This document shows, one piece after another, positions 1 to 64,000 of a stretch of DNA of 64,000 nucleotides; position 1 is the first letter of the stretch, and each line of letters starts with the position of its first letter. The translations under genes and the position numbers were made by a program. Origin of the DNA: an uncultured Verrucomicrobia subdivision 3 bacterium (GTDB taxonomy: Bacteria; Verrucomicrobiota; Verrucomicrobiia; Limisphaerales; UBA11358); the NCBI GenBank assembly GCA_903917705.1, contig CAIXBQ010000093.1, positions 12,268 to 76,267 on the forward strand, given 5' to 3'. The notes beneath the pieces are model-generated. The model was not told the DNA's origin, ran no database searches, and saw only the letters and a program-made list of their open reading frames with translations.

Positions 1-1469
1 TGCATCTCCGGGGTTGAAACGAATTGCTCAACGCCGTCTACACCGAGGTGATAGCTGAAGTGGGTGTTGCGGAACTCGGTGCGGAATACCCGCTTCTGCT
101 GTTCCTTCACGCGCCGCCGGGATTCGAGCGCCAGCCGGATGATCTGTTCCAGCTCGGCGTCCGGGATGACCATGGCGGGATCGGGGAAGAGCAGCTTGAG
201 CAGCCCGCTGACGGTCTTGTTTACCGCCTCGATGTCGCGTCCGCTTAAAGCGCCGCCCCAGTTCACCCGGCCTTGCAGGGACGATATCCGGCTGCCGTTG
301 CGCAGCTTGTTCCAGCACTCGGCCAGAAAGTCACTGACCAGACCAAAGTGCTCGGTCAGGTGCTCGCGGGCGCTGACTTTCGGGAAATCCCAGCCCGGCA
401 CGAAACAGTGTAGACGATCCATGAAGGCGGTGTTTGAGCGCATATCCGGCGGCAGCGGACTGAGCAGGTGACCAATCCGCTGCTGCTGGTTCACGTCCAC
501 ATCGAAGTTGCCGACCATGACCATGCTGCCGAACGCCCGGATGCTTTCCTTGCCGCGCGAGAACTCGCCGGAGGCCATATAGCCCTGCATAATGGTCACC
601 CCATCCTTCTGATCGAAGGTGATTTTGGATATCTCATCAAAGCAGACAACGTCGTAGTGGCAGACCAGACCGCGCTGGCCATTGGCATTGTTTACAAACA
701 TCTTGGCCACGGTCGCCACGCCCGAAACGAGGTGCGAATACGGCGAGATTTGCTGGAACAGATGGCTTTTGCCGGTGCCGCGCGGCCCCAGCTCAACCAT
801 GTTATAGTTCGGCTCCACAAAGGGGATCATGCGCAGCAGCATCACCCACTTCGCCCGTTCCGTGAGCGCCGACGGCTCGAAGCCAATCGAGCGCAGGAGA
901 AAGTCAATCCACTCCGTCAGCGTAAACTTCTGGCGACCCTGTTCCAGCGTCTCCAGCACGTTCGGCTTGGAAAGCTGGATCGGGCGCAGGCTTTCAATGG
1001 CAAAGGGGCGTCCGTTCTTTTCCTCGGCAATGGCGGCGTCATAGGTCAGGGTGACTTCGGAGTAGAAGCCGTCGGTCAGCATCCGCTCGTTGTCATGTAC
1101 GAGCTTGTCCTCGATGCGGACATCCTTGAGGGCGAGGCTGGGCAGCTCGGCGATGAAGCAGTCGTTCTTGGCGTCCAGCCGGGCCTTCACGATGTCGATC
1201 AGCTTCACCGAACCCTTCTCGCGGGCACGCGCCTTGAACAGCTCCGCGTCGACGGTGCGCACCGTCCGGTCTTTGAGCTGGCGCTCGACGATTTGCAGCC
1301 CTTCCTCGATCTCCTTTTCGTCGATCGTGGCGCAATACCGCCCGAGCAGGAACTCGACGACGTACGTCGGCACCGGATACTGGCGGCTGTATTTTCGCAC
1401 CAAATCCTTGCGCACCAGATAGCCTTGAAAGGCCGATGCGCCCAGTTTGTCCAATCCATCTGTGTTCAT
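1..1469 (-). CDS. brxL: BREX system Lon-related AAA+ protein BrxL (partial, runs off the window; absent from the ORF track)
   Basis: Manual translation from ATG 1469: MNTDGLDKLGASAFQGYLVRKDLVRKYSRQYPVPTYVVEFLLGRYCAT...; Walker A ELGPRGTGKSH and VVCFDEI; directly follows pglZ. Confidence 0.92.
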   Translation of the reverse strand, partial: MNTDGLDKLGASAFQGYLVRKDLVRKYSRQYPVPTYVVEFLLGRYCATIDEKEIEEGLQIVERQLKDRTVRTVDAELFKARAREKGSVKLIDIVKARLDAKNDCFIAELPSLALKDVRIEDKLVHDNERMLTDGFYSEVTLTYDAAIAEEKNGRPFAIESLRPIQLSKPNVLETLEQGRQKFTLTEWIDFLLRSIGFEPSALTERAKWVMLLRMIPFVEPNYNMVELGPRGTGKSHLFQQISPYSHLVSGVATVAKMFVNNANGQRGLVCHYDVVCFDEISKITFDQKDGVTIMQGYMASGEFSRGKESIRAFGSMVMVGNFDVDVNQQQRIGHLLSPLPPDMRSNTAFMDRLHCFVPGWDFPKVSAREHLTEHFGLVSDFLAECWNKLRNGSRISSLQGRVNWGGALSGRDIEAVNKTVSGLLKLLFPDPAMVIPDAELEQIIRLALESRRRVKEQQKRVFRTEFRNTHFSYHLGVDGVEQFVSTPEM

Positions 1470-1470
1470 A

Positions 1471-3828
1471 TCATTGATCTCCTCCGACCATCGTCGGCTG
1501 TTTGCAAATAACCCGCCCGGCGGCATCGATCACCACGATGCTCGTCGCCGTGCCGATCAGGTTTTCGTCTTCCACCAGCAGTCCGGCTTTGCCTTCACCG
1601 TCAAAGGGCTTGGCCTGTGTGATGCTGGTCTTTGCATCGTTCGGCTTGGCTCGCAGATCGGCGGTTAATCCCGCCACCGGCGGCTCGATGACGAGGCGGC
1701 AGCGCTGGCCCAGCCACTGCACCGTCTCGATCTTGACCGTCACCGCCTTTCCGCCCCCGGCCTTGCGGAAGGTCAGGTCGGGCGTCACGCATTCCTGCGG
1801 ACTCAACCCGCCGTGGGCGTATTCGGTGCCGTTGGTGAAACAGTATACGCCGGGCGCGCAGGCCACCGCCTGCCGGGCGTCCCAGAACCAGCCTGCCGCC
1901 GGTACATCCGCCTGTGCGCCCTCCTTGATGACGGCGCAGCGGGACCAGCGGCATTCCACCAGATATTTTTTGAGCGGCAGCGACGGCAGTCCGCCGGGCG
2001 CCAGCAGCCAGCCGTGGTCGGTGACCACGCGCACCGAGCGCCAACCGGCTTCCAGCAGGTGAATGATCCGTTCCAACACATGGTCGATCTGCTCTTCAAT
2101 CTGTCCGGCCAGCCGGGCCTCTAGTTTGTGGCCCAAGGCATCGAATTCACCATGCTCCGTCCACGCTTTGGCGTCCTCGCCGGTGGGGGTGCCGGTTTCC
2201 AGCCCGTGCAGTATCTGATGTCCGGTGGCGGCGATGGCCGTCCGTAAACGATCCGCCGTCACGGGCTTTCCGCTCTCGGTGATGACCGGACAAAAGTCGG
2301 CCCCGGCGGCTTCACCGGCCACGCCGAGCGCGGCAGGGGTCACCGCAGGCTTGGCCGTGGGCGTCACCGACGGCAAGGCGGACAGGCGATAGCCTTCCGT
2401 GTACAACAGGTGCCGCTCGTGCGCCCGCGCCAATAACCGCTGGGCGACGTCAAACCGCAGACCGTCTACAAACATCAGGCACTCACCGGGTTCAGCGGTC
2501 ACCAGCCGGTCTTTTATTTCTGCTCGGCCCGGAAGGGGGTGCTTCTGCGCCGCCTTTTGAAAGTTGCGGGCCGAATCATCCAGCCAGCCCAGATAGACGC
2601 AGCGTATGGCTGCTTGGACGGCGGCGATGTCGTCATTGGTCTTAACACAGGCCAGCGCCCGCAGCACGGCGTCATCAGCCCGGTAGCCGGTTTTGGCATA
2701 GCTGGCCGCCACCGCATCCGGCGAGTCGCCTACCAAAGGCAGGGTCGTGTTTTCGGCCAGTGTAAACAAATGCTCCAATGCGAGGGCCATCGGGCTGTAG
2801 CCCATTTTGGCCCAGACCCACGAACGCCGCCCACCGTGTTCTTCGTTGAGCTTACGGATGCTTTTACGTCCTTCTTCTGGCGGTTGCTTGGGCAGCGTGA
2901 GCAGTGTCGCCCGCAGGTTCTTTTCATCCCTCTCGTTTTCATCCGGCCATGAATCCCGATCCGAGAACAGCTCTAGCACGCTCGGCTTGGCCCGCCGCAG
3001 GGCTGCCGGTATGCCCGGATAGAGCGACGGTGATTCCGTAAACCGGCGCCACGCCTCGGCCCACGCCGCTTTCCGCAAGCCGAGCCGCTCGGCTCCCACC
3101 AACTCGCCTTCGCTCACTGGATCAAAACGAAACTCCTCTTTGCAGCGCGAACAGAAAGCCTGCCAGTGCGCCGAATCCCAGCTTTCGCGCGCCTTGGGAT
3201 TGCTGATCCACGCCAGCAAATCGCGCACGGTGTCACCGACCATCAGCTTGTCAAAATCGTTCGACTCAAGTTTGTGGCCCCGCAGCGTTGAAATCGGCGT
3301 CGTGGCCAGCATGTCCAGCGCGCCCAGCAAGGCGATGTGTGTGGACTTATCGCGGCTGATATCCAGACCGAGGCCACCGTTGTCCGCCACCATGAACGCT
3401 TCCAGTGTCCAGTCCTTGCCGTTGACGTGCGTCCAGACCGTGCCGCGATATTGCAGCTCCACCAGCGGCTTCAGCTCGTCCGGGCACTCTTCCGGCGACC
3501 GCAGCAACTGGCGGCTCACCTTGGGCAGGTACAGAATTGGCACCGCTTTTTCCGGCAGCTTCAATTCCGGCATCGCGCCGTCTACAACGCACCGCAGCCA
3601 GATGGCAGGCCCAGTGCGCTGTTCCGGCTGGTAATCGCCCAGTGTCAGTAGTTCCGGCATCAGAGCGCGCAGGCGGTTTACGATCGGCTGCCATTCGCCC
3701 TCGGTGTCCGTCCAGAGAATGGCGGCGGGCGGCAGGCTGTCGCCGGAGTTGTAGCGACCCGCTGCGGCGAGGCTGTCTTTGACCGCCTCGATGAACGTCC
3801 CGCTCTTGATATGATGGTTGTTGGGCAT
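1471..3828 (-). CDS. pglZ: BREX PglZ alkaline-phosphatase-fold protein
   Basis: 785 aa; PglZ motifs FVDGLRFD, LSALPSVTPTAK, VTDHGWL, YAHGGLSPQE; lies between pglX and brxL. Confidence 0.93.
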   Translation of the reverse strand: MPNNHHIKSGTFIEAVKDSLAAAGRYNSGDSLPPAAILWTDTEGEWQPIVNRLRALMPELLTLGDYQPEQRTGPAIWLRCVVDGAMPELKLPEKAVPILYLPKVSRQLLRSPEECPDELKPLVELQYRGTVWTHVNGKDWTLEAFMVADNGGLGLDISRDKSTHIALLGALDMLATTPISTLRGHKLESNDFDKLMVGDTVRDLLAWISNPKARESWDSAHWQAFCSRCKEEFRFDPVSEGELVGAERLGLRKAAWAEAWRRFTESPSLYPGIPAALRRAKPSVLELFSDRDSWPDENERDEKNLRATLLTLPKQPPEEGRKSIRKLNEEHGGRRSWVWAKMGYSPMALALEHLFTLAENTTLPLVGDSPDAVAASYAKTGYRADDAVLRALACVKTNDDIAAVQAAIRCVYLGWLDDSARNFQKAAQKHPLPGRAEIKDRLVTAEPGECLMFVDGLRFDVAQRLLARAHERHLLYTEGYRLSALPSVTPTAKPAVTPAALGVAGEAAGADFCPVITESGKPVTADRLRTAIAATGHQILHGLETGTPTGEDAKAWTEHGEFDALGHKLEARLAGQIEEQIDHVLERIIHLLEAGWRSVRVVTDHGWLLAPGGLPSLPLKKYLVECRWSRCAVIKEGAQADVPAAGWFWDARQAVACAPGVYCFTNGTEYAHGGLSPQECVTPDLTFRKAGGGKAVTVKIETVQWLGQRCRLVIEPPVAGLTADLRAKPNDAKTSITQAKPFDGEGKAGLLVEDENLIGTATSIVVIDAAGRVICKQPTMVGGDQ

Positions 3829-6800
3829 CAGCTTTTCTCCGCCTTTTTCAAATGAACATCATTCACGCGGTCGCCGTAGGTGCTTCCGCTGTAGAACCAC
3901 GGATATTCCGCCTTGTCCCGCTTCGGCTCCTTGCCGCGATCCTTGTCCCACTTGATGTTCGGCTTGGTGCGCAGGATGCCCGCGCTCTTTTTACCGCCGG
4001 GGATGTCGTTGGCGAGGAACGGACGGATGTTCATCCGCACCCCATCGTTGATATCGGGATTCCAGCCGACGGCCTGCTGCGAGAGCGGCTTCCAGCGCAC
4101 GAAAATGTCGTATGGCGGCTCGCCGTCGTGGATGGCTTCTAGCGTCTCCTTGAGGGCCAATGCCGCTGCCAGACGCTCGTCCGCGCCTTCCTCGGGGTGC
4201 TTCGGATCGACGCCGTGTTTCTGCCGCGTGATCCAATCGCCGAGGTAGCTGTGCGTCAGGTTTTCCAGCGTCCGTCGGCCCTTGCCCTTTTCACCGGCCA
4301 GCTTGTGGTAATTGACCAGCGCGTGGAAGCCGTCGCGCTTGCGGCCATCCCAGACGTGCCAGATGAACGGGCGCTGATGGAACATGTCGCAGTGCTGCTC
4401 AAAGAAATCGTTCCGCAGCCATTCTTCCAAGTCCGCCGCATCCGAGCCGCTGGCGCGGATCAGCTCCTGCTCGGTCTGCGCTTTCCAGTCCTTGCCGTAG
4501 ACAGTGGCCAGCAGCTTGCGCAGGCGCTCAGCTGCCGGTTCTTCGCCGCGCACGGATGGAATACAGACGATGCCGTCGTCGTCAGCGAACTTCTCCAAGC
4601 CATCCTCCTTAAGCGCCGGACAATCGGGGAAGCTCGAACCGGTCTGGCGCGGCCACTGGTAGCCGAGCAAGCGCGCCACGGCGACGTGCAAGGGATGGTC
4701 TGAATCTTTGGGGTGACCGTTGAACAGCCACTGCGTCGGGTCGCTGGAATACGGCTTCGGCAAGCCGTTCGGATATTTCTTCGCCGCCACCTTCTGCCAG
4801 TGCTCAAGGTCGAAGGGGACTTTGACAACTGTTGCGCAAGTAACCCCAAGCTTTTGATCAACTTTGCGAATCTCTTGAACGAACGATGCGCTCGAGCAGA
4901 ACGCCCAAATCGCTGGAAAAATTTGCGAGTGCGTGGGAATCAGGACGTGAACATTACCATCGAAAGGCTCACCTGTATAAACCGTAGCGGGGAGCCTGCT
5001 CATAGGCGCGATACCAACGCCATAATGATTCCATGCTTTCATTCCTTGCAGCCGTCCACCGATGGAATCAACCTCCTCCTCAAATGTAGGAAAATCCATG
5101 AGTTGGTGTTTGCCAGCGACGAGAGCAGTGTCCTCGATTGATCCTTGTAGAAACTTCCATTTCGTTGGCGCAATCGGATTTTCCCAGAATAGACGGACAA
5201 AACGAGAGCGGTCTGCTGGCATCAATCCTTGGGTGGCAAAAGCATACTTTCCAAGCAAAGGAAGTTTTGAACCTTCAGTTAAGATAAATCTGTGATCAGG
5301 GTTGTTCAGTTGTTCATTTTGAAGAGTAATGTGTGTTTCGACGGACTGAATTGCTGACGCTTTCTCACTGGGCTTGGACGCGGAAGAAGCGTCCAGCCCG
5401 CAAATGCGGTTCTCCGGTGAAAGCATGCGTCTGCTTATACAAATGAGGGCAACATTTACAACCTCACCACTAATAGTCTCAAAAGCACCCGTTCCCAAAC
5501 GCGCAACACAATTCCAACTTGTAGTTCTCAACATTCGCTCCCGAAAATCTTCATATGCCCCTAGAAACAGCCAGCCTTGAGGTTCAACTAGAGCAACGGT
5601 GCAGTCTGGTGCGCAGAAATCTAAGCTGCGCTGTAAGAAAACAGTGGCTAAATCATGCCTTGCGTCATAAGCATACTTTTCGGAAAAGTCAGCTAATGCT
5701 TCTCCCTGATTCCTTCTCCCAAGGTAAGGCACGTTGGTGGCGACGAGCGTGAACTGGCCCGCAAGAATTTCCGCCGCTTTGACCAAGCCGCGCGCGGTCA
5801 CGGCCATTTCGTGTGCGTTGTCGTCGTTGGCTTCCTGCGCCAGCGCTCTTTCCAGCAGCGGCTGGAGTTTGCCGAAATCTGCCTCAAGCAGTTCGTCATG
5901 AGCGACTGAAGGATTGATGAGGCTGCCTAGGATGGGAGCGTTTTTGAAAAGCCGGTAAAGGCGCGCCATACCATTCTTGGCATAGCCGTCATCACCGGCA
6001 ATTTTAACCCAGTCCGCCTCGCGGGTGTTGGGCGCAAGCCCAGAGCAGGCAAGATTCATCGCAGGCAGCTGGCAGTAGCCCACGCGCCGCCATGCGGCCA
6101 GCGCCAAGTTGAACGCGCCGATCTGGGTGCAGCGCGGGTCAATCTCCAGACCGAACAGGTTGTCCCGGATGACCGCCGTCACCGCCGCCGCTTCGGCCAG
6201 TTTCTCTTCGGCCATGCGCAGCGCTACCATGCGCTCAAACATCGCTACCTCGAAGTGTCCGCTGCCCATGCACGGATCGAGGCATTTGATTTCCTTGGCC
6301 GTCTTCGGCCAGCCGTCGAAAGTTCCGGCGGCGGGCGTCCATTTGCCGTCCTTGCCCTTGATGAAGCGCAGGTACTTCCACGCGCAGCCCGGCAGCGCAA
6401 CGGCCCGGCGGAGTTCATCTTCGCTCTTCGCGCTTTCGGCGAGCTTGGGATTGGCCGCCAGAACCTTACCGGCGTGCCATGCGCCGAGCGTGTTGTCCAA
6501 GAGGAAGTCCACCATGTAGTCTTCCGTAAATAACTGCGTGACCGACGGCAATTCGTCCGCGCCGATCTTAACTTCCGACTCGTTCACTTCCTTTTTACGT
6601 TCTGTTTGCCAGAACTGGTAGCACCAGCCGAGGCTGTCGCTGGCCGTAAACGTCTCCTTGGCCAGCGCGTCGAGCATCGCTTCCAGCTTAAGCTGATCCT
6701 CGCGCGCCAAGGGCACTTGCAGCACCGGATCATCGGCCCGGAAGATTTCCGGCAGCATCGTCTGCGCGTAGCGCCCGGCGAGCGCCCAGAGATTGGTCTT

Positions 6801-7169
6801 CGCGTCCTTCGCCAGCTCCTTGACTTCTTCCAAACTGACGGCCACGCCCATGTCCGGCTCGATCAGCAAATGATTCTCCGCCAAGAAGCGCGCGAACAAC
6901 ATCCGGTGCCAGTGCTCGTAGCCGCACTCCTGAGCGATATGGGCGACGGAAAGCTGGCCTCTGGTCTCTTGGGTGTCGCCAAGCTGCCGCGCCCGCGCCC
7001 GGAGCTTGTTGCGCAGCGTACGCTGTTCCGGCGACATGTGCCCATAAGGTTCATGGTGCGCCACAGCCAGCGCCTTGAGCGCGTCCGCTGCCGCCCGTTC
7101 TGCTAAATTGCGGGCGGCGATACATGTCCGTTCCAGCTTGGTGCGTAGGTCAGTGGCGAGGGTGCTCAT
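3828..7169 (-). CDS. pglX: BREX adenine DNA methyltransferase PglX/BrxX
   Basis: ~1113 aa; QLFTEDYMV, SAM-binding LDPCMGSGHF, catalytic TNVPY (NPPY variant). ATG 7169 overlaps the NYN stop (ATGA); alternative ATG at 7175. Confidence 0.92.
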   Translation of the reverse strand: MSTLATDLRTKLERTCIAARNLAERAAADALKALAVAHHEPYGHMSPEQRTLRNKLRARARQLGDTQETRGQLSVAHIAQECGYEHWHRMLFARFLAENHLLIEPDMGVAVSLEEVKELAKDAKTNLWALAGRYAQTMLPEIFRADDPVLQVPLAREDQLKLEAMLDALAKETFTASDSLGWCYQFWQTERKKEVNESEVKIGADELPSVTQLFTEDYMVDFLLDNTLGAWHAGKVLAANPKLAESAKSEDELRRAVALPGCAWKYLRFIKGKDGKWTPAAGTFDGWPKTAKEIKCLDPCMGSGHFEVAMFERMVALRMAEEKLAEAAAVTAVIRDNLFGLEIDPRCTQIGAFNLALAAWRRVGYCQLPAMNLACSGLAPNTREADWVKIAGDDGYAKNGMARLYRLFKNAPILGSLINPSVAHDELLEADFGKLQPLLERALAQEANDDNAHEMAVTARGLVKAAEILAGQFTLVATNVPYLGRRNQGEALADFSEKYAYDARHDLATVFLQRSLDFCAPDCTVALVEPQGWLFLGAYEDFRERMLRTTSWNCVARLGTGAFETISGEVVNVALICISRRMLSPENRICGLDASSASKPSEKASAIQSVETHITLQNEQLNNPDHRFILTEGSKLPLLGKYAFATQGLMPADRSRFVRLFWENPIAPTKWKFLQGSIEDTALVAGKHQLMDFPTFEEEVDSIGGRLQGMKAWNHYGVGIAPMSRLPATVYTGEPFDGNVHVLIPTHSQIFPAIWAFCSSASFVQEIRKVDQKLGVTCATVVKVPFDLEHWQKVAAKKYPNGLPKPYSSDPTQWLFNGHPKDSDHPLHVAVARLLGYQWPRQTGSSFPDCPALKEDGLEKFADDDGIVCIPSVRGEEPAAERLRKLLATVYGKDWKAQTEQELIRASGSDAADLEEWLRNDFFEQHCDMFHQRPFIWHVWDGRKRDGFHALVNYHKLAGEKGKGRRTLENLTHSYLGDWITRQKHGVDPKHPEEGADERLAAALALKETLEAIHDGEPPYDIFVRWKPLSQQAVGWNPDINDGVRMNIRPFLANDIPGGKKSAGILRTKPNIKWDKDRGKEPKRDKAEYPWFYSGSTYGDRVNDVHLKKAEKS

Positions 7170-7786
7170 ATCCATTTAGCCGGTTTTTGCAGCTGAATTC
7201 CGTCGGGCTTAACGACTGGATCAGGCAGTTGATTTTGACGCAGCGCGGCTTCGCTAATGCGAAACCATCCATTAGCCTCTTTTTTCAGCCGTTCTGAAAC
7301 TCGGTTTGGCGGGAAGGCAATAACGACGCGCTTCTTCGGAAACAGACTCCGCACTTTGAGCACTGGCCCAGTCAGGTCACTGTCCGCTGAAATCATCAAC
7401 GCGGTATCGAACCTGTCCTCGTGCGCGTCTACCAGCAATTCCATGGCGATGTTTACGTCCGTCATTTTTTCTTCCTGCTTCTGCCACTTTGCCCCGCAGG
7501 CGCGGCATTGAACGGGTTTAGAAAGGTAATGACCGAAAAAGACGGAGGTTTGCGGCAAAGTGCCGATGGCCTCCAAATAGGTATTCTGACGCTTGTCTTG
7601 ATCCGGGTCAGAGGGTGTGGAGGAAACGCGGCTGGTAAAATATTTGACGTGCTCCAACTGCTGCGATGGCTTCAGCAAGGCGATGGAAAACTTTTGCAAA
7701 TCGAGCCAATAGTAACGACGCCAGCCATTTGACCGGATGCCAAAGTATAGATTGAATCCGTCAATGTAGGTGATGACGCGTTCCAT
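7166..7786 (-). CDS. NYN-domain (LabA/DUF88, PIN-fold) putative ribonuclease
   Basis: 206 aa; YIDGFNLY, EEKMTDVNIA and ISADSDL acidic active-site motifs; CRAC insertion. Confidence 0.9.
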   Translation of the reverse strand: MERVITYIDGFNLYFGIRSNGWRRYYWLDLQKFSIALLKPSQQLEHVKYFTSRVSSTPSDPDQDKRQNTYLEAIGTLPQTSVFFGHYLSKPVQCRACGAKWQKQEEKMTDVNIAMELLVDAHEDRFDTALMISADSDLTGPVLKVRSLFPKKRVVIAFPPNRVSERLKKEANGWFRISEAALRQNQLPDPVVKPDGIQLQKPAKWI

Positions 7787-7834
7787 AATGTTTTAGCAGG
7801 TTGAAAAAGGGGCGATTTTGTGCTTGATTGAATT

Positions 7835-7921
7835 GGGACATGGTTGTAGAACCTTGCCCATCACCCCGCCGGTGATAGTATCACCGGCTCGACGCCCGGC
7901 GAAAGCCGGGTGTCTCTTTTT
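7835..7921 (+). ncRNA. Putative small structured RNA divergent from the NYN gene and antisense to the BREX operon
   Basis: Three consecutive hairpins (7834-7860, 7868-7888, 7891-7914) followed by TCTTTTT; upstream TTGAAA-17 bp-TTGATT promoter-like sequence (7801-7829). Confidence 0.5.
7891..7921 (+). terminator. Intrinsic terminator-like hairpin on the + strand
   Basis: GACGCCCGGC-GAAA-GCCGGGTGTC then TCTTTTT. The G-U pair, GNRA loop and U-tract all work only on the + strand. Confidence 0.7.
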
Positions 7922-7941
7922 CAGGATGTCACTTCGGGCGT

Positions 7942-10900
7942 TCATCCCACCACCACCGGCCCTTTCTTTATTTTTTCGAGCAGGTCGGCCTTGGTTGTCT
8001 CCAGCCAAGCCGTCACATCGTCCGGCGACTTGAGCGTGCTGCTCGACAGGCTGACCCGCTGGGTCTTGGGTTCGAGCAAGCGCGCTGCCGCGAGTGCCGC
8101 CTGCCGGAACCGCTCCGGCAAGGCGTCCGCCGCCGTCGCCCAGACGGCCAGCGATTGAGCCGAGAGTTCCGCTATGAGTCCGGCGTCATCGCCAATGGTC
8201 AGTTCCTTTAGTGGCGAGAGGCGCGCATCCTTCAACAGTTGCTCGCACTGCGCCGCTGTGAGCTTCTTCCAGTTGGCATTGGCATCCAGTGCCGTCATTT
8301 CACGCTCGTAAACCTCGGTGGCCGCCGAGTGCGCTTTCTTGAGCGCTGCCCGCAGGAGTTTGACCACCTTGCTATGGATGGACGGAACCGGGTCGCCGTC
8401 TTCGAGCAACCTGCGCTCGTTGCGCACGGCGTCGGCTTCCTGCTGAAGCTCCACCGCTTCCGGTAGCCCGGCAGCGTAGCCTAAAAGCTTTTCCAGCGTG
8501 TCCCACGAGGGCTTACGCTTCTTTGCCAAAGCGGCCAGCGCCTGCCATTTCTCCAGATGCTTTTTCAGCGCGTCGTGCTCGCTCAAAATCGCCGCCAGCA
8601 TTTCATTTCCAGCCAGCGCGCGAATGGTTTCCAGCACATTGGTGTCCGGGCAGGCGGGCAGCGGCGCGTCGCCCCCGGCTTTGGCGGCAAGGTCGTCCAT
8701 CGCCGCCAGATATTTTTCCGCCGCTGCGACTTCTTCATCAGCCTTGCAGGGAACCTGCGCGTCTTGGAACAGGCGGCGCAGCTTGATCCGGCTTTTTACG
8801 TCGATGGCCACCGTTTCGGAGCGGAAGTCCGTGACGGGTACCTTCGACTGATCCAGTTGGCCCGCCAAAAGCACCGTGCCTTTATGGACGGCGCGGATGT
8901 GACCGCTCGTGTGCAAGGTGATCAGCACGGCGTCTACAGCGTCACGCGGCCAGCCATAGGGCGCGTTTTCAAACTGGTCGCGGATGTCCTTGCCCTTCTT
9001 GCCGGAGCCGATGGCCGCCAGCACCGCCACGCTAACCGGGTGTTTTTCCGGGTTGTCCTTGTGATCCACCGCCTGTAGCGCGTTGGCATCTTTGCCCTTG
9101 GCTCGGTTAATGACGCTGCCCCAGCGGTTGTCGTCGGCATCCCGGAACTGCGGAAACAGCCGGTCGAGCGAGTCTTCGGCGGCGGACTTGACCTTCTCGA
9201 TCAGATCGAGTCCCAGAACCTCGGTGCCGCCGCCTTTGAACACCTTTGCCGTGCCGATCAGCTCGCGGATGATGCGGTCGCGGTTGCTCTCCGCCGTTGC
9301 CCGGCGGGTTTCCATCGCGGAGCGAGCGTCGTTGCCTTCAATGGTCGTCGGCGCACCCTTGAACTCCAAGGTCTGCTTGGCCGCCTCGAACTCAACGATC
9401 GCCTTTTTCAAGTCATCGGCGCTGGCTTTGGGAATGTGTACGAAGACGGTCGCGCCGTCGGTTCCGGCCTTTTGCGCGTCGGTCAAGACGACCTTCTCCG
9501 CATCGCCCCAGCCATCCCGAATCCAGACCGGCACCTCGGTGCCACTGGCCGCCGGAGCGTCGCTGCCGTAGTGGATTTTCAGGTCACGGGCCGTCTTGCT
9601 CAGGCCATGCGTCATGCGCACGCTGTTGAGGGTCTTGAGGCATTCCGCGTTGAGCAGCGCCGCGCGCCGGTTGTTTACCCCGGCCAAATCACCGTTCATG
9701 GCGGCAAGCTTCTTGCGGAATTCGTTTTCCCACTCGCCGCTCTCGCGCGTCTGGAGGCTGTATTCATCGTCGATCTTGATGAGCTTCGACTCGGCCACCA
9801 GTTTTTCCAGTATCCGGGGAATCTCCCGGCGCAGGCGCGGGCCGTCCTTCTCAAGGTTTTCCACCAGTAAGTCCGCCAGCATTTCCGGCGTGGCGCGAAC
9901 GCCGATGTCAGCAACCTTTTCGCGCGGCAGCTTGCGGATCAGAAAGATCAACCCGCACAGGCGGCTGGCCAGATTGCCGTCCTCCGTCCCGTCGCGCAGG
10001 TTGCGGATGGTTTCGTCCATCTCCCGGGGCAGGAACTGCGAGCGCAGCAGGTCGGCTTGGAGCTGGTCAAAGACGCAGTCGGCGGCCAGCACCGTGCCGA
10101 GCGGCTTGTCGGCCAGCCCGCTTACGGCGTCGTGAACGATGCGCAGCTGGCTGCGGAGCTGGGCCGTCGTGCCCTGAACGTCAATGGCCCGCAAGACCTT
10201 CTCCCAAAACCGACGGCGAACCGGCAAGAGCGGGTAGTCATCCACCCGGATGCGCTTATCATCGTCCCGGGCGCCAATCTTGGTGGCGGACAGGTGCCGG
10301 TCGATTTCCCCAGCGTTGCTGTCGAGCATGTCCTCGATGGCTTTTCTCTTATCGGCCTTTTTAGCCAGTACCACCCGGCGGGTCACCGTCTCCACATCCG
10401 CATCGGAAAGCTCGACGCTGATCTTGAAACGGTCGCGCAGGCGTTGCAGGAGCGAATCCTGACCGGCCAGAGCGGTTTGACCGGCGCCAATGAGCAGCAC
10501 CCGGCTATCAAGCTGTTTACAGATGGCTTCCGCGACCATTTGAACGTCCAGAGATCGCTGGGTGTTGTCCCCGATATAGAGCTGGATTTCGTCGAGCACG
10601 ATCACCGTGCAGGGCAGCTTGCCGTTCTCTTCCAAGACTTCGCGGATCAATCGGATGAACTCTTCGTCGGTGACGGTTTCGCGCCGGGGAAATTGCGCCC
10701 GCAGCGCCTCCTTGGCTTTCCGTTCATCGGAGGCAAATTCAGGGTCGGCGGCCAGCAGGGCTTTGGCCACGACCGGGCTGACATACAGGTCGTTCAGCTC
10801 GCGGTAGAAGTTTTTACCGGCGGCCTCGACCGTCTTCTTGACCTTGGCGAACATCCCGTTCTTTTGGAGCCAGAGACAGAACTGTGCCTGCGGCAGCGAC

Positions 10901-11391
10901 TCCGGCAGTTCTTTGGATTTGAAAAGGATGCTCAGGACGGCGATGCGCACGTTCAAGCCGCCGCCCGCCGGTAGCGCGCCCACCGCTGCGTGCAGGCCGC
11001 CAAACCGCTGGCCCAGCGTGTCGAGTTCTTTGAGCAGCTCCTTCACCTCGGCGGGCAGACGCGCCAAGCCGCGCGCCGTCTCGCCGGTCTTGGGAAACTT
11101 GGTGTCCACCCAGAGGTGGCGCAGCATCTTTTCCAGATGGGATTTGCCGCTGCCGTAGAAGCCGCTGATCCATGCGGCGAGCTGCGTGGCCGAGTTGATG
11201 CCGCTGATGTAGGACTCCAGAATCCGCACGATGCCGTCCTTGTACTGCCCCTCGCAGACGAAGTGGGAAAGCTCGTAGCGCAGCGTTTCCAGCTCCTGCT
11301 CGGTGGCCGCGTCCTTGACGGCGGCCACGCCGTCATTCAGCAGTTTTGAAGTCGTCGGGTCACGTTGAAACAGTTCCTTGTTTTTAATCAT
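7942..11391 (-). CDS. brxC: BREX P-loop ATPase BrxC
   Basis: 1149 aa; Walker A WISGFYGSGKSH, Walker B VIVLDEIQ, DYPLLP, PYGWPRDA; coiled-coil C-terminus. Confidence 0.93.
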   Translation of the reverse strand: MIKNKELFQRDPTTSKLLNDGVAAVKDAATEQELETLRYELSHFVCEGQYKDGIVRILESYISGINSATQLAAWISGFYGSGKSHLEKMLRHLWVDTKFPKTGETARGLARLPAEVKELLKELDTLGQRFGGLHAAVGALPAGGGLNVRIAVLSILFKSKELPESLPQAQFCLWLQKNGMFAKVKKTVEAAGKNFYRELNDLYVSPVVAKALLAADPEFASDERKAKEALRAQFPRRETVTDEEFIRLIREVLEENGKLPCTVIVLDEIQLYIGDNTQRSLDVQMVAEAICKQLDSRVLLIGAGQTALAGQDSLLQRLRDRFKISVELSDADVETVTRRVVLAKKADKRKAIEDMLDSNAGEIDRHLSATKIGARDDDKRIRVDDYPLLPVRRRFWEKVLRAIDVQGTTAQLRSQLRIVHDAVSGLADKPLGTVLAADCVFDQLQADLLRSQFLPREMDETIRNLRDGTEDGNLASRLCGLIFLIRKLPREKVADIGVRATPEMLADLLVENLEKDGPRLRREIPRILEKLVAESKLIKIDDEYSLQTRESGEWENEFRKKLAAMNGDLAGVNNRRAALLNAECLKTLNSVRMTHGLSKTARDLKIHYGSDAPAASGTEVPVWIRDGWGDAEKVVLTDAQKAGTDGATVFVHIPKASADDLKKAIVEFEAAKQTLEFKGAPTTIEGNDARSAMETRRATAESNRDRIIRELIGTAKVFKGGGTEVLGLDLIEKVKSAAEDSLDRLFPQFRDADDNRWGSVINRAKGKDANALQAVDHKDNPEKHPVSVAVLAAIGSGKKGKDIRDQFENAPYGWPRDAVDAVLITLHTSGHIRAVHKGTVLLAGQLDQSKVPVTDFRSETVAIDVKSRIKLRRLFQDAQVPCKADEEVAAAEKYLAAMDDLAAKAGGDAPLPACPDTNVLETIRALAGNEMLAAILSEHDALKKHLEKWQALAALAKKRKPSWDTLEKLLGYAAGLPEAVELQQEADAVRNERRLLEDGDPVPSIHSKVVKLLRAALKKAHSAATEVYEREMTALDANANWKKLTAAQCEQLLKDARLSPLKELTIGDDAGLIAELSAQSLAVWATAADALPERFRQAALAAARLLEPKTQRVSLSSSTLKSPDDVTAWLETTKADLLEKIKKGPVVVG

Positions 11392-11948
11392 AGTTCGCCT
11401 CCGCTATGCAATGTGATGGGTACCGCCAGATAGTTCCAGCCGTCACGGGCATCCAAAAGCCGGTAGTTCTGGTTTTCGTATTCGCCCGGAAAGAACAGCA
11501 CCAGCCGCCCCCGGATGTCGTTTTCAACTTCCTTGAGCAGCATCGACACGCGGGCGAAGCCGTACAGGCTGGCCACCCCGCAGGCGGCGACCACGGTGTT
11601 GTCGTCCGCCTTGGCGTTGGTCAGCGCCTCGCGCAACTGCCCCGCCGCGTGGTGCAGAAAATCTGTCTCGAGCTTCATCGTCAAGTCGAACGGGTTCTGG
11701 AAGTACTCTTCGCGGTAATCAGTGGCCGCCATCCAGCGCGCAAAGACCGACGTGAAGTCAAAGGGCAGCCAGCCGTGGCCGGATTCCTTGGTGGCCAGCT
11801 CGAAGAGTTCCAGCCGCGCCCGCAGGCGGCGCTCGTCCGTCTTGGGATATACGACGAAAATGGCTTTTTGGGCACCGGCCAGATTGCGCTGCCAAGGCGC
11901 TGCAATATGCGACTTGTAGCCCGCCACCAGTTCTTCAATGTGCGCCAT
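11388..11948 (-). CDS. brxB: BREX protein BrxB (DUF1788)
   Basis: 186 aa; GVASLYGF...LVLFFPGEY...YRLLDARDGWNYLA; ATGA overlap with brxC. Confidence 0.88.
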   Translation of the reverse strand: MAHIEELVAGYKSHIAAPWQRNLAGAQKAIFVVYPKTDERRLRARLELFELATKESGHGWLPFDFTSVFARWMAATDYREEYFQNPFDLTMKLETDFLHHAAGQLREALTNAKADDNTVVAACGVASLYGFARVSMLLKEVENDIRGRLVLFFPGEYENQNYRLLDARDGWNYLAVPITLHSGGEL

Positions 11949-12801
11949 GCGTTAGCCTTTTTTCCTTTTCGGTTAAAATCCCATCGAACGAAACCACCAG
12001 CATGCCGCCGCCGGACTTGATGTCCAGCAGCCCCAGCCGCTTGGCGTCCATCGCCATGAAGGAGAGATCGTTCGCATCCCGGTCGAGCAGCCGCGCGAAC
12101 AGCGTCTCAAACAGACCCGGCCCGCGCACGCCCAGCAGGTATCCCATCAGGAGCGCGAAAGCGACCGCGCCCGGCGTCGGCGTGACGGTTAGGCGTCGTT
12201 TACGGCTGCGCCCGTCCAGATGCCCGGATTGCGTCCACGACGATGCCGCATTGCGCACCACCTTGTCCAGCGTCGCGTCGTTCAGGCGCCCGGCCACGGC
12301 GGCCCGGATGGCGTCCGTGAACTTCTGCCGCGCGATCTCATCGCCGCTGGCCAGCGCCAGCACAGGGGGCGCCGTGGCCCGTAACAGCGGATCGCGCGCC
12401 AGTGACAGCAGCAGCGCGATCAGTCCATGCGCTTTTTCGTCGGCATACCAGAAGTGGCGGGCGACGCGGAACAGCGTCACCTTGTCGTCCAGCGTATACA
12501 GCTCGGTCAGCCGCTGGAGGGTGATCTTGCGGGTGGATTGGGTGTGCTTGCCGAGACAGTTTTCGGCGACGATGGCGGCCACGTAGTCAGCTCTGGTGGC
12601 CTGCGGCCTGCAAACGCGCAGGGCGCCCGACAACTCGTCCAGCATGATGGTGCGGCTGGTGTGCGTGCCAGTATCTCCGAAACGGAAGCCTAACTGCTCG
12701 GCCTGCGTTTTGGCGACGTCGGCCACTTGGCCAAGCCCAATTTGGATCGGGTCACGGTACATCGTGTGGTTTGACGGCTGGTTTGCCGTCAAAGTGTCCA
12801 T
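11935..12801 (-). CDS. brxA: BREX protein BrxA-like DNA-binding protein (start may be ATG 12,762)
   Basis: First gene of the operon and overlaps the brxB start; helical protein with ENCLGKxT and SSWTQSGHL. The name rests mostly on position. Confidence 0.72.
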   Translation of the reverse strand: MDTLTANQPSNHTMYRDPIQIGLGQVADVAKTQAEQLGFRFGDTGTHTSRTIMLDELSGALRVCRPQATRADYVAAIVAENCLGKHTQSTRKITLQRLTELYTLDDKVTLFRVARHFWYADEKAHGLIALLLSLARDPLLRATAPPVLALASGDEIARQKFTDAIRAAVAGRLNDATLDKVVRNAASSWTQSGHLDGRSRKRRLTVTPTPGAVAFALLMGYLLGVRGPGLFETLFARLLDRDANDLSFMAMDAKRLGLLDIKSGGGMLVVSFDGILTEKEKRLTHGAH

Positions 12802-12821
12802 GAACCGATTTCAGTGGTCAA
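12770..12821 (-). promoter_or_regulatory. Putative BREX promoter with an adjacent 9-bp inverted repeat
   Basis: Minus strand reads TTGACC-17 bp-GACACT, followed by TTTGACGGC-N6-GCCGTCAAA (12,770-12,793). Confidence 0.4.
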
Positions 12822-13040
12822 CAGGAGATTTTCATGGCTGGGGATTGGTTGTAGACACTCGCTTTCCACGGTCACGCGCCCGGCGGCGGACTGCCTGAAT
12901 TGGCGGGTTGCTGACAGCCGCACGGGATCGGCTTCGCTGACGTCACACCATGGTAAGCTTAACTGGACGTGGTCGCCGGACGTAATCCGCAGCTGCGACA
13001 GTTCTGGGTGAACGGTCTGGGACTGCAAAGTGCGTATCAC

Positions 13041-14927
13041 TCACTGGCTAGTGCCGGGAGGGTCTTTCTGGAAGGTCTCCAGCGCGATCAGGAAGGGTTC
13101 TTCCAAATCCATGTGCAGGTCATGCTCCGGGGCAATCCGTTTAAAACCGGCGAACATCAGGCACATGAGATGCAGGCCGGTGAACTTTTCCCCCGGCAGC
13201 GACTTGAGCGCGTACTTGGCATCAGGTGAGGCGTAGTCCAGCCCGGACTGGCCGACGATGCCGATCTCGAAGGCGACGTCGCGAATCTTCTCCACGGGCA
13301 GCCGGTTGAAGCGCTTCAGGGCGTCAAGGCAGTAGAACACCGCTGGCATCTGCTTTTTGCGCAGCAGGTCGGGATTGGTTGTGCCTTCCGTCGGCTGCGT
13401 GCCGGTGATTTCATGACTGCCGGGATCGGCGCACCACTCAAACCAGCCGCGCAGGCCGAGCAGGTCGGCGAACTCTTCCACCAGTGTATACTCGTCGCCG
13501 GGTCCAAGCTGGGCGGAGCGGGACTGCCAGAGCCGGAACAGCCGCTGAGAAAGTGAGAAGGCTTCTTCACGCTGATAGCTCGCGGCGTAGGCCGTGGCCC
13601 CCCGATAGAGCTGGTCAACGAACAGCGCGTATGCGCCGTTCAACGCCAGACTGGCCCGGAGGATCAGCGGCGGGGTCAGCTGGCGCACCTCGGGATTGGT
13701 GTTGGACTGGAGGGCGTCCGCCACGCTGGTGCGCAGGGAAACAAACTGGGCGGCGGCCAAGGCTGGCATCCGTTCGCGCAGGCGCGTCTCAATGACCATG
13801 TCGAGCGGGCAGTTGAACAGAAAGTTGGCCGTGCCGTGAATCCACTGCCGGGTCATTGTGCTCAGGGTATTAGCGGGCAGGCCGCGCCGTTCGAGCTTGA
13901 GCAACTCGTTCTGTATACGCTTTGCGGCAAAGGCGTCGGTGCTGCCGGTGGTGCTGAAAAAGCGGTTTTTCCCCGCCGACCGGGCCTCCGCCTCCAGTTG
14001 CAGATGTGTCAGCTCGTGCGCCAGCAGGTGGCACCGAAGAGGGTCGGGCGTCCCCGTACGAACCTTGACGACGTGGTGGTTGCGGCCATGTTTCCACGCC
14101 ATCTGGATGACCGCCAAAGTGGTGTCGGGAAAATCGTCCTCGGTCACGCGCACCGGGAAACCGGATGCCTGCTCCATCTCAGCGCGGAAGTTCTCGACGA
14201 CTTTGAAGGCGTCCGGGTGCTGCCGGGGTGCCAATTCGGCCTGCACCGCGCCGTAAAGCTGCCGGGCGTTGTCGTATACCACCTTTGACCGGGCGTCAAC
14301 CGGGCGGGAATTGGCAAACATCCGGTCAAGCGACTGACCGGCACGTTCATGCTGGCTTGCGCGATAATGAGTCAGTGCAAGGCCGTGGTGCGGGTTGGGC
14401 AGGTCGGGCTTGGCGGCAATCGCCTGCTCGAACAACTTCAAGGCCGGTTCCGTCTGGCCGCGCTGGGCCGTGATGGTCGCCAGCCCGGTCAAGGCCCAAG
14501 GATCAGCCGGGTCGATGTCCAGAGCGCGCCGGAAGAACTTCTCCGCCGTGGGCCAGTCCGTGGGTTGCCCTGCGTACAGGTTCCCCAGCACGACCCAGCC
14601 CCAAGCGTCCGCCGGGTTCAGCCGCAGCAGTTCGATGAGATGGTTTTTGGCTCCGTCAACGTCGCCCGTCTCCGCGCTCGCCATCGCCAGATCACGCCGG
14701 GCCTTGTGCAGCAGGGGATTCAGCTCCAGCACCCGCTTCCAGAGCGAGATGGCCTTGGGATAATCGCCCTCGGACGCCCGCTTGGCCGCCCGGTCGGCCA
14801 GCTTTTCCGCCTCCATCAGGGCGGCGGCGTTGCCGTCCGCAAAAGTAATGGTGACGGAATCGTCAGCGACCACGACTTGCAGGGGCTGGCGCAGGAACGC
14901 AAACTGCCGCCGCGCCATCGCCTCCAC
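13041..14927 (-). CDS. TPR-repeat protein with a C-terminal HEXXH zincin-like domain; probably missing its native start (frame stays open to ~15,013)
   Basis: Several TPR helix pairs (KAISLWKRVLELNP, AEKFFRRALDIDP, ALKLFEQAIAAKP) and LLAHELTHL. Confidence 0.8.
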   Translation of the reverse strand: MEAMARRQFAFLRQPLQVVVADDSVTITFADGNAAALMEAEKLADRAAKRASEGDYPKAISLWKRVLELNPLLHKARRDLAMASAETGDVDGAKNHLIELLRLNPADAWGWVVLGNLYAGQPTDWPTAEKFFRRALDIDPADPWALTGLATITAQRGQTEPALKLFEQAIAAKPDLPNPHHGLALTHYRASQHERAGQSLDRMFANSRPVDARSKVVYDNARQLYGAVQAELAPRQHPDAFKVVENFRAEMEQASGFPVRVTEDDFPDTTLAVIQMAWKHGRNHHVVKVRTGTPDPLRCHLLAHELTHLQLEAEARSAGKNRFFSTTGSTDAFAAKRIQNELLKLERRGLPANTLSTMTRQWIHGTANFLFNCPLDMVIETRLRERMPALAAAQFVSLRTSVADALQSNTNPEVRQLTPPLILRASLALNGAYALFVDQLYRGATAYAASYQREEAFSLSQRLFRLWQSRSAQLGPGDEYTLVEEFADLLGLRGWFEWCADPGSHEITGTQPTEGTTNPDLLRKKQMPAVFYCLDALKRFNRLPVEKIRDVAFEIGIVGQSGLDYASPDAKYALKSLPGEKFTGLHLMCLMFAGFKRIAPEHDLHMDLEEPFLIALETFQKDPPGTSQ

Positions 14928-14991
14928 GACCGCCGCTTCGGGCCGCTGGCCGGGAACCGGCTGGCTGGCGAACTCAAACAGGTCGTTGAGT

Positions 14992-15441
14992 GACTTTACG
15001 CACTTCCTGAGCCTCTACGGGCCGGACAAGCTGCCCGACGGCGACCGGCTGCGGTCGATGATGAACCGGCTCGTGTTCGGCGTGGAAGGCTGGGATGACG
15101 ACCCCCGTGAAATCCACATGATCCCAGAAGTTCGTCGGTTCTACACGGCGCTTCATCTGGCGTGGCCATACTGGCTCTATTTCTGCAACCTCGACGTAGA
15201 CACCCTCCGGGCGATGACCATGTGCTGCATGCCCGCGCTCGATGTGATGCAGGTGGACGGGCAGGTGCAGGTGCGCGTTGCCTGTGACTCGGTGAAACTC
15301 CTTCGCTTTGTCGCGGATGATTTTACGCCCATGAACAGCATGTGCGAGCGCGCAGGCATGTCAGAGCGGGAAATTTATGACCGGACCAAGGCCGTGTTCG
15401 AGTACTTCGGCTTCCCGTTCGATGCGCCGCCGCCAGAATGA
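14992..15441 (+). CDS. CRR6/DUF1817-like protein, apparently 5'-truncated (first in-frame ATG at 15,058)
   Basis: DDDPREIHMIPEVRRFY...WPYWLYF resembles the CRR6/DUF1817 core. Upstream of ~14,992 the frame is simply antisense of the TPR gene. Confidence 0.6.
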   Translation, partial: DFTHFLSLYGPDKLPDGDRLRSMMNRLVFGVEGWDDDPREIHMIPEVRRFYTALHLAWPYWLYFCNLDVDTLRAMTMCCMPALDVMQVDGQVQVRVACDSVKLLRFVADDFTPMNSMCERAGMSEREIYDRTKAVFEYFGFPFDAPPPE

Positions 15442-15457
15442 CGCGGTTCGAAGCCGG

Positions 15458-15817
15458 TCAAACGTCCTCAAGCCGCACCGTCACACCACGAAAGCCGCGC
15501 GCTTTCTTGCCATCCACGTCGATGAGCGAGTGCGTCGGGCGGACGCCGAAAGCGTTATTCATCACGCGTGGAAGAAGGCGGAGCACCTGCCCACGCTTCA
15601 GCCGTGGCGTCTCGCCAGCGGCGGCTACTTCGCCGTAAAACGTGGCAATTGCGGCGCTGGTCATCTCGGCACCATGTTCTCGACACAGATACCGTGAGGC
15701 GAATCGGGTCACGGGACACGGCGCAGATTGTGCGTTGGACGGTGGTTGCTTCATATCCAGCAGCTCGCCGATCAGTTTGTGAAGGCGACGCAGTTTTTTT
15801 AATTGCACCTCTGTCAT
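15458..15817 (-). CDS. Small hypothetical protein resembling a primase/helicase C-terminal winged-helix domain
   Basis: 119 aa from ATG 15,817; ends ...DGKKARGFRGVTVR, like the C-terminal wHTH ends of P4/D5-type primases. Confidence 0.5.
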   Translation of the reverse strand: MTEVQLKKLRRLHKLIGELLDMKQPPSNAQSAPCPVTRFASRYLCREHGAEMTSAAIATFYGEVAAAGETPRLKRGQVLRLLPRVMNNAFGVRPTHSLIDVDGKKARGFRGVTVRLEDV

Positions 15818-15953
15818 GCCCTTAAATACGAGAGCACCGGCGGAAATCTCGATCCGACCGCACAACGTCCTTGGGACGGGAAATGTTTGTCGATTACGAC
15901 AGTGGCACGGGACATGATCAAAGCGTCCCGGCAGCATGCGTAGTTAACTGTAG

Positions 15954-16850
15954 ATGATCTTCATCACGCCCGACGCGGTTCAGGATTACGCCCCGGCCAG
16001 ATTGCTGCCACGGGAAACCGAACCGTTTCCGTGGACGGTGCCCGACGAACACTTTTTCCGCCTGCTCCAGCATGAGCCATTGCAGATCATGTCGCTGGTC
16101 AGCCGGGTGGCCAAGGCACTGAAGCCGCGCGGCAAAAGGCAGAAGAACGCCTATAAACATGAGGTGATGATGCGCCTGAACACACTGATGAAGCGCGGCA
16201 CATTGCGGCGTTTTCGCGGGCACCTCGTCAGCCTGCCGAACTGGCGGCCCCACGACGGCATGATGGCACGCACGATAACGCTACTCGATATGTACCGGGG
16301 GAGTGTAAACCGGTTCAAAAAGCGCGAAATCAAGCCATCTCTCATTGCCGCAAGGGACAAAGCCCTGCGACTGGCTCTGGCACCCCCCGAAAAACCGAAA
16401 GCGGTACGACGCCTGCGCAAGCCCATTGGCCCGCCGCCAACAGCATTTGAACGGTCGGCGGCGGCTGGTGTACTCGCAAAACGCGAACGCCCAAAAGTCA
16501 ACAAGTGGGCGGGATGTTTTCGAGGTCAACGCATCGGACGCGGTGCCCCATTCCGGCTGATCAACGGCGACGTGCGATCTGTGGTGGCTATTCGTGGCGG
16601 CAAAATTTATGTCTTGGCAAAGATGGATTCGGGACGGATTTTGGACGCCTATGCCTTGAGCGAGGTCAGCCGCATAAAGCACCCGGAGGCGGTTCTGCTT
16701 GGGCATCTCAAGCGCGGCGTCAAAGAGCGCCCCAGCGCCGCCAAGGCCGAGGCAGCCCGGCGCAACGGCTGTCTGCCGCCACGCCCCGGCTCCCGACCGC
16801 GTGGCAGGCCGCGCAGGGGCGCTGGAGCGGGGCTGACGCCGTGTGGTTAG
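15954..16850 (+). CDS. Basic hypothetical protein, probable DNA-binding
   Basis: 298 aa, Arg/Lys-rich; C-terminal SAAKAEAARRNG...RPRGRPRR (AT-hook-like). Confidence 0.6.
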   Translation: MIFITPDAVQDYAPARLLPRETEPFPWTVPDEHFFRLLQHEPLQIMSLVSRVAKALKPRGKRQKNAYKHEVMMRLNTLMKRGTLRRFRGHLVSLPNWRPHDGMMARTITLLDMYRGSVNRFKKREIKPSLIAARDKALRLALAPPEKPKAVRRLRKPIGPPPTAFERSAAAGVLAKRERPKVNKWAGCFRGQRIGRGAPFRLINGDVRSVVAIRGGKIYVLAKMDSGRILDAYALSEVSRIKHPEAVLLGHLKRGVKERPSAAKAEAARRNGCLPPRPGSRPRGRPRRGAGAGLTPCG

Positions 16851-17854
16851 CCTCGGGAGGGCAGAGGGCGGCGATCGGCTTCGGCATTGGTTTTGCAATA
16901 TATTTGATTTTCCTCCCAGTCTCTAAGCTCGTTCTGAATTTTTGCGAGGAGGTTTATCGCCTCTTGTTTTTTCCCCGAGTTGTCGCAGATATTGGAAATC
17001 TGCTGCAGTTGTTTAATCCATTGTTTGAATGGCACCTCTCTGTTGCCAAAAACCAGAGGCTTTGTGCGTTGCGTCTGTTCCTGCTCAGCGCCCCGTGCAT
17101 CGTCCTTTGCCGCCTTGCTCGGCTCCGCGTCCTCGGCGGACTTGTTCTCGCCACCGGTGTTGGCTGGCTTATCCGGTTTGGGTTCCGTGGCGTCGGTGGG
17201 ACGTCGTGTGCCGGTATCAGCTGCCGCCTGCTTCGACTTTTTTTTCGGCATCTTGCGCGTTCTCCCGTCTTGCCCCTTTCTGGTCGTTGAACTGCAATCT
17301 GTTTGCAGTTCCCCGCGCACCTTCTCGACGAATGGCCCAGAAACACGGCACAAACCGGCCAGCGCGCGACTGCTCATGTCGGGCGACAGGAGCAGCATCA
17401 GTTCAACGGCGTGGCGCTTGTCCTTGTTAGTAAAGCGCAGCCCGTGTGTCGCATTCGCCTTGATTGAGTAACGAAGGGCATCCGCGCGCGTGCCGCGCAG
17501 TTTGTACCCCCAGATGAATTCAAGGCCCGCCAGCTTGGCGGCATTGAAGCGATGGAACCCATCAGCTAGAAAAAGTTTGCCGTCGATTTCGAAAACGACG
17601 ATGGCAGAGAATTCGATGCTCTCGTTCATCCAATGGGCGTACTCCTTGACGACTTTCGTGTCGATTTTTGCCCGGCACTGGAGACTTTCGTCCGCTACGA
17701 TTTCGGCGATCGACAACTCTTCCTCGACGGGCTTTGGATGAGTCGCTCCTGACGGGGTCGCATCTTTCGTTGTGCCGGTCGCTTCTACGACTGGTCGTTG
17801 TATTTTGGCGGCGGAGGCCTTTATGGCGTCTGCGAGGGATGGAGGTATGGACAT
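16847..17854 (-). CDS. ParB/Srx N-terminal-domain protein with HTH
   Basis: 335 aa; IVVFEIDGKLFLADGFHRFNAA, NATHGLRFT, SSRALAGLCRVS (HTH). Confidence 0.85.
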   Translation of the reverse strand: MSIPPSLADAIKASAAKIQRPVVEATGTTKDATPSGATHPKPVEEELSIAEIVADESLQCRAKIDTKVVKEYAHWMNESIEFSAIVVFEIDGKLFLADGFHRFNAAKLAGLEFIWGYKLRGTRADALRYSIKANATHGLRFTNKDKRHAVELMLLLSPDMSSRALAGLCRVSGPFVEKVRGELQTDCSSTTRKGQDGRTRKMPKKKSKQAAADTGTRRPTDATEPKPDKPANTGGENKSAEDAEPSKAAKDDARGAEQEQTQRTKPLVFGNREVPFKQWIKQLQQISNICDNSGKKQEAINLLAKIQNELRDWEENQIYCKTNAEADRRPLPSRG

Positions 17855-18200
17855 GATTTTTATTTGGTTTCACCGACGACTTCATTGCCGCCGGATGCCA
17901 TGAAGAACGGCAAGGTCACGATGTTGGAGGGGGAAAGTTGAAAAATCTTTTCAGACCATCAAACGGGGCCAGCGTATACAGTTGCGCCGAACCGGTAGCG
18001 CCGGGCGAAAGCGCATGTCCACCACTACCGTCTGGGCCGCCGTCGAGGGCTGCCATGGCCGACCCGCAGTACCAACCGACCGCGCCGGGCTACTGCCGCA
18101 GCGCTGGGCGGTCAACGGCAACGACTCGGTCGCTGATCGTCAATGCGCCCGCTGCATGTCCGGCCCAACTTCGAGGGCGGCGTATACAGAATCCCCGCGG

Positions 18201-19775
18201 CTACTGTACGCGAGCCAGCCGCCGAGAACCCTTCCGCCGCCTCGGGTACTTTGTCCGTGGCGGCAGGGCGATGCCCGCCTTGGCCAGCTCCGCCTCTTGC
18301 GCCTTCTTGCGCTCGCGGGCTTCACGGGTGCTCTTGGCGGCCTTGCGCCGCTTGATTTCGTGCCACTCCGGCTCCTCGCCAAGGCAGGTTTTTTTGTCGT
18401 TGAATTGCAGGTTGCCCTCGGTGCGCCGCCGGAACAGGCGAGGCAGTTCGTCGTCAAGCCGCGCCCCGCTGAAGATGGCCGGGAGATCGTCGTCGATGAG
18501 GCGGGCCAGTGAATCCTGCAGCTTTGAAATATAGCCTGCTTTGAAGAAGCCATCCGCGCCCCGAGCTTCTGGCCGGGCGAGCGCGTCGGCCACGGCGTGG
18601 GAGATGGGCACGACCTTCTCGCCGTAGCAGATGGCGCGCTCAAGGTGCGACGGGCTGGTGATCCGCCGCACGTCGATGTCCGGGAAGTATCGGCGGGTCA
18701 GGCCCTGCCCGAACAAAGCCAAGCCCTCGTATACAAGGTCGCGGAGCGTGTCGGCGAGGAACTGGCCGCGAGCTTCGTCGCCGTTGACCACGGTGTGGCC
18801 GTGGAAGTTCACCCGGCTGGCACCGCCGGGGTTCAGGCGGACTTCAACCTCGTGTTTGTGGTGGTAGCCGTTGATGTGGCCACGGTGATAAAGCTCCGCG
18901 ATGGCCCACTGCATAACGACGCCGAGCACACGGGCATCCTCGTAGCCGTAGGAGGCGAGGTCGGGATCGTGGTCGTCAAGGCCGAGCACGACCGGGTACG
19001 GGTCGTAGCCACGGTTGCGGTCATGGGGGCGGTAGTCGTCAGGGTTAAAGTCGTTGCTCTGGCACTTGGCGTTGGCTGCATTGGTGGTCCAGCCGATGCT
19101 GAGGAAGTACCACGCCAGTGCCTTGAAAAACGCGCCAGACCCCTCGCTGAACGCCGAGACGAGGGCTTTCAGGATGTCGTTCCAGAGGCAGTTGGGGCAG
19201 ACGTCGGTCTTGTGGCACCGCCGGGAATTCTTGGCGCTGGCCCAGAGGCCGCATCGGACAAGCTTGTCGGTGATCGCGACCCGGCTGAACATGATCGGAA
19301 GGATGTAGTCCGTCCAGCCGATGTTCCGTTCGAGCTTGTTGAAATAGCCCAGCCGCCCGGATTCGCTGACACGGTTGATCTTGGCGCTGACGATCTCCAG
19401 CCATTGGCACACCTGCAAGTCGAGGTGCTTGCGGTGGAGGAACAGGTACGTGAAGTCCTGCACATCCAGAGCGCGCTTGGGATTCCATGACCAGTCGGCT
19501 ATTTCTTCAGCCAGCTCTGCGCGGAGTTTGCTTTCAGTTGCACGGGCTTCGCGCTTCGCGCGCTTCAGCTCATCGGCGCGTATGCGGTCAAGATGCCAGC
19601 GATCATCTCGCCGGATAGCTCGAATGGTTCTTTCGACGCGAAGGCGGTCAGCATCCGACCAGACCTCAATGGCTTGATCGATGGCGCGCTCGTCATTGGC
19701 GTCTTCAGACGCAGCGACGACAGTGCTAGCAGGTGTGAGCATATGCAAACGAGTGCTGAGCTGGAACACGAACAA
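18201..19775 (-). CDS. Putative HUH rolling-circle replication initiator (Rep); start may be ATG 19,742
   Basis: Cys cluster RRCHKTDVCPNC, motif 1-like YFLSIG, HUH motif NFHGHTVV, catalytic YGEK, basic C-terminus. Confidence 0.7.
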   Translation of the reverse strand: MFVFQLSTRLHMLTPASTVVAASEDANDERAIDQAIEVWSDADRLRVERTIRAIRRDDRWHLDRIRADELKRAKREARATESKLRAELAEEIADWSWNPKRALDVQDFTYLFLHRKHLDLQVCQWLEIVSAKINRVSESGRLGYFNKLERNIGWTDYILPIMFSRVAITDKLVRCGLWASAKNSRRCHKTDVCPNCLWNDILKALVSAFSEGSGAFFKALAWYFLSIGWTTNAANAKCQSNDFNPDDYRPHDRNRGYDPYPVVLGLDDHDPDLASYGYEDARVLGVVMQWAIAELYHRGHINGYHHKHEVEVRLNPGGASRVNFHGHTVVNGDEARGQFLADTLRDLVYEGLALFGQGLTRRYFPDIDVRRITSPSHLERAICYGEKVVPISHAVADALARPEARGADGFFKAGYISKLQDSLARLIDDDLPAIFSGARLDDELPRLFRRRTEGNLQFNDKKTCLGEEPEWHEIKRRKAAKSTREARERKKAQEAELAKAGIALPPRTKYPRRRKGSRRLARVQ

Positions 19776-20514
19776 GGTGAGCAGGAGCAGGAGCAGGGAA
19801 GCGTGGTGTGTGTAATAGCGTATTTGCCCTACAGTAGCGGAGTGCGGTAGATGCTTTCCTTGGCCGGTGATCCCAGACAGCAGAAGACCGCGCCGGGCGA
19901 CGCGGATGAAGATGGTCGCAAAAGTCAGCGACCAGCCCCCGTTTGACGGGGAGCGCGCCCAGCGCGGTCAAATTATTATGTTGTCGTTCGCTCTTCATCG
20001 CACGACGGCTGGAGTGCCAGCCGGTTTAACTACTCTTGCAATCGGTAAGAACTGATTTTTGAGCAGATGCGGTCAAAAATCGGGAAGGTATCAGGTGATC
20101 AGCTCTGGGCGGCGATGGCCCACTCGGTGGTGCCGCCGCCCTCGAACCCGCGCAGAAAGCCTACAAACAGAGGCTAGAAATCCAATCCGGTCGTCTCTAT
20201 GTGGCGACGGTTCGTAGTCGGGGGAAGCCTACGCTGAAGGTGTATACGACGTTCAGCAGGGGCGGCGGACAGTGGTGACTCATAGACGTGGCGTCCAAGG
20301 TCTCGGTGCAAGCAGGTGGAGCTGGTCAGGTCAAGTGAAGGCGGTGCGGTGACTGCTGGTGCAGCTCCGGTTTGCCGCAGATCACGTATTCGCCCACCGG
20401 CTATGCCGGGGAAACCGCACCGGAGGCGTGGTGGCGGAGGGGCACAGATCGCAGGTGCTAATCGCTAAAATCCCGTGGGCCGGGTCGGGCCGGGTCGATA
20501 GCAGTTCAGGATAT

Positions 20515-20533
20515 CGAGTGTTGCGAGTGTTGC
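20515..20533. repeat. Left copy of a 19-bp inverted repeat (two 9-bp units) flanking the YfjI gene
   Basis: CGAGTGTTGCGAGTGTTGC is the exact reverse complement of 21,997-22,015. Confidence 0.9.
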
Positions 20534-20540
20534 AGTTTGC

Positions 20541-22037
20541 TTATTTCTTTTCACGGTACCGCGTCTCAGTATGACCGCCACGCAGTGGACGATGGCTTTC
20601 ACTGGTAAGCCTGCCATCGGCAACCATCTTTTGCAGCAGTTGCTGCGCCCCCAGCGAAGTTGAAACAATCCGCGCCATAACCGGATCACGAGCGTTGATC
20701 CAGTCTTTGGATTCCGACTTGGCCAACTGTGACCGCAGCAACTCCAGCACTCTTTTTTCATGATTCTCGCTTTCTTCTGCCCGTGTCTGTGCCAGCAGGG
20801 CGATCTGTTGTGCGGAAAACCAATCGGCGATCTCAATCGCAGATTCAATGCACCGAACTTCTTTCGAATGGGCACGCTTGCCGTGGCTGGCGGCATGGAG
20901 CACCACCGCCAAACGCCACGCCTGTTCCGTCCAGCGAGCGGCAAAACTGTCCATGTCCGCCAAGCTCAACATTCGGCGGTCGATCGTTTCGTTGAAGTGG
21001 TTAGCCATCAGCGTTGGGCCAATCTCCGATGGCAAGAGAACCGGCGGCTTGTTTGACTTCAGATGATAGATGGGATGGTAGCTTTCGTGCAAATCAAGCC
21101 ATAATTTCTGCCAGTCAACGAGCACATCTTTGCTCATGGTTTCAGCAGGTTGTTGGAGATCAATTTTCTGTGGTCGTGTCTCAATCTGGCAGGCAAGTAT
21201 GCGAGCGAGCAGGCCATCCTCGCGGAAGCTCTGCTGACAAAAAAGCGTGTTAAGTTTTCGGGGCTGCATCAGCCAGAGTACCGTCAGGCAGGGGTCGGTC
21301 AGTTTAACGGAATCACGCCCGATGCGATTCACGCCGCCGTGATAGCCGCCTGAATACGCCCGGAGATAAATCCCTTCCTCCGTCCCCCTGCTGAAGCGCC
21401 CCATCAAGTTGCCGAGAATGGCATCCCCGGCCTCGTCCGATGCGGAGAACATGGGATTCCGGCTCAAAAGTTTTTCCAATGCTGCACCGGTGGCATCGTC
21501 GCACACGATTTGACGCGCAGCGACTGTCAGGGCGGCTTTTCTATCCAGCAGGGTTGCGAGCTTCTTTTTTAGTCCGGGAGCTGCGTTGCCAAGATCGTTT
21601 TCACGGATGAGTTCAGCCTTCAACTTCCGGATGCTGTCATCAAGCAGCATACGGTCGACTTGCTTGCGCGACTGTGTCTGCTTGCCCTGAACATCCAGCC
21701 AACGCTGCTGCTCAAAGACTGGTTCCAGTATAGTCTTGAACACCTCGGATTTGCCGGAGCCGCTCGCAACACCTGCGGCTATGTAGATGTTTCCGCGCAA
21801 GGTGCGGTTGCCGCCGGTGCGGATACGTAGCCCGGAGCCGATAGCGGCGCTGACCGCCGCCAAAGCGCAGCAGGCTGGCAGGGCGTCCGGCACACGAAGG
21901 GAGTCGGCAACCATCTCAACCATGTTGCGCATGATCGGTGGGAGCGCCGACACGGGGAAAGATCGGTCAACCACGGCATTCAATTCGGACGGGGTCGCAA
22001 CACTCGCAACACTCGCAGCGCTCGCGGAGTTTGGCAT
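20541..22037 (-). CDS. YfjI/DUF3987-family P-loop NTPase (putative replicative helicase of the element)
   Basis: 498 aa; FPVSALP N-terminus, Walker A GVASGSGKS, DATGAAL, SDEAG, VNRIGR, GLLARIL. Confidence 0.85.
   Translation of the reverse strand: MPNSASAASVASVATPSELNAVVDRSFPVSALPPIMRNMVEMVADSLRVPDALPACCALAAVSAAIGSGLRIRTGGNRTLRGNIYIAAGVASGSGKSEVFKTILEPVFEQQRWLDVQGKQTQSRKQVDRMLLDDSIRKLKAELIRENDLGNAAPGLKKKLATLLDRKAALTVAARQIVCDDATGAALEKLLSRNPMFSASDEAGDAILGNLMGRFSRGTEEGIYLRAYSGGYHGGVNRIGRDSVKLTDPCLTVLWLMQPRKLNTLFCQQSFREDGLLARILACQIETRPQKIDLQQPAETMSKDVLVDWQKLWLDLHESYHPIYHLKSNKPPVLLPSEIGPTLMANHFNETIDRRMLSLADMDSFAARWTEQAWRLAVVLHAASHGKRAHSKEVRCIESAIEIADWFSAQQIALLAQTRAEESENHEKRVLELLRSQLAKSESKDWINARDPVMARIVSTSLGAQQLLQKMVADGRLTSESHRPLRGGHTETRYREKK
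21997..22024. repeat. Right copy of the 19-bp inverted repeat plus a third degenerate 9-bp unit
   Basis: G-CAACACTCG-CAACACTCG-CAGCGCTCG. Confidence 0.9.
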
Positions 22038-22489
22038 GCCCCATCGTTATGGGCAGCATCATCCAACGTCAATGCTGAAATTCTTCGGTGTGCAGATCGC
22101 TCGGGTTCTGCGCAGTGTGCTGGTTGCAGGCCCGCATGGATGACCTCCGTCCTACCGCACGCTGCGCGGCGGGCAGTGGCGACTCGTTGTCGAGCCTAGC
22201 GTTCGTTCCGCAGGGTCGGCTGGCTGTGCTGGTAACGATGTCTGGTTGCTACGCAGGGCCGTAGAGGGCGCGGGCACAGTCCGCACTGCGGCGTGAGTCA
22301 GGGCCGGTGATGGCGTTGGTGGCCCGGAAGCCTTCTGCACGCATAGGAGCCGCCGTCCAGCTTGGCTACAAGTGTATACAGCGTTGATGATTTTCCTCCC
22401 GACGCGGCGCTTCAACTGGGAACCGCCCGCCTGCATCAGACACCGGGCGATGGACTCAGCTGAATACGAAGGGACGTATTGGCAGGCAG

Positions 22490-23812
22490 CTACACCACCG
22501 ACTCTCGCTCCGGCTGCGGGATGGCCTGCTTGGGCGCGGTGATGGTTTTTCCATTGTCGTCGGGCAAGATGTCGAACCACTCCTTTGCCACGGCGTCGGT
22601 GATACTTGTCGCCTTGCACCAATAATGCCGTTCAAATTCGGTCAGGCTGTTCCCCATCGCCTTTACGACCTCGGCAGGGTCTTTGCACATTTTCAAATAA
22701 TATGTCCCGAAGCTGTGGCGCGGTGCATTATCTTTCCATTTGACGCCCGTTTTTCTGCTGATGTAGCCGGGCAGTTCGTCGATTCTTCGCATCGTTTTCA
22801 AATGATCCGGCAGGATATTCCCACTGTCTTTCCGATGCTTGAGAAGCCAAGATTTCAAATTGTTCTGAATTGGTACTGACCGTTCAACTCCAGTTTTGGT
22901 TTGCTTTGCCTCCATCAAAATACAGCCGGTTTCCAACCCACGATTGACCTGATCCCAGCTCATGCGGCTGATCTCCTCTTTGCGGATTCCAGCGAACAGC
23001 CACAGTGCGAGCATGGGTACAAGGTCGGCGTCAATGCGGGTTAGGATTTGCTTCGCCTCTGAAGGCTCAAAAACTTGTACGGTCGACCTGACCACCTTCT
23101 TGCGCTGGATGGTTTTGGTAGGATTGTAGCCTTTCGGCACCCAGTTGCGGAACTGGGCTTCTAGATAAAGTAGCGACACGCCGCCAAGGAAATCGTTGTG
23201 CGATTTGGGTGCCCACGTGTTCGAATCCACAAAATCTTGCAGCTCTACCCGGTTGATCTCATTGAGGGACTTCTGGCTGAATTTTTCAGCAAATCTGTTC
23301 ACGTAGCTGGACAATGATCGCAGGCGACGTTCGCTGATTCTGAGTTTCTTCGTGGCCAAAAACTCGCGTGCCGCGTCCTTCGCCAGCTTCGGTGTATGAG
23401 GCTTGTCCGGGCGGTTCTGCGCGTAGTGCTGGCAAGCTGCAAGCAACTCGTCGCTCTTGCCGCCCAAGATTTGCACAGCTTGCGCAAACAACTGGCAGGC
23501 TGGCAGCAGATTCATTCCGGTTGGCTCCACAGTGTCGAGTGACCGGCGGATTTCCACCCGGAGGTCATCTGCCCAAAACAAAACCTCGGACTTGCCGCTG
23601 TGAGTCGCCTCGGCGATCTCCAAAGCCTTCTCCTTGGCCTCGCTCAAGTTAGCGAAGCTCCAGAATTTGCGCCTGCCGCTGCTGTGGTCAGGCAGGCTAT
23701 AGCTCGTGTATACACTGCCTTGTTTGATCTGTTTCCGTGCGTAGATAGGCACCTTTACGTTGCCTCGTTGAATGCGGCACACCGGTTTTCTGTTTCTTGA
23801 TATTGTAGCCAT
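22490..23812 (-). CDS. Tyrosine recombinase / integrase
   Basis: 440 aa; LFAGIRKEE (R), KTG (K), NAPRHSFGTY, MGNS and HY (catalytic Tyr); N-terminal arm/core-binding region. Confidence 0.92.
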   Translation of the reverse strand: MATISRNRKPVCRIQRGNVKVPIYARKQIKQGSVYTSYSLPDHSSGRRKFWSFANLSEAKEKALEIAEATHSGKSEVLFWADDLRVEIRRSLDTVEPTGMNLLPACQLFAQAVQILGGKSDELLAACQHYAQNRPDKPHTPKLAKDAAREFLATKKLRISERRLRSLSSYVNRFAEKFSQKSLNEINRVELQDFVDSNTWAPKSHNDFLGGVSLLYLEAQFRNWVPKGYNPTKTIQRKKVVRSTVQVFEPSEAKQILTRIDADLVPMLALWLFAGIRKEEISRMSWDQVNRGLETGCILMEAKQTKTGVERSVPIQNNLKSWLLKHRKDSGNILPDHLKTMRRIDELPGYISRKTGVKWKDNAPRHSFGTYYLKMCKDPAEVVKAMGNSLTEFERHYWCKATSITDAVAKEWFDILPDDNGKTITAPKQAIPQPERESVV

Positions 23813-23856
23813 ACGCAGCTAAGAACTGTTTTTTTGCGGCTGCGTAAGCCGAGGTG

Positions 23857-23876
23857 TGTTGGGAATTTGTTGGGAA
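23857..23876 (+). repeat. 9-bp direct repeat, probable integrase arm-type sites
   Basis: TGTTGGGAA at 23,857 and 23,868 (11-bp period), between the integrase start and the putative att core. Confidence 0.65.
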
Positions 23877-23931
23877 AATCGTTTTTCAACAATCAGGGTC
23901 AACAAAACACCGGTAAAATAAGGGGATTCCC

Positions 23932-23968
23932 GCGAAAGTCCGAGTGCGCCATATGCGCAACCGAGCCA
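23932..23968 (+). other. Putative att core resembling the duplicated 3' end of SRP RNA (ffs)
   Basis: GCGAAAGTCCGAGTGCGCCATATGCGCAACCGAGCCA sits at the island/backbone boundary. GTGCGCC and terminal CCGAGC recall the 3' strand of bacterial SRP RNA; the conserved GGAA-tetraloop domain is absent. Confidence 0.45.
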
Positions 23969-24005
23969 TGTATTTTGCCCGATGCATTTGCGGACGCAAG
24001 CGATT

Positions 24006-25211
24006 TCAGCGGCCCAACAGCCAGTTCCAGCCACGCCAGCGGCCGGGCTGCGTTGGGTTGAACCCGCCGGCCGGCCGGTCCAAATCAAATTGAAACAAAA
24101 CGCTGATGCTGTTGGCCCCGCGCCCGGAGGAACGGAACGCGTCAATGCCGTAGGCGTAGGCGACGGCGCATTTGATGCGGTCTGAAGGCGAGCGATACAA
24201 AATCCCCGCGCCGACACCGCTGACCCAATCCCCCGGCTGCTCCGTGCCGGACAGATATTTAATACCCGCCGTCGCGCCGTTAAACACAAGATTCCAGCGC
24301 TGACTCGGGGCGATGGGCAGGAGGTAGCTGGCGTTGATCAGCGCGAACTGGCGCGCGCTCAATTCCTGAAAATAGTAGCCGGGCAGGGAAAGCGGGTATT
24401 CTGCCACCAGCGGAAGAAAGCCGCCGAGGCGATATGCGCTTAAACGGTCGGCGTCCAGGCTGGTTCCGGCAATGAGCCGTACGAAAAAGTTTTGTTTGCT
24501 CTGCGGCAAAGTGTAGGACAGCGCAGCCGACGCCCAAAACAAATGCGTGTCCGGCTCCAGTTCACGGTCGCCGTGGTAGCCATACGCGGTAGGGCCGGTG
24601 CGAAATTCTCCCTGATACCACACAGCCAGTTCCATCGCCAGTTCGGGAAAAAGCGTCGGTTCGATGCCGCCCCAGCGCAAACCCGTGCGGATGCTGAAGG
24701 TCGTGCCGTCGTCGGGCGGCTGGAAACCGGCCACCGTGCTGTCGTTAGGTTCATAGGCCGAATAATGCGCCCCGCCGCGCACGACAAGGTTCAGAGGGAT
24801 GAGCTGACCGGGATTGAACAGGTGATAAATGCTTGAAGAAAGTTCCGCTCCGTGGCCGTCGTAAGATTCCTCCTCGATCCATTTGCCGCCACGAATTTCA
24901 TTGTAGCTGTCGGCAAAACCGCCGCCGGCCAAGCCAAGTGCAAAATCGGTGTCGGGGCCAAAGCCGTGAACAAAACCGATTTCGGTATCGAGATACACAG
25001 GTGCGAGCGCGAGCCGCCAGGTGAGGTTCGTGCGCAGGCAGTCCGGCTGGTTGTGATAGTAAAATGCATAGCCCGCCAAGGGCGCGCGCCCCTCGACGGG
25101 CTGGTTGTAGCCGAACTGAATGAGGTCGCGCTTGACCGGGTCAATCTGTGCGGCGGCCATGACCGGCAGAAATGGAATCAGCCAGCGCAGACCGCGCACA
25201 ATGCCATGCAT
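24006..25211 (-). CDS. Putative outer-membrane beta-barrel / exported protein
   Basis: Signal-peptide-like N-terminus (LRWLIPFLPVMAAA-Q) and alternating aromatic/Gly beta-strand patterns. The ORF track extends to 25,412, but that part overlaps carB. Confidence 0.65.
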   Translation of the reverse strand: MHGIVRGLRWLIPFLPVMAAAQIDPVKRDLIQFGYNQPVEGRAPLAGYAFYYHNQPDCLRTNLTWRLALAPVYLDTEIGFVHGFGPDTDFALGLAGGGFADSYNEIRGGKWIEEESYDGHGAELSSSIYHLFNPGQLIPLNLVVRGGAHYSAYEPNDSTVAGFQPPDDGTTFSIRTGLRWGGIEPTLFPELAMELAVWYQGEFRTGPTAYGYHGDRELEPDTHLFWASAALSYTLPQSKQNFFVRLIAGTSLDADRLSAYRLGGFLPLVAEYPLSLPGYYFQELSARQFALINASYLLPIAPSQRWNLVFNGATAGIKYLSGTEQPGDWVSGVGAGILYRSPSDRIKCAVAYAYGIDAFRSSGRGANSISVLFQFDLDRPAGGFNPTQPGRWRGWNWLLGR

Positions 25212-25301
25212 GGACCGTTTGATAAAGGATTCCAAGCACGGCGGCAAGGCCGTTTGCTCATACTTTCTGGACACGCGCGGGAAAATTCGGCTTACTATGG
25301 C

Positions 25302-25310
25302 TGCTATAAT
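25302..25310 (+). promoter_or_regulatory. Extended -10 promoter element for the split carB gene (probably leaderless mRNA)
   Basis: TGCTATAAT ends 7 nt before ATG 25,318; no Shine-Dalgarno. Confidence 0.55.
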
Positions 25311-25317
25311 TTCGCCC

Positions 25318-27111
25318 ATGCCGCCGCTTAACGCTGAAATACTCGCCCAAGCCAAGTCGCTCGGATTTTCCGACCGGCAGATCGCCCATTTGACCGGAAC
25401 CACGGAGGACAAAATCCGCGCGCAACGGAAAAAGCTAAACCTGGTCCCTAGCTATCGGCTGGTGGACACCTGCGCGGCGGAGTTTGAGGCTTATACGCCG
25501 TATTATTATTCCACCTACGACCGGGGCGACGACGAGGTCAAACCGGATTCGCCGAAGACAAAAGTGATGATTCTCGGCGGCGGGCCGAACCGGATCGGCC
25601 AAGGGATTGAATTCGATTACTGCTGTGTCCATGCCGCGTTTGCGCTCAAGGAAGACGGCTTCGAGACGATCATGGTAAACTCGAATCCCGAAACGGTTTC
25701 AACGGATTATGACACCAGCGACAAATTGTTTTTCGAGCCGCTCACCCTCGAAGACGTATTGCACATTTACGAACGCGAAAAATGCTGGGGGGCGATCGCG
25801 CAATTCGGCGGGCAGACGCCGCTGAATCTCGCGCTCGGCCTTCAGAAGAACGGGGTCAACATCATCGGCACCTCGCCGCAGAGCATCGAGGTGGCCGAGG
25901 ACAGAAAGCTTTTCGCCGCGATGCTGCGCAAGCTGGACATCCCGCAGCCGCCAAACGGCCTGGCTACGAATGCCGAGGAAGCGCTGGAAGCGTCAAAAAA
26001 ACTTGGCTATCCCGTGCTGGTCCGTCCAAGTTTCGTGCTCGGCGGCCGCGCCATGCAGATTGTCTATTCCGATGCCGAGCTGTCGCATTACATGAAATTC
26101 GCCGTCGAGGCCTCGCCGGAACGGCCGGTGCTCGTGGACAAATTCCTGGAAGATGCGACGGAAGTGGATGTGGACTGCATCACGGATGTCGGTCTGCCGG
26201 ATGGCGGCACGATTGTCATCGGTGGGATGCTGGAGCACATCGAATACGCCGGCATCCATTCCGGGGACGCCGCGATGGTGCTACCGCCGCACACCCTGAC
26301 CAAAAAAATCATCGCCACCATCCGCGAATACACGCACGCGATGGCCCGCGAACTCCAGGTCATCGGCCTGATGAACGTCCAATATGCGGTGAAAGGGGAT
26401 ACGGTTTATGTCCTCGAAGTTAATCCGCGCGCCTCGCGCACCGTGCCGTTTGTGAGCAAGGCCATCGGCTTTCCGCTTGCCAAGCTCGCGGCCAAAGTGA
26501 TGGCGGGGAAAACCTTGAAGGAGCTGAATTTTACCGAGGAAATCTGGCCGAAATATTGGGCCGTCAAGGAATCCGTTTTCCCGTTCAACCGTTTTCACGG
26601 CCAGGACATTTTACTATCGCCGGAAATGCGCTCCACCGGCGAAGTCATGGGGCTTGATGCCGACCGCGGCATCGCCTACGCCAAATCCCAGATGGCCGCC
26701 GGTTCGCCGTTGCCGCTCGGCGGAAAAATTTTCATCAGTGTCAGCGATGTTCACAAAAAGAAAATCGTCGAGGTGGCCCGGCAGTTTGCCGAACTGGGTT
26801 TTGAACTCGTTGCCACCGGCGGCACCGCCACGGCGCTGGAGAAGGCGGGGCTGAAGGTGGAGCGCATCTTTAAACTGACCGAAGGCCGGCCCAACGCGAT
26901 TGACCTGCTTAAAAACAAGGAGCTTCAGCTGGTCATCAATACGCCCAGCGGGGCCACGCCGCGCGCCGACGAAATCAAGATCCGCACCACCGCCGTATAT
27001 ACCGGCACGCCGATCATGACGACGATATCCAGTGCGCAGGCCGCGGCCCGCGGCATCGCCGCCCTGAAAAAATCCGGCTATGATGTGAAGACCGTGCAGG
27101 AATACCACTGA
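25318..27111 (+). CDS. carB: Carbamoyl-phosphate synthase large subunit, C-terminal half only (split CarB)
   Basis: Begins at AKSLGFSDRQIA/VDTCAAEF; contains GGGPNRIGQGIEFDYCC, one ATP-grasp domain (EVNPRASRTVPF) and an MGS domain; ~597 aa. Confidence 0.92.
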   Translation: MPPLNAEILAQAKSLGFSDRQIAHLTGTTEDKIRAQRKKLNLVPSYRLVDTCAAEFEAYTPYYYSTYDRGDDEVKPDSPKTKVMILGGGPNRIGQGIEFDYCCVHAAFALKEDGFETIMVNSNPETVSTDYDTSDKLFFEPLTLEDVLHIYEREKCWGAIAQFGGQTPLNLALGLQKNGVNIIGTSPQSIEVAEDRKLFAAMLRKLDIPQPPNGLATNAEEALEASKKLGYPVLVRPSFVLGGRAMQIVYSDAELSHYMKFAVEASPERPVLVDKFLEDATEVDVDCITDVGLPDGGTIVIGGMLEHIEYAGIHSGDAAMVLPPHTLTKKIIATIREYTHAMARELQVIGLMNVQYAVKGDTVYVLEVNPRASRTVPFVSKAIGFPLAKLAAKVMAGKTLKELNFTEEIWPKYWAVKESVFPFNRFHGQDILLSPEMRSTGEVMGLDADRGIAYAKSQMAAGSPLPLGGKIFISVSDVHKKKIVEVARQFAELGFELVATGGTATALEKAGLKVERIFKLTEGRPNAIDLLKNKELQLVINTPSGATPRADEIKIRTTAVYTGTPIMTTISSAQAAARGIAALKKSGYDVKTVQEYH

Positions 27112-27163
27112 TCTGGCCGCGCCGATTGTAACGGGGGCGGGGGCAGATGCCGTCCAAAATCTG

Positions 27164-28306
27164 ATGAAAACCTGGATTCTAGCCGCTTTTGCCGCCTGGT
27201 CAGTAGCGCACCCGGGGGACGCGGAACTCGCTTCAGTTCTGGCCTTCCCTGGCGCGGAGGGGTTTGGACGGTTTGCCACTGGTGGCCGTGACGGCGAAAC
27301 GGTGCACGTTACCTCGCTCGATGATGCTGGGGTCGGTTCCTTCCGCGACGCGGTCAGCAAGCCCCACCGCATCGTCGTATTCGATGTCGGTGGCACCATC
27401 CGGTTGAAGTCAAACCTTGCCGCCAGCAGCGGCCTCACGATTCAGGGTCAAACTGCGCCCGGCGAGGGGGTGACGTTATACGGCCGTTCCGTATCCTTCA
27501 GCGGCCAGAAAAATATCATTGTCCGGTACCTGCGTTTCCGCGAAGGGATCGCAGGCGACAGGGGTAAATGCTCGGTTAACCTTTCCAGCGGCAGCAATAT
27601 GATGTTCGATCATTGCAGCATCGAATGGGGCAGATGGGATTGCCTCGGCCTCACCCAAGGCAGCCACGACATCACATTTCAAAATTGCATCATCGGAGAG
27701 GGCGTGGATCCGCAACGCTTTGGTTCGCTCTCCGATTCCGTGACCAACATCACCTACACGCACAATCTCTGGATTAACAACCAAAGCCGCAATCCAAAAG
27801 CCAAGGGAAAAATTCAATACATCAACAATGTCGTCTATAACTGGGGAGTCTGCGGCTTGGTCGGCGGACATTCAGGCGCCAATCATTTTCAAGATGTGGT
27901 TGGAAATTATTTCATAGCTGGACCGAATTCCGGTTCCCATGCCGTTGGTGAATTCAAGGCCACTGACCACGTTTTCCAGAAAGATAATATAGTGGACGCG
28001 GACAAGGATGGAAAATTAAAAGGCCGTCCACTTGTTGCCGGGGATTTTGGCAGCGGCGAGAACGCTCCGACTTTCATGAACAGCGCCTCTGTGGGACCGC
28101 TGACAAATGTGACAATTGAGGCGGCGGCATCCGCCCTTTCAAACATTCTCACCCATGTCGGCAGTTCGCTGCATCGTGATGCCGTGGATGCGCGGTTGAT
28201 TGACGCCGTGCAGTCATTCGGAATTCGCGGAAAAATTATCCACACCGAGACGGAAGCCGGCGGCCTTGGAGAAAAGTCGGAAGTTCGCTATCCTCCGGGC
28301 CAATAA
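27164..28306 (+). CDS. Secreted pectate lyase (PL1-like)
   Basis: Signal peptide; AFPGAEGFGRFATGGR, GSFRDAV, GQTAPGEG, DHCSIEW, RNPK. Confidence 0.88.
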   Translation: MKTWILAAFAAWSVAHPGDAELASVLAFPGAEGFGRFATGGRDGETVHVTSLDDAGVGSFRDAVSKPHRIVVFDVGGTIRLKSNLAASSGLTIQGQTAPGEGVTLYGRSVSFSGQKNIIVRYLRFREGIAGDRGKCSVNLSSGSNMMFDHCSIEWGRWDCLGLTQGSHDITFQNCIIGEGVDPQRFGSLSDSVTNITYTHNLWINNQSRNPKAKGKIQYINNVVYNWGVCGLVGGHSGANHFQDVVGNYFIAGPNSGSHAVGEFKATDHVFQKDNIVDADKDGKLKGRPLVAGDFGSGENAPTFMNSASVGPLTNVTIEAAASALSNILTHVGSSLHRDAVDARLIDAVQSFGIRGKIIHTETEAGGLGEKSEVRYPPGQ

Positions 28307-28459
28307 TTCCCGGCAAGATAGCAGCTGACGCAAAAAAGCTTAAACATCTGACACCTTTCCACAAAACATCAGAGGTCTCTTACGTCGGATGTTGCGGCGG
28401 GGGTCGCCCCCCTAAAAGCCCTGTTTGAACTCCAGCAGGCCTGTCATATATATAAACCA

Positions 28460-30325
28460 GTGAAATCCACCACGCCAGAACTGCTCCCGTTACTGAAGCG
28501 ATATTTTGGTTTCACTTCCTTCCGCCCGTTACAGGAAGAAATCATCCGTGATTCACTTGCTGGAAAAGACACTTTTGCATTGTTGCCGACCGGCGGCGGC
28601 AAATCACTTTGCTTTCAACTTCCCGCGCTTACCCGTGCCGGGCTCACCGTGGTCGTCTCGCCGCTGATTGCGTTGATGAAAGACCAGGTCGATGCCCTGC
28701 AAGCCGCCGGTGTGCCGGCGACGTTTTTAAATTCGTCGCTTGCCGCGGAGGAATCACGGAAACGCCTGCGGGGCCTGCACCAAGGCGAATTCCGCCTGCT
28801 TTACGTCGCGCCAGAACGACTGATGCTGTCCGGATTCCTTGAAGATTTGCAGCGCTGGAACGTCCAACTTATTGCCGTAGACGAGGCGCATTGCATCAGC
28901 GAATGGGGGCATGACTTCCGCCCGGAGTACCGCCAGCTCGCCGAACTGCGGGAATTGTTTCCAACCGTGCCGTTCATGGCACTCACTGCCACCGCCACGG
29001 AGCGTGTCCGCGAGGATATCGTTGCGCATCTCAAGTTGCGCGAGCCAAGCCGCTACGTCGCCAGCTTTAACCGCCCGAACCTGACTTACCGCGTCATTCC
29101 GAAAAGCAAGCCGTTCGACCAGCTGATTGAATTTCTCCGCGCGCGGCGGTATGAAAGCGGCATCGTTTATTGCCTGTCTCGCAAAAGTGCCGAGAGTGTG
29201 GCTGAGCGTCTGAACGACAACGGGATCAAAGCCAAGCCTTATCATGCCGGGCTTACGCCGAAGGCGCGCAGTGAGCACCAGGAACAATTTCTGCGCGACG
29301 ATGTGCGCGTGGTCTGCGCCACTATTGCATTTGGCATGGGGATCAACAAGCCGAACGTCCGTTTTGTCATCCATTATGATTTGCCAAAGAACATCGAAGG
29401 ATATTATCAAGAAACCGGCCGGGCGGGTCGCGACGGTTTGCCCGGCGAATGCATCCTGCTATTTAGCGCGGGCGATGCGGCAAAACAGACGATATTCATT
29501 GATGAAAAGCCGAATCCGCAGGAACGTGAAATCGCGCGGAGACAGTTGCAACAGATGGTACACTATGCCGAAAGCGCTAACTGCCGGCGGGTTGAATTGC
29601 TAAGTTATTTCAGCGAGACATTTACGGAAGCTAGCTGTGGGGCGTGCGACAACTGTCTGTCGCCGCGCGACACCTTTGACGGGACGCTGGCGGCACAGAA
29701 ATTTCTCTCGTGCATCTATCGCATCCGCGAAAAAAACGGTTTTAGCGTCGGCTTAAACCATGTGATCGAAGTGCTCACCGGCGCGGACACGGAAAAAATC
29801 CGCAAGTGGGATCACGCGCAGCTTTCCACCTACGGCATAGGCAAGGAATACCGCCGGCTGGAATGGTCCGCGATCGGCCGCGAACTGGTCCGGCTCGGCT
29901 TTCTCAGGCAGACGACGGAAAAATACAGCACGCTGGAATTGACGGGTTCGGGTGCGGCCATTCTCAAGTCACGCAGCCGGGTCACGCTCACCAAACCCGT
30001 GATCGCCCCGGAAAGCAAGGTTAGCCGCGCTGGCGAAATAGCCTGCGATGAAAACCTGTTCGAGCGTTTGAGGGTGCTGCGCAAGCGGCTGGCCGACGAG
30101 CGCGACCTGCCGGCTTACATTGTTTTTTCCGACGTGTCACTGCGGCAGATGGCGCGTTATTATCCGTTGGACGAACCGGGGTTATCCCGCATCAGCGGTG
30201 TCGGTGAAAAGAAACAGCGCGAGTTCGGGGGGGCCTTTTTGGGAGAAATTGCGGACTTTCTACAAACGCACGCACGCCAGATCTTCGCGGACGATTCTTT
30301 CATCGCAACGTCCCGTTGGCGGTGA
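28460..30325 (+). CDS. recQ: ATP-dependent DNA helicase RecQ
   Basis: PTGGGKSLC, VDEAHCISEWGHDFRPEY, QETGRAGRDG, Zn-binding/RQC and HRDC domains. Confidence 0.96.
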   Translation: MKSTTPELLPLLKRYFGFTSFRPLQEEIIRDSLAGKDTFALLPTGGGKSLCFQLPALTRAGLTVVVSPLIALMKDQVDALQAAGVPATFLNSSLAAEESRKRLRGLHQGEFRLLYVAPERLMLSGFLEDLQRWNVQLIAVDEAHCISEWGHDFRPEYRQLAELRELFPTVPFMALTATATERVREDIVAHLKLREPSRYVASFNRPNLTYRVIPKSKPFDQLIEFLRARRYESGIVYCLSRKSAESVAERLNDNGIKAKPYHAGLTPKARSEHQEQFLRDDVRVVCATIAFGMGINKPNVRFVIHYDLPKNIEGYYQETGRAGRDGLPGECILLFSAGDAAKQTIFIDEKPNPQEREIARRQLQQMVHYAESANCRRVELLSYFSETFTEASCGACDNCLSPRDTFDGTLAAQKFLSCIYRIREKNGFSVGLNHVIEVLTGADTEKIRKWDHAQLSTYGIGKEYRRLEWSAIGRELVRLGFLRQTTEKYSTLELTGSGAAILKSRSRVTLTKPVIAPESKVSRAGEIACDENLFERLRVLRKRLADERDLPAYIVFSDVSLRQMARYYPLDEPGLSRISGVGEKKQREFGGAFLGEIADFLQTHARQIFADDSFIATSRWR

Positions 30326-30343
30326 AGATCGGTCGGTTGATCA

Positions 30344-30889
30344 TTATTTCCCGGGCGCGTTGGTGGCCGGGGAATTCGTGTCCGCAAAGTTGACCGAGGC
30401 GGAGTTGATGCAGTAACGCAGCCCGGTCGGCCCGGGGCCGTCATCGAAAACATGGCCTAGATGGCTGCCGCAGTTTGCGCACAGCACCTCCTTGCGGTGC
30501 ATCCCATGGCTGAAATCGTCACGCTCAATGACTTTCCCCTGCGCAGCGATTTGGGAAAAACTCGGCCACCCGCAGGGCGAATCAAACTTGTTGTCCGACC
30601 TGAACAAAATCTCGCCGCAAGCGGCGCAGCGATAGATGCCGGGGTCCTTGGTATTCCAGTATTTGCCGGTGAAGGCGCGCTCGGTGCCAGCCTCGCGCAG
30701 GACATGAAATTGTTCAGGGGTCAGGCGCTGGCGCCATCCGGCGTCGGAAAGCTGAAACGGAAAATTCATAGTGGAGTTGGTTGAATGGTTCATGGCGGCG
30801 GGGTCGTTCGTCAAGGTGGCATGCCCGCCTCCGGCTAACACTACGGCAGCGAGCGTCGGGAGGATAAAAGTCGGTTTCATGCGTTTCAT
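30344..30889 (-). CDS. msrB: Peptide methionine-R-sulfoxide reductase MsrB with signal peptide
   Basis: [40 protein letters not shown]. Confidence 0.93.
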
Positions 30890-31010
30890 TTGTTGTCGCC
30901 TGCAACCAATGCCACATCGTCGACGTTCCGTCAAACGGCGGCCGGCCAGCAAAAACAATTTCTTCAGGTTTGGAGTTGCGCTAGCCTGAATGCGTTCAAA
31001 CCACAGCCAA

Positions 31011-32858
31011 ATGAAAATACTGTATATAATTTGCTCGAGCGCGCTTTTTGTCGGTGCCGATGTTCGGGCGGAAGCGGTCATCGCGGATGTATTCGCGCGG
31101 CAGGCGACCAGCTTGAACGGCAAATGGAACTACATCGTGGACCCGTATGACACGGGTTATTTTGACTATCGCCGGAAGCCGTTTGATGAAGATGGAAAAG
31201 TGACCGGCGGGTATGCGCTCGACCGGCAAGCCAGGAACAAGGGCGATTTGATTGAATACAACTTCAACACCAGCCCCACGCTGAATGTGCCAGGGGACTG
31301 GAATTCGCAGAGCGACAAGCTGTTCTACTATGAGGGTTCCGTCTGGTATCGTCGCAAATTTGACGCGCCAAAATCCGCACCTGAGCACCGGCAGTTTATC
31401 TATTTTGGCGCGGCCAATTACGAGGCTGACGTATATCTCAACGGCAAAAAGCTCGGCCAACACATCGGCGGCTTTACGCCCTTCGCCTACGAAATCACCA
31501 AGTTGGCCAAGGACAAAGGCAATTCGCTCGTCCTTCGTGTGAATAATAACCGCCACGCTGACGCCGTGCCAACGGTGAACACGGACTGGTGGAATTATGG
31601 CGGCATCACACGCGATGTGCTGCTCGTTGAAACGCCTGCGTCATTCATCGCCAATTTTCGCGCCCGGCTTAAGCCGGGCACCTCTAACATCATCGAAGCA
31701 ACGGTGCAACTCGACGGTGCAAACAGGGGGCAGGCGGTGAAAATTGATTTCCCGTCGCTGAACCTTGCTGCCGAGACGGCCAGCGACCAGGATGGCATCG
31801 CGCGGTTTGAGCTTTCCAGGCCGGGTCTTGCCCTCTGGTCGCCGGAAAATCCGGCATTGAACGAGGTTGTGATTTCCAGCGGCGATGATTCGCTGAAAGA
31901 TCGCGTCGGCTTCCGTTCTGTGGCTACGAGCGGCCAGGACATCTTGTTGAACGGTAAAAAAGTCTTCCTGCGTGGTATCTGCATTCACGAGGAAGTGGCC
32001 ACGGAAGGTCGCCGGGCTTGGTCGGAAACGGACGCACGAATGCTGCTCTCGCAGGCGAAGGAGTTGGGTTGCAATTTTGTCCGACTCGCCCATTACCCGC
32101 ACAACGAGCACATGGCGCGCGTCGCCGACGAGATGGGCATTCTGTGCTGGGAGGAGATTCCGGTTTACTGGACAATCCAGTGGACGAACCCGGTCACACT
32201 GGCAAACGCCAAGAAACAGCTTTCCGATTTGATCGGACGCGACCAGAATCGCGCCAGCGTCATTGCCTGGTCGGTAGCCAACGAAACGCCGGTGAGCGAG
32301 GCGCGGACGAGGTTTTTGAAGTCGCTGGTGGACGAGGCGCGCGGACTTGACGGCACCCGGCTGGTTTCGGCGGCGATGGAAGTTCGTTCCGGCACGATGG
32401 AGAATCGACCAGGAACAAAGCCGGAGAACCACAAGGTGGTGGACGATCCGTTCGGGGAGTTCACCGACCTGTGCAGCTTCAACCAATACATCGGGTGGTA
32501 TGATGGTTTGCTGGAGAAGATTGACCAGACCACTTGGAGCATCAAATACAAAAAGCCGGTTTTCATCAGCGAATTCGGCGCGGATGCCAAGCAAGGGATG
32601 CATGCGGATGCCCAGACGCGCTTCAGCGAGGAATATCAAGCCGAGCTTTACCGCCGGACGCTGCCGATGCTGGACCAGATTCCTGGTTTCAGCGGTTGTA
32701 CGCCGTGGATTCTGTTCGATTTCCGCTCTCCGCGCCGCGTGTTGCCGGGGATTCAAGATGGCTGGAATATCAAAGGTGTTATCGGCCACAACGGCGAAAA
32801 GAAAAGGGCGTTCGACGTGCTGAAAAACTTTTATGCAACGAAAGCGGCGGCAAAATAA
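31011..32858 (+). CDS. Glycoside hydrolase family 2 (beta-glucuronidase-like)
   Basis: [34 protein letters not shown] (acid/base), ISEFGA (nucleophile). Confidence 0.92.
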
Positions 32859-32876
32859 ATACATTTACACCAACCC

Positions 32877-34358
32877 ATGAAAATCTCCATCAGCGAACTC
32901 ATGGCCCGCAGCGGCGTGGCCTTTGGCACCAGCGGCGCACGCGGCCTGGCCACGGCGATGACCGATCAGGTCTGCTATGCCTACACCCAAGGCTTTTTGC
33001 AATACCTCGAAGCCATCGGCGAATTCAAGCGCGTCGGCGAGCGCGTGGCGGTTGCCGGCGATTTCCGCCCCAGTACCAACCGCGTTATGGCTGCCGTCTG
33101 CCGCGCCGCCGGGGACATGGGGTACCGCGCGGTGAACTGTGGCAAAGTTCCTTCGCCCGCTGTCGCGCTATTCGGGCTTGAAAACAAAATCCCCGCCATC
33201 ATGGTCACGGGCAGCCACATTCCCGACGACCGCAATGGCATCAAGTTCAACAAGATCACCGGTGAAGTTTTGAAGGACGACGAAATTGGCATGAGCAGCC
33301 AGATCGTTGAATTGGGTGACGCGTTGTTTGGCACGGATGGGAGTTTTGCCGCGCCGAAGTCGGTGTACGAAGTTTCACCCGTTGCCGGGGAAAACTATGT
33401 TATGCGTTATCTGAATTATTTCAGTCCCGATGTGTTGAAAGGTTTGCACATCGGCGTTTATCAGCACTCTGCTGTCGGGCGTGATGTGCTGGTGAAAATT
33501 CTTTCGCATCTCGGTGCGGCAGTGACGCCGCTGGGGCGTTCGGAAAAGTTTATTCCTGTGGACACCGAGGCAATCCGCCCTGAAGACGTGCAACTCGCCC
33601 ACAGTTGGGCGGCGACCGGAAAGTTCGACGCCCTCGTTTCCGCCGATGGCGACAGCGACCGTCCGCTGGTCAGTGACGAACACGGCAACTGGCTGCGCGG
33701 CGACGTGGCGGGAATCCTATGCGCCAAATTTCTGGAGGCCGATTCCATCAGTACGCCGGTGAGCTGCAATACCGCCGTGGAAAAATGCGGATGGTTCCGC
33801 GAAATCCGCCGCACGCGCATTGGTTCGCCATTCGTGGTCGCTTCAATGATGCAGGCCACCGCGACGGGTGCGAAACGGGTCGTCGGTTACGAAGCCAATG
33901 GCGGATTTTTACTGAACTCAGCCATTGAAAAGAATGGAAAGAAACTGCGCGCGTTGCCAACACGCGATGCGGTCATCGTAATGCTTGGGATTTTGCTGCT
34001 GGCGAAAGCGCAGGGCAAAACCGTTTCCGGCCTCGCGGCGACCCTGCCGGCGCGGTTCACCTCGAGCGACCGGCTGAAGAATTTCGCGACAGAAAAAAGC
34101 CTGGCGATGTTGGCGACGTTGAACAGCGGTTCGGAAGCCGCCGACAAAAAAGCAATTGAAAATATGTTTGGCCTGATTTGCGGATCCGCTGCGAGGTTAA
34201 ACCGCACGGATGGATTACGGATCACGTTTGCAAACGATGAAGTGATCCACCTGCGACCCTCCGGCAATGCGCCGGAATTCCGTTGTTATGCCGAAGCGGC
34301 TACCGATGGGCGCGCCCGCGAAATCACGTCGCTGGTGCTCGCCCGGATCAGCGGTTGA
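32877..34358 (+). CDS. manB: Phosphomannomutase / alpha-D-phosphohexomutase
   Basis: FGTSGARG, TGSHIP (phospho-Ser), DGDSDR, GYEANGG, RPSGNAPEFRCY. Confidence 0.88.
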   Translation: MKISISELMARSGVAFGTSGARGLATAMTDQVCYAYTQGFLQYLEAIGEFKRVGERVAVAGDFRPSTNRVMAAVCRAAGDMGYRAVNCGKVPSPAVALFGLENKIPAIMVTGSHIPDDRNGIKFNKITGEVLKDDEIGMSSQIVELGDALFGTDGSFAAPKSVYEVSPVAGENYVMRYLNYFSPDVLKGLHIGVYQHSAVGRDVLVKILSHLGAAVTPLGRSEKFIPVDTEAIRPEDVQLAHSWAATGKFDALVSADGDSDRPLVSDEHGNWLRGDVAGILCAKFLEADSISTPVSCNTAVEKCGWFREIRRTRIGSPFVVASMMQATATGAKRVVGYEANGGFLLNSAIEKNGKKLRALPTRDAVIVMLGILLLAKAQGKTVSGLAATLPARFTSSDRLKNFATEKSLAMLATLNSGSEAADKKAIENMFGLICGSAARLNRTDGLRITFANDEVIHLRPSGNAPEFRCYAEAATDGRAREITSLVLARISG

Positions 34359-34361
34359 CTT

Positions 34362-35897
34362 TCAATGGCCGGGTTCTACGCGCTTAAAGAGGAAAATCAG
34401 CGGCAAGGTGGTCAAAGCCGCGGCACCAAACCAAAAGAAATTGTCCACATATGCCCACAGATGCGCCTGCTGATCCAGCAGTGAATACACTGCGGCGTAA
34501 GCCTGATGGGTTGCGGTCACGGGGTCGGCGTGCTGGGAAAGCTGATGTTTTGCTGCCGCCAGACGCTGCGTGAATGCCGGATCAGCCGGCGATAGACGTC
34601 CAACCATCAGCGCTTGATGCCCCTGCGCGCCGCGCGCCAGCATGGTGGTGACAAACGCTATGCCGATGCTGCCGCCAAGATTGCGCATTAAGTTGTAGAG
34701 GCCGGTGGCATTGCCAATCTGCCGCTGATTCAACTGGCTCATGGTCGCCACGGTCAGGGGCACAAAAATGAAGCTGATGGCGATGCCGTTGACGACACTG
34801 GGCCAGATGACGTTGATTCGCGCGACCTGCAAATTCACGCCGGCCAGCATGAAGGATGACACCGCTAACAGGATGAAACCGAAGCAGAGCATCCATTTGC
34901 CCCGGACTTTGCCGACCAACCGGCCGACCAGGGCTGTGGTGACAAACGCGGCCAGGCCGCGCGGTGACAGGGCGTAGCCGCTTTGCAGCGCCGGATAACC
35001 CATGAGCGTTTGCAAAAACAGTGGAATTTGCGCGGTGGTGCCGTAGAGGATCGCCGCCAGAGTGGTCATTAAAATCAGGCCGACCGCAAAGTTCCGGTTA
35101 TTAAACACGCGCAAATCCACCAGCGGATGGTCGGTGTTGAATTCCCACCAGACGAAGCCGAGGAACGAGAACCCGGAAACCGCCGTGAACCAACGCACCC
35201 ACTCCGCGCTGAACCAGTCAGCCTCCTGGCCTTTGTCCAAAAGAATTTGCAGTGTCGCCAGCCATAGCACCAGCAGGCCGAAGCCGATATAATCAATCGT
35301 CGCTGATTTATTACGCTGGATATAAGGCGGGTCTTCGACCAGCCATTGCGCCATGACCAGCGCCAGTATGCCCACCGGGAGGTTGATATAAAAAATCCAC
35401 CGCCAAGAATAGCTGTCCGTGATCCAGCCGCCAAGGGTCGGGCCGAGAATCGGCGCCACCACCACGCCCTGCGCGAAGATGGCCATTGCCGCGCCGCGTT
35501 TCTGCGTCGGGAAACTTTCCAGCATGATTGACTGCGCGATCGGCACCATCGCGCCACCGCCGACACCCTGCAAAATCCGCGCGAGGATGAGCGTGGGCAA
35601 ACTCCACGCCAACCCGCATAGCGCCGAGGCCAGTGTAAAAATGGCGATGCAGAACAGGAACACCCGCTTGCGACCGAAATGGTTTGCCAGCCAGCCAGTC
35701 GTCGGCAGCACGATGGCGTTGGCAACAAGATAACTCGTCAGCACCCACGTCGCCTCTTCCGGCGTGGCCGAGAGATTGCCGCCGATGTGCGGCAACGCGA
35801 TGTTGGCGATGGAAGTGTCCAGCACCTCCATAAACGTTGCCATCATCACGCCCACGGCGATAAGCCACGGGCTGTGGCGTGGATGCCATTCCTGCAT
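34362..35897 (-). CDS. DHA2 (EmrB/QacA) MFS efflux transporter
   Basis: MEVLDTSIANIALP, WVLTSYL, GPTLGGWIT, WRWIFYINLP, RNLGGSIG. Confidence 0.92.
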   Translation of the reverse strand: MQEWHPRHSPWLIAVGVMMATFMEVLDTSIANIALPHIGGNLSATPEEATWVLTSYLVANAIVLPTTGWLANHFGRKRVFLFCIAIFTLASALCGLAWSLPTLILARILQGVGGGAMVPIAQSIMLESFPTQKRGAAMAIFAQGVVVAPILGPTLGGWITDSYSWRWIFYINLPVGILALVMAQWLVEDPPYIQRNKSATIDYIGFGLLVLWLATLQILLDKGQEADWFSAEWVRWFTAVSGFSFLGFVWWEFNTDHPLVDLRVFNNRNFAVGLILMTTLAAILYGTTAQIPLFLQTLMGYPALQSGYALSPRGLAAFVTTALVGRLVGKVRGKWMLCFGFILLAVSSFMLAGVNLQVARINVIWPSVVNGIAISFIFVPLTVATMSQLNQRQIGNATGLYNLMRNLGGSIGIAFVTTMLARGAQGHQALMVGRLSPADPAFTQRLAAAKHQLSQHADPVTATHQAYAAVYSLLDQQAHLWAYVDNFFWFGAAALTTLPLIFLFKRVEPGH

Positions 35898-36039
35898 AGA
35901 ATATAAATATTAACAACGCAAAATGAACCGCAACTCCGTCATGCACACATTTTGCAACCTTCAAAAATGAAAAGCCGGCAGTATGATAGCCCATGCCAGT
36001 GAAATGTGAAATTGGCAAATGAGAAAGGACCGGCAGGCG

Positions 36040-37323
36040 TTATATCAGCGTCGGGACATCCACCTGGTGAGTATCGCTGATGGCGTGGTCGGCAGGCAGA
36101 TTCTCACCCGACCAAAGCTTCTGCGCAGTCCAGCGTTCCGCTGGCGCGATCCAAAATTCATCGGTTGGCGGCAGACCCAGCGGCAGCAGGCCTGCGCTGC
36201 ACAGATACAGACTGCCCGTTGAAATATAACTCTCGCCCAGCGCCGGCTGATGGCCGTAAAATCCGATTTGCAACCAGCCGTTGGCATCAAAAGTTCCCGG
36301 CGCTTCCGTCATTTTACGGATGACCGCCGTCATCGCGCAACGCACCTGCGCGGGCTTCAGATGCGCCGGCAGATCTTTTCGCAAGGCAACCAGCACGAGG
36401 GTTTGGAATGCGCCAAAGCGATAGGTCATTGAGCGGCCGATTGAAGGAAAAGTCCCGTCTGGCGCCACCAACCGCTCCTGAATCTGCGCGAACCGCTTGG
36501 CCCGCTGTAACACCAGATCCAGGGCATTGGCAAACCGCGCGTCATGGTTTTTCAACACCGTCAGCACGTCCAACAGCATCGGCTGGATGACATAACTATT
36601 GTAGTAATCAAAATGAAAAAAATCTCCGTCCCCGTAAGCGCCATCACCGATATACCAACCCAGCATTTTGCGCACGCAGCCTTCGAGCCGTTCCGGCAGA
36701 GTCGGCTCACCTAATTCCAGCAGCACCGCCTCGACCATCGCGGCGAACATCACCCAGTTGTTGTTTGTCGGGGTCGTGATTTTGTGCGTTGATTTCAGCG
36801 CGGTTAGGACTTGCCTTTTTACTCGGGGCTCAAGCGGTGCCCACAAAACCTTCTGGGCCCGCAATAGACCCTGCGCCAGGAACGCCGCATCTACCAATGG
36901 CTGTCCACCTGTCGTGAAATTCATGAAGTCCGGCGATAGCGGATCCGTGGCCGCGTCGAAGGATGACTGGGCAAGCTTCAAGAATTCCTGCTGCAACTTC
37001 AATTCGTCTCCCGCCAGATTTTCCAGCGCCAGCCAGGGCGCCAGGCCGCAAAGCAGCCGGCCAAATGCTTCAAGATGTGTGCAGGCTGCACGTTTGGCGC
37101 CAGCCTTTTCTTCCACCGGCATGTTCTTTTTCAGCTCGCGCCGCGTCAAATTCTCCAGTATAGGCCGGGCGATTTTCTCGGTGACGGAGATCCAGTACCG
37201 TCGGTCGTCGCTTGGAATTAAGGCGGGCATTGTGGTTTCCACCAGCGTGCGCAGCGGCATGCCAGCGGCCCCCATCGCGCCCAGCGCGGCGGCGGATTTA
37301 AAGAATTCGCGTCGTGTTTTCAT
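36040..37323 (-). CDS. DUF2264-family protein with Tat signal
   Basis: TRREFFK twin-arginine motif; HLEAFGR, QPLVDAAF, NNWVMF, WYIGDGAYGDG, DYYNS, GRSMTYR. Confidence 0.82.
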   Translation of the reverse strand: MKTRREFFKSAAALGAMGAAGMPLRTLVETTMPALIPSDDRRYWISVTEKIARPILENLTRRELKKNMPVEEKAGAKRAACTHLEAFGRLLCGLAPWLALENLAGDELKLQQEFLKLAQSSFDAATDPLSPDFMNFTTGGQPLVDAAFLAQGLLRAQKVLWAPLEPRVKRQVLTALKSTHKITTPTNNNWVMFAAMVEAVLLELGEPTLPERLEGCVRKMLGWYIGDGAYGDGDFFHFDYYNSYVIQPMLLDVLTVLKNHDARFANALDLVLQRAKRFAQIQERLVAPDGTFPSIGRSMTYRFGAFQTLVLVALRKDLPAHLKPAQVRCAMTAVIRKMTEAPGTFDANGWLQIGFYGHQPALGESYISTGSLYLCSAGLLPLGLPPTDEFWIAPAERWTAQKLWSGENLPADHAISDTHQVDVPTLI

Positions 37324-40300
37324 TCGTCATTTTGGTTGCCGTTTTTCTTCTCCCAACTGCGCCGCTGCTTCTCCGGCAAGCTGGTGTCCACCTTGGCGTA
37401 ATAGGTCTTTTCGCCAAAGAGTTTATTTGCCGCGTGTTCAAATTCCAGCGATGGCAGGATGCCGAAGCGCTCGTGCGCTCCGACGAAAACCGTTCCGCCT
37501 TCGGGGCGCATGAAACACAAAAACAGCGGGCATTTGCCCGGATGGGCGGTGACGAGTTCCTGCACTTTTTGCAAATCTTCCGGTTTAAAATGCGCCGTCT
37601 GCAAACGCAAATGAACCTGCCGGGTGTATTTTTTCGGGGCATCGGCGAGCGGCATGATGTCTTGTGGAAAAATCTTCGGGCGATCCTCGCCCGTGCTGAC
37701 TTCGCCGATGACGAGGATGGCCTTGTTTATTTCCAGCAGCGGACGGAATTTGTCGTAGTCGTTCATCACCAGCAGCTGCACCGAACCGTCCAAATCTTCC
37801 AGCGTCACCATGGAATACGGTTTGCCTGACTTTTTGGAAGTGCCGTGCGTGACGGCGGCAATCATGCCGCCAATGCGAGTCAAACTGCGGTTGGGCAGAT
37901 CGGCGAGTTTTGTGGTGTTGGTGAGCGAAAACTTTTCCAGCAAAGGCACCAGGGGGGTCAGCGGATGACCGGTGACGTAGAAGCCCAGTAATTCTTTTTC
38001 ATGGGCGAGCAGCTCGTGCTGCGGCCACTCCGGCAAATTCCGGTAGTTTTCCGGTATCGGGGCGGCTTTATCCTCGATCGCGCCGAAGAGTGTGCTCTGC
38101 CCTTTTTGTTTGTCAGAAAGAATGCTCGCCGCCCGCGCCAGGGTGCGCTCAACCTGCACGTACAACGCCGCCCGCGCCAGGCCGAAGCAATCGCACGCCC
38201 CGGTCTTGATGAACGCTTCCAACACGCGGCGGTTAATGGTGCGGCCATCCACGCGTTCGCACATGCCGGCCAGCGAGTCAAATTTGCCGCCGTCAGCCCG
38301 CGCCTTGAGCAGCAACTCCACCGCCGCCTCGCCGACGCCTTTGATGGCCGCCAGGCCGAAACGAATGGCTTTCCCATTCTGCGCCGGTGCGAAATAGACG
38401 CTGCTTTCATTCACGTCCGGGCCGAGGACTTCGATGCCCACCTCGCGTGCCTCGGCGATATATTCACTCAGTTTATCCGTGGCCGCCATGTCGTTCGTCA
38501 TCATGGCGCAGTAGAATTCCACCGGGTAATTCGCTTTCAGATACGCGGTCTGGTAAGCGACGATGGCGTAAGCGGCGGCATGCGATTTGTTGAAGCCGTA
38601 GCCGGCAAACTTTTCCAGCAAATCAAATATCTGGTTCGCCTTCGTCTTGGGGATCTGGTTTTTCTCATGGCAGCCTTTGACGAACTTCTCGCGCTGCTGC
38701 TGCATTTCCTCGACTTTCTTTTTGCCCATCGCGCGCCGCAGCAAATCCGCCGCGCCCAGCGTGAAACCGGCGAGCAACTGCGTGGCCTGCATGACCTGTT
38801 CCTGATAAATCAGGATGCCGTAGGTTTCCCTGGATATTTGTTCGAGCAGCGGGTGCTCGTACTTGATTTCAATTTCGCCATGCCGCCGCTTGATAAAATC
38901 GGGAATCAGGTCCATGGGGCCGGGGCGATACAGCGCCACGAGCGCGGTGATGTGTTCGACCGAACTGATCTGGAACTTCTTGCATAGATCGCGCATTCCG
39001 CCGGATTCCAACTGGAACACCCCGAGGGTTTCCGCGCGGTTTAGCAGGTCGTAAGTCTTCTTGTCGTCGAGCGGCAAGGCATCAATGGGAATCTCAATGG
39101 CCTGCGTGCGCTTGACCATTTCACAGGTGTTGCGGATGACGGTCAGCGTTTTCAGGCCGAGAAAATCCATCTTCAGCAGGCCCAATTCGCCGACGGGGTT
39201 CATCGCGTATTGCGTGACGAGCGTGCCGCTGTCGTCCAGCTTGAGCGGCAGCAAATTCACCAGCGGTTCCGGCCCGATAACGACGCCCGCCGCGTGAACA
39301 CTGGCGTTTCGCGTGAGGTCTTCCAGAATGAAGGCCGTATCAATTAACTCGCGCGTGACTTCTTCGGTCTCGTAGGCCTCTTTGAGCTCCGGCACCTGCT
39401 TCAGCGCTTTGGCCAGGTCCATTTTCAATTCGGCGGGAATCAATTTTGCCAGGCGGTCGCAGTCGCCATACGCCAAGCCCATCACGCGGCCCACGTCCCT
39501 CACAACGGATTTCGCGCCCATCGTGCCGAACGTGATGATCTGCGCCACCGCGTCGCGCCCGTATTTCTCGCGGACATATTCGATGACATCCGCGCGTCGG
39601 TCGTCGGCGAAATCGATGTCAATATCCGGCGGATTGACGCGCTCAGGATTCAGGAAGCGCTCAAACAGCAGGCCGTAGCGGATTGGATCCACGTTCGCGA
39701 TGTCGAGCAGGTAGGTGACGATCGAACCGGCCGCGCTGCCGCGCGCCACGCAGGAAATACCATGCTCGCGTCCGTGCCGGATAAAATCAGCGACGATGAG
39801 AAAGTACGAAATGAAACCGGTCTTCTCGATGACCGTCAGTTCCAGTTGCAACCGGTCAATGACGGCTTTGACGGCGGCGGCCACCGCCGGATCTGCCAGT
39901 CCGGTTTCTGGTGGTCTTGAGCTTCCGGTTTCAGACTTCTGGTAAGTCGGCAGCCGCGTTGGCTCATCAATCCCCGTGAGGACAAACTCTTTCCCCTCCG
40001 CTTTCGCGTGGATCGTGTAGCGGCGGAACAACCCCTCCGCGAGTTGCTGACGCAGGTAACCTTCCCGCGTGAAATGTTCCGGAGGACTGAAAACCGGGTA
40101 ATGCAGTTTGCCGAACTGGATTTCCAGATTGCATTTCTCCGCGACCTCCAAAGTGTTTTTCACCGCCTCCGGCACCTCCGCGAAGCGCGCCTTCATCTCG
40201 TCGGCGCTGCGCAGATAAAACTGCTCCGGCACATAGCCCGCGCTCATCCGCTTGGGGTCGCTCAGCATGGACTGGGTGCCGATGCAGACCAGGCAGTCAT

Positions 40301-40967
40301 GCGCGTGCGAGTGGCTTTTTTCGATGTAATGCACATCGTTGGTCGCGACGAGCTTGAGGCCGAATTCCCCGGCAAACCGGATCAATTGCTGATTCACCCT
40401 GGCCTGTTCCGGAATGCCGTGGTTTTGCAGTTCGAGGAAAAAATTCTCCGCCCCGAGCGTCTGCTTGAAGAAATCCACCGCGTCGCGCGCCTTGGCGATT
40501 TGATCCTTCATGATCAAATCCGGAATCTCGCTGGCAAGACAGCCGGACATCGCGATCAAGCCGTCGCTGTGCTTCGCCAGCAGTCCCTTGTCAATGCGCG
40601 GCTTGTAATAATAGCCCTCGATGTGCGCCGCCGTGGTGAGCTTGATGAGATTCTTATACCCGGCGTCATTTTTGGCGAGCAGGCCGAGGTGATGATAGAC
40701 ATCGCGCATGCCGGTGCTGCCTTGTTTTTTTTCCAGCATCGAGCCGGGCGCCACATAAACCTCGCAGCCGATGATGGGCTTGATGCCCTGCTCGCGGGCG
40801 GCGCGGTAGAATTCGATCGCCCCGTGCATCGCGCCGTGGTCGGTGATGGCGAGCGCGGGAAATTTCAGCTCGTGCGCCCGCTCCATCAGCTTGTCCAGCC
40901 GGCACGCGCCATCGAGCAGGGAATACTCGGTATGCAAATGCAAATGGACGAAATCAGCGTGCGACAT
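37320..40967 (-). CDS. dnaE: DNA polymerase III alpha subunit
   Basis: FVHLHLHTEYSLLDG (PHP), RGSAAGS, PDIDIDF, KMDFLGL, YGFNKSH, OB fold. Confidence 0.97.
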   Translation of the reverse strand: MSHADFVHLHLHTEYSLLDGACRLDKLMERAHELKFPALAITDHGAMHGAIEFYRAAREQGIKPIIGCEVYVAPGSMLEKKQGSTGMRDVYHHLGLLAKNDAGYKNLIKLTTAAHIEGYYYKPRIDKGLLAKHSDGLIAMSGCLASEIPDLIMKDQIAKARDAVDFFKQTLGAENFFLELQNHGIPEQARVNQQLIRFAGEFGLKLVATNDVHYIEKSHSHAHDCLVCIGTQSMLSDPKRMSAGYVPEQFYLRSADEMKARFAEVPEAVKNTLEVAEKCNLEIQFGKLHYPVFSPPEHFTREGYLRQQLAEGLFRRYTIHAKAEGKEFVLTGIDEPTRLPTYQKSETGSSRPPETGLADPAVAAAVKAVIDRLQLELTVIEKTGFISYFLIVADFIRHGREHGISCVARGSAAGSIVTYLLDIANVDPIRYGLLFERFLNPERVNPPDIDIDFADDRRADVIEYVREKYGRDAVAQIITFGTMGAKSVVRDVGRVMGLAYGDCDRLAKLIPAELKMDLAKALKQVPELKEAYETEEVTRELIDTAFILEDLTRNASVHAAGVVIGPEPLVNLLPLKLDDSGTLVTQYAMNPVGELGLLKMDFLGLKTLTVIRNTCEMVKRTQAIEIPIDALPLDDKKTYDLLNRAETLGVFQLESGGMRDLCKKFQISSVEHITALVALYRPGPMDLIPDFIKRRHGEIEIKYEHPLLEQISRETYGILIYQEQVMQATQLLAGFTLGAADLLRRAMGKKKVEEMQQQREKFVKGCHEKNQIPKTKANQIFDLLEKFAGYGFNKSHAAAYAIVAYQTAYLKANYPVEFYCAMMTNDMAATDKLSEYIAEAREVGIEVLGPDVNESSVYFAPAQNGKAIRFGLAAIKGVGEAAVELLLKARADGGKFDSLAGMCERVDGRTINRRVLEAFIKTGACDCFGLARAALYVQVERTLARAASILSDKQKGQSTLFGAIEDKAAPIPENYRNLPEWPQHELLAHEKELLGFYVTGHPLTPLVPLLEKFSLTNTTKLADLPNRSLTRIGGMIAAVTHGTSKKSGKPYSMVTLEDLDGSVQLLVMNDYDKFRPLLEINKAILVIGEVSTGEDRPKIFPQDIMPLADAPKKYTRQVHLRLQTAHFKPEDLQKVQELVTAHPGKCPLFLCFMRPEGGTVFVGAHERFGILPSLEFEHAANKLFGEKTYYAKVDTSLPEKQRRSWEKKNGNQNDE

Positions 40968-41030
40968 GGCGGATAATTTAACTTCTCAACACCAAGACAC
41001 CAAGCCGCAAAGTCTTCAGTAAACTATTTT

Positions 41031-42038
41031 TTATTCCTGGTCGGTGACGGTGTCGTGGAACTTGAGGATATCGCCCCGGTCGCCTTTGAGCTCGGCTTCC
41101 TTGAACTTGATGGCGGTGCGCGGATGCTGATTCAACATGCCGGTGAGCAAATACGGCAGGTCGTAGCCCCAGAGCAATTTGGCGCGCATGGGCTCGATGT
41201 GGTTCTGCACGCAGTTGAGCACGGGCCGCAGTTCGTATTTCGGATTGTGCAGGAAGGCGAGGAGCAATTCCATGGGACAATTCCCGGCGCCGCGGCCAAG
41301 GCCGGCCATGGTGGCATCGAGATAATTCGCGCCTTCTATGATACCCTCAATGGTGTTGGCGAACGCGAGTTGCATGTTGTTATGCATGTGAACCCCCACT
41401 TCCTTGCCGGCCGTCTTGCAGTAGCCGAGATATTTCTTCACCAGCGCGTGAACCTGCTCGCTGTAAAACGCGCCAAAACTGTCCACGACATAAATGGCCC
41501 GGGCTTCCGACTTGGCAATCATTTCGAGGCCCTCATTCAATTCGCGGTCGGGAATGGTGGAGGCGGCCATAAGATTCACGGTGGTTTCGTAGCCTTTGTC
41601 ATGCGCGTCTTTGACCATGTCCAACGCGGTCGGAATCTGGTGGATGTAAGTCGCCACGCGGATCATGTCGAGAACGGAATCCTTCTTCGGCAAAATATCC
41701 GCCTGATAATCGCAGCGTTCGGCGTCGGCCATGATGCAGAGCTTGAGCGGAGTTTGGTTGTCGCCGACAATGCGGCGCAGGGCGTCTTCGGTGCAGTATT
41801 TCCAGTCGCCATGTTCGCCGACCTTGATTTCCTTGCGCGACGCCTTGTAGCCGAGCTCCATGTAATCCACGCCCGCCGCGACGCAGGTGTCATAGACGAC
41901 CTTGACGATCTTATCGTCGAAATGGTGGTTGTTCATGAGGCCGCCGTCGCGGATGGTGCAGTCCACGACCTTGATTTCGGGGCGGAAGGAGAGCCAGCGG
42001 CTGGTGGCGTTGGCTTTGGCGGTTTTGGCGGCTTTCAT
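41031..42038 (-). CDS. HMGL-like (DRE-TIM) aldolase family protein
   Basis: DCTIRDGG, VVDSFG, HMHNNMQLA, GLGRGAGN. Confidence 0.85.
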   Translation of the reverse strand: MKAAKTAKANATSRWLSFRPEIKVVDCTIRDGGLMNNHHFDDKIVKVVYDTCVAAGVDYMELGYKASRKEIKVGEHGDWKYCTEDALRRIVGDNQTPLKLCIMADAERCDYQADILPKKDSVLDMIRVATYIHQIPTALDMVKDAHDKGYETTVNLMAASTIPDRELNEGLEMIAKSEARAIYVVDSFGAFYSEQVHALVKKYLGYCKTAGKEVGVHMHNNMQLAFANTIEGIIEGANYLDATMAGLGRGAGNCPMELLLAFLHNPKYELRPVLNCVQNHIEPMRAKLLWGYDLPYLLTGMLNQHPRTAIKFKEAELKGDRGDILKFHDTVTDQE

Positions 42039-42113
42039 ATTGGTAAAATTATTATTGGCGGTCAGCCGCCATTATTCCGGGAACCGGCGGGAATTGGACA
42101 GGATAAAAATGTG

Positions 42114-43136
42114 CTATTTCGAACCGAAAGCTTTCAGCAATGCGTCAAAAACCTGTTCCGGCGAAATATCAGCCAGGCAATGGCGTGAAGCAGTGCAGAC
42201 GGCGGAGTTGCCGTCGCACCCGCAAACTCCGCCGGTGAAAGCCCGATGTCGCTCGCCGACTGGCGCCCAGCGCGCCGGCGACGTCGGGCCAAAAAGGGAA
42301 ATGGTTGGCACACCCAGCCCGGCGGCGAAATGCAGCGGCCCGGTGTCGCCGGAAACAAACACCGCCGCCCGCGCCAGCACGGCGAGGAATAGCGGTAAGT
42401 CGGAAATCTGCGGCAAAACCACCGCGTCGGGCGCGAGGTTTTTCAGTTCCGTCATCAGCGCAGCTTCGCGTTCGCCGCGCGCGGTGGTGAAGGCCAGCCG
42501 GTAACCGGCGGCCCGGGCGAGCTGATGAAACTTGGCCCAGTGCGCCAGTGGCCATTCTTTTTTGGGCTGGCTGGAGGCGACGTGGCAAATCACGGCGCGT
42601 TCCGCCGGCAGGATTTTTTGCGCGGCGGCAGCCAGCGCGGGATCAGCGTGGATTTCTGGTTCCAATAAGCGGGGCAGGGGAATCTGCCAGCCGGATAGCA
42701 ACTGCGCGAGCCGGGCAGATTCATGCGGGGGATTTTGCTCCGGCACCACGCGGTCGGTGTAAAAATATTTTCGCCCGAAGAAACCGCCGCGTTCCGCCCA
42801 GCCCAGCCGGTGCCGGGCACCGATGAAGTAACTGAGAATGGCGCCGCGGTCATTGCTGGCGAAATCCACGGAGCGGCCGAAGCGTTCGCGGCGCAGGGCG
42901 CGCAGGAGCGGCCACGTCTCGCGCAGGCTGGCGCTCCCGCGCCGGCGCGGCATGGCCCAGACGCGCGTGAGCCACGGCACATGTTGGAACAGCGGTGCCA
43001 GTTCGGCCGGGATGAGCAGATGCAGTTCGCTCTGCGGGAACTGTTCGCGGAGCGCGCGGAGAGCCGGCGTCAGCAGCACGGCGTCGCCGAAGTATTTAAA
43101 TTGCAGCGCGAGGATTTTTTCAGGCCGGACGCTCAC
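42114..43136 (-). CDS. Glycosyltransferase family 9 (heptosyltransferase-like)
   Basis: KYFGDAVL, KEWP, SGDTGPLHFAAG; GTG at 43,136 overlaps the msbA stop. Confidence 0.9.
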   Translation of the reverse strand: MSVRPEKILALQFKYFGDAVLLTPALRALREQFPQSELHLLIPAELAPLFQHVPWLTRVWAMPRRRGSASLRETWPLLRALRRERFGRSVDFASNDRGAILSYFIGARHRLGWAERGGFFGRKYFYTDRVVPEQNPPHESARLAQLLSGWQIPLPRLLEPEIHADPALAAAAQKILPAERAVICHVASSQPKKEWPLAHWAKFHQLARAAGYRLAFTTARGEREAALMTELKNLAPDAVVLPQISDLPLFLAVLARAAVFVSGDTGPLHFAAGLGVPTISLFGPTSPARWAPVGERHRAFTGGVCGCDGNSAVCTASRHCLADISPEQVFDALLKAFGSK

Positions 43137-44968
43137 GAGGCGAATTGCAGTTCGTATAGTTTCTGGTAGATGCCGCCGCGCCGGACCAGTTCGTCGTGGT
43201 GGCCGGTCTCGACAATTTTTCCCTGGTCCAAAACCACAATCAGGTCGGCGTGGAGAATGGTCGAGAGCCGGTGGGCGATGCAAATCGTGGTGCGGCCCTT
43301 CATCAGTTCGTCCAGGGCGGTCTGCACGGCGCGCTCGGATTCCGTGTCGAGGGCGCTGGTGGCTTCGTCGAGAACCAGGATGGGCGCGTTTTTCAAAACG
43401 GCGCGGGCGATGGCAATGCGCTGGCGCTGGCCGCCGGAAAGGGAGACGCCCTTTTCGCCGATGACGGTGTCGAAGCCTTCGGGTTTATGGAGGATGAACT
43501 CAGTGGCGTAGGCGTGCTGGGCCGCGGCGGTGATTTCGTCATTCGTCGCGCCGAGCCGGCCCAGCTCGATGTTCCGGCGGATGGTGTCGTTGAACAGGAT
43601 GTTTTCCTGGGCGACGACGGCGATCTGATTGCGTAAATCGCGCGTGGAAACATCGCGCACATCCACGCCGCCGATTTTGACGGTGCCGCGCACGGGGTCG
43701 TAGAAGCGCAGCAGCAGGTTGGCGAGCGTGGTTTTGCCGGAGCCGCTGGCGCCGACAAGCGCGACAAGTTGGCCGGCTTTGACGGTGAGGTTGATGTTGC
43801 GCAGCACGGGCTTTTCACCGTAGTTGAAATCGAGGTTGTGGAATTCAATGTCGGCGTGCGAGGCGTGGAGCATCTTGGGTGCGGTCGGCTCGGGCACGGA
43901 ATTCTGGGTGGCAAGGAGTTCAAAGACGCGTTCGCTGGCGGCGCGGGCCTGATGGATCTGATTGTGCAGCCGGGTGAAGGCTTTGATGGGCGGATAGATC
44001 ATTACGATGGTCAAAACGAAGGTGAGAAAATCGGACTCTTTCGGCTGCTGGTCCTTGGGCAGGAATTGCAGGCTGTGCTGGATGTAAAAGAACACCAGCG
44101 CGATGCCGATGGCGCCAAACACCTCCATGAGCTGGCTGGGAATTTCGTTGGCGCGGATCACGCGCATTAGCTGACCGATGTATTTTTGCGTGGTGGCCCG
44201 GAATTGCGCGCTGACCGTTTCCTCCAGGTTGTAGGCCTTGATGACGCGGTTCCCCGTGAAGGATTCATGCATCAGGTTCGTCAGCTCGGCGTTGTGGGCC
44301 TGCATGGCCCGCGCGGATTTGCGGACCTTGCGGCCGTAAATGATGATCGGCACGAGGCAGATCGGAAACACGATGATGGAAATGAGCGTCAAGGTGGTGT
44401 TCGCCATCAGCTGATACCCGAGAAGACAGAAGATTGTGATTGGATCCTTGACGGCGGAGGAAAACGCGCCGCCGATGATGCCGTAAAGCACCTGGGTGTC
44501 GCTGGTGATGCGGGCAATCAAATCGCCCGTCTTGGCCTGGGTGAAAAAACCGAGGGACAGATTTTGCAGGTGGCTGAACAATTTTGTCCGAATGTCGGCG
44601 ATGGCGTGCATGGCCGACCAGTTGGTCAGGTAGGTGCTCAGGTATTGGAGCGTGTTGCGCAGGAGCATGATGGCCGGAATGGCGCTGATGATCAGTAGCC
44701 AGCTCACGGTGTTGCCCGGCGCGGGCGCATGGAATTCCGGCACCAGCAACGCCAGTTGGTGCGCGAGCGGATGAATCCATCGCGGGGCCGCCTCCAGCTT
44801 TTGGTGCAGGTCCACCTCGCCCTCAAACACGAGCTGCACCACGACCTTGACCGTGGCGATCAGCAGGCCGTTGACCAGCCCGTAAAAAATACCGCAAGCC
44901 AAGCCCAGGAAAAACCGTCCGCGATACGGGTGGACGAATTTCCAGAGCTTGCGAAGGAATTCAATCAT
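43133..44968 (-). CDS. msbA: MsbA-like lipid A ABC exporter (TMD + NBD)
   Basis: GASGSGKTT, LSGGQRQRIAIAR, LDEATSALD; located in an LPS glycosyltransferase cluster. Confidence 0.8.
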   Translation of the reverse strand: MIEFLRKLWKFVHPYRGRFFLGLACGIFYGLVNGLLIATVKVVVQLVFEGEVDLHQKLEAAPRWIHPLAHQLALLVPEFHAPAPGNTVSWLLIISAIPAIMLLRNTLQYLSTYLTNWSAMHAIADIRTKLFSHLQNLSLGFFTQAKTGDLIARITSDTQVLYGIIGGAFSSAVKDPITIFCLLGYQLMANTTLTLISIIVFPICLVPIIIYGRKVRKSARAMQAHNAELTNLMHESFTGNRVIKAYNLEETVSAQFRATTQKYIGQLMRVIRANEIPSQLMEVFGAIGIALVFFYIQHSLQFLPKDQQPKESDFLTFVLTIVMIYPPIKAFTRLHNQIHQARAASERVFELLATQNSVPEPTAPKMLHASHADIEFHNLDFNYGEKPVLRNINLTVKAGQLVALVGASGSGKTTLANLLLRFYDPVRGTVKIGGVDVRDVSTRDLRNQIAVVAQENILFNDTIRRNIELGRLGATNDEITAAAQHAYATEFILHKPEGFDTVIGEKGVSLSGGQRQRIAIARAVLKNAPILVLDEATSALDTESERAVQTALDELMKGRTTICIAHRLSTILHADLIVVLDQGKIVETGHHDELVRRGGIYQKLYELQFAS

Positions 44969-45055
44969 TGCTCGTATTTTGACAACGGCGGCGGAAAGTG
45001 AAAGTTTTGTTTTTCAACCGAATGGATATGTTTTAGCCTCCTGCCCTAATCGAGC

Positions 45056-46030
45056 ATGAGAAAAATCCGGATTGATTTCTGCGACGTCGGCGCCACCTTC
45101 AACAAGGCGGACAACTACCTGGGCAACATCCTGAAGGAGCGGTTCGATGTGGAAATCTGCGACCAGCCGGATTTTTTGATCTATGCGTGCGGCGGCGACT
45201 CCCACCGGCTGCATTCCGGGGTGCGGATTTTTCTGTCCGTGGAGTCGGACATCCCGGATTTTCGCCGGTGCGACTACGCCCTGGCTTCCGTCAAGCTGGA
45301 CGATTCGCGCCACCTGCATCTGCCCTGCTACGTCAACTACGGCCGGTATCAGGAGAGCGCCAATCCGGCGGAAATCATCAAACGGAATGATGACCACCGC
45401 CAAATCCTTGCGGCCAAGTCCAAGTTTTGCAGTTTCATTATCAGCGGCTACAATCCCGGCAAAAATGGCAACCGCGTGGAGTTTTTCCAGAAGCTGTGCC
45501 GCTACAAAAAGGTGGACAGCGGCGGCCGCAAATTCAACAACATCGGCGGCCCCATTCCCGGTGGCCCCCGCGGCAAGGTTGATTTTCTGCGCCAGTATAA
45601 ATTCAACATCGCGTTCGAGAACCGGTCGCTGCCCGGCTACACCACGGAGAAAATCTACGAGCCGATGATCGCGCGCTGTCTGCCGATCTATTGGGGCGAT
45701 CCGGACATCAGCGATCATTTCAATCCCCGGAGCTTCCTGAACCGCGCGGATTTTCCCAGCGACGAGGCGCTCATTGAGAAAATCATCGAGCTGGACAACG
45801 ACGACGAGAAATACCTGGAATACATGCGCCAGCCGTATTTTCACCACGACCAGCCCAACCGGTTTTTCGACCACCAGCGCATCCTCGATTTTTTTGAGAA
45901 AATCTACACGCAGAAAATCACGCCGGTGGCCCAGCGGCGCGGAAAATTCCATTTCCTCCGCCGCTGCTTCGGCCGCTGGAAAATCGTCAAGCGCCACCAC
46001 TGGCACAAGATGAATGTCCCCGGCTGGTGA
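45056..46030 (+). CDS. Glycosyltransferase family 10 (alpha-1,3-fucosyltransferase-like)
   Basis: KFCSFIIS, VDSGG, YKFNIAFEN, GYTTEKI, PIYWG. Confidence 0.9.
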   Translation: MRKIRIDFCDVGATFNKADNYLGNILKERFDVEICDQPDFLIYACGGDSHRLHSGVRIFLSVESDIPDFRRCDYALASVKLDDSRHLHLPCYVNYGRYQESANPAEIIKRNDDHRQILAAKSKFCSFIISGYNPGKNGNRVEFFQKLCRYKKVDSGGRKFNNIGGPIPGGPRGKVDFLRQYKFNIAFENRSLPGYTTEKIYEPMIARCLPIYWGDPDISDHFNPRSFLNRADFPSDEALIEKIIELDNDDEKYLEYMRQPYFHHDQPNRFFDHQRILDFFEKIYTQKITPVAQRRGKFHFLRRCFGRWKIVKRHHWHKMNVPGW

Positions 46031-47094
46031 AACCCGCGCGCATGACCGCCCCGCCGGAAACATTTTTTGACCGCACCCGGAACGCCAGGAAAGTCATGGT
46101 CCTCGACCTCGGCTTTCTCGGCGACACCATCCACCTGCTGCCCGCGCTCTGGCGGGTGCGGCAGGCGTATCCGCAGGCCGAACTGCATGTGACGGTTTCC
46201 ACCCACATCACCTCGCTCATGAACTGCGTGCCGTGGGTAAACCGCACCTGGGGCTACATGCGCTATCCACGCCACGCCACGCTGCGCGAAAACTTACAAA
46301 TGGTCGCCGCGCTCCGGCGTGAAAAATTCGACGTCGTCATCAACCTCAACGGCTCCGACCGGTCAAGCTGGCTGACGTTTCTCAGCGGCGCGCGCGAGCG
46401 GTTGGGCCGGATGCCGGACGACGGCGGTCCGCTGTTTTGGCGGCGGATGTTCACCGCGCACGTGCATTATCCGTTCGAGCCGGATCCGCTTTATGTCCAG
46501 CGCTGCCGCTGTCTGGAAAAAGCGGGTTTCCCGTTCACGCGGCCGGAATTTCATACGCAGGTTGATCCGGCGGGTTTGCGGGCGGCGGAAATATCCGCTG
46601 ATGACCGGGGAAACTATTTTCATCTCAGCCCCTTCACCACGGCCGATTACAAGGAGTTGCCGCCGGCCCAACTGGTGGAACTGATCGCCGCGCTGGCGAA
46701 AAATTTTCCCGCAAAAAAAATCGTCCTGTCCTGCGCGCCGACGGAGCGTGAGCAGAAGAAAATGGCGGAACTGCTCGCCCTGCTGCCGGAAAAACCGTGG
46801 CGCGTGTTGACCGGCAACTTGAATCTCACCCAGCTCGCCGCTGTCATCCAGCACAGCGCGCTGCATTTCTGCGGCGATACCGGGCCGTTCCATCTGGCGG
46901 TGATGACGAATGCGCCGGCCGTCGCGTGGTTTTGGCCCAATCCCGGCCTGAGCCAGTGGGTGCCCACCGGTGATAAATACCGCGTGCTCGTTGGCGCCAA
47001 CGAGCCGGGCGCGCAATATCTCCGCCAGATTGACACCGGCGAACTGATCCGCGCCGCGCAATCCGTTCTGGCTGGCGGCGCGGGCAATCGCTAG
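46027..47094 (+). CDS. Glycosyltransferase family 9
   Basis: GFLGDTIH, FDVVINL, CGDTGPFHLA. Confidence 0.88.
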   Translation: MKPARMTAPPETFFDRTRNARKVMVLDLGFLGDTIHLLPALWRVRQAYPQAELHVTVSTHITSLMNCVPWVNRTWGYMRYPRHATLRENLQMVAALRREKFDVVINLNGSDRSSWLTFLSGARERLGRMPDDGGPLFWRRMFTAHVHYPFEPDPLYVQRCRCLEKAGFPFTRPEFHTQVDPAGLRAAEISADDRGNYFHLSPFTTADYKELPPAQLVELIAALAKNFPAKKIVLSCAPTEREQKKMAELLALLPEKPWRVLTGNLNLTQLAAVIQHSALHFCGDTGPFHLAVMTNAPAVAWFWPNPGLSQWVPTGDKYRVLVGANEPGAQYLRQIDTGELIRAAQSVLAGGAGNR

Positions 47095-47115
47095 ACTGGC
47101 GGCGTCAAATTTGCA

Positions 47116-47907
47116 ATGAAACCGCCCGCCCAACTGCCCGTTTCCGTTTGCATCATCGCCGGGAACGAGGCGCACCGCATCACCCCCACGCTGCAAAGCG
47201 TCGCGGACTGGGCCCGCGAAATCATCGTCGTCCTCAATGACGACGTGAATGACGGCACCGACAAAATCGTGGCGTCGTTTGGCGGGAAGGTTTTTCGCGA
47301 GCCGTGGAAGGGCAACATCGAGCAAAACCGCTCCGCCGCGGAAAAAGCCGCCGGCGACTGGTTGCTGGCGCTCGACGCCGATGAGGTGGTTTCGCCCGAA
47401 CTGCGCGCCAGCATTGAAAAGCTATTTTCCCAGCCGGAAAAACTGAACCGCTGCGCCGCCTACGAATTTCCCCGCTGCACCTTGTATTATGATCGGTGGA
47501 TCCGGCACGGCGAATGGTATCCGGACCGCAAGCTGCGCCTCTGGCGGCGCGGCCAGGGCAGCTGGGGCGGCGTGTTTCCGCATGGCAAAGTCATCGTCAC
47601 CGGCCCGGTCGGAAAACTGCGCGGCGACCTGCTGCATTACAGCATGGAAAGCGTCGAACACCAGATCCGCAAGACCATCCGCTACGCCGATGAATTCGTG
47701 CAGGACCGCCGCGCTAAAAATCGCCGTGTCACTTTTCTCGAACTGCTGGTCCGACCGCCGTGGCGCTTTTTTCGCGGGTATGTTTTCCGGCTGGGATTTC
47801 TGGACGGTTGGCAGGGCCTGACCATCGCGTGGATGACGGCGTTTTACACGTTTCTCCGTTACTTCAAGGCCTTTGAAGCCCAATCACGCCACATGCCTGA
47901 ACCATGA
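47116..47907 (+). CDS. Glycosyltransferase family 2 (WaaE/KdtX-like)
   Basis: VSVCIIAGNE, WLLALDADE, YPDRKLRLW, GFLDG. Confidence 0.9.
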   Translation: MKPPAQLPVSVCIIAGNEAHRITPTLQSVADWAREIIVVLNDDVNDGTDKIVASFGGKVFREPWKGNIEQNRSAAEKAAGDWLLALDADEVVSPELRASIEKLFSQPEKLNRCAAYEFPRCTLYYDRWIRHGEWYPDRKLRLWRRGQGSWGGVFPHGKVIVTGPVGKLRGDLLHYSMESVEHQIRKTIRYADEFVQDRRAKNRRVTFLELLVRPPWRFFRGYVFRLGFLDGWQGLTIAWMTAFYTFLRYFKAFEAQSRHMPEP

Positions 47908-49073
47908 CCGCCAGCAGCCAACACCTGTTGCTCTACGAACCGCGCACCGAGGGGCATCACCTCGGCTGGCTGCGGTTCATCGCTGAGGACTTGCTGTCGG
48001 CCGATTTCCACCTGTCCATCGCCGCCGATCTGCGCCCTGGTTCGCGCGCGCGTGTCGAACAAAATCTCGCCGGCCTGCTGGGGGAAGTGAAATTAATTTC
48101 CGCCTACGACGGCACCGGCCGCCGCCATCTCGATGGGAAAGCTCGTTCCGTGGCGCACTGTCTGCAAGCCAGCGGCGCGGAAAATGTCTTTCTCTGTGCG
48201 CTCGATGAAATCGCCTCACACTGCTGGCGCGGCGCCACCTTCGGCCGGCGTCCGCCGGTGGCACTGCGCGGGCACATTGGCGGCATCTATCATCGGCCGC
48301 GCTTTCTTGCCGCCTCAAAATGGTCGCCGGCTCGCGGCTTGAAAATGCCCGGCTTTCGGCGTCTCTTGCGCGAAGGCTGGTGGCGGCAAATGTTGTTCGT
48401 GGATGAATTCCTGGCGGCGGATTTGCAAAAGGATTATCCGTTATCGCCCGTTTTTTTCCTGCCCGATGCCTGCCCCTCGGGCTATGACGGCGACGTGGTC
48501 GCGGCCCAAAAACAATTGGGGATTCTGCCCGACCGGAATGTCTTTCTTTTTTACGGTACCGGCGCGCGGCGCAAAGGCTTGCACTTGGCCGTGGCGGCCA
48601 TGTTGCAGTTGCCGCCGGCATCGCCGGCGTTTCTGCTCTGCGCCGGCCACCAAAATCCCGCCGGCCAAACCGCCGCCGGTCTCGCGCAACTGGTGCGCCA
48701 AAATCGCGCGTGCGTGCTGGATCGCTACGTCACGGTCGAGGAGGAAAAACTATGTTTCGCCGCCAGCGACGCGGTGTTGCTGCCGTACCTGAACCATTTT
48801 GGCACCAGCGGCGTGCTATCCCGCGCCATGTCCGCCGGCAAACCAGTGATCACCTCGGACGAACAGCTGCTGGGCCGGCTCACGCGTGAACGCCAGCTTG
48901 GCTTGGTCTTCCCCTCCGGCAACCTTTCCGCGCTCCGTGAACAAATGCTTCAGGTGACGGGGTTTTCTGAAGCTGATCGCGCCCGTTTCGCCGCCGCTGC
49001 CCGGCGTTATGCGGAAACCTATTCGCGTGCCGCTTTTCGTGCCGCGCTACTCCGCTCCTTGGCCGTCACTTAA
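47904..49073 (+). CDS. GT-B glycosyltransferase (GT4-like)
   Basis: EGHH N-terminus, FYGTGARRKG, DAVLLPY, SGVLSRAMSAGKPVI. Confidence 0.82.
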   Translation: MTASSQHLLLYEPRTEGHHLGWLRFIAEDLLSADFHLSIAADLRPGSRARVEQNLAGLLGEVKLISAYDGTGRRHLDGKARSVAHCLQASGAENVFLCALDEIASHCWRGATFGRRPPVALRGHIGGIYHRPRFLAASKWSPARGLKMPGFRRLLREGWWRQMLFVDEFLAADLQKDYPLSPVFFLPDACPSGYDGDVVAAQKQLGILPDRNVFLFYGTGARRKGLHLAVAAMLQLPPASPAFLLCAGHQNPAGQTAAGLAQLVRQNRACVLDRYVTVEEEKLCFAASDAVLLPYLNHFGTSGVLSRAMSAGKPVITSDEQLLGRLTRERQLGLVFPSGNLSALREQMLQVTGFSEADRARFAAAARRYAETYSRAAFRAALLRSLAVT

Positions 49074-49074
49074 A

Positions 49075-50067
49075 ATGGATACCCCCCGGCGCATCCTGAT
49101 CGTCCGCCTCACCGCCATGGGTGACGTGGTGCTGACGCTGCCGGCGGTCAATGTCCTCCGCGAAAATTTTCCGGCCGCGAAAATCACCTTTCTCACCACG
49201 CAGGAAAATGCCGCGCTGTTGCAGGGTTTCCCGGGCGTGGATGCCACCCTCGCGCTGGACCGCGCCGCCTTCCGCAGCGGCAACCCGTGGCGGATGGGCG
49301 GTGAACTGATCCGGCTGCTGCGTCTTCTGCGGGCGGGCAAGTTTTCGCTCGCGGTGGATTTGCATGGCAATGGCGAGAGCGCCTGGCTCACGCGGCTTTC
49401 CGGGGCGCCGGAACGCTGGCAATGGTCGCATCGTGCCAAGCGGGATTGGGCCTACACGCGGCCGATTCGGGCCGATGTTATTGTGCATCCGGCGGAAACC
49501 CATCTCTACCTCTTGGCGCGCTGCGGTTTGAAAAGTGGCTCCATTCGCAATGAATTCGCCTTGCCTGGGTCCGCCCTCCAGGACGCCCGCGCCTGGTTTG
49601 CTGGCCAGCAACTTGATACCGCCCGGCCCACCCTCTACCTCCAGCCGTTCACCAGCGGCGCGCATAAGAACTGGCCGCTGGAAAATTATCTGGTGGTCGC
49701 GCGTCATTGGCGCGCGGCGGGTGTGCAAATCATCCTCGGCGGCGGCCCCGGCGATCGGCCGGCCTTGGAGCCGGCTCGGCGGGAAGGCTTTGCGGTTTCT
49801 GCCGGCGTGCCGATGTTGGTCACCGGCGGCCTCATGCAACTGTCCACGTTGGTGCTCGGCGGCGACACCGGCGCGCTGCACTTGGCCGTTGCGCTGGGCC
49901 GGCGGGTGTTGATGCTCATGCACCAAGTCACCCCGGGTTGCCCGCTGCCGTTTCAGCATCCTGATTGGGTGGTGGCGGCCCCCCGGCCGGAGGCCATTGT
50001 GGAGATTTCTGTGGCCGAAGTCCTTGCCGCAACCGCTAAGGTTCTGGGTCAGGCCACCCGCCGGTAA
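49075..50067 (+). CDS. Glycosyltransferase family 9
   Basis: RILIVRLTAMGDVV, KNWP, GGDTGALHLAVALG. Confidence 0.9.
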   Translation: MDTPRRILIVRLTAMGDVVLTLPAVNVLRENFPAAKITFLTTQENAALLQGFPGVDATLALDRAAFRSGNPWRMGGELIRLLRLLRAGKFSLAVDLHGNGESAWLTRLSGAPERWQWSHRAKRDWAYTRPIRADVIVHPAETHLYLLARCGLKSGSIRNEFALPGSALQDARAWFAGQQLDTARPTLYLQPFTSGAHKNWPLENYLVVARHWRAAGVQIILGGGPGDRPALEPARREGFAVSAGVPMLVTGGLMQLSTLVLGGDTGALHLAVALGRRVLMLMHQVTPGCPLPFQHPDWVVAAPRPEAIVEISVAEVLAATAKVLGQATRR

Positions 50068-50924
50068 TGTTTTTTATCGAACCGGAAGCCGAAGGTTTTT
50101 TCCAGCCACATCATCCGCCGGTGTTTTTTTTCACGCGCCGTGAGCCGGTGCTGCGGATCGGCCTGAAATATTCCCGCCGCCGCTGGCAGCCAGTCCTGCA
50201 CCGCCTGCGGATGCGTGCCGGAAAATAATTTCAACACCTCGGCGTCAATCTGTGCGTAATCCATCGGCTTGGGCGTGGAATCATCCCAGTATTTCTGCAC
50301 GGTGGCCGACTTCAGATTCATCTGCGCCTCGCTGCGCACCCAGCCGTAGTGATAAATCGTCGCGCCGGCATGGGCCGCCCGCGGGTGCCGCGATTTTTTG
50401 TGCCCGTCGAGCACGTTGAAAAACAGCGCCTCGCTCGACCACGCGGGAATCGTGTTGCGGAGGATGCGGACCTCGCTGCGATACCAGCCGGGCGACCAGG
50501 CGATGGTGTTTTGGTTCCCGTAAAAATGCAGGTAGTCAAACGCCAGCGCCTCGACGCGCTCGTCGTTCAGGTGTTTTTCCATCGCCGCGCGGATTTTCGG
50601 CAGATCCTGTTCGTGCAGCACCTCGTCGGCTTCGAGGTAAAATGCCCAGTCGCCGGTGCAGTTGAACAGCGCGATGGATTTCTGCTGGCCATAGACAAAG
50701 CCGCCCACGCTGTAATCGCCGCGCATCCGCTCGTTCCATTGCGTCGGAATGATGCGGATTTTCGGGTCGCCAATCGCGCGCACCATCTTTTCCGTGTCGT
50801 CCGCGCAGGGGCCGAGCGCGATGATGAATTCATCTACGAGCGGCAGTAGGGAGCGGATGGACGCGATGAACGGATAGCCGAGCTGCTGGCCGTTGCGCAA
50901 AAAGGTGAACCCGCTGACTTTCAT
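50049..50924 (-). CDS. Glycosyltransferase family 2-like protein
   Basis: MKVSGFTFLRNG...GYPF, WAFYLEADE, IYHYGWVR. Confidence 0.85.
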   Translation of the reverse strand: MKVSGFTFLRNGQQLGYPFIASIRSLLPLVDEFIIALGPCADDTEKMVRAIGDPKIRIIPTQWNERMRGDYSVGGFVYGQQKSIALFNCTGDWAFYLEADEVLHEQDLPKIRAAMEKHLNDERVEALAFDYLHFYGNQNTIAWSPGWYRSEVRILRNTIPAWSSEALFFNVLDGHKKSRHPRAAHAGATIYHYGWVRSEAQMNLKSATVQKYWDDSTPKPMDYAQIDAEVLKLFSGTHPQAVQDWLPAAAGIFQADPQHRLTAREKKHRRMMWLEKTFGFRFDKKHYRRVA

Positions 50925-51699
50925 TCAAATAATAGCCGAATTTTTTCAACCAGTAAACTTTCAGGTAGGAGTAAGGAACCTGCCGCTGGAATGCCCATGG
51001 CGGTCGTCCGCTCCGGTCGGTTTCTTCTCGGATCTTCTCCAGCATATACCTGCGATGGCCCATATAATGGGTCACAACGTGGCGGGCTTCCAGCAGTTTA
51101 ATGTGGGAAATTCGCAGGGCTTCGGAAATCGCAAACTGCTCTGCCGTGTGGATGCGGCTGCCAAAATCTAGCAGGGCATCGCATAGTTCCAGCGCCAGGT
51201 CGACCACGGCGCGGTCGTCCCGATGCAAGCCGAACACTCCCGAATTATACATTTGCGAGTCAGCCCCGAAGTGGTAGGAAATGTTGCCCGCCAGCGTGGT
51301 GTGGAAGCCGGCAAGGCCGATTTCCGGGTTCCGGCTTTCAAACGCATGCATGATGGCTTGCCCTGGCGACAGCCTCCCGGCTAGCTTGGCCATGTCGCCA
51401 CCGACAAACGTATCTGAATCCAGAAAGATCATGTGGCCCGGATATTTCTCGAACAAGCATTGCATCACGCGCAGTTTGGCTCGATGAACAAAGCCCGTCT
51501 TGCCCCGCATGGCCTCCAATTGACCGGCCACGGATTCACAAATCACGGGCCAATCTTTCACTTTGTCCGGCTGGTCGGTAAAAACAATGATTTGGGACGG
51601 GGTGTCCTTCAGCCGCCTGGCCAAAGTGCCAATGCTGTAAGCCGCCTCCATGAACGCCTCGTCACGGTCGCCATACACAAAATAGATATAGTTGGTCAT
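50830..51699 (-). CDS. Putative GT-A nucleotide-sugar transferase
   Basis: IFLDSDTF (DxD), NSGVFG, EQFA. The 3' end overlaps the next gene by 95 nt. Confidence 0.65.
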   Translation of the reverse strand: MTNYIYFVYGDRDEAFMEAAYSIGTLARRLKDTPSQIIVFTDQPDKVKDWPVICESVAGQLEAMRGKTGFVHRAKLRVMQCLFEKYPGHMIFLDSDTFVGGDMAKLAGRLSPGQAIMHAFESRNPEIGLAGFHTTLAGNISYHFGADSQMYNSGVFGLHRDDRAVVDLALELCDALLDFGSRIHTAEQFAISEALRISHIKLLEARHVVTHYMGHRRYMLEKIREETDRSGRPPWAFQRQVPYSYLKVYWLKKFGYYLNESQRVHLFAQRPAARLSVHRVHPLPTAARR

Positions 51700-51824
51700 G
51701 CCTTGGATGATCCGGCGCCGCGCTTGGCTGCCAGGTCTTATATTTGTTTACCCTATAATAAGAAAACAAATCTTGGCATGTCAATTCTATATTCTAATGA
51801 GGTGACGAATTCAAAGTCTAAATA

Positions 51825-52121
51825 TTAATCTCCGAACAGTTTTTTTAGGTGCGCCCGCGCCGCCTCCTCGCGGGACAGCTTGACTTCCTTCGGCTCCCAC
51901 TGCCGACGGATGAATTCAAAATATTCGCAGAAGTTGCCGAGATGTTTTTCCTGCACCAGGTCGGCGCGGCGTTCGCGGCATTGCTCCGCCACGCGCGGGT
52001 CGTAGTGGGCGCAGTTCAAGCACGCGCGCAAATCCGCGCGGCATTTCATGCAGACTTCGCCGCGACCGGGATTGCCATTGATGGTCCACGGCTCGCCGCA
52101 TTGGTGACAATGACGGGTCAT
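51825..52121 (-). CDS. Small Cys-rich (zinc-binding) hypothetical protein
   Basis: CHQC, CMKC, CLNC...C...NFCEYF; ATG 52,121. Confidence 0.75.
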   Translation of the reverse strand: MTRHCHQCGEPWTINGNPGRGEVCMKCRADLRACLNCAHYDPRVAEQCRERRADLVQEKHLGNFCEYFEFIRRQWEPKEVKLSREEAARAHLKKLFGD

Positions 52122-52127
52122 AAAAAT

Positions 52128-52200
52128 AAGTTGCAGGTTACAGGCCGCAAGTTGCAAGTTGAATTTGTGCCTGCACAGCCTGTAACCTGCAACTTGCAAC
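52128..52200. repeat. Palindromic element built from 7-bp units (GTTGCAR)
   Basis: Perfect 18-bp inverted repeat AAGTTGCAGGTTACAGGC (52,128-52,145) / GCCTGTAACCTGCAACTT (52,178-52,195), with extra heptamer copies. Confidence 0.85.
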
Positions 52201-52773
52201 ATGAAACTTGGAATCTTTGGCGGCTCATTCGACCCCGTTCACCTCGGCCATCTGCTTGTGGCGCAGGCGGCGGTGGAGGAACTGGGGTTGGAACGATTGT
52301 TTTTCGTTCCGGCTGCGCAATCGCCGTTCAAGCCGGAAAGCAAACCCGCAGCCGATGCCTTCCGCCTGCAACTACTCCGGCTGGCGCTGGCCGGCAAAAC
52401 GAATTACGAGATTGATGCGCAGGAAATCCAGCGGGGCGGGATTTCCTATACGGTGGACACGCTGGGCGATTACGCGCGGAAGTTCGCCGGCGCGGAACTA
52501 TTTTATCTCATCGGTGCAGACAATGCGGCAAAGTTAAACGAATGGCGCGAACCGGCAGAACTGGCGTGGCTGGCGGAATTTGTGGCGATTCCGCGGCCGG
52601 GTGGGGCGAGGCCGGTTTTCCCACCCCCGTTTCGGGGACGGGTGCTGAGCGGTTTTCCATTCGCCGTTTCTTCATCGGAAATCCGTGCGCGGGTGCGGGC
52701 GGGTTTGACCATTGAGAATCTGGTTCCCGCCGCCGTGCGGGAGGCAATTCGCATCGGGCGGCATTACCTTTAG
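52201..52773 (+). CDS. nadD: Nicotinate-nucleotide adenylyltransferase
   Basis: GIFGGSFDPVHLGH, SYTVDTL, LIGAD, VSSSEIR. Confidence 0.95.
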   Translation: MKLGIFGGSFDPVHLGHLLVAQAAVEELGLERLFFVPAAQSPFKPESKPAADAFRLQLLRLALAGKTNYEIDAQEIQRGGISYTVDTLGDYARKFAGAELFYLIGADNAAKLNEWREPAELAWLAEFVAIPRPGGARPVFPPPFRGRVLSGFPFAVSSSEIRARVRAGLTIENLVPAAVREAIRIGRHYL

Positions 52774-52923
52774 AAAAATGTCGCGCGAAAGCTGCGAAGT
52801 CGGCGAAGAAAACAAAGCCGATATTTTCCTTCTCTTTCTTCGTGGACCCCGCGCAAAACCGATTATTTGACAATTTAACCGTGTCCATTCGCTAACATCT
52901 GTGGTTAAATTACCCCGGTAACT

Positions 52924-53301
52924 ATGGATTCCAAAAAACTGGCGCTACTTTGCCGCGATTTCGCGGACAATAAAAAAGCCGAAAACATCGTCACGCTCGA
53001 CGTGCGCAAGCTGTCATCGGTGACGGATTATTTTGTGATCGCATCCGGCACAAGCCAGCCGCATTTGCGGGCGATCGTGGAGGAGCTCACCGGCAAGCTG
53101 CGCGACGAATACGACCTGCGCCCGTCACGTTCGGAAGGTTCGACGAGCGGAACCTGGGTGGTGCTGGACTATTTCGACGTGATTGTTCATGTGATGCACG
53201 CGGAAACGCGCAAACGTTACGATTTGGAAGGGCTTTGGGGCGACGCCAAACCGGTCAAGCCGGCAAAGCCGAGGAAGAAAAAAACGGCGGCGAACAACTG
53301 A
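52924..53301 (+). CDS. rsfS: Ribosome silencing factor
   Basis: KKAENI, TDYFVIASG, WVVLDYFDVIVHVM, YDLEGLW; follows nadD. Confidence 0.95.
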   Translation: MDSKKLALLCRDFADNKKAENIVTLDVRKLSSVTDYFVIASGTSQPHLRAIVEELTGKLRDEYDLRPSRSEGSTSGTWVVLDYFDVIVHVMHAETRKRYDLEGLWGDAKPVKPAKPRKKKTAANN

Positions 53302-53455
53302 TATATTACGGAGTCTGGATCGGGCCGCGGGGGTTGAAGTTGGGAGCCTTCAGATCGGGTGTGAGGACGCAGTGAAAATCGGGTTAGCCGCCCAGCAGCA
53401 CCCACCCTCCGGTTTGAGTCACGCGCAGCCTCGGCGCCTTATTTCCATCAAAGCG

Positions 53456-54760
53456 CTAAAGAATGTTTGCGGCCAGCTCGGCCAGTTCGGAGCGTTCACC
53501 TTTTTGCAACTCGATGTGCGCGGCGATGGCCTGGTCGCGGAACCGGCTGACGATGTAGTTGAAGCCGTTTGACGACGAATCCACATAGGGATTGTCAATC
53601 TGATACGGATCACCGGTGAAGATGATTTTTGTGCCACTGCCTACGCGCGTGATGATGGTCTTGGCCTCGAGCGGAGTAAGGTTTTGCGCCTCGTCAATAA
53701 TCATGAACTGGTTGGCGATACTGCGCCCGCGGATGTAGCTCAACGCCTCCACCACAATGCTGCCGCTGCGCATGAGATCAGCGGCCCGGCGATGGTCGTG
53801 ACCCATGTTCAGGTCGCTCAACATTTCCAGCGCGTCGTGAATGGGCTGCATCCACGGCGCAAGTTTTTCCTCCAGCGAACCGGGCAGAAAACCAAGCTCC
53901 TTGCCCATGGAAATCGTTGGCCGCGCCACGACCAGCCGGCGAAATTCCCGGTCCTGCACGGTGCGTTTCAAGCCGGCAGCCATCGCCAGCAGGGTTTTGC
54001 CCGTGCCCGCCTTGCCCATGAGCGTGACGAGTTTTACGCGGTCATCGAGCAGGGCGTCGAGGCAAAAATGCTGTTCGCGGTTGCGCGGTTTGATGCCCCA
54101 CACCCCTTCGCGGCAGTCAATGATCGGTATCAGCTTAGTCCCGGACGGATCCACTTTCGTCAGCGCCGCCTTTTTGGGATTGGTCTCGTCGGTGAGCGTG
54201 CAGAATTCGTTGGGGAAATATTGTTTGCCGGTGTCCAGCAGTAGTTCGTTCTTGGCCCGGAATGCGGTCATTTTCTCCGCCGACACGGTCAAGTCCACCA
54301 TGCCGGTGTAAAGGTCGGTGATGAAAACGCGGTCGGTCTCGTAATCCTCGGCGAACAGTCCCAGCGCGTCCGCCTTGATGCGTAGATTAATATCCTTGGA
54401 TACGAGGATGGTCGCGTTCTTTGGCTGCGTTTTCTGAATGCCGGCCGCGAGCGCCAAAATCCGGTTATCCACCGAGTCCTTGGTGAAGATCGTCTCGCCA
54501 TGACCGTTTTTCTGGAACGCGATCTTGAGCTTTCCGCCGTTGGGCAAATCCACGCCCGCGCTCAGGCTGCCTTCGCCGCGAAAGCCGTCGAGCATCCGCG
54601 ACACGGTGCGGGCGTTGCGGCCCAACTCGGTGGACTCGCGCTTGAAACGGTCAATTTCCTCAATGACTTCGATGGGAACGAGGACGGTGTTCTCCTTGAA
54701 GTTGACGAGTGAGTTGGGGTCGTGGAGCAGGACGTTGGTGTCGAGAATGTAGTTTTTCAC
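53456..54760 (-). CDS. PIN-PhoH (PhoH2) family protein
   Basis: YILDTNVLLHDP (PIN), GKAGTGKT, LGFLPG, YIRGRS, DEAQN, GDPYQID. Confidence 0.92.
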   Translation of the reverse strand: MKNYILDTNVLLHDPNSLVNFKENTVLVPIEVIEEIDRFKRESTELGRNARTVSRMLDGFRGEGSLSAGVDLPNGGKLKIAFQKNGHGETIFTKDSVDNRILALAAGIQKTQPKNATILVSKDINLRIKADALGLFAEDYETDRVFITDLYTGMVDLTVSAEKMTAFRAKNELLLDTGKQYFPNEFCTLTDETNPKKAALTKVDPSGTKLIPIIDCREGVWGIKPRNREQHFCLDALLDDRVKLVTLMGKAGTGKTLLAMAAGLKRTVQDREFRRLVVARPTISMGKELGFLPGSLEEKLAPWMQPIHDALEMLSDLNMGHDHRRAADLMRSGSIVVEALSYIRGRSIANQFMIIDEAQNLTPLEAKTIITRVGSGTKIIFTGDPYQIDNPYVDSSSNGFNYIVSRFRDQAIAAHIELQKGERSELAELAANIL

Positions 54761-54923
54761 GGGGCGTAAAAAAGGACAGTGGAGTTTCCGCCGCACATGC
54801 GGCGTCGGGTTGAAGGTTCGGCGGACAACATCAAAATATTCCCTGGAACTTTTTCAAAGTGTTTCGTCCGTACACCATGACTGTCAACGAAATTCAGTGC
54901 GGTCATCGAAATAGGGCGGAGGA

Positions 54924-56645
54924 TCACAGCGGGAAACCGCGGTTCTCATCCGGCAGCACGACTTCGCGGCGCGCCGGCACGGTTTCCGGCGGCGGGGCCG
55001 GTGCGGCCATTTTCACTGCCGTTTTATCCGTTGGCAGCTCGGGGAATTGCGATTCAAGGGTTTCCGGTTCGGAAGCTTTCTCCGCTAACGGCGCGGCGGG
55101 AGGAATGATTTCAACCTCGACCTTTTCCGACGCAGGCAGTGCGGCGGGAGCCGTCATTCGGTTAACTAGCGCCAGCATCGAAATGGCCGACGCGGCGACG
55201 CGCTCGGCCTTTTCAATGCGCGCGAATTCACCGTAAATCTCCGCCAGCGCCGGCTCGTCGCGCAGTGGTAATTCCTGACCCGTGCCGGTGCGCATAGCCA
55301 GCAAAATGTCGTAGGCGTTAATGGCGTCGAGCGGGCGCGCGGGGACGAACGCCGCCTCCGCGCCGGCGACTTCCGTGACCAGCCGAGTTACCCCGAGCGT
55401 GCGTAAAACCGACTGCGTGAGCCGGCTGGGAATGCCGAGTTCCAGCGAAAGCTGGTGGACGGTCGCGGGCGGCTGGCTGTTTTGAAATCGCTGGCCGAGG
55501 CAGGTCATCAGGCGCAGCGCCACAAACTCGCGGCCGCGCTGGTTCACGTTGTCGGCGAGCCGGTCCTGCAAATACGCGGCGCGGTTCTGGAAAGCATAGG
55601 CGATCTGCGCACCGAGCAACAAGAACACCCACGAAAAATACAGGCCGACCATCAATACCGGCACCAGGCCGAGGCTGCCGTAAAAACTGAGGTTGCTGAA
55701 CACCCGCGATACGTAGAGATAGCCGAAGACGTTGTTCAAATGCCAGAGCAGGCCGGCCACGGCGCCGCCGACCAGGGCGGCGGAAAATTTCACCTTGGTG
55801 TTCGGCATCAGTTGATAGAGAAATGTGAACGCCAGCCACATCACCAGCAGCGGCAGGAGGTCAAAAATAAATTTCCCCACCACCGGCATCTGGGTGATAA
55901 AATCCTTGGCCGCGTGGAACTGCGAGCCGCCGGCCAGACTCGCGGCGGCGATGAGCAGCACCGGGCCGAACACGATGGCGGTGCAGTAAATCGGCACCTG
56001 CCGCAGCCAGTTACGGCCGCGCGTCACCCCCCAGATGTCATTGAATGTCTCCTCAATGCGACCGAGCAGCGAGATCGCTACGAACACCAATAGCACCACG
56101 CCCGTTGCGCCGAGGGTGCCGCTTTGCGTGTTTTCAACAAAGCTCCAAACCTGCCGGGCGATCTCCTTTTGCGCGGTGACGGTGACCATGCGCGTCTCCG
56201 GCGGCGTCACGGCATTGGTCGCGGTTGCCAGAAAATTGGTTGGCGCAACAATGCTCACCGTGCCGGTTGGAACCGGATTGGTGGCATTGATGGTGCCGGC
56301 CGGGGGATCCACCCGCACGACATTGGTGCCGATGGTGGCGGGCGGTGTTATGCCGGAAATGAATTGTTCCACCGCCTGCTGGAATTGCGCCTTGTCTTGG
56401 GTTTTGAGTAGGCTGCTGGAGACACTCAAGGCCACGGCCAGCAGCGGAATCAGCGCGATGAGCGTGGAATACGACAGCGCCGACGCGCGCACCAGACAGC
56501 GGTGCCGGACGAACTGCCGGATGACCAGCACCCAGAAATGAACAAAGCGTTCCAGCCGGCCTTCCAGCAAAAAGATCTCATCCTCCGCATCGGCGGCGGC
56601 ACCGGAGAGAATTTTGACGAGACGGGAAAACCTTTTGCTGGCCAT
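54924..56645 (-). CDS. YihY/BrkB-family inner-membrane protein with C-terminal Rrf2-like HTH
   Basis: RASALSYSTL, IEETFNDIW, YQLMPN, YGSLG, LLGAQ; C-terminal HTH-like segment. Confidence 0.88.
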   Translation of the reverse strand: MASKRFSRLVKILSGAAADAEDEIFLLEGRLERFVHFWVLVIRQFVRHRCLVRASALSYSTLIALIPLLAVALSVSSSLLKTQDKAQFQQAVEQFISGITPPATIGTNVVRVDPPAGTINATNPVPTGTVSIVAPTNFLATATNAVTPPETRMVTVTAQKEIARQVWSFVENTQSGTLGATGVVLLVFVAISLLGRIEETFNDIWGVTRGRNWLRQVPIYCTAIVFGPVLLIAAASLAGGSQFHAAKDFITQMPVVGKFIFDLLPLLVMWLAFTFLYQLMPNTKVKFSAALVGGAVAGLLWHLNNVFGYLYVSRVFSNLSFYGSLGLVPVLMVGLYFSWVFLLLGAQIAYAFQNRAAYLQDRLADNVNQRGREFVALRLMTCLGQRFQNSQPPATVHQLSLELGIPSRLTQSVLRTLGVTRLVTEVAGAEAAFVPARPLDAINAYDILLAMRTGTGQELPLRDEPALAEIYGEFARIEKAERVAASAISMLALVNRMTAPAALPASEKVEVEIIPPAAPLAEKASEPETLESQFPELPTDKTAVKMAAPAPPPETVPARREVVLPDENRGFPL

Positions 56646-56835
56646 GCTGCCGAAACGCTAACAAAGCGCGCGGCCAAGTCAATGACGCGCCCGCCCATGC
56701 CGATCGGGAGTCGTGGTTCCATCGCGCCACCGGATAGGTGGGTTGAAGCATCCCGTTTATCCGGGTTATTTAACAAATTAACCCGGTTCGAATGGAAATT
56801 GACATGGAGTAAACGGGATCTTGTTCTGTAGAAAG

Positions 56836-57150
56836 TCAAAGTCCCGGGCTGCCGCCGTTGCGGGCTCCTTCCTGACAGGCTTCGGCCAGCGCACCCACCA
56901 CACACCCGGCTCCGAGGGCCACTCCTACCACGGTCACATCGCCCACCACGGCCAGCGGCGTCAGGGTGGCGCGCTGCCATGGGCCGTATAGATATTTGCC
57001 ACCCTGGGCGGATTCGGCAAGGGAGCCGGTCGGGTCTTTTTGCCAGAGGTTGCCGGTCAGGCTGTGATCTTTGAAGGTTTCGCACCCTCCGGCCAGGCCG
57101 GCCAGCAGCAAGGCCGGCAGTAGCAAAAACCATTTTGTGAAGCGCCGCAT
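56836..57150 (-). CDS. Putative small lipoprotein
   Basis: MRRFTKWFLLLPALLLAGLAGG-C lipobox-like signal. Confidence 0.6.
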   Translation of the reverse strand: MRRFTKWFLLLPALLLAGLAGGCETFKDHSLTGNLWQKDPTGSLAESAQGGKYLYGPWQRATLTPLAVVGDVTVVGVALGAGCVVGALAEACQEGARNGGSPGL

Positions 57151-57244
57151 GATGGTTTCAATCGGGTGGCTGTCGTTGTAATCCCGTCGTCCCGCCATGG
57201 CAAGTGGCAATTTGGCCTCCCGGTGGCGGCCAACCAAAAATCAT

Positions 57245-58618
57245 CTACGACAGTCTGCCGAAGCGGCGGATTTCCGGCCAGAACCACGCCACCACCAGCA
57301 CCACCACCAGCGTTCCAACACCGCCCACCACCGTGGATAAAACCGCACCGGCGGCCATGCTGTTGCCCAGCATCGGCCCGAACAAATGTTGCGTCATGCC
57401 GGACTCGAACCCGCCCAGTTCGTTGGACGTACCGATGAAGAGGCTGTTCACCGCCGAGACGCGGCCGCGCTTGTCATCCGGCGTTAAGATCTGCACCAGG
57501 GAATGCCTCACGACCACGCTCACGTTGTCCACCGCGCCGCAGATGGCCAGCAGCCCGAATGCCACCCAGAACCAGCCGCCGTCCGCCGCCGGGAAAATCC
57601 CGCCAAGGCACAGGCGGTTTGCCAGTCCGAACAGAATCGTAGCCGCGCCGAAAATGGCCACGCACAGAAGCATCGTGCGCCCCGCCTTTTGCAAGGGCGG
57701 CCGGTGGGCCAGGAAAAAAACGCAGATGATCGCGCCAATGGGGATAGCCGCGCGCAGCAGACCGAGGCCGACACCTTCCGCGCCGCCATGCAGGGGTATG
57801 ATTTCATCGGCAAATATTGGCAGCAGCGTCACCGCGCCGCCGAGCAGCACGGCGAACATGTCGAGGGTGATGGTGCCAAGGATGATTTTATTCTGATAAA
57901 CAAAATGGAAGCCCGTGATCAGGCTCTTGAGCGAGACCGGTTCGCGCGGCGGAATTCTGTGTTCGTGCCGGATGCCCAGGATGAGCGCGAAGGCGACGAT
58001 GCCAAAAAAGACATTGATGGCATAGACCAGCCAGGCGCCGTGCGTGAGCCAGATGATCACCCCCGCCGCCGACGGACCCAGCACGCAGGAAAGCTGAAAC
58101 GCGCCGCTGTTAAAAGTAATGGCGCGCGGCAATTCCTCGCGCGGGACGAGCGCGGTTACAAACGCCGCACTGGCCGGCCAGAGAAAAGTTCTCGCCACGC
58201 CGATGATGACCAGCAATGCGTAGGCGAACAACTGGAACGTCGCGACGCTCCGGTCCAGCGCGATGAACGCGGAGGTCAGCGTGAGCCCGAGGTTGGCAAA
58301 GCCCAGCAGGAGCGTGGAGCCAAGAATGATGCTTTTGCGATTGCGCCGGTCGGCGAGCTGTCCCGCCGGCAGGGTGCAGAGGATCATCGGCGCCATCAGC
58401 GAGAGCCCGACGAAGCCGAGCGCCAGGCCGGAGTGCGCACGCTTGTAAAGCTCCCAGTCCAGGGCGGTAACCATCATCTGCATGCCCAGGGCCGCGATGA
58501 AGCGCGCGACGAGGTAGCGCGTGAAATCGGCGTTGCGGAAAACGGCGTAGGCTTGCCGGCCGGCGGCGGGAAGCGTGGGCGGCAGTGTCGGGTCTTCCTG
58601 GCTATCAGTCTCGTGCAT
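57245..58618 (-). CDS. MFS transporter (DHA3/EntS-like)
   Basis: AGQLADRRNRK, LDMFAVLLGGA, RGRVSAVN, SNELGGFESG. Confidence 0.9.
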   Translation of the reverse strand: MHETDSQEDPTLPPTLPAAGRQAYAVFRNADFTRYLVARFIAALGMQMMVTALDWELYKRAHSGLALGFVGLSLMAPMILCTLPAGQLADRRNRKSIILGSTLLLGFANLGLTLTSAFIALDRSVATFQLFAYALLVIIGVARTFLWPASAAFVTALVPREELPRAITFNSGAFQLSCVLGPSAAGVIIWLTHGAWLVYAINVFFGIVAFALILGIRHEHRIPPREPVSLKSLITGFHFVYQNKIILGTITLDMFAVLLGGAVTLLPIFADEIIPLHGGAEGVGLGLLRAAIPIGAIICVFFLAHRPPLQKAGRTMLLCVAIFGAATILFGLANRLCLGGIFPAADGGWFWVAFGLLAICGAVDNVSVVVRHSLVQILTPDDKRGRVSAVNSLFIGTSNELGGFESGMTQHLFGPMLGNSMAAGAVLSTVVGGVGTLVVVLVVAWFWPEIRRFGRLS

Positions 58619-58724
58619 GAAACGGGTGGCAATTTACCGGAAAGAAAGCCCTGGTCGAGATTTGTTGAGGCGGTGGTAATCGCATTCGCGCCGGGGGCAG
58701 ATTGAGATTAGTATGCAGAGGCAA

Positions 58725-58901
58725 ATGAGCGAGCCGGATAATCATTCCCCGAAACCGAAATATAAGTGGCCCTGGTTCGTGCTGGCGGCGGTGCTGCTGG
58801 GCATGGTGCTGGCGGTTATGTGGGTGGGTGCCGCGGCGAAGAAAGTGGAGCAGCAGCGCGACTACAACGCCCCCCTGCCTGATACCGCGCCAGCACACTA
58901 G
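58725..58901 (+). CDS. Small single-TM membrane protein
   Basis: KYKWPWFVLAAVLLGMVLAVMWV hydrophobic segment. Confidence 0.55.
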   Translation: MSEPDNHSPKPKYKWPWFVLAAVLLGMVLAVMWVGAAAKKVEQQRDYNAPLPDTAPAH

Positions 58902-60076
58902 GGACTGGATGACTTCACGGTCCGGCTCGGTAGCTCGGGCAACACGGAATGGCCGGCTACATTTGGCATCGGTTTCTGTAACGCCAACTCCAGCGCGGTC
59001 GGCGCAAAGTCTTGAGCCGACCAATTCAAGCCGCAGATGGTTCCGGCCGGGAATTTAGCGGGCCAGTTTGCGATCATTGGCAGTTGCGTCCGGTTGAAGG
59101 TTTTTTCACCTTTGAAATTTCCATCCGGGTGCAGAAAATCCAGGGTCCGGTTGGCAAATTTTTCCGGCGCGCCGCCGCTGGTGAAGAAAATAGCCACGTC
59201 ATTGGTCAGCCCAAGCTTTTGCAGTTGTTCCAACAACCGGCCGATGCCGGCGTCGAGGCGGGTGATGAGCGCGGCGCGGTTTTTGGCCGCCTGCGGCCAG
59301 TGCTCGCCGGTGAAGGGCGCGTCAGTCGGCACCGGAAAATCATCCGCTCCAACCGTGGCGGTCCGCGGCGCCGGCAGGTTGACCAGCAGGAAGAACGGGC
59401 GGAAGTGGTTGAATTCATCAGGCTGGTTGACGCGGGTGAAATTCGCCGCCGCCGTGATGAGCAGGTCAGGCAGATACTGGCCCTGTTTGCCGCCGGTATT
59501 TGGATAAATCATTTCCTTGCCGATAAAGTCGTCGAAAGTGTTGTTCGTCTCATTGACAATGCTTTTGGGCGCGTAACGCCAAAGGTAATCCGCGTAATAA
59601 TTTTTCCCCTCGGCGTCGTCCAGAAACCCGGCGAATTCGTCAAAACCCTGGGTCCATGGTTTGGACCCGAGCATCCATTCGCCAATGAGGCCCGTGTGAT
59701 AGCCCGCCTGCCGGAGCCGCTGGGCGAGGGTGGTTTTGTCCGGCGCGAAGGCGTCATTATTCCCCGTCATGAGCGCGGCCTGCGCCAATGAAAAATCTTC
59801 GGCGGTGGCAGGCAAGGCAACGCCGGTATGATAGCCCGTAAACCGGATGCCGCCAGCGGCGAGGTGGTCCAGGTTCGGCGTCTGGAAATTGGTCTGGCCG
59901 TAGCAGCTCAGGTCGCCGGCACCCAGCCCGTGGCACTGGATGAAAATGATGCTGGTGTGCGGCGGCGCGCCAGCGGACACGACGTTGGCGGCGAAGGATG
60001 CCGGGCTGGAGGCAGGCGCGGCAAAAGCCAGCGATGGCAGGACGGCCAACCAAAGGAAAAGGCGGATGGGTTTCAT
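58898..60076 (-). CDS. Sulfatase-like hydrolase with a degenerate active site
   Basis: GDLSCYG, TPNLDHLA, AALMTG, GYHTGLIGEW, PFFL, RLDAGIG present; no C/S-x-P-x-R motif. Confidence 0.78.
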   Translation of the reverse strand: MKPIRLFLWLAVLPSLAFAAPASSPASFAANVVSAGAPPHTSIIFIQCHGLGAGDLSCYGQTNFQTPNLDHLAAGGIRFTGYHTGVALPATAEDFSLAQAALMTGNNDAFAPDKTTLAQRLRQAGYHTGLIGEWMLGSKPWTQGFDEFAGFLDDAEGKNYYADYLWRYAPKSIVNETNNTFDDFIGKEMIYPNTGGKQGQYLPDLLITAAANFTRVNQPDEFNHFRPFFLLVNLPAPRTATVGADDFPVPTDAPFTGEHWPQAAKNRAALITRLDAGIGRLLEQLQKLGLTNDVAIFFTSGGAPEKFANRTLDFLHPDGNFKGEKTFNRTQLPMIANWPAKFPAGTICGLNWSAQDFAPTALELALQKPMPNVAGHSVLPELPSRTVKSSSP

Positions 60077-60174
60077 CGGTGATACTTGGATTGTGGAAAC
60101 CCGGGCGCGTTCAAAGCAATTCTTTTTCACAACTGATTTATGGCAACCCAGCGACGGGACAACAAAGTCCGGGA

Positions 60175-61473
60175 TTATACTTTGATGGTTTCCGGCTGGT
60201 TATTTCTTTTTCCAAATTCTTTATCCAGCGGGATTACCCAGGCGACCAGAAAACTCGGAATTGTTGCCAGAATCACCCACACGAAAAAGTGCGGGTAGCC
60301 GAGCTGCTGTTGCAGCCAGCCGCTCCAGAGATTCGGCAGGTTCAGGCCGAGCGCCATGAAGCCGGTGCAAAGCGCATAGTGCGCCGTTGCGTGCGGTCCG
60401 CGCGCGATGTAAATCATGTAAAGCATGAAGGCCGTGAACCCAAAGCCGTAGCCGAACTGTTCCACCGCCACGCCGACGCCGATGGCAACCAGATTATCCG
60501 GCCGCGCATACGCCAACCAGATGAACACCGCGTCCGGCAGGTGAATCGCCAGCAGCATCGGCCACAGCCAGAATTTCAGCCCGCGCTGCGACACGGCCCA
60601 GCCGCCGAGCAGGCCGCCGAGCAGCAGCGCGCCCACGCCAAGTATCCCATAAATCTTCCCAAATTGGTCATTAGTCAGGGCCAGTCCGCCCTGGGGGCGG
60701 GAGTCGAGCAGAAAAAGCTTTGCCACGGTGAGGAGTTGCGCCTCGCCAAAACGGTAGAGCAGCAGAAACGCCAGCAGCGTGATAATTTGCGGCTTGCGGA
60801 AAAACGCGATGAACGTCTCCGCAAAGTTTGCCGAAAAAATCTCCGTTGAAACCGCGCGGCCCGCGCGGTCGCCCGCCGGTTGTGGCAGAATCAGGCGGTG
60901 AAATATTCCCAGCGCCAGAACCACGTCTGCCGCCAGCGCCAGTGCCAGCGCCCACGCGGTCGTGTAGCTGCCGGTGCGCGCGTACATTTTTCCCGCGAAG
61001 ACGACCAAGCCGCCCTGGGCCGCGATATTCGCCACGCGGTAAAAGGTGTTGCGCACGCCGCTGAACAACGCCTGGTCGCCCTCATCCAACGCCAGCAGGT
61101 AAAATCCGTCCGCCGCGATGTCGTGCGTGGCCGACGCAAACGCCACCAGCCAAAACAGCGCGAGCGAAATCTGGAAAAAGTGCGGCAACGGCAGCGACAG
61201 GGCCACGCCTGCCAGCGCCGCGCCGATGAACAATTGCAGGGCCCAAATCCACAGCCGCCGCGTTTTCAGCAGGTCCACCACCGGACTCCACAGCGGCTTG
61301 GCGACCCACGACAAGCCGAGCAGACCCACCCAGAAAGTGATGAGGTCGTTGGCCAAGCCGAGGTTTTTGTAGAGGACCACCGACACCGACATCGCCAGCG
61401 CATAGGGCAGGCCTTCGGCGAGGTAAAGGGTCGGGACCCAGGCCCACGGCGAAGATTTTTTGGCGGCAGCCAT
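60175..61473 (-). CDS. AmpG-like MFS permease
   Basis: WVPTLYLAEGLP, KPLWSPVVD, SATHDIAADG, HYALCTGFM; ATG 61,473. Confidence 0.88.
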   Translation of the reverse strand: MAAAKKSSPWAWVPTLYLAEGLPYALAMSVSVVLYKNLGLANDLITFWVGLLGLSWVAKPLWSPVVDLLKTRRLWIWALQLFIGAALAGVALSLPLPHFFQISLALFWLVAFASATHDIAADGFYLLALDEGDQALFSGVRNTFYRVANIAAQGGLVVFAGKMYARTGSYTTAWALALALAADVVLALGIFHRLILPQPAGDRAGRAVSTEIFSANFAETFIAFFRKPQIITLLAFLLLYRFGEAQLLTVAKLFLLDSRPQGGLALTNDQFGKIYGILGVGALLLGGLLGGWAVSQRGLKFWLWPMLLAIHLPDAVFIWLAYARPDNLVAIGVGVAVEQFGYGFGFTAFMLYMIYIARGPHATAHYALCTGFMALGLNLPNLWSGWLQQQLGYPHFFVWVILATIPSFLVAWVIPLDKEFGKRNNQPETIKV

Positions 61474-61560
61474 TTTGGTGGCGCAGATTTTATGGCGCCG
61501 GCGGGTGAAAGGAAACTTTTCTTCGTTTCCATTGCCGCCAGTGCGCGGCACAATCGACCT

Positions 61561-62283
61561 GTGACCGGCGCATTTCTCAACGCCTTCGGCATTATGTTTG
61601 GCGCGCTGCTTGGCCTCGCCTGGCGGGAGTCGCTTTCCGCCCGCGCCCAGAATTATTGCCGGTCTGCACTTGGCGCATTCACTGCTTTTTTCGGGCTGCA
61701 ACTGGTCTGGCAGGGAATTAACGGCACGTTCACGGCTGTCCTGAAGCAACTCTTGCTGGCGCTGCTTGCCGTGGTGCTGGGCAACCTGGCTGGGAAAATC
61801 CTTCGCCTTCAGATGATTTCCAACCACCTCGGGCGCATGGCATCTGCCCGGCTGGCTTCCGCTCAGAACAATCCGCCGGGCCGACCGCTGGAGGGTTTGG
61901 CGGCGGCGACCATATTATTTTGTGCCGCGCCGCTCGGGGTCATCGGCGCAGTTACGGATGGATTATCGGATTATTACCAGTTGCTCGCGTTGAAAGCGGT
62001 CATGGACGGGCTGGCGATGGCGGGTTTTGTGAAACTGTTCCGCTGGCCGGTGGCGCTGGCGGCCTTCCCGGTGCTGGTTTTCCTGACGGCCATTGCCGCC
62101 GCCGTCCGGATATTAGCCCTCCCTGCACTGGCGGCACACAACTTGGTGGAAGCTGCCAGTGTGACCGCCGGGCTGGTTGTGTGCGCCATCTCGCTGGTGG
62201 TCCTGGAGGTGCGGCGGGTTGAATTGGCGAACTATCTGCCCGCACTGGTGGTCGCGCCACTGTTGGTTTGGTGGCTGCGCTGA
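61561..62283 (+). CDS. DUF554-family membrane protein
   Basis: GAFLN N-terminus, LFCAAPLGVIGA, LKAVMDG, ANYLPAL; GTG 61,561. Confidence 0.8.
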   Translation: MTGAFLNAFGIMFGALLGLAWRESLSARAQNYCRSALGAFTAFFGLQLVWQGINGTFTAVLKQLLLALLAVVLGNLAGKILRLQMISNHLGRMASARLASAQNNPPGRPLEGLAAATILFCAAPLGVIGAVTDGLSDYYQLLALKAVMDGLAMAGFVKLFRWPVALAAFPVLVFLTAIAAAVRILALPALAAHNLVEAASVTAGLVVCAISLVVLEVRRVELANYLPALVVAPLLVWWLR

Positions 62284-62617
62284 AAACAGCTTGCCGCCGA
62301 GGTCTTCCAGCAATAGTTTTTCCGGGTGAGGCGTAAGCGAAAAGCCACCGGGAACCAAAGGCAAAAACGCTTTTTCGCGTATTTTTTCGGGGCACTCATG
62401 ATTGGAGCCGTGGCGGCATTATTGTGGTTGCTGAACCGTTCGCCCCTGTCGGATCATTGAACGGCGGATCTGGGAACAATGAAATTATTCTGGTTCGAAA
62501 AATTTTAAGCCCACCGATGCGGCCCAGTCAAAAAGTAAAATCACTTCCCAACCGCCAAACGGCGAAGTGGCGCGATTTTTTTTGTGCTCTGCAGTGTTTT
62601 GCGGCTAAAGTTGCTGC

Positions 62618-63289
62618 ATGAACTGCATCGTCACCGCCGGGCCGACGTTCGAGCCGTTGGACGACGTGCGTCGGCTTACGAACTTTTCCACGGGCCGTCT
62701 CGGCACGGAACTGGCCAATTATCTTGCCGCCCGAGGACACCGGGTCACATTGCTTATCGGCAAATCAGCGACTTACGCGAGTGAATGCCGGGCGCAGGCA
62801 GTGAAAGCCTTTTCCACCACTGCGAATTTGCGGTCGACGCTGAAAACTTTCTCCGGCAAAAAAGTGGACGCCATTTTTCACGCGGCGGCGGTCAGCGATT
62901 TCTCGTTTGGCCGGATTTTTGCAGAGACGAAGCCCGGCCAGTTCGCCGCGCTCAAGGCTAAAAAAAAAATCTCCACGCGGCAGGGACCATTGCTGGTCGA
63001 GCTGTTGCCGACGCGGAAAATCATCGCCGAGCTACGAGGGTGGTTTCCCCAAACGATGATCGTGGGTTGGAAGTATGAGGCGGATGGCGGGCGCCCGGAC
63101 GCCTTGCGGGCAGCGGGGAAGCAACTGGCGGATTGCGGGACGGATTTTTGCGTGGCGAATGGCCCCGCTTATGGCCGGGGGTTCAATCTGGTTTCAGCGG
63201 CCGGAGCTCAACATTTCAACTCGATGGAGCCATTGTTTGCGGAACTGGAGGAATTGCCGAAAAGCAGATTGGCAAATAAAAAACGCTAG
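62618..63289 (+). CDS. coaB: Phosphopantothenate--cysteine ligase (stand-alone CoaB/DFP domain)
   Basis: IVTAGPTFEPLDDVRRLTNFSTG, HAAAVSDF, VGWKYE, VAN. Confidence 0.88.
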   Translation: MNCIVTAGPTFEPLDDVRRLTNFSTGRLGTELANYLAARGHRVTLLIGKSATYASECRAQAVKAFSTTANLRSTLKTFSGKKVDAIFHAAAVSDFSFGRIFAETKPGQFAALKAKKKISTRQGPLLVELLPTRKIIAELRGWFPQTMIVGWKYEADGGRPDALRAAGKQLADCGTDFCVANGPAYGRGFNLVSAAGAQHFNSMEPLFAELEELPKSRLANKKR

Positions 63290-63344
63290 TGTCCCCCGCC
63301 TTCACGGGCCCGGTTTCCGCATCCCGACTTTTCCTATTGCCAGA

Positions 63345-64000
63345 TCAGGCTTCAAAATCTTTCAGGTGCCGGAGTCCCCACTTCATTGGCAACCAGCCGA
63401 CGATGAATGACAGCACAACAAATCCGACAATGCATATGAATGCCATCCCGACGTAGGAATGAAATCCGCCGCCGCCGGCTACCAGCAGTGTCAACGAGGC
63501 GATGATATAAATGGAGCTCATCACGAAACACAGCGTGCCGCCGAAACCGCTGACGATTTTGTTGGGGTTGGTTTCCTTGACGTTCGGATAGAGCACGCCC
63601 AATCCGACGGCGAGGCCGTTCAGCGCAAACGTCATCACGGCGATGACCGCGCCGAAAAATGCCACATCGCCCCAGGGCATTTTCAGCAGATAACACGAGA
63701 GCGTTACCAGCGCCAGTGTTACTGCCAGCGAGGCGGCGCTGGCGAGCCAATATTTGGTTTTCACCACCTGCGCCAGCCCCATCGGCGACAGGCCGACAAT
63801 CCACAGCCGCCGGCCCTCGAGCGAGAATTGCGGAAACACAAACCGCGTCGTCACCGAGGCGAGGTTGAAGGCGCACGCGCCAAGGTTGAGAAACGCGACG
63901 GCGTGGATCCAGAAGGGACTGGTGAGCTGGTGGGTGAAATTGCGGAGGTTGATGATGTAGGCGCCGAGCAGGCCGAAGAACATCACGGACTGGCCCCATT
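63345..64000 (-). CDS. Putative ABC transporter permease subunit (3' part only)
   Basis: Multi-TM; TRFVFPQFSLEGRRLWI, GLGVLYP; the frame continues past the window edge. Confidence 0.7.
   Translation of the reverse strand, partial: WGQSVMFFGLLGAYIINLRNFTHQLTSPFWIHAVAFLNLGACAFNLASVTTRFVFPQFSLEGRRLWIVGLSPMGLAQVVKTKYWLASAASLAVTLALVTLSCYLLKMPWGDVAFFGAVIAVMTFALNGLAVGLGVLYPNVKETNPNKIVSGFGGTLCFVMSSIYIIASLTLLVAGGGGFHSYVGMAFICIVGFVVLSFIVGWLPMKWGLRHLKDFEA

Follow-up and report, generated by a model that had tools for sequence, protein, structure and literature searches.

We describe a small-RNA gene that lies beside a clade of NYN-domain nucleases almost without exception. It came from a stretch of 64,000 nucleotides (the window) of contig CAIXBQ010000093.1 from an uncultured Verrucomicrobia subdivision 3 bacterium, where the nuclease and the RNA are best explained as a two-gene cassette that was inserted between brxC and pglX in a type 1 BREX operon. 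The RNA folds into a terminator-ended structure, is encoded divergently from the nuclease gene in the window, and carries conserved promoter and terminator signals in the family at large. On balance, and by a modest degree, we think it probable that the RNA inhibits the nuclease, in an arrangement that would share the logic of type III toxin–antitoxin systems and lie outside that family.

Results

A NYN nuclease within a BREX operon

The genes brxA, brxB, brxC, pglX, pglZ and brxL lie in one operon and define a type I BREX system; they were called with PADLOC (BrxA, BrxC, PglX, PglZ), Pfam (BrxB, BrxL) and NCBIfam (BREX-1 PglZ type B and BREX_BrxC). An initial annotation of this DNA, made from the sequence alone, placed a 206-aa NYN nuclease with intact acidic motifs between brxC and pglX, and both the open reading frames and the invariance of D9, D110 and D137 agree. 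It also described the 155-nt gap between brxC and the nuclease gene (7787–7941) as the sole real spacer in the operon, and the remaining brxA–brxB–brxC and NYN–pglX–pglZ–brxL junctions do overlap or abut. The ATGA overlap proposed for NYN and pglX holds only with the second ATG of pglX (7169) as its start; from the first ATG (7175) the overlap is 10 nt; the PADLOC profile alignment of PglX begins at residue 3, consistent with the second ATG as the start. The cassette begins about 20 nt past the brxC stop, and in two relatives (L279 and L280) brxC abuts pglX with no insert between them. The features are listed in Table 1.

Table 1. Features of the NYN–small RNA cassette and flanking genes in the window.
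Feature	Coordinates	Strand	Evidence or detail
pglX methyltransferase, start overlaps NYN stop	3828–7175	-	PADLOC PglX from residue 3; Pfam Eco57I, N6_Mtase
NYN-domain nuclease, PADLOC family HEC-09, 206 aa	7166–7786	-	PDLC04163, PF01936, invariant residues, fold
Promoter candidate A (initial annotation): TTGAAA 7801–7806, 17 nt, TTGATT 7824–7829, TG two bases upstream	7801–7829	+	
Promoter candidate B: TTGATT, 17 nt, TAGAAC	7824–7852	+	Best match (8/12) at family-homologous offset
5' hairpin (hairpin 1 of the initial annotation), specific to the window subclade	7834–7860	+	9 pairs
Small-RNA core: 5' tail, hairpin P2, linker, terminator hairpin P1, U-tract	7853–7924	+	Covariance model R1, 68.6 bits, E = 2.7e-16
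Hairpin P2: 9 bp, 3-nt loop	7868–7888	+	Covariation
Hairpin P1, terminator stem: 10 bp, GAAA loop, one G·U pair (7894·7911)	7891–7914	+	Terminator scan
U-tract TCTTTTT of intrinsic terminator	7915–7921	+	Terminator scan; columns conserved in family
brxC, upstream gene of the host operon	7942–11391	-	PADLOC BrxC, NCBIfam BREX_BrxC

The nuclease matches PADLOC profile PDLC04163 over its full length (E = 1.4e-90, 300.4 bits; residues 1–205 on profile positions 1–202 of 203) and is thus a member of HEC-09 (Hma-embedded candidate 09). It also matches the NYN domain PF01936 in Pfam (E = 9.5e-8, 33.1 bits, with a gathering cut-off of 24.2). Among 30 homologues, residues D9, N12, D110, N112, S136 and D137 are invariant and D135 is nearly so; the AF2 model has a pLDDT of 93.3, and Foldseek returns NYN proteins as its closest PDB folds, namely 2qip (E = 9e-11) and MARF1. 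Judging from the residues and the model, the catalytic site looks intact. The window protein shares its fold and acidic catalytic residues with NYN proteins of the LabA/DUF88 type and with the NYN domain of MARF1 (2qip, 5yaa, 6fdl). It differs from both in having an insertion, predicted by AF2 as beta-strands, in which H86, C94 and C97 are invariant among the homologues. A zinc-ribbon role for this insertion is a guess. We know of no small RNA associated with either LabA/DUF88-type NYN proteins or MARF1.

In the parts of the HEC-09 preprint available to us, HEC-09 is a single protein that gave no defence against the coliphages tested in E. coli, from clones that included about 150 bp of upstream DNA where possible (Payne et al., bioRxiv 10.1101/2024.01.29.577857). 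Those passages do not mention toxicity either, both of which points count against our preferred reading, and the terms 'non-coding', 'RNA antitoxin' and 'type III toxin' have no occurrence in the main text as available. The window protein is like HEC-09 in belonging to the same family, with a MARF1-like NYN fold, and in lying inside a multi-gene defence system just upstream of a methyltransferase gene; it differs in that the family as we find it carries a conserved small-RNA gene, and in that the window copy lies in BREX and not in Hma. In relatives the NYN gene stands between HmaA and HmaB, as it does between brxC and pglX here.

The cassette is independent of BREX. Only one of 80 NYN genome loci has a BREX context, the others being Hma systems and many further settings, and a NYN protein 80% identical to that of the window (L157) sits in Hma. 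The initial annotation had tied the NYN–RNA pair to BREX and to inhibition of PglX, and this tie is not supported.

A structured RNA gene in the brxC–NYN gap

Both strands of the 155-nt gap fold far better than shuffled sequences, and the segment 7833–7922 (+) reaches -50.2 kcal/mol (z = -7.15), a stability equaled by none of 200 shuffles. The three hairpins and the U-tract of the initial annotation are all present (Table 1), as is the plus-strand specificity that it claimed: the G·U pair is specific to that strand, and the U-tract follows the hairpin there, with no such tract after the hairpin on the minus strand. A terminator scan found exactly the P1 site, in which 8 of 10 pairs are G-C. 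An alternative fold between CACCC and GGGTG, which had also been suggested, was rejected; 57.1% of its cells are paired across the family, no better than slid controls, which reach 68%. The element is single-copy in the genome (blastn of the 155-nt gap, and model R1), and an identity as a repeat or MITE was rejected, with no second genome copy and none in 150 relatives under strict filters.

The promoter signals of the window copy are weak, each of the two candidates scoring 8 of 12, and this counts against our preferred reading. Candidate A was proposed in the initial annotation; its hexamers are present and, with their 17-nt spacing, are kept in the two closest relatives (L157 and L191) while the spacer sequence varies, although a consensus promoter scan returned no promoter-like sites, this pair being excluded by the requirement for an A at position two of the -10. 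Transcription from it would yield an RNA of ~86 nt starting near 7836. Candidate B lies where most family members have TTGACA-17-TATAAT and would yield an RNA of ~63 nt from near 7859. The 5' hairpin described earlier recurs in the same two relatives with compensatory changes, three of its nine pairs being altered on both sides among the three sequences; in most of the family the -10 lies ~12 nt before the tail, which leaves no space for this hairpin.

The RNA family is linked to NYN and covaries

Covariance model R1 finds 90 sites in 77 of the 80 NYN loci, which come from many phyla. Among the three loci missed, one (L058) has a weak match at the right place (17.7 bits) and one is cut by a contig end. 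Searching from the RNA side, NYN lies within 170 nt in 48 of 80 metagenome loci, these having been chosen by the RNA motif. The initial annotation had called for a covarying structure upstream of NYN homologues, and had read the element as an RNA gene opposite NYN and not as a terminator of brxC; both points are supported by the presence, beside 77 of 80 homologues, of an element that covaries and in most cases has a promoter and terminator to itself.

In the R1 alignment 97.3% of 1509 cells are paired, and 15 of 17 pairs, with 267 cells, are changed on both sides. This pairing was not attained by any of 500 shuffles, slid controls are at most 61% paired, and a structure-blind MAFFT alignment already shows 10 of the 17 pairs as compensatory. 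P2 has changes on both sides in all eight modelled pairs, with 96.2% of cells paired over 89 distinct sequences; P1 has them in seven of nine (98.4% paired). The wobbles comprise 124 G·U cells against 8 A·C cells (72 against 6 when the basal pair is excluded), and therefore the RNA strand is the plus strand of the window. The 5' tail is conserved and single-stranded, the P2 apical sequence GAUAG(C/U)AUC is nearly invariant, and tail, apex and linker are conserved across loci of 37% to 74% G+C. Promoter matches scoring 10 of 12 or better occur in 47 of the 90 copies versus 8 of 1800 random windows, the TTGACA hexamer keeping a constant distance from the RNA, and a U-tract terminator follows the RNA. 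From these signals we predict that the RNA would be transcribed from its own sigma-70-type promoter. No Rfam 15 family matches at threshold, the best being nhaA-II (21.9 versus 70.4 bits), and eight further loci gave nothing; a literature search returned no description of a NYN-linked RNA and surfaced only the HEC-09 preprint.

These properties bear on whether there is a partnership at all. The element could be no more than a promoter–terminator insulator, or could work as DNA (an operator or a site of recombination, for example), and simply travel with the cassette; P2 is a near-perfect DNA palindrome and the cassette is mobile between defence operons, both in keeping with such a role. We nonetheless hold this to be highly improbable, since the wobbles are strand-asymmetric, the covariation preserves pairing and not sequence, and an insulator needs none of the conservation seen in tail, apex and linker.

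Arrangement of the RNA gene

In the 80 genome loci the RNA is upstream and divergent only in 65, upstream and co-directional in six, downstream and convergent only in four, and present on both sides in two. Co-directional copies also occur in 13 of the 48 NYN-linked metagenome loci. Ten of 77 loci have two to four copies; one (L030) has four promoter–RNA–terminator units in tandem, and in another (L083) RNA and then NYN are read from one promoter. The variable orientation, the presence of two to four copies and the possession of a promoter and terminator therefore point to a separate, trans-acting small-RNA gene.

The neighbours of NYN are heterogeneous, with HmaA upstream in 12 of 55 cases, HmaB downstream in 10 of 56, and many others, and no conserved protein partner was found among the neighbours scanned. 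As far as these comparisons go, the small RNA is the only conserved partner of NYN. Among 40 viral-contig loci with remoter NYN proteins (at most 46% identity), the RNA is found at E ≤ 0.01 only in two of the three closest. NYN proteins of 36% identity on 3.4-kb E. coli and Serratia plasmids have no RNA copy, and E. coli genomes gave no match to a proteobacterial RNA copy.

The dominant arrangement raises the possibility of a cis-antisense RNA, similar to those of type I systems, that pairs with brxC–NYN–pglX read-through transcripts and controls NYN or pglX through duplex cleavage or transcriptional interference. In the window the RNA is fully complementary to such a transcript, and there and in 65 of the 80 genome loci it is antisense to transcripts entering NYN from upstream. 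The type I system SymE/SymR, in which a cis-antisense RNA controls an RNase-like toxin, likewise encodes its small RNA opposite the 5' region of the nuclease gene, but the NYN-linked RNA varies in orientation and position and has orphan copies. Toxin-mRNA pairing therefore cannot be the conserved mechanism. The co-directional, downstream and two-sided loci and the copies without NYN all stand against cis-antisense control, and pairing would not require loop and linker sequences to be conserved across phyla; we consider it improbable.

Comparison with type III toxin–antitoxin systems (ToxIN, CptIN, TenpIN, AbiQ) is closer in proposed logic, in that an RNase would be checked by a structured RNA encoded next to it, and a minority of NYN loci have the RNA–terminator–toxin order on one strand, with two to four repeated units. 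Type III antitoxins consist of short direct repeats in tandem, each of at least about 36 nt, that precede the toxin gene on its own strand and are set apart from it by a terminator. The RNA gene of the window is instead single and faces away from NYN with promoter candidates to itself, the 65 genome loci that are upstream-divergent only likewise have a separately promoted RNA on the other strand, and the RNA, at ~63–86 nt with two or three hairpins, is not a processed array of short repeats. The toxin differs too, being NYN/PIN-like and not ToxN-like, with no ToxN-type match in Pfam or PADLOC. Membership of the type III families is thus not supported. Known type III loci also differ from the usual arrangement here, a single divergent copy, and this counts against our preferred reading too.

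Phages carry the RNA without the nuclease

Of 106 loci selected by the motif, 58 have no NYN, among them every one of the 26 viral contigs; 24 of the viral contigs contain full model matches. Five of ten proteins scanned beside the viral copies are of phage type (e.g. baseplate, virion protein, terminase, HNH). The phage copies are found as terminators at the ends of genes, on the sense strand, and a separate promoter is mostly missing (1 of 23 scores 10 or more), so they might serve another purpose; this counts against our preferred reading. The neighbours of orphan copies form no recurrent family, with 65 singletons and 11 small clusters that are mostly pairs from near-identical contigs.

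Thermus phage phiLo was the sole match among named phages in a blastn search with a 70-nt query, which detects near-identical copies only. Its RNA (65.5 bits) stands behind a perfect TTGACA-17-TATAAT and beside a divergent 22-codon NYN stub. A 189-bp block, whose end coincides exactly with the RNA 3' end, is 96.8% identical to the HmaA–RNA–NYN locus on a plasmid of Thermus oshimai, and the phiLo copy appears to be a recent capture of these 189 bp from a NYN locus. An antitoxin-like inhibitory role, as the initial annotation had suggested, would fit both the phage orphans and a capture of the RNA without the nuclease. Phage TE has reportedly captured ToxI, and a phage carrying the RNA alone recalls that case.

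In phiLo the RNA and the stub lie in a 460-nt intergenic region, the RNA directly upstream of a Ro60 gene (TROVE and vWA domains). Two Y-RNA-like RNAs, Yrl1 and Yrl2, were proposed upstream of this Ro60; they had been selected with RNAfold and a CGAA motif, and binding was seen in vitro (NAR 2025, PMC12135203). Compared by location only, Yrl1 and Yrl2 as given there share that 460-nt region with the NYN-type RNA, which counts against our preferred reading. The NYN-type RNA differs in having no Rfam Y RNA match and in deriving from a NYN locus. Ro60 is adjacent only in phiLo, and PADLOC scans of NYN neighbours returned no Ro60, although PADLOC may hold no Ro60 model.

One account of these copies places the RNA in a broader family of phages or mobile elements that has an independent function, for instance in processing or termination or as a ligand similar to Y RNA; NYN would recognize it as a target or infection marker, and the host copy would autoregulate. 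It draws on the number of motif loci that have no NYN, on the sense position of phage copies at gene ends, and on the place of the phiLo copy directly upstream of Ro60, in the region where Yrl1 and Yrl2 were proposed. But no neighbour family recurs beside the orphans, Rfam gives no match (Y RNA included), and the phiLo copy looks like a recent capture that includes the NYN stub; we find this account distinctly improbable.

The RNA could instead be a positive partner on which NYN depends for folding, assembly or substrate recognition, whether as cofactor, scaffold or targeting RNA, making the pair a ribonucleoprotein effector and not a toxin–antitoxin system. Linkage would be equally tight under either reading, the single-stranded conserved tail and invariant P2 apex speak for it, and the failure of the HEC-09 construct to defend E. 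coli would fit an RNA not properly made in a heterologous host. It is hard to see, however, why phages would keep the RNA without NYN, or why phiLo would have an intact promoter and RNA with a mere stub of NYN, and the tail is conserved and not variable, so that it does not look like a guide. We regard a positive partner as unlikely.

Discussion

Our preferred explanation of these observations is that the RNA acts as an antitoxin. A divergent plus-strand RNA of ~63–86 nt would be made from its own sigma-70-type promoter, fold into P2 and the terminator hairpin P1 (with the additional 5' hairpin in the window subclade), and act in trans on the NYN protein, keeping it silent as long as host transcription continues. 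Once host transcription was shut off by a phage, the supply of RNA would cease, NYN would become active and degrade RNA, and the infection would be aborted; phages could escape by carrying their own copy of the RNA gene. We infer that the RNA is transcribed, that NYN binds it and is inhibited by it, that NYN is toxic, and that it is triggered in this way.

More broadly, we see about an even chance that HEC-09 NYN and its RNA represent a new and widespread abortive-infection class of protein toxin and RNA antitoxin, with both parts unrelated to those of ToxIN-type systems, that rides in BREX, Hma and other restriction-like operons and whose RNA is captured by phages without the nuclease. HEC-09 would then change from an orphan defence candidate without a phenotype to a two-component protein–RNA module with a testable mechanism, and both a nuclease fold and a class of RNA would be added to the very short list of RNA-antitoxin systems. 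Conserved partners that are non-coding, such as this one, are overlooked when defence islands are catalogued by genes only. The RNA region upstream of Ro60 in phiLo would have an origin different from that assumed, and Thermus with the module, of which T. oshimai JL-2 with its plasmid pTHEOS01 is a culturable carrier, together with phiLo carrying the RNA only, would be a natural, culturable pair in which to study RNA mimicry as a counter-defence. The comparisons presented here suggest an RNA-controlled suicide or defence switch, which phages may disarm by copying the RNA.

The NYN gene and its place in the BREX operon

The 206-aa ORF between brxC and pglX matches Pfam NYN (E 9.5e-8, exceeding the gathering score) and is covered at full length by the PADLOC model HEC-09 (Hma-embedded candidate 09, PDLC04163; E 1.4e-90); the nuclease is thus already known as a candidate (Payne et al., 10.1101/2024.01.29.577857). 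Residues D9, N12, D110, N112, S136 and D137 are invariant across 30 homologues, D135 is nearly so, and the AlphaFold model (pLDDT 93.3) has 2qip and MARF1, both NYN proteins, as its nearest structural matches. A family insertion at residues ~80–106, with predicted beta-strands and invariant H86, C94 and C97, might serve to bind zinc or RNA; the preprint by Payne et al. reports a weak eIF2B/5-like similarity.

The 155-nt gap upstream of NYN is, as the initial annotation had it, the sole real spacer of the operon by its ORF junctions. The ATGA overlap it described between NYN and pglX holds if pglX starts at its second ATG (7169), where the PglX profile begins; the first ATG gives a 10-nt overlap instead.

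Features of the BREX operon and the NYN-associated gap, in window coordinates
Feature	Position	Strand	Remarks
628-aa TPR-repeat protein	13041-14927	-	directly upstream of brxA, same strand
brxA	11935-12801	-	type 1 BREX operon
brxB	11388-11948	-	type 1 BREX operon
brxC	7942-11391	-	type 1 BREX operon
Gap	7787-7941		155 nt
First (5') hairpin	7834-7860	+	small RNA
R1 match	7853-7924	+	covariance model of RNA core
P2	7868-7888	+	hairpin
P1	7891-7914	+	terminator hairpin
NYN ORF, 206 aa	7166-7786	-	Pfam NYN; PADLOC HEC-09
pglX	3828-7175	-	type 1 BREX operon
pglZ	1471-3828	-	type 1 BREX operon
brxL	3-1526	-	type 1 BREX operon

A structured RNA conserved beside NYN

Three hairpins, a U-tract and promoter-like hexamers had been described in the gap, and all are in place in the window sequence. 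Folding of 7833–7922(+) gives −50.2 kcal/mol (z −7.15), and a terminator scan returns exactly P1 followed by TCTTTTT, on the + strand. Neither blastn nor the covariance model finds a second copy of the gap in the genome, which rules out a repeated element.

From ~3,900 NYN relatives, 80 genomic loci of many phyla (47–60% identity) were taken, only one of which, L010, is a BREX locus homologous to the window's; a 34-nt core of the gap recurs upstream of NYN in unrelated contexts. RNAalifold folds 30 aligned copies into two helices, in which 10 of the 17 pairs are compensatory. The covariance model R1 matches 90 sites spread over 77 of the 80 loci, and the window at 68.6 bits; the misses are L084, cut by a contig end, L058, with a weak match in the right place once filters are off, and L074, with none. 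Over 89 distinct sequences 97.3% of cells are paired, with two-sided changes in 15 of 17 pairs (267 cells), in an alignment that is biased towards structure because it was fitted to the model. Slid controls reach at most 61% paired, and none of 500 shuffles attains this covariation, a statistic inflated by relatedness among the sequences. The covarying structure that the initial annotation suggested seeking upstream of NYN homologues is present. Its suggested alternative fold, CACCC with GGGTG, pairs in 57% of cells, slid controls do as well, and the pairing is without conservation. Wobble pairs are asymmetric (124 G·U versus 8 A·C), so the RNA strand is the window's + strand, opposite NYN. 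No family in Rfam 15 matches the RNA, and we found no description of it in the literature searched.

The two closest metagenome loci, L157 and L191, encode NYN proteins that share 80% and 71% identity with that of the window, and their P2 and P1 are almost unchanged. In both, the hexamers (TTGAAA/TTGCAA, 17 nt, TTG(A/G)TT) persist around a differing spacer sequence, as does the first hairpin, with both sides changed in 3 of 9 pairs. This recurrence, in three sequences in all, favors a three-hairpin RNA of ~86 nt for the window subclade. The hexamers fail the consensus rule of the promoter scan; another promoter candidate (TTGATT, 17 nt, TAGAAC), at the family-homologous position, predicts an RNA of ~63 nt.

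Signals and arrangement of the RNA gene

Sigma-70 matches of at least 10/12 lie upstream of 47 of the 90 copies versus 8 of 1800 random windows, with TTGACA at a fixed offset and the −10 about 12 nt ahead of the conserved 5' tail. The family RNA ends in a G+C-rich hairpin and a conserved U-tract. The small RNA thus appears to have the promoter and terminator of its own gene.

Placement relative to NYN is upstream and divergent only in 65 of the 80 loci, upstream and co-directional in six, downstream and convergent only in four, and both upstream and downstream in two, with three lacking a match. At L083 the RNA and then NYN are read from one consensus promoter. Two or more copies occur in 10 of 77 loci; L030 has four complete tandem units (6655–7040) convergent with NYN, each with a TTGACA-17-TAATAT-like promoter, RNA and terminator. 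One metagenome contig (L132) carries two NYN paralogues (4002–4598 and 7208–7822), which share 35% and 58% identity with the window protein. Such variation in position and orientation fits a trans-acting RNA and speaks against a role as leader, operator or obligate cis-antisense RNA; cis-antisense control is possible, and we place it second in likelihood among three alternatives to inhibition of NYN.

Neighbors and mobility

No protein neighbor is conserved among 55 upstream and 56 downstream of NYN, so that this NYN clade has the RNA as its sole constant partner. HmaA and HmaB of the multi-gene Hma defense system are found at 12/55 upstream and 10/56 downstream positions, the others being assorted defense and other genes. 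The RNA is absent beside more distant NYN relatives (≤~40% identity). One of these (36% identity), on 3.4-kb Serratia plasmids and the 3461-bp E. coli plasmid NZ_CP091696.1, adjoins genes for an HTH protein and a VbhA-family antitoxin; the RNA model has no match on these plasmids.

The RNA belongs with NYN, and nothing supports the functional tie to BREX or PglX proposed initially, the cassette also occurring in Hma and other contexts. At L157 the order is HmaA, RNA/NYN, HmaB, HmaC, and brxC directly abuts pglX in two related BREX loci (L279, L280); the pair is therefore a mobile cassette. Other relatives (L278, L281, L282) carry different inserts of ~0.6 to >1.5 kb at the brxC-pglX junction, which looks like an insertion hotspot. 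Judging from its sites, the cassette inserts in different systems immediately ahead of the methyltransferase gene. L010 (6625–9899) is the one BREX locus besides the window's to carry the cassette; there, ORFs of 280 and 794 aa separate NYN from pglX, the former with no PADLOC match.

Orphan and phage copies

Viral and metagenome contigs were scanned for exact matches to a 22-letter motif from P2 and the linker. Among viral contigs (IMG/VR, which may include misassigned DNA) there were 26 loci, 24 with full model matches and none with NYN nearby, 22 having 800 nt or more on either side. Their neighbors include baseplate, virion, terminase and HNH proteins (PHROG matches in 6 of 10 tested); most copies lie at gene ends and are without a promoter of their own, the score being 10 or higher in 1 of 23. 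Metagenome contigs gave at least 80 loci; among the 80 matches listed, NYN lies within 170 nt in 48 (35 divergent, 13 co-directional) and is missing in 32 (14 with room on both sides), 28 of which match the model. No family recurs among the neighbors of orphan copies. A wider phage function of the RNA is possible, the third of the alternatives.

The cultured Thermus phage phiLo (MH673673.1) carries a copy (65.5 bits) behind a perfect TTGACA-17-TATAAT, and a divergent open frame that begins with 22 codons of the NYN N-terminus before running into unrelated sequence and a stop. A 189-bp block, ending exactly at the RNA 3' end, is 96.8% identical to an HmaA-RNA-NYN locus on Thermus oshimai plasmid pTHEOS01; one of six differences changes the host TTTAAT to TATAAT. 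The phage therefore appears to have acquired the RNA gene recently while losing the nuclease. The block lies in the intergenic region (30937–31397) upstream of the Ro60 gene phiLo_26 (TROVE, vWA). A complication in phiLo is that two Y-RNA-like RNAs (Yrl1, Yrl2) were placed there by motif and folding, with binding shown in vitro, in a 2025 study (PMC12135203).

Proposed mechanism and relation to known systems

We infer all function of the RNA and NYN, and lean slightly towards the RNA inhibiting the nuclease. Inhibition is favored because the RNA promoter is near-consensus while NYN lacks any conserved promoter or protein partner, because the copy number of the RNA is amplified and that of NYN is not, because a minority of loci show the type III order of RNA, terminator and toxin, and because phages keep the RNA alone, as expected of an antidote. 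NYN would be held under the control of its dedicated small RNA and presumably released on loss of host transcription. A positive cofactor role of the RNA is possible and the likeliest of the three alternatives.

The available part of the HEC-09 preprint makes no mention of an RNA; there, HEC-09 cloned with ~150 bp of upstream DNA where possible did not protect against the coliphages used (10.1101/2024.01.29.577857). In its proposed working the RNA-NYN pair is most like type III toxin-antitoxin systems, but their defining toxin fold and same-strand repeat array are absent from it. If the mechanism holds, the RNA-NYN pair would be a new family.
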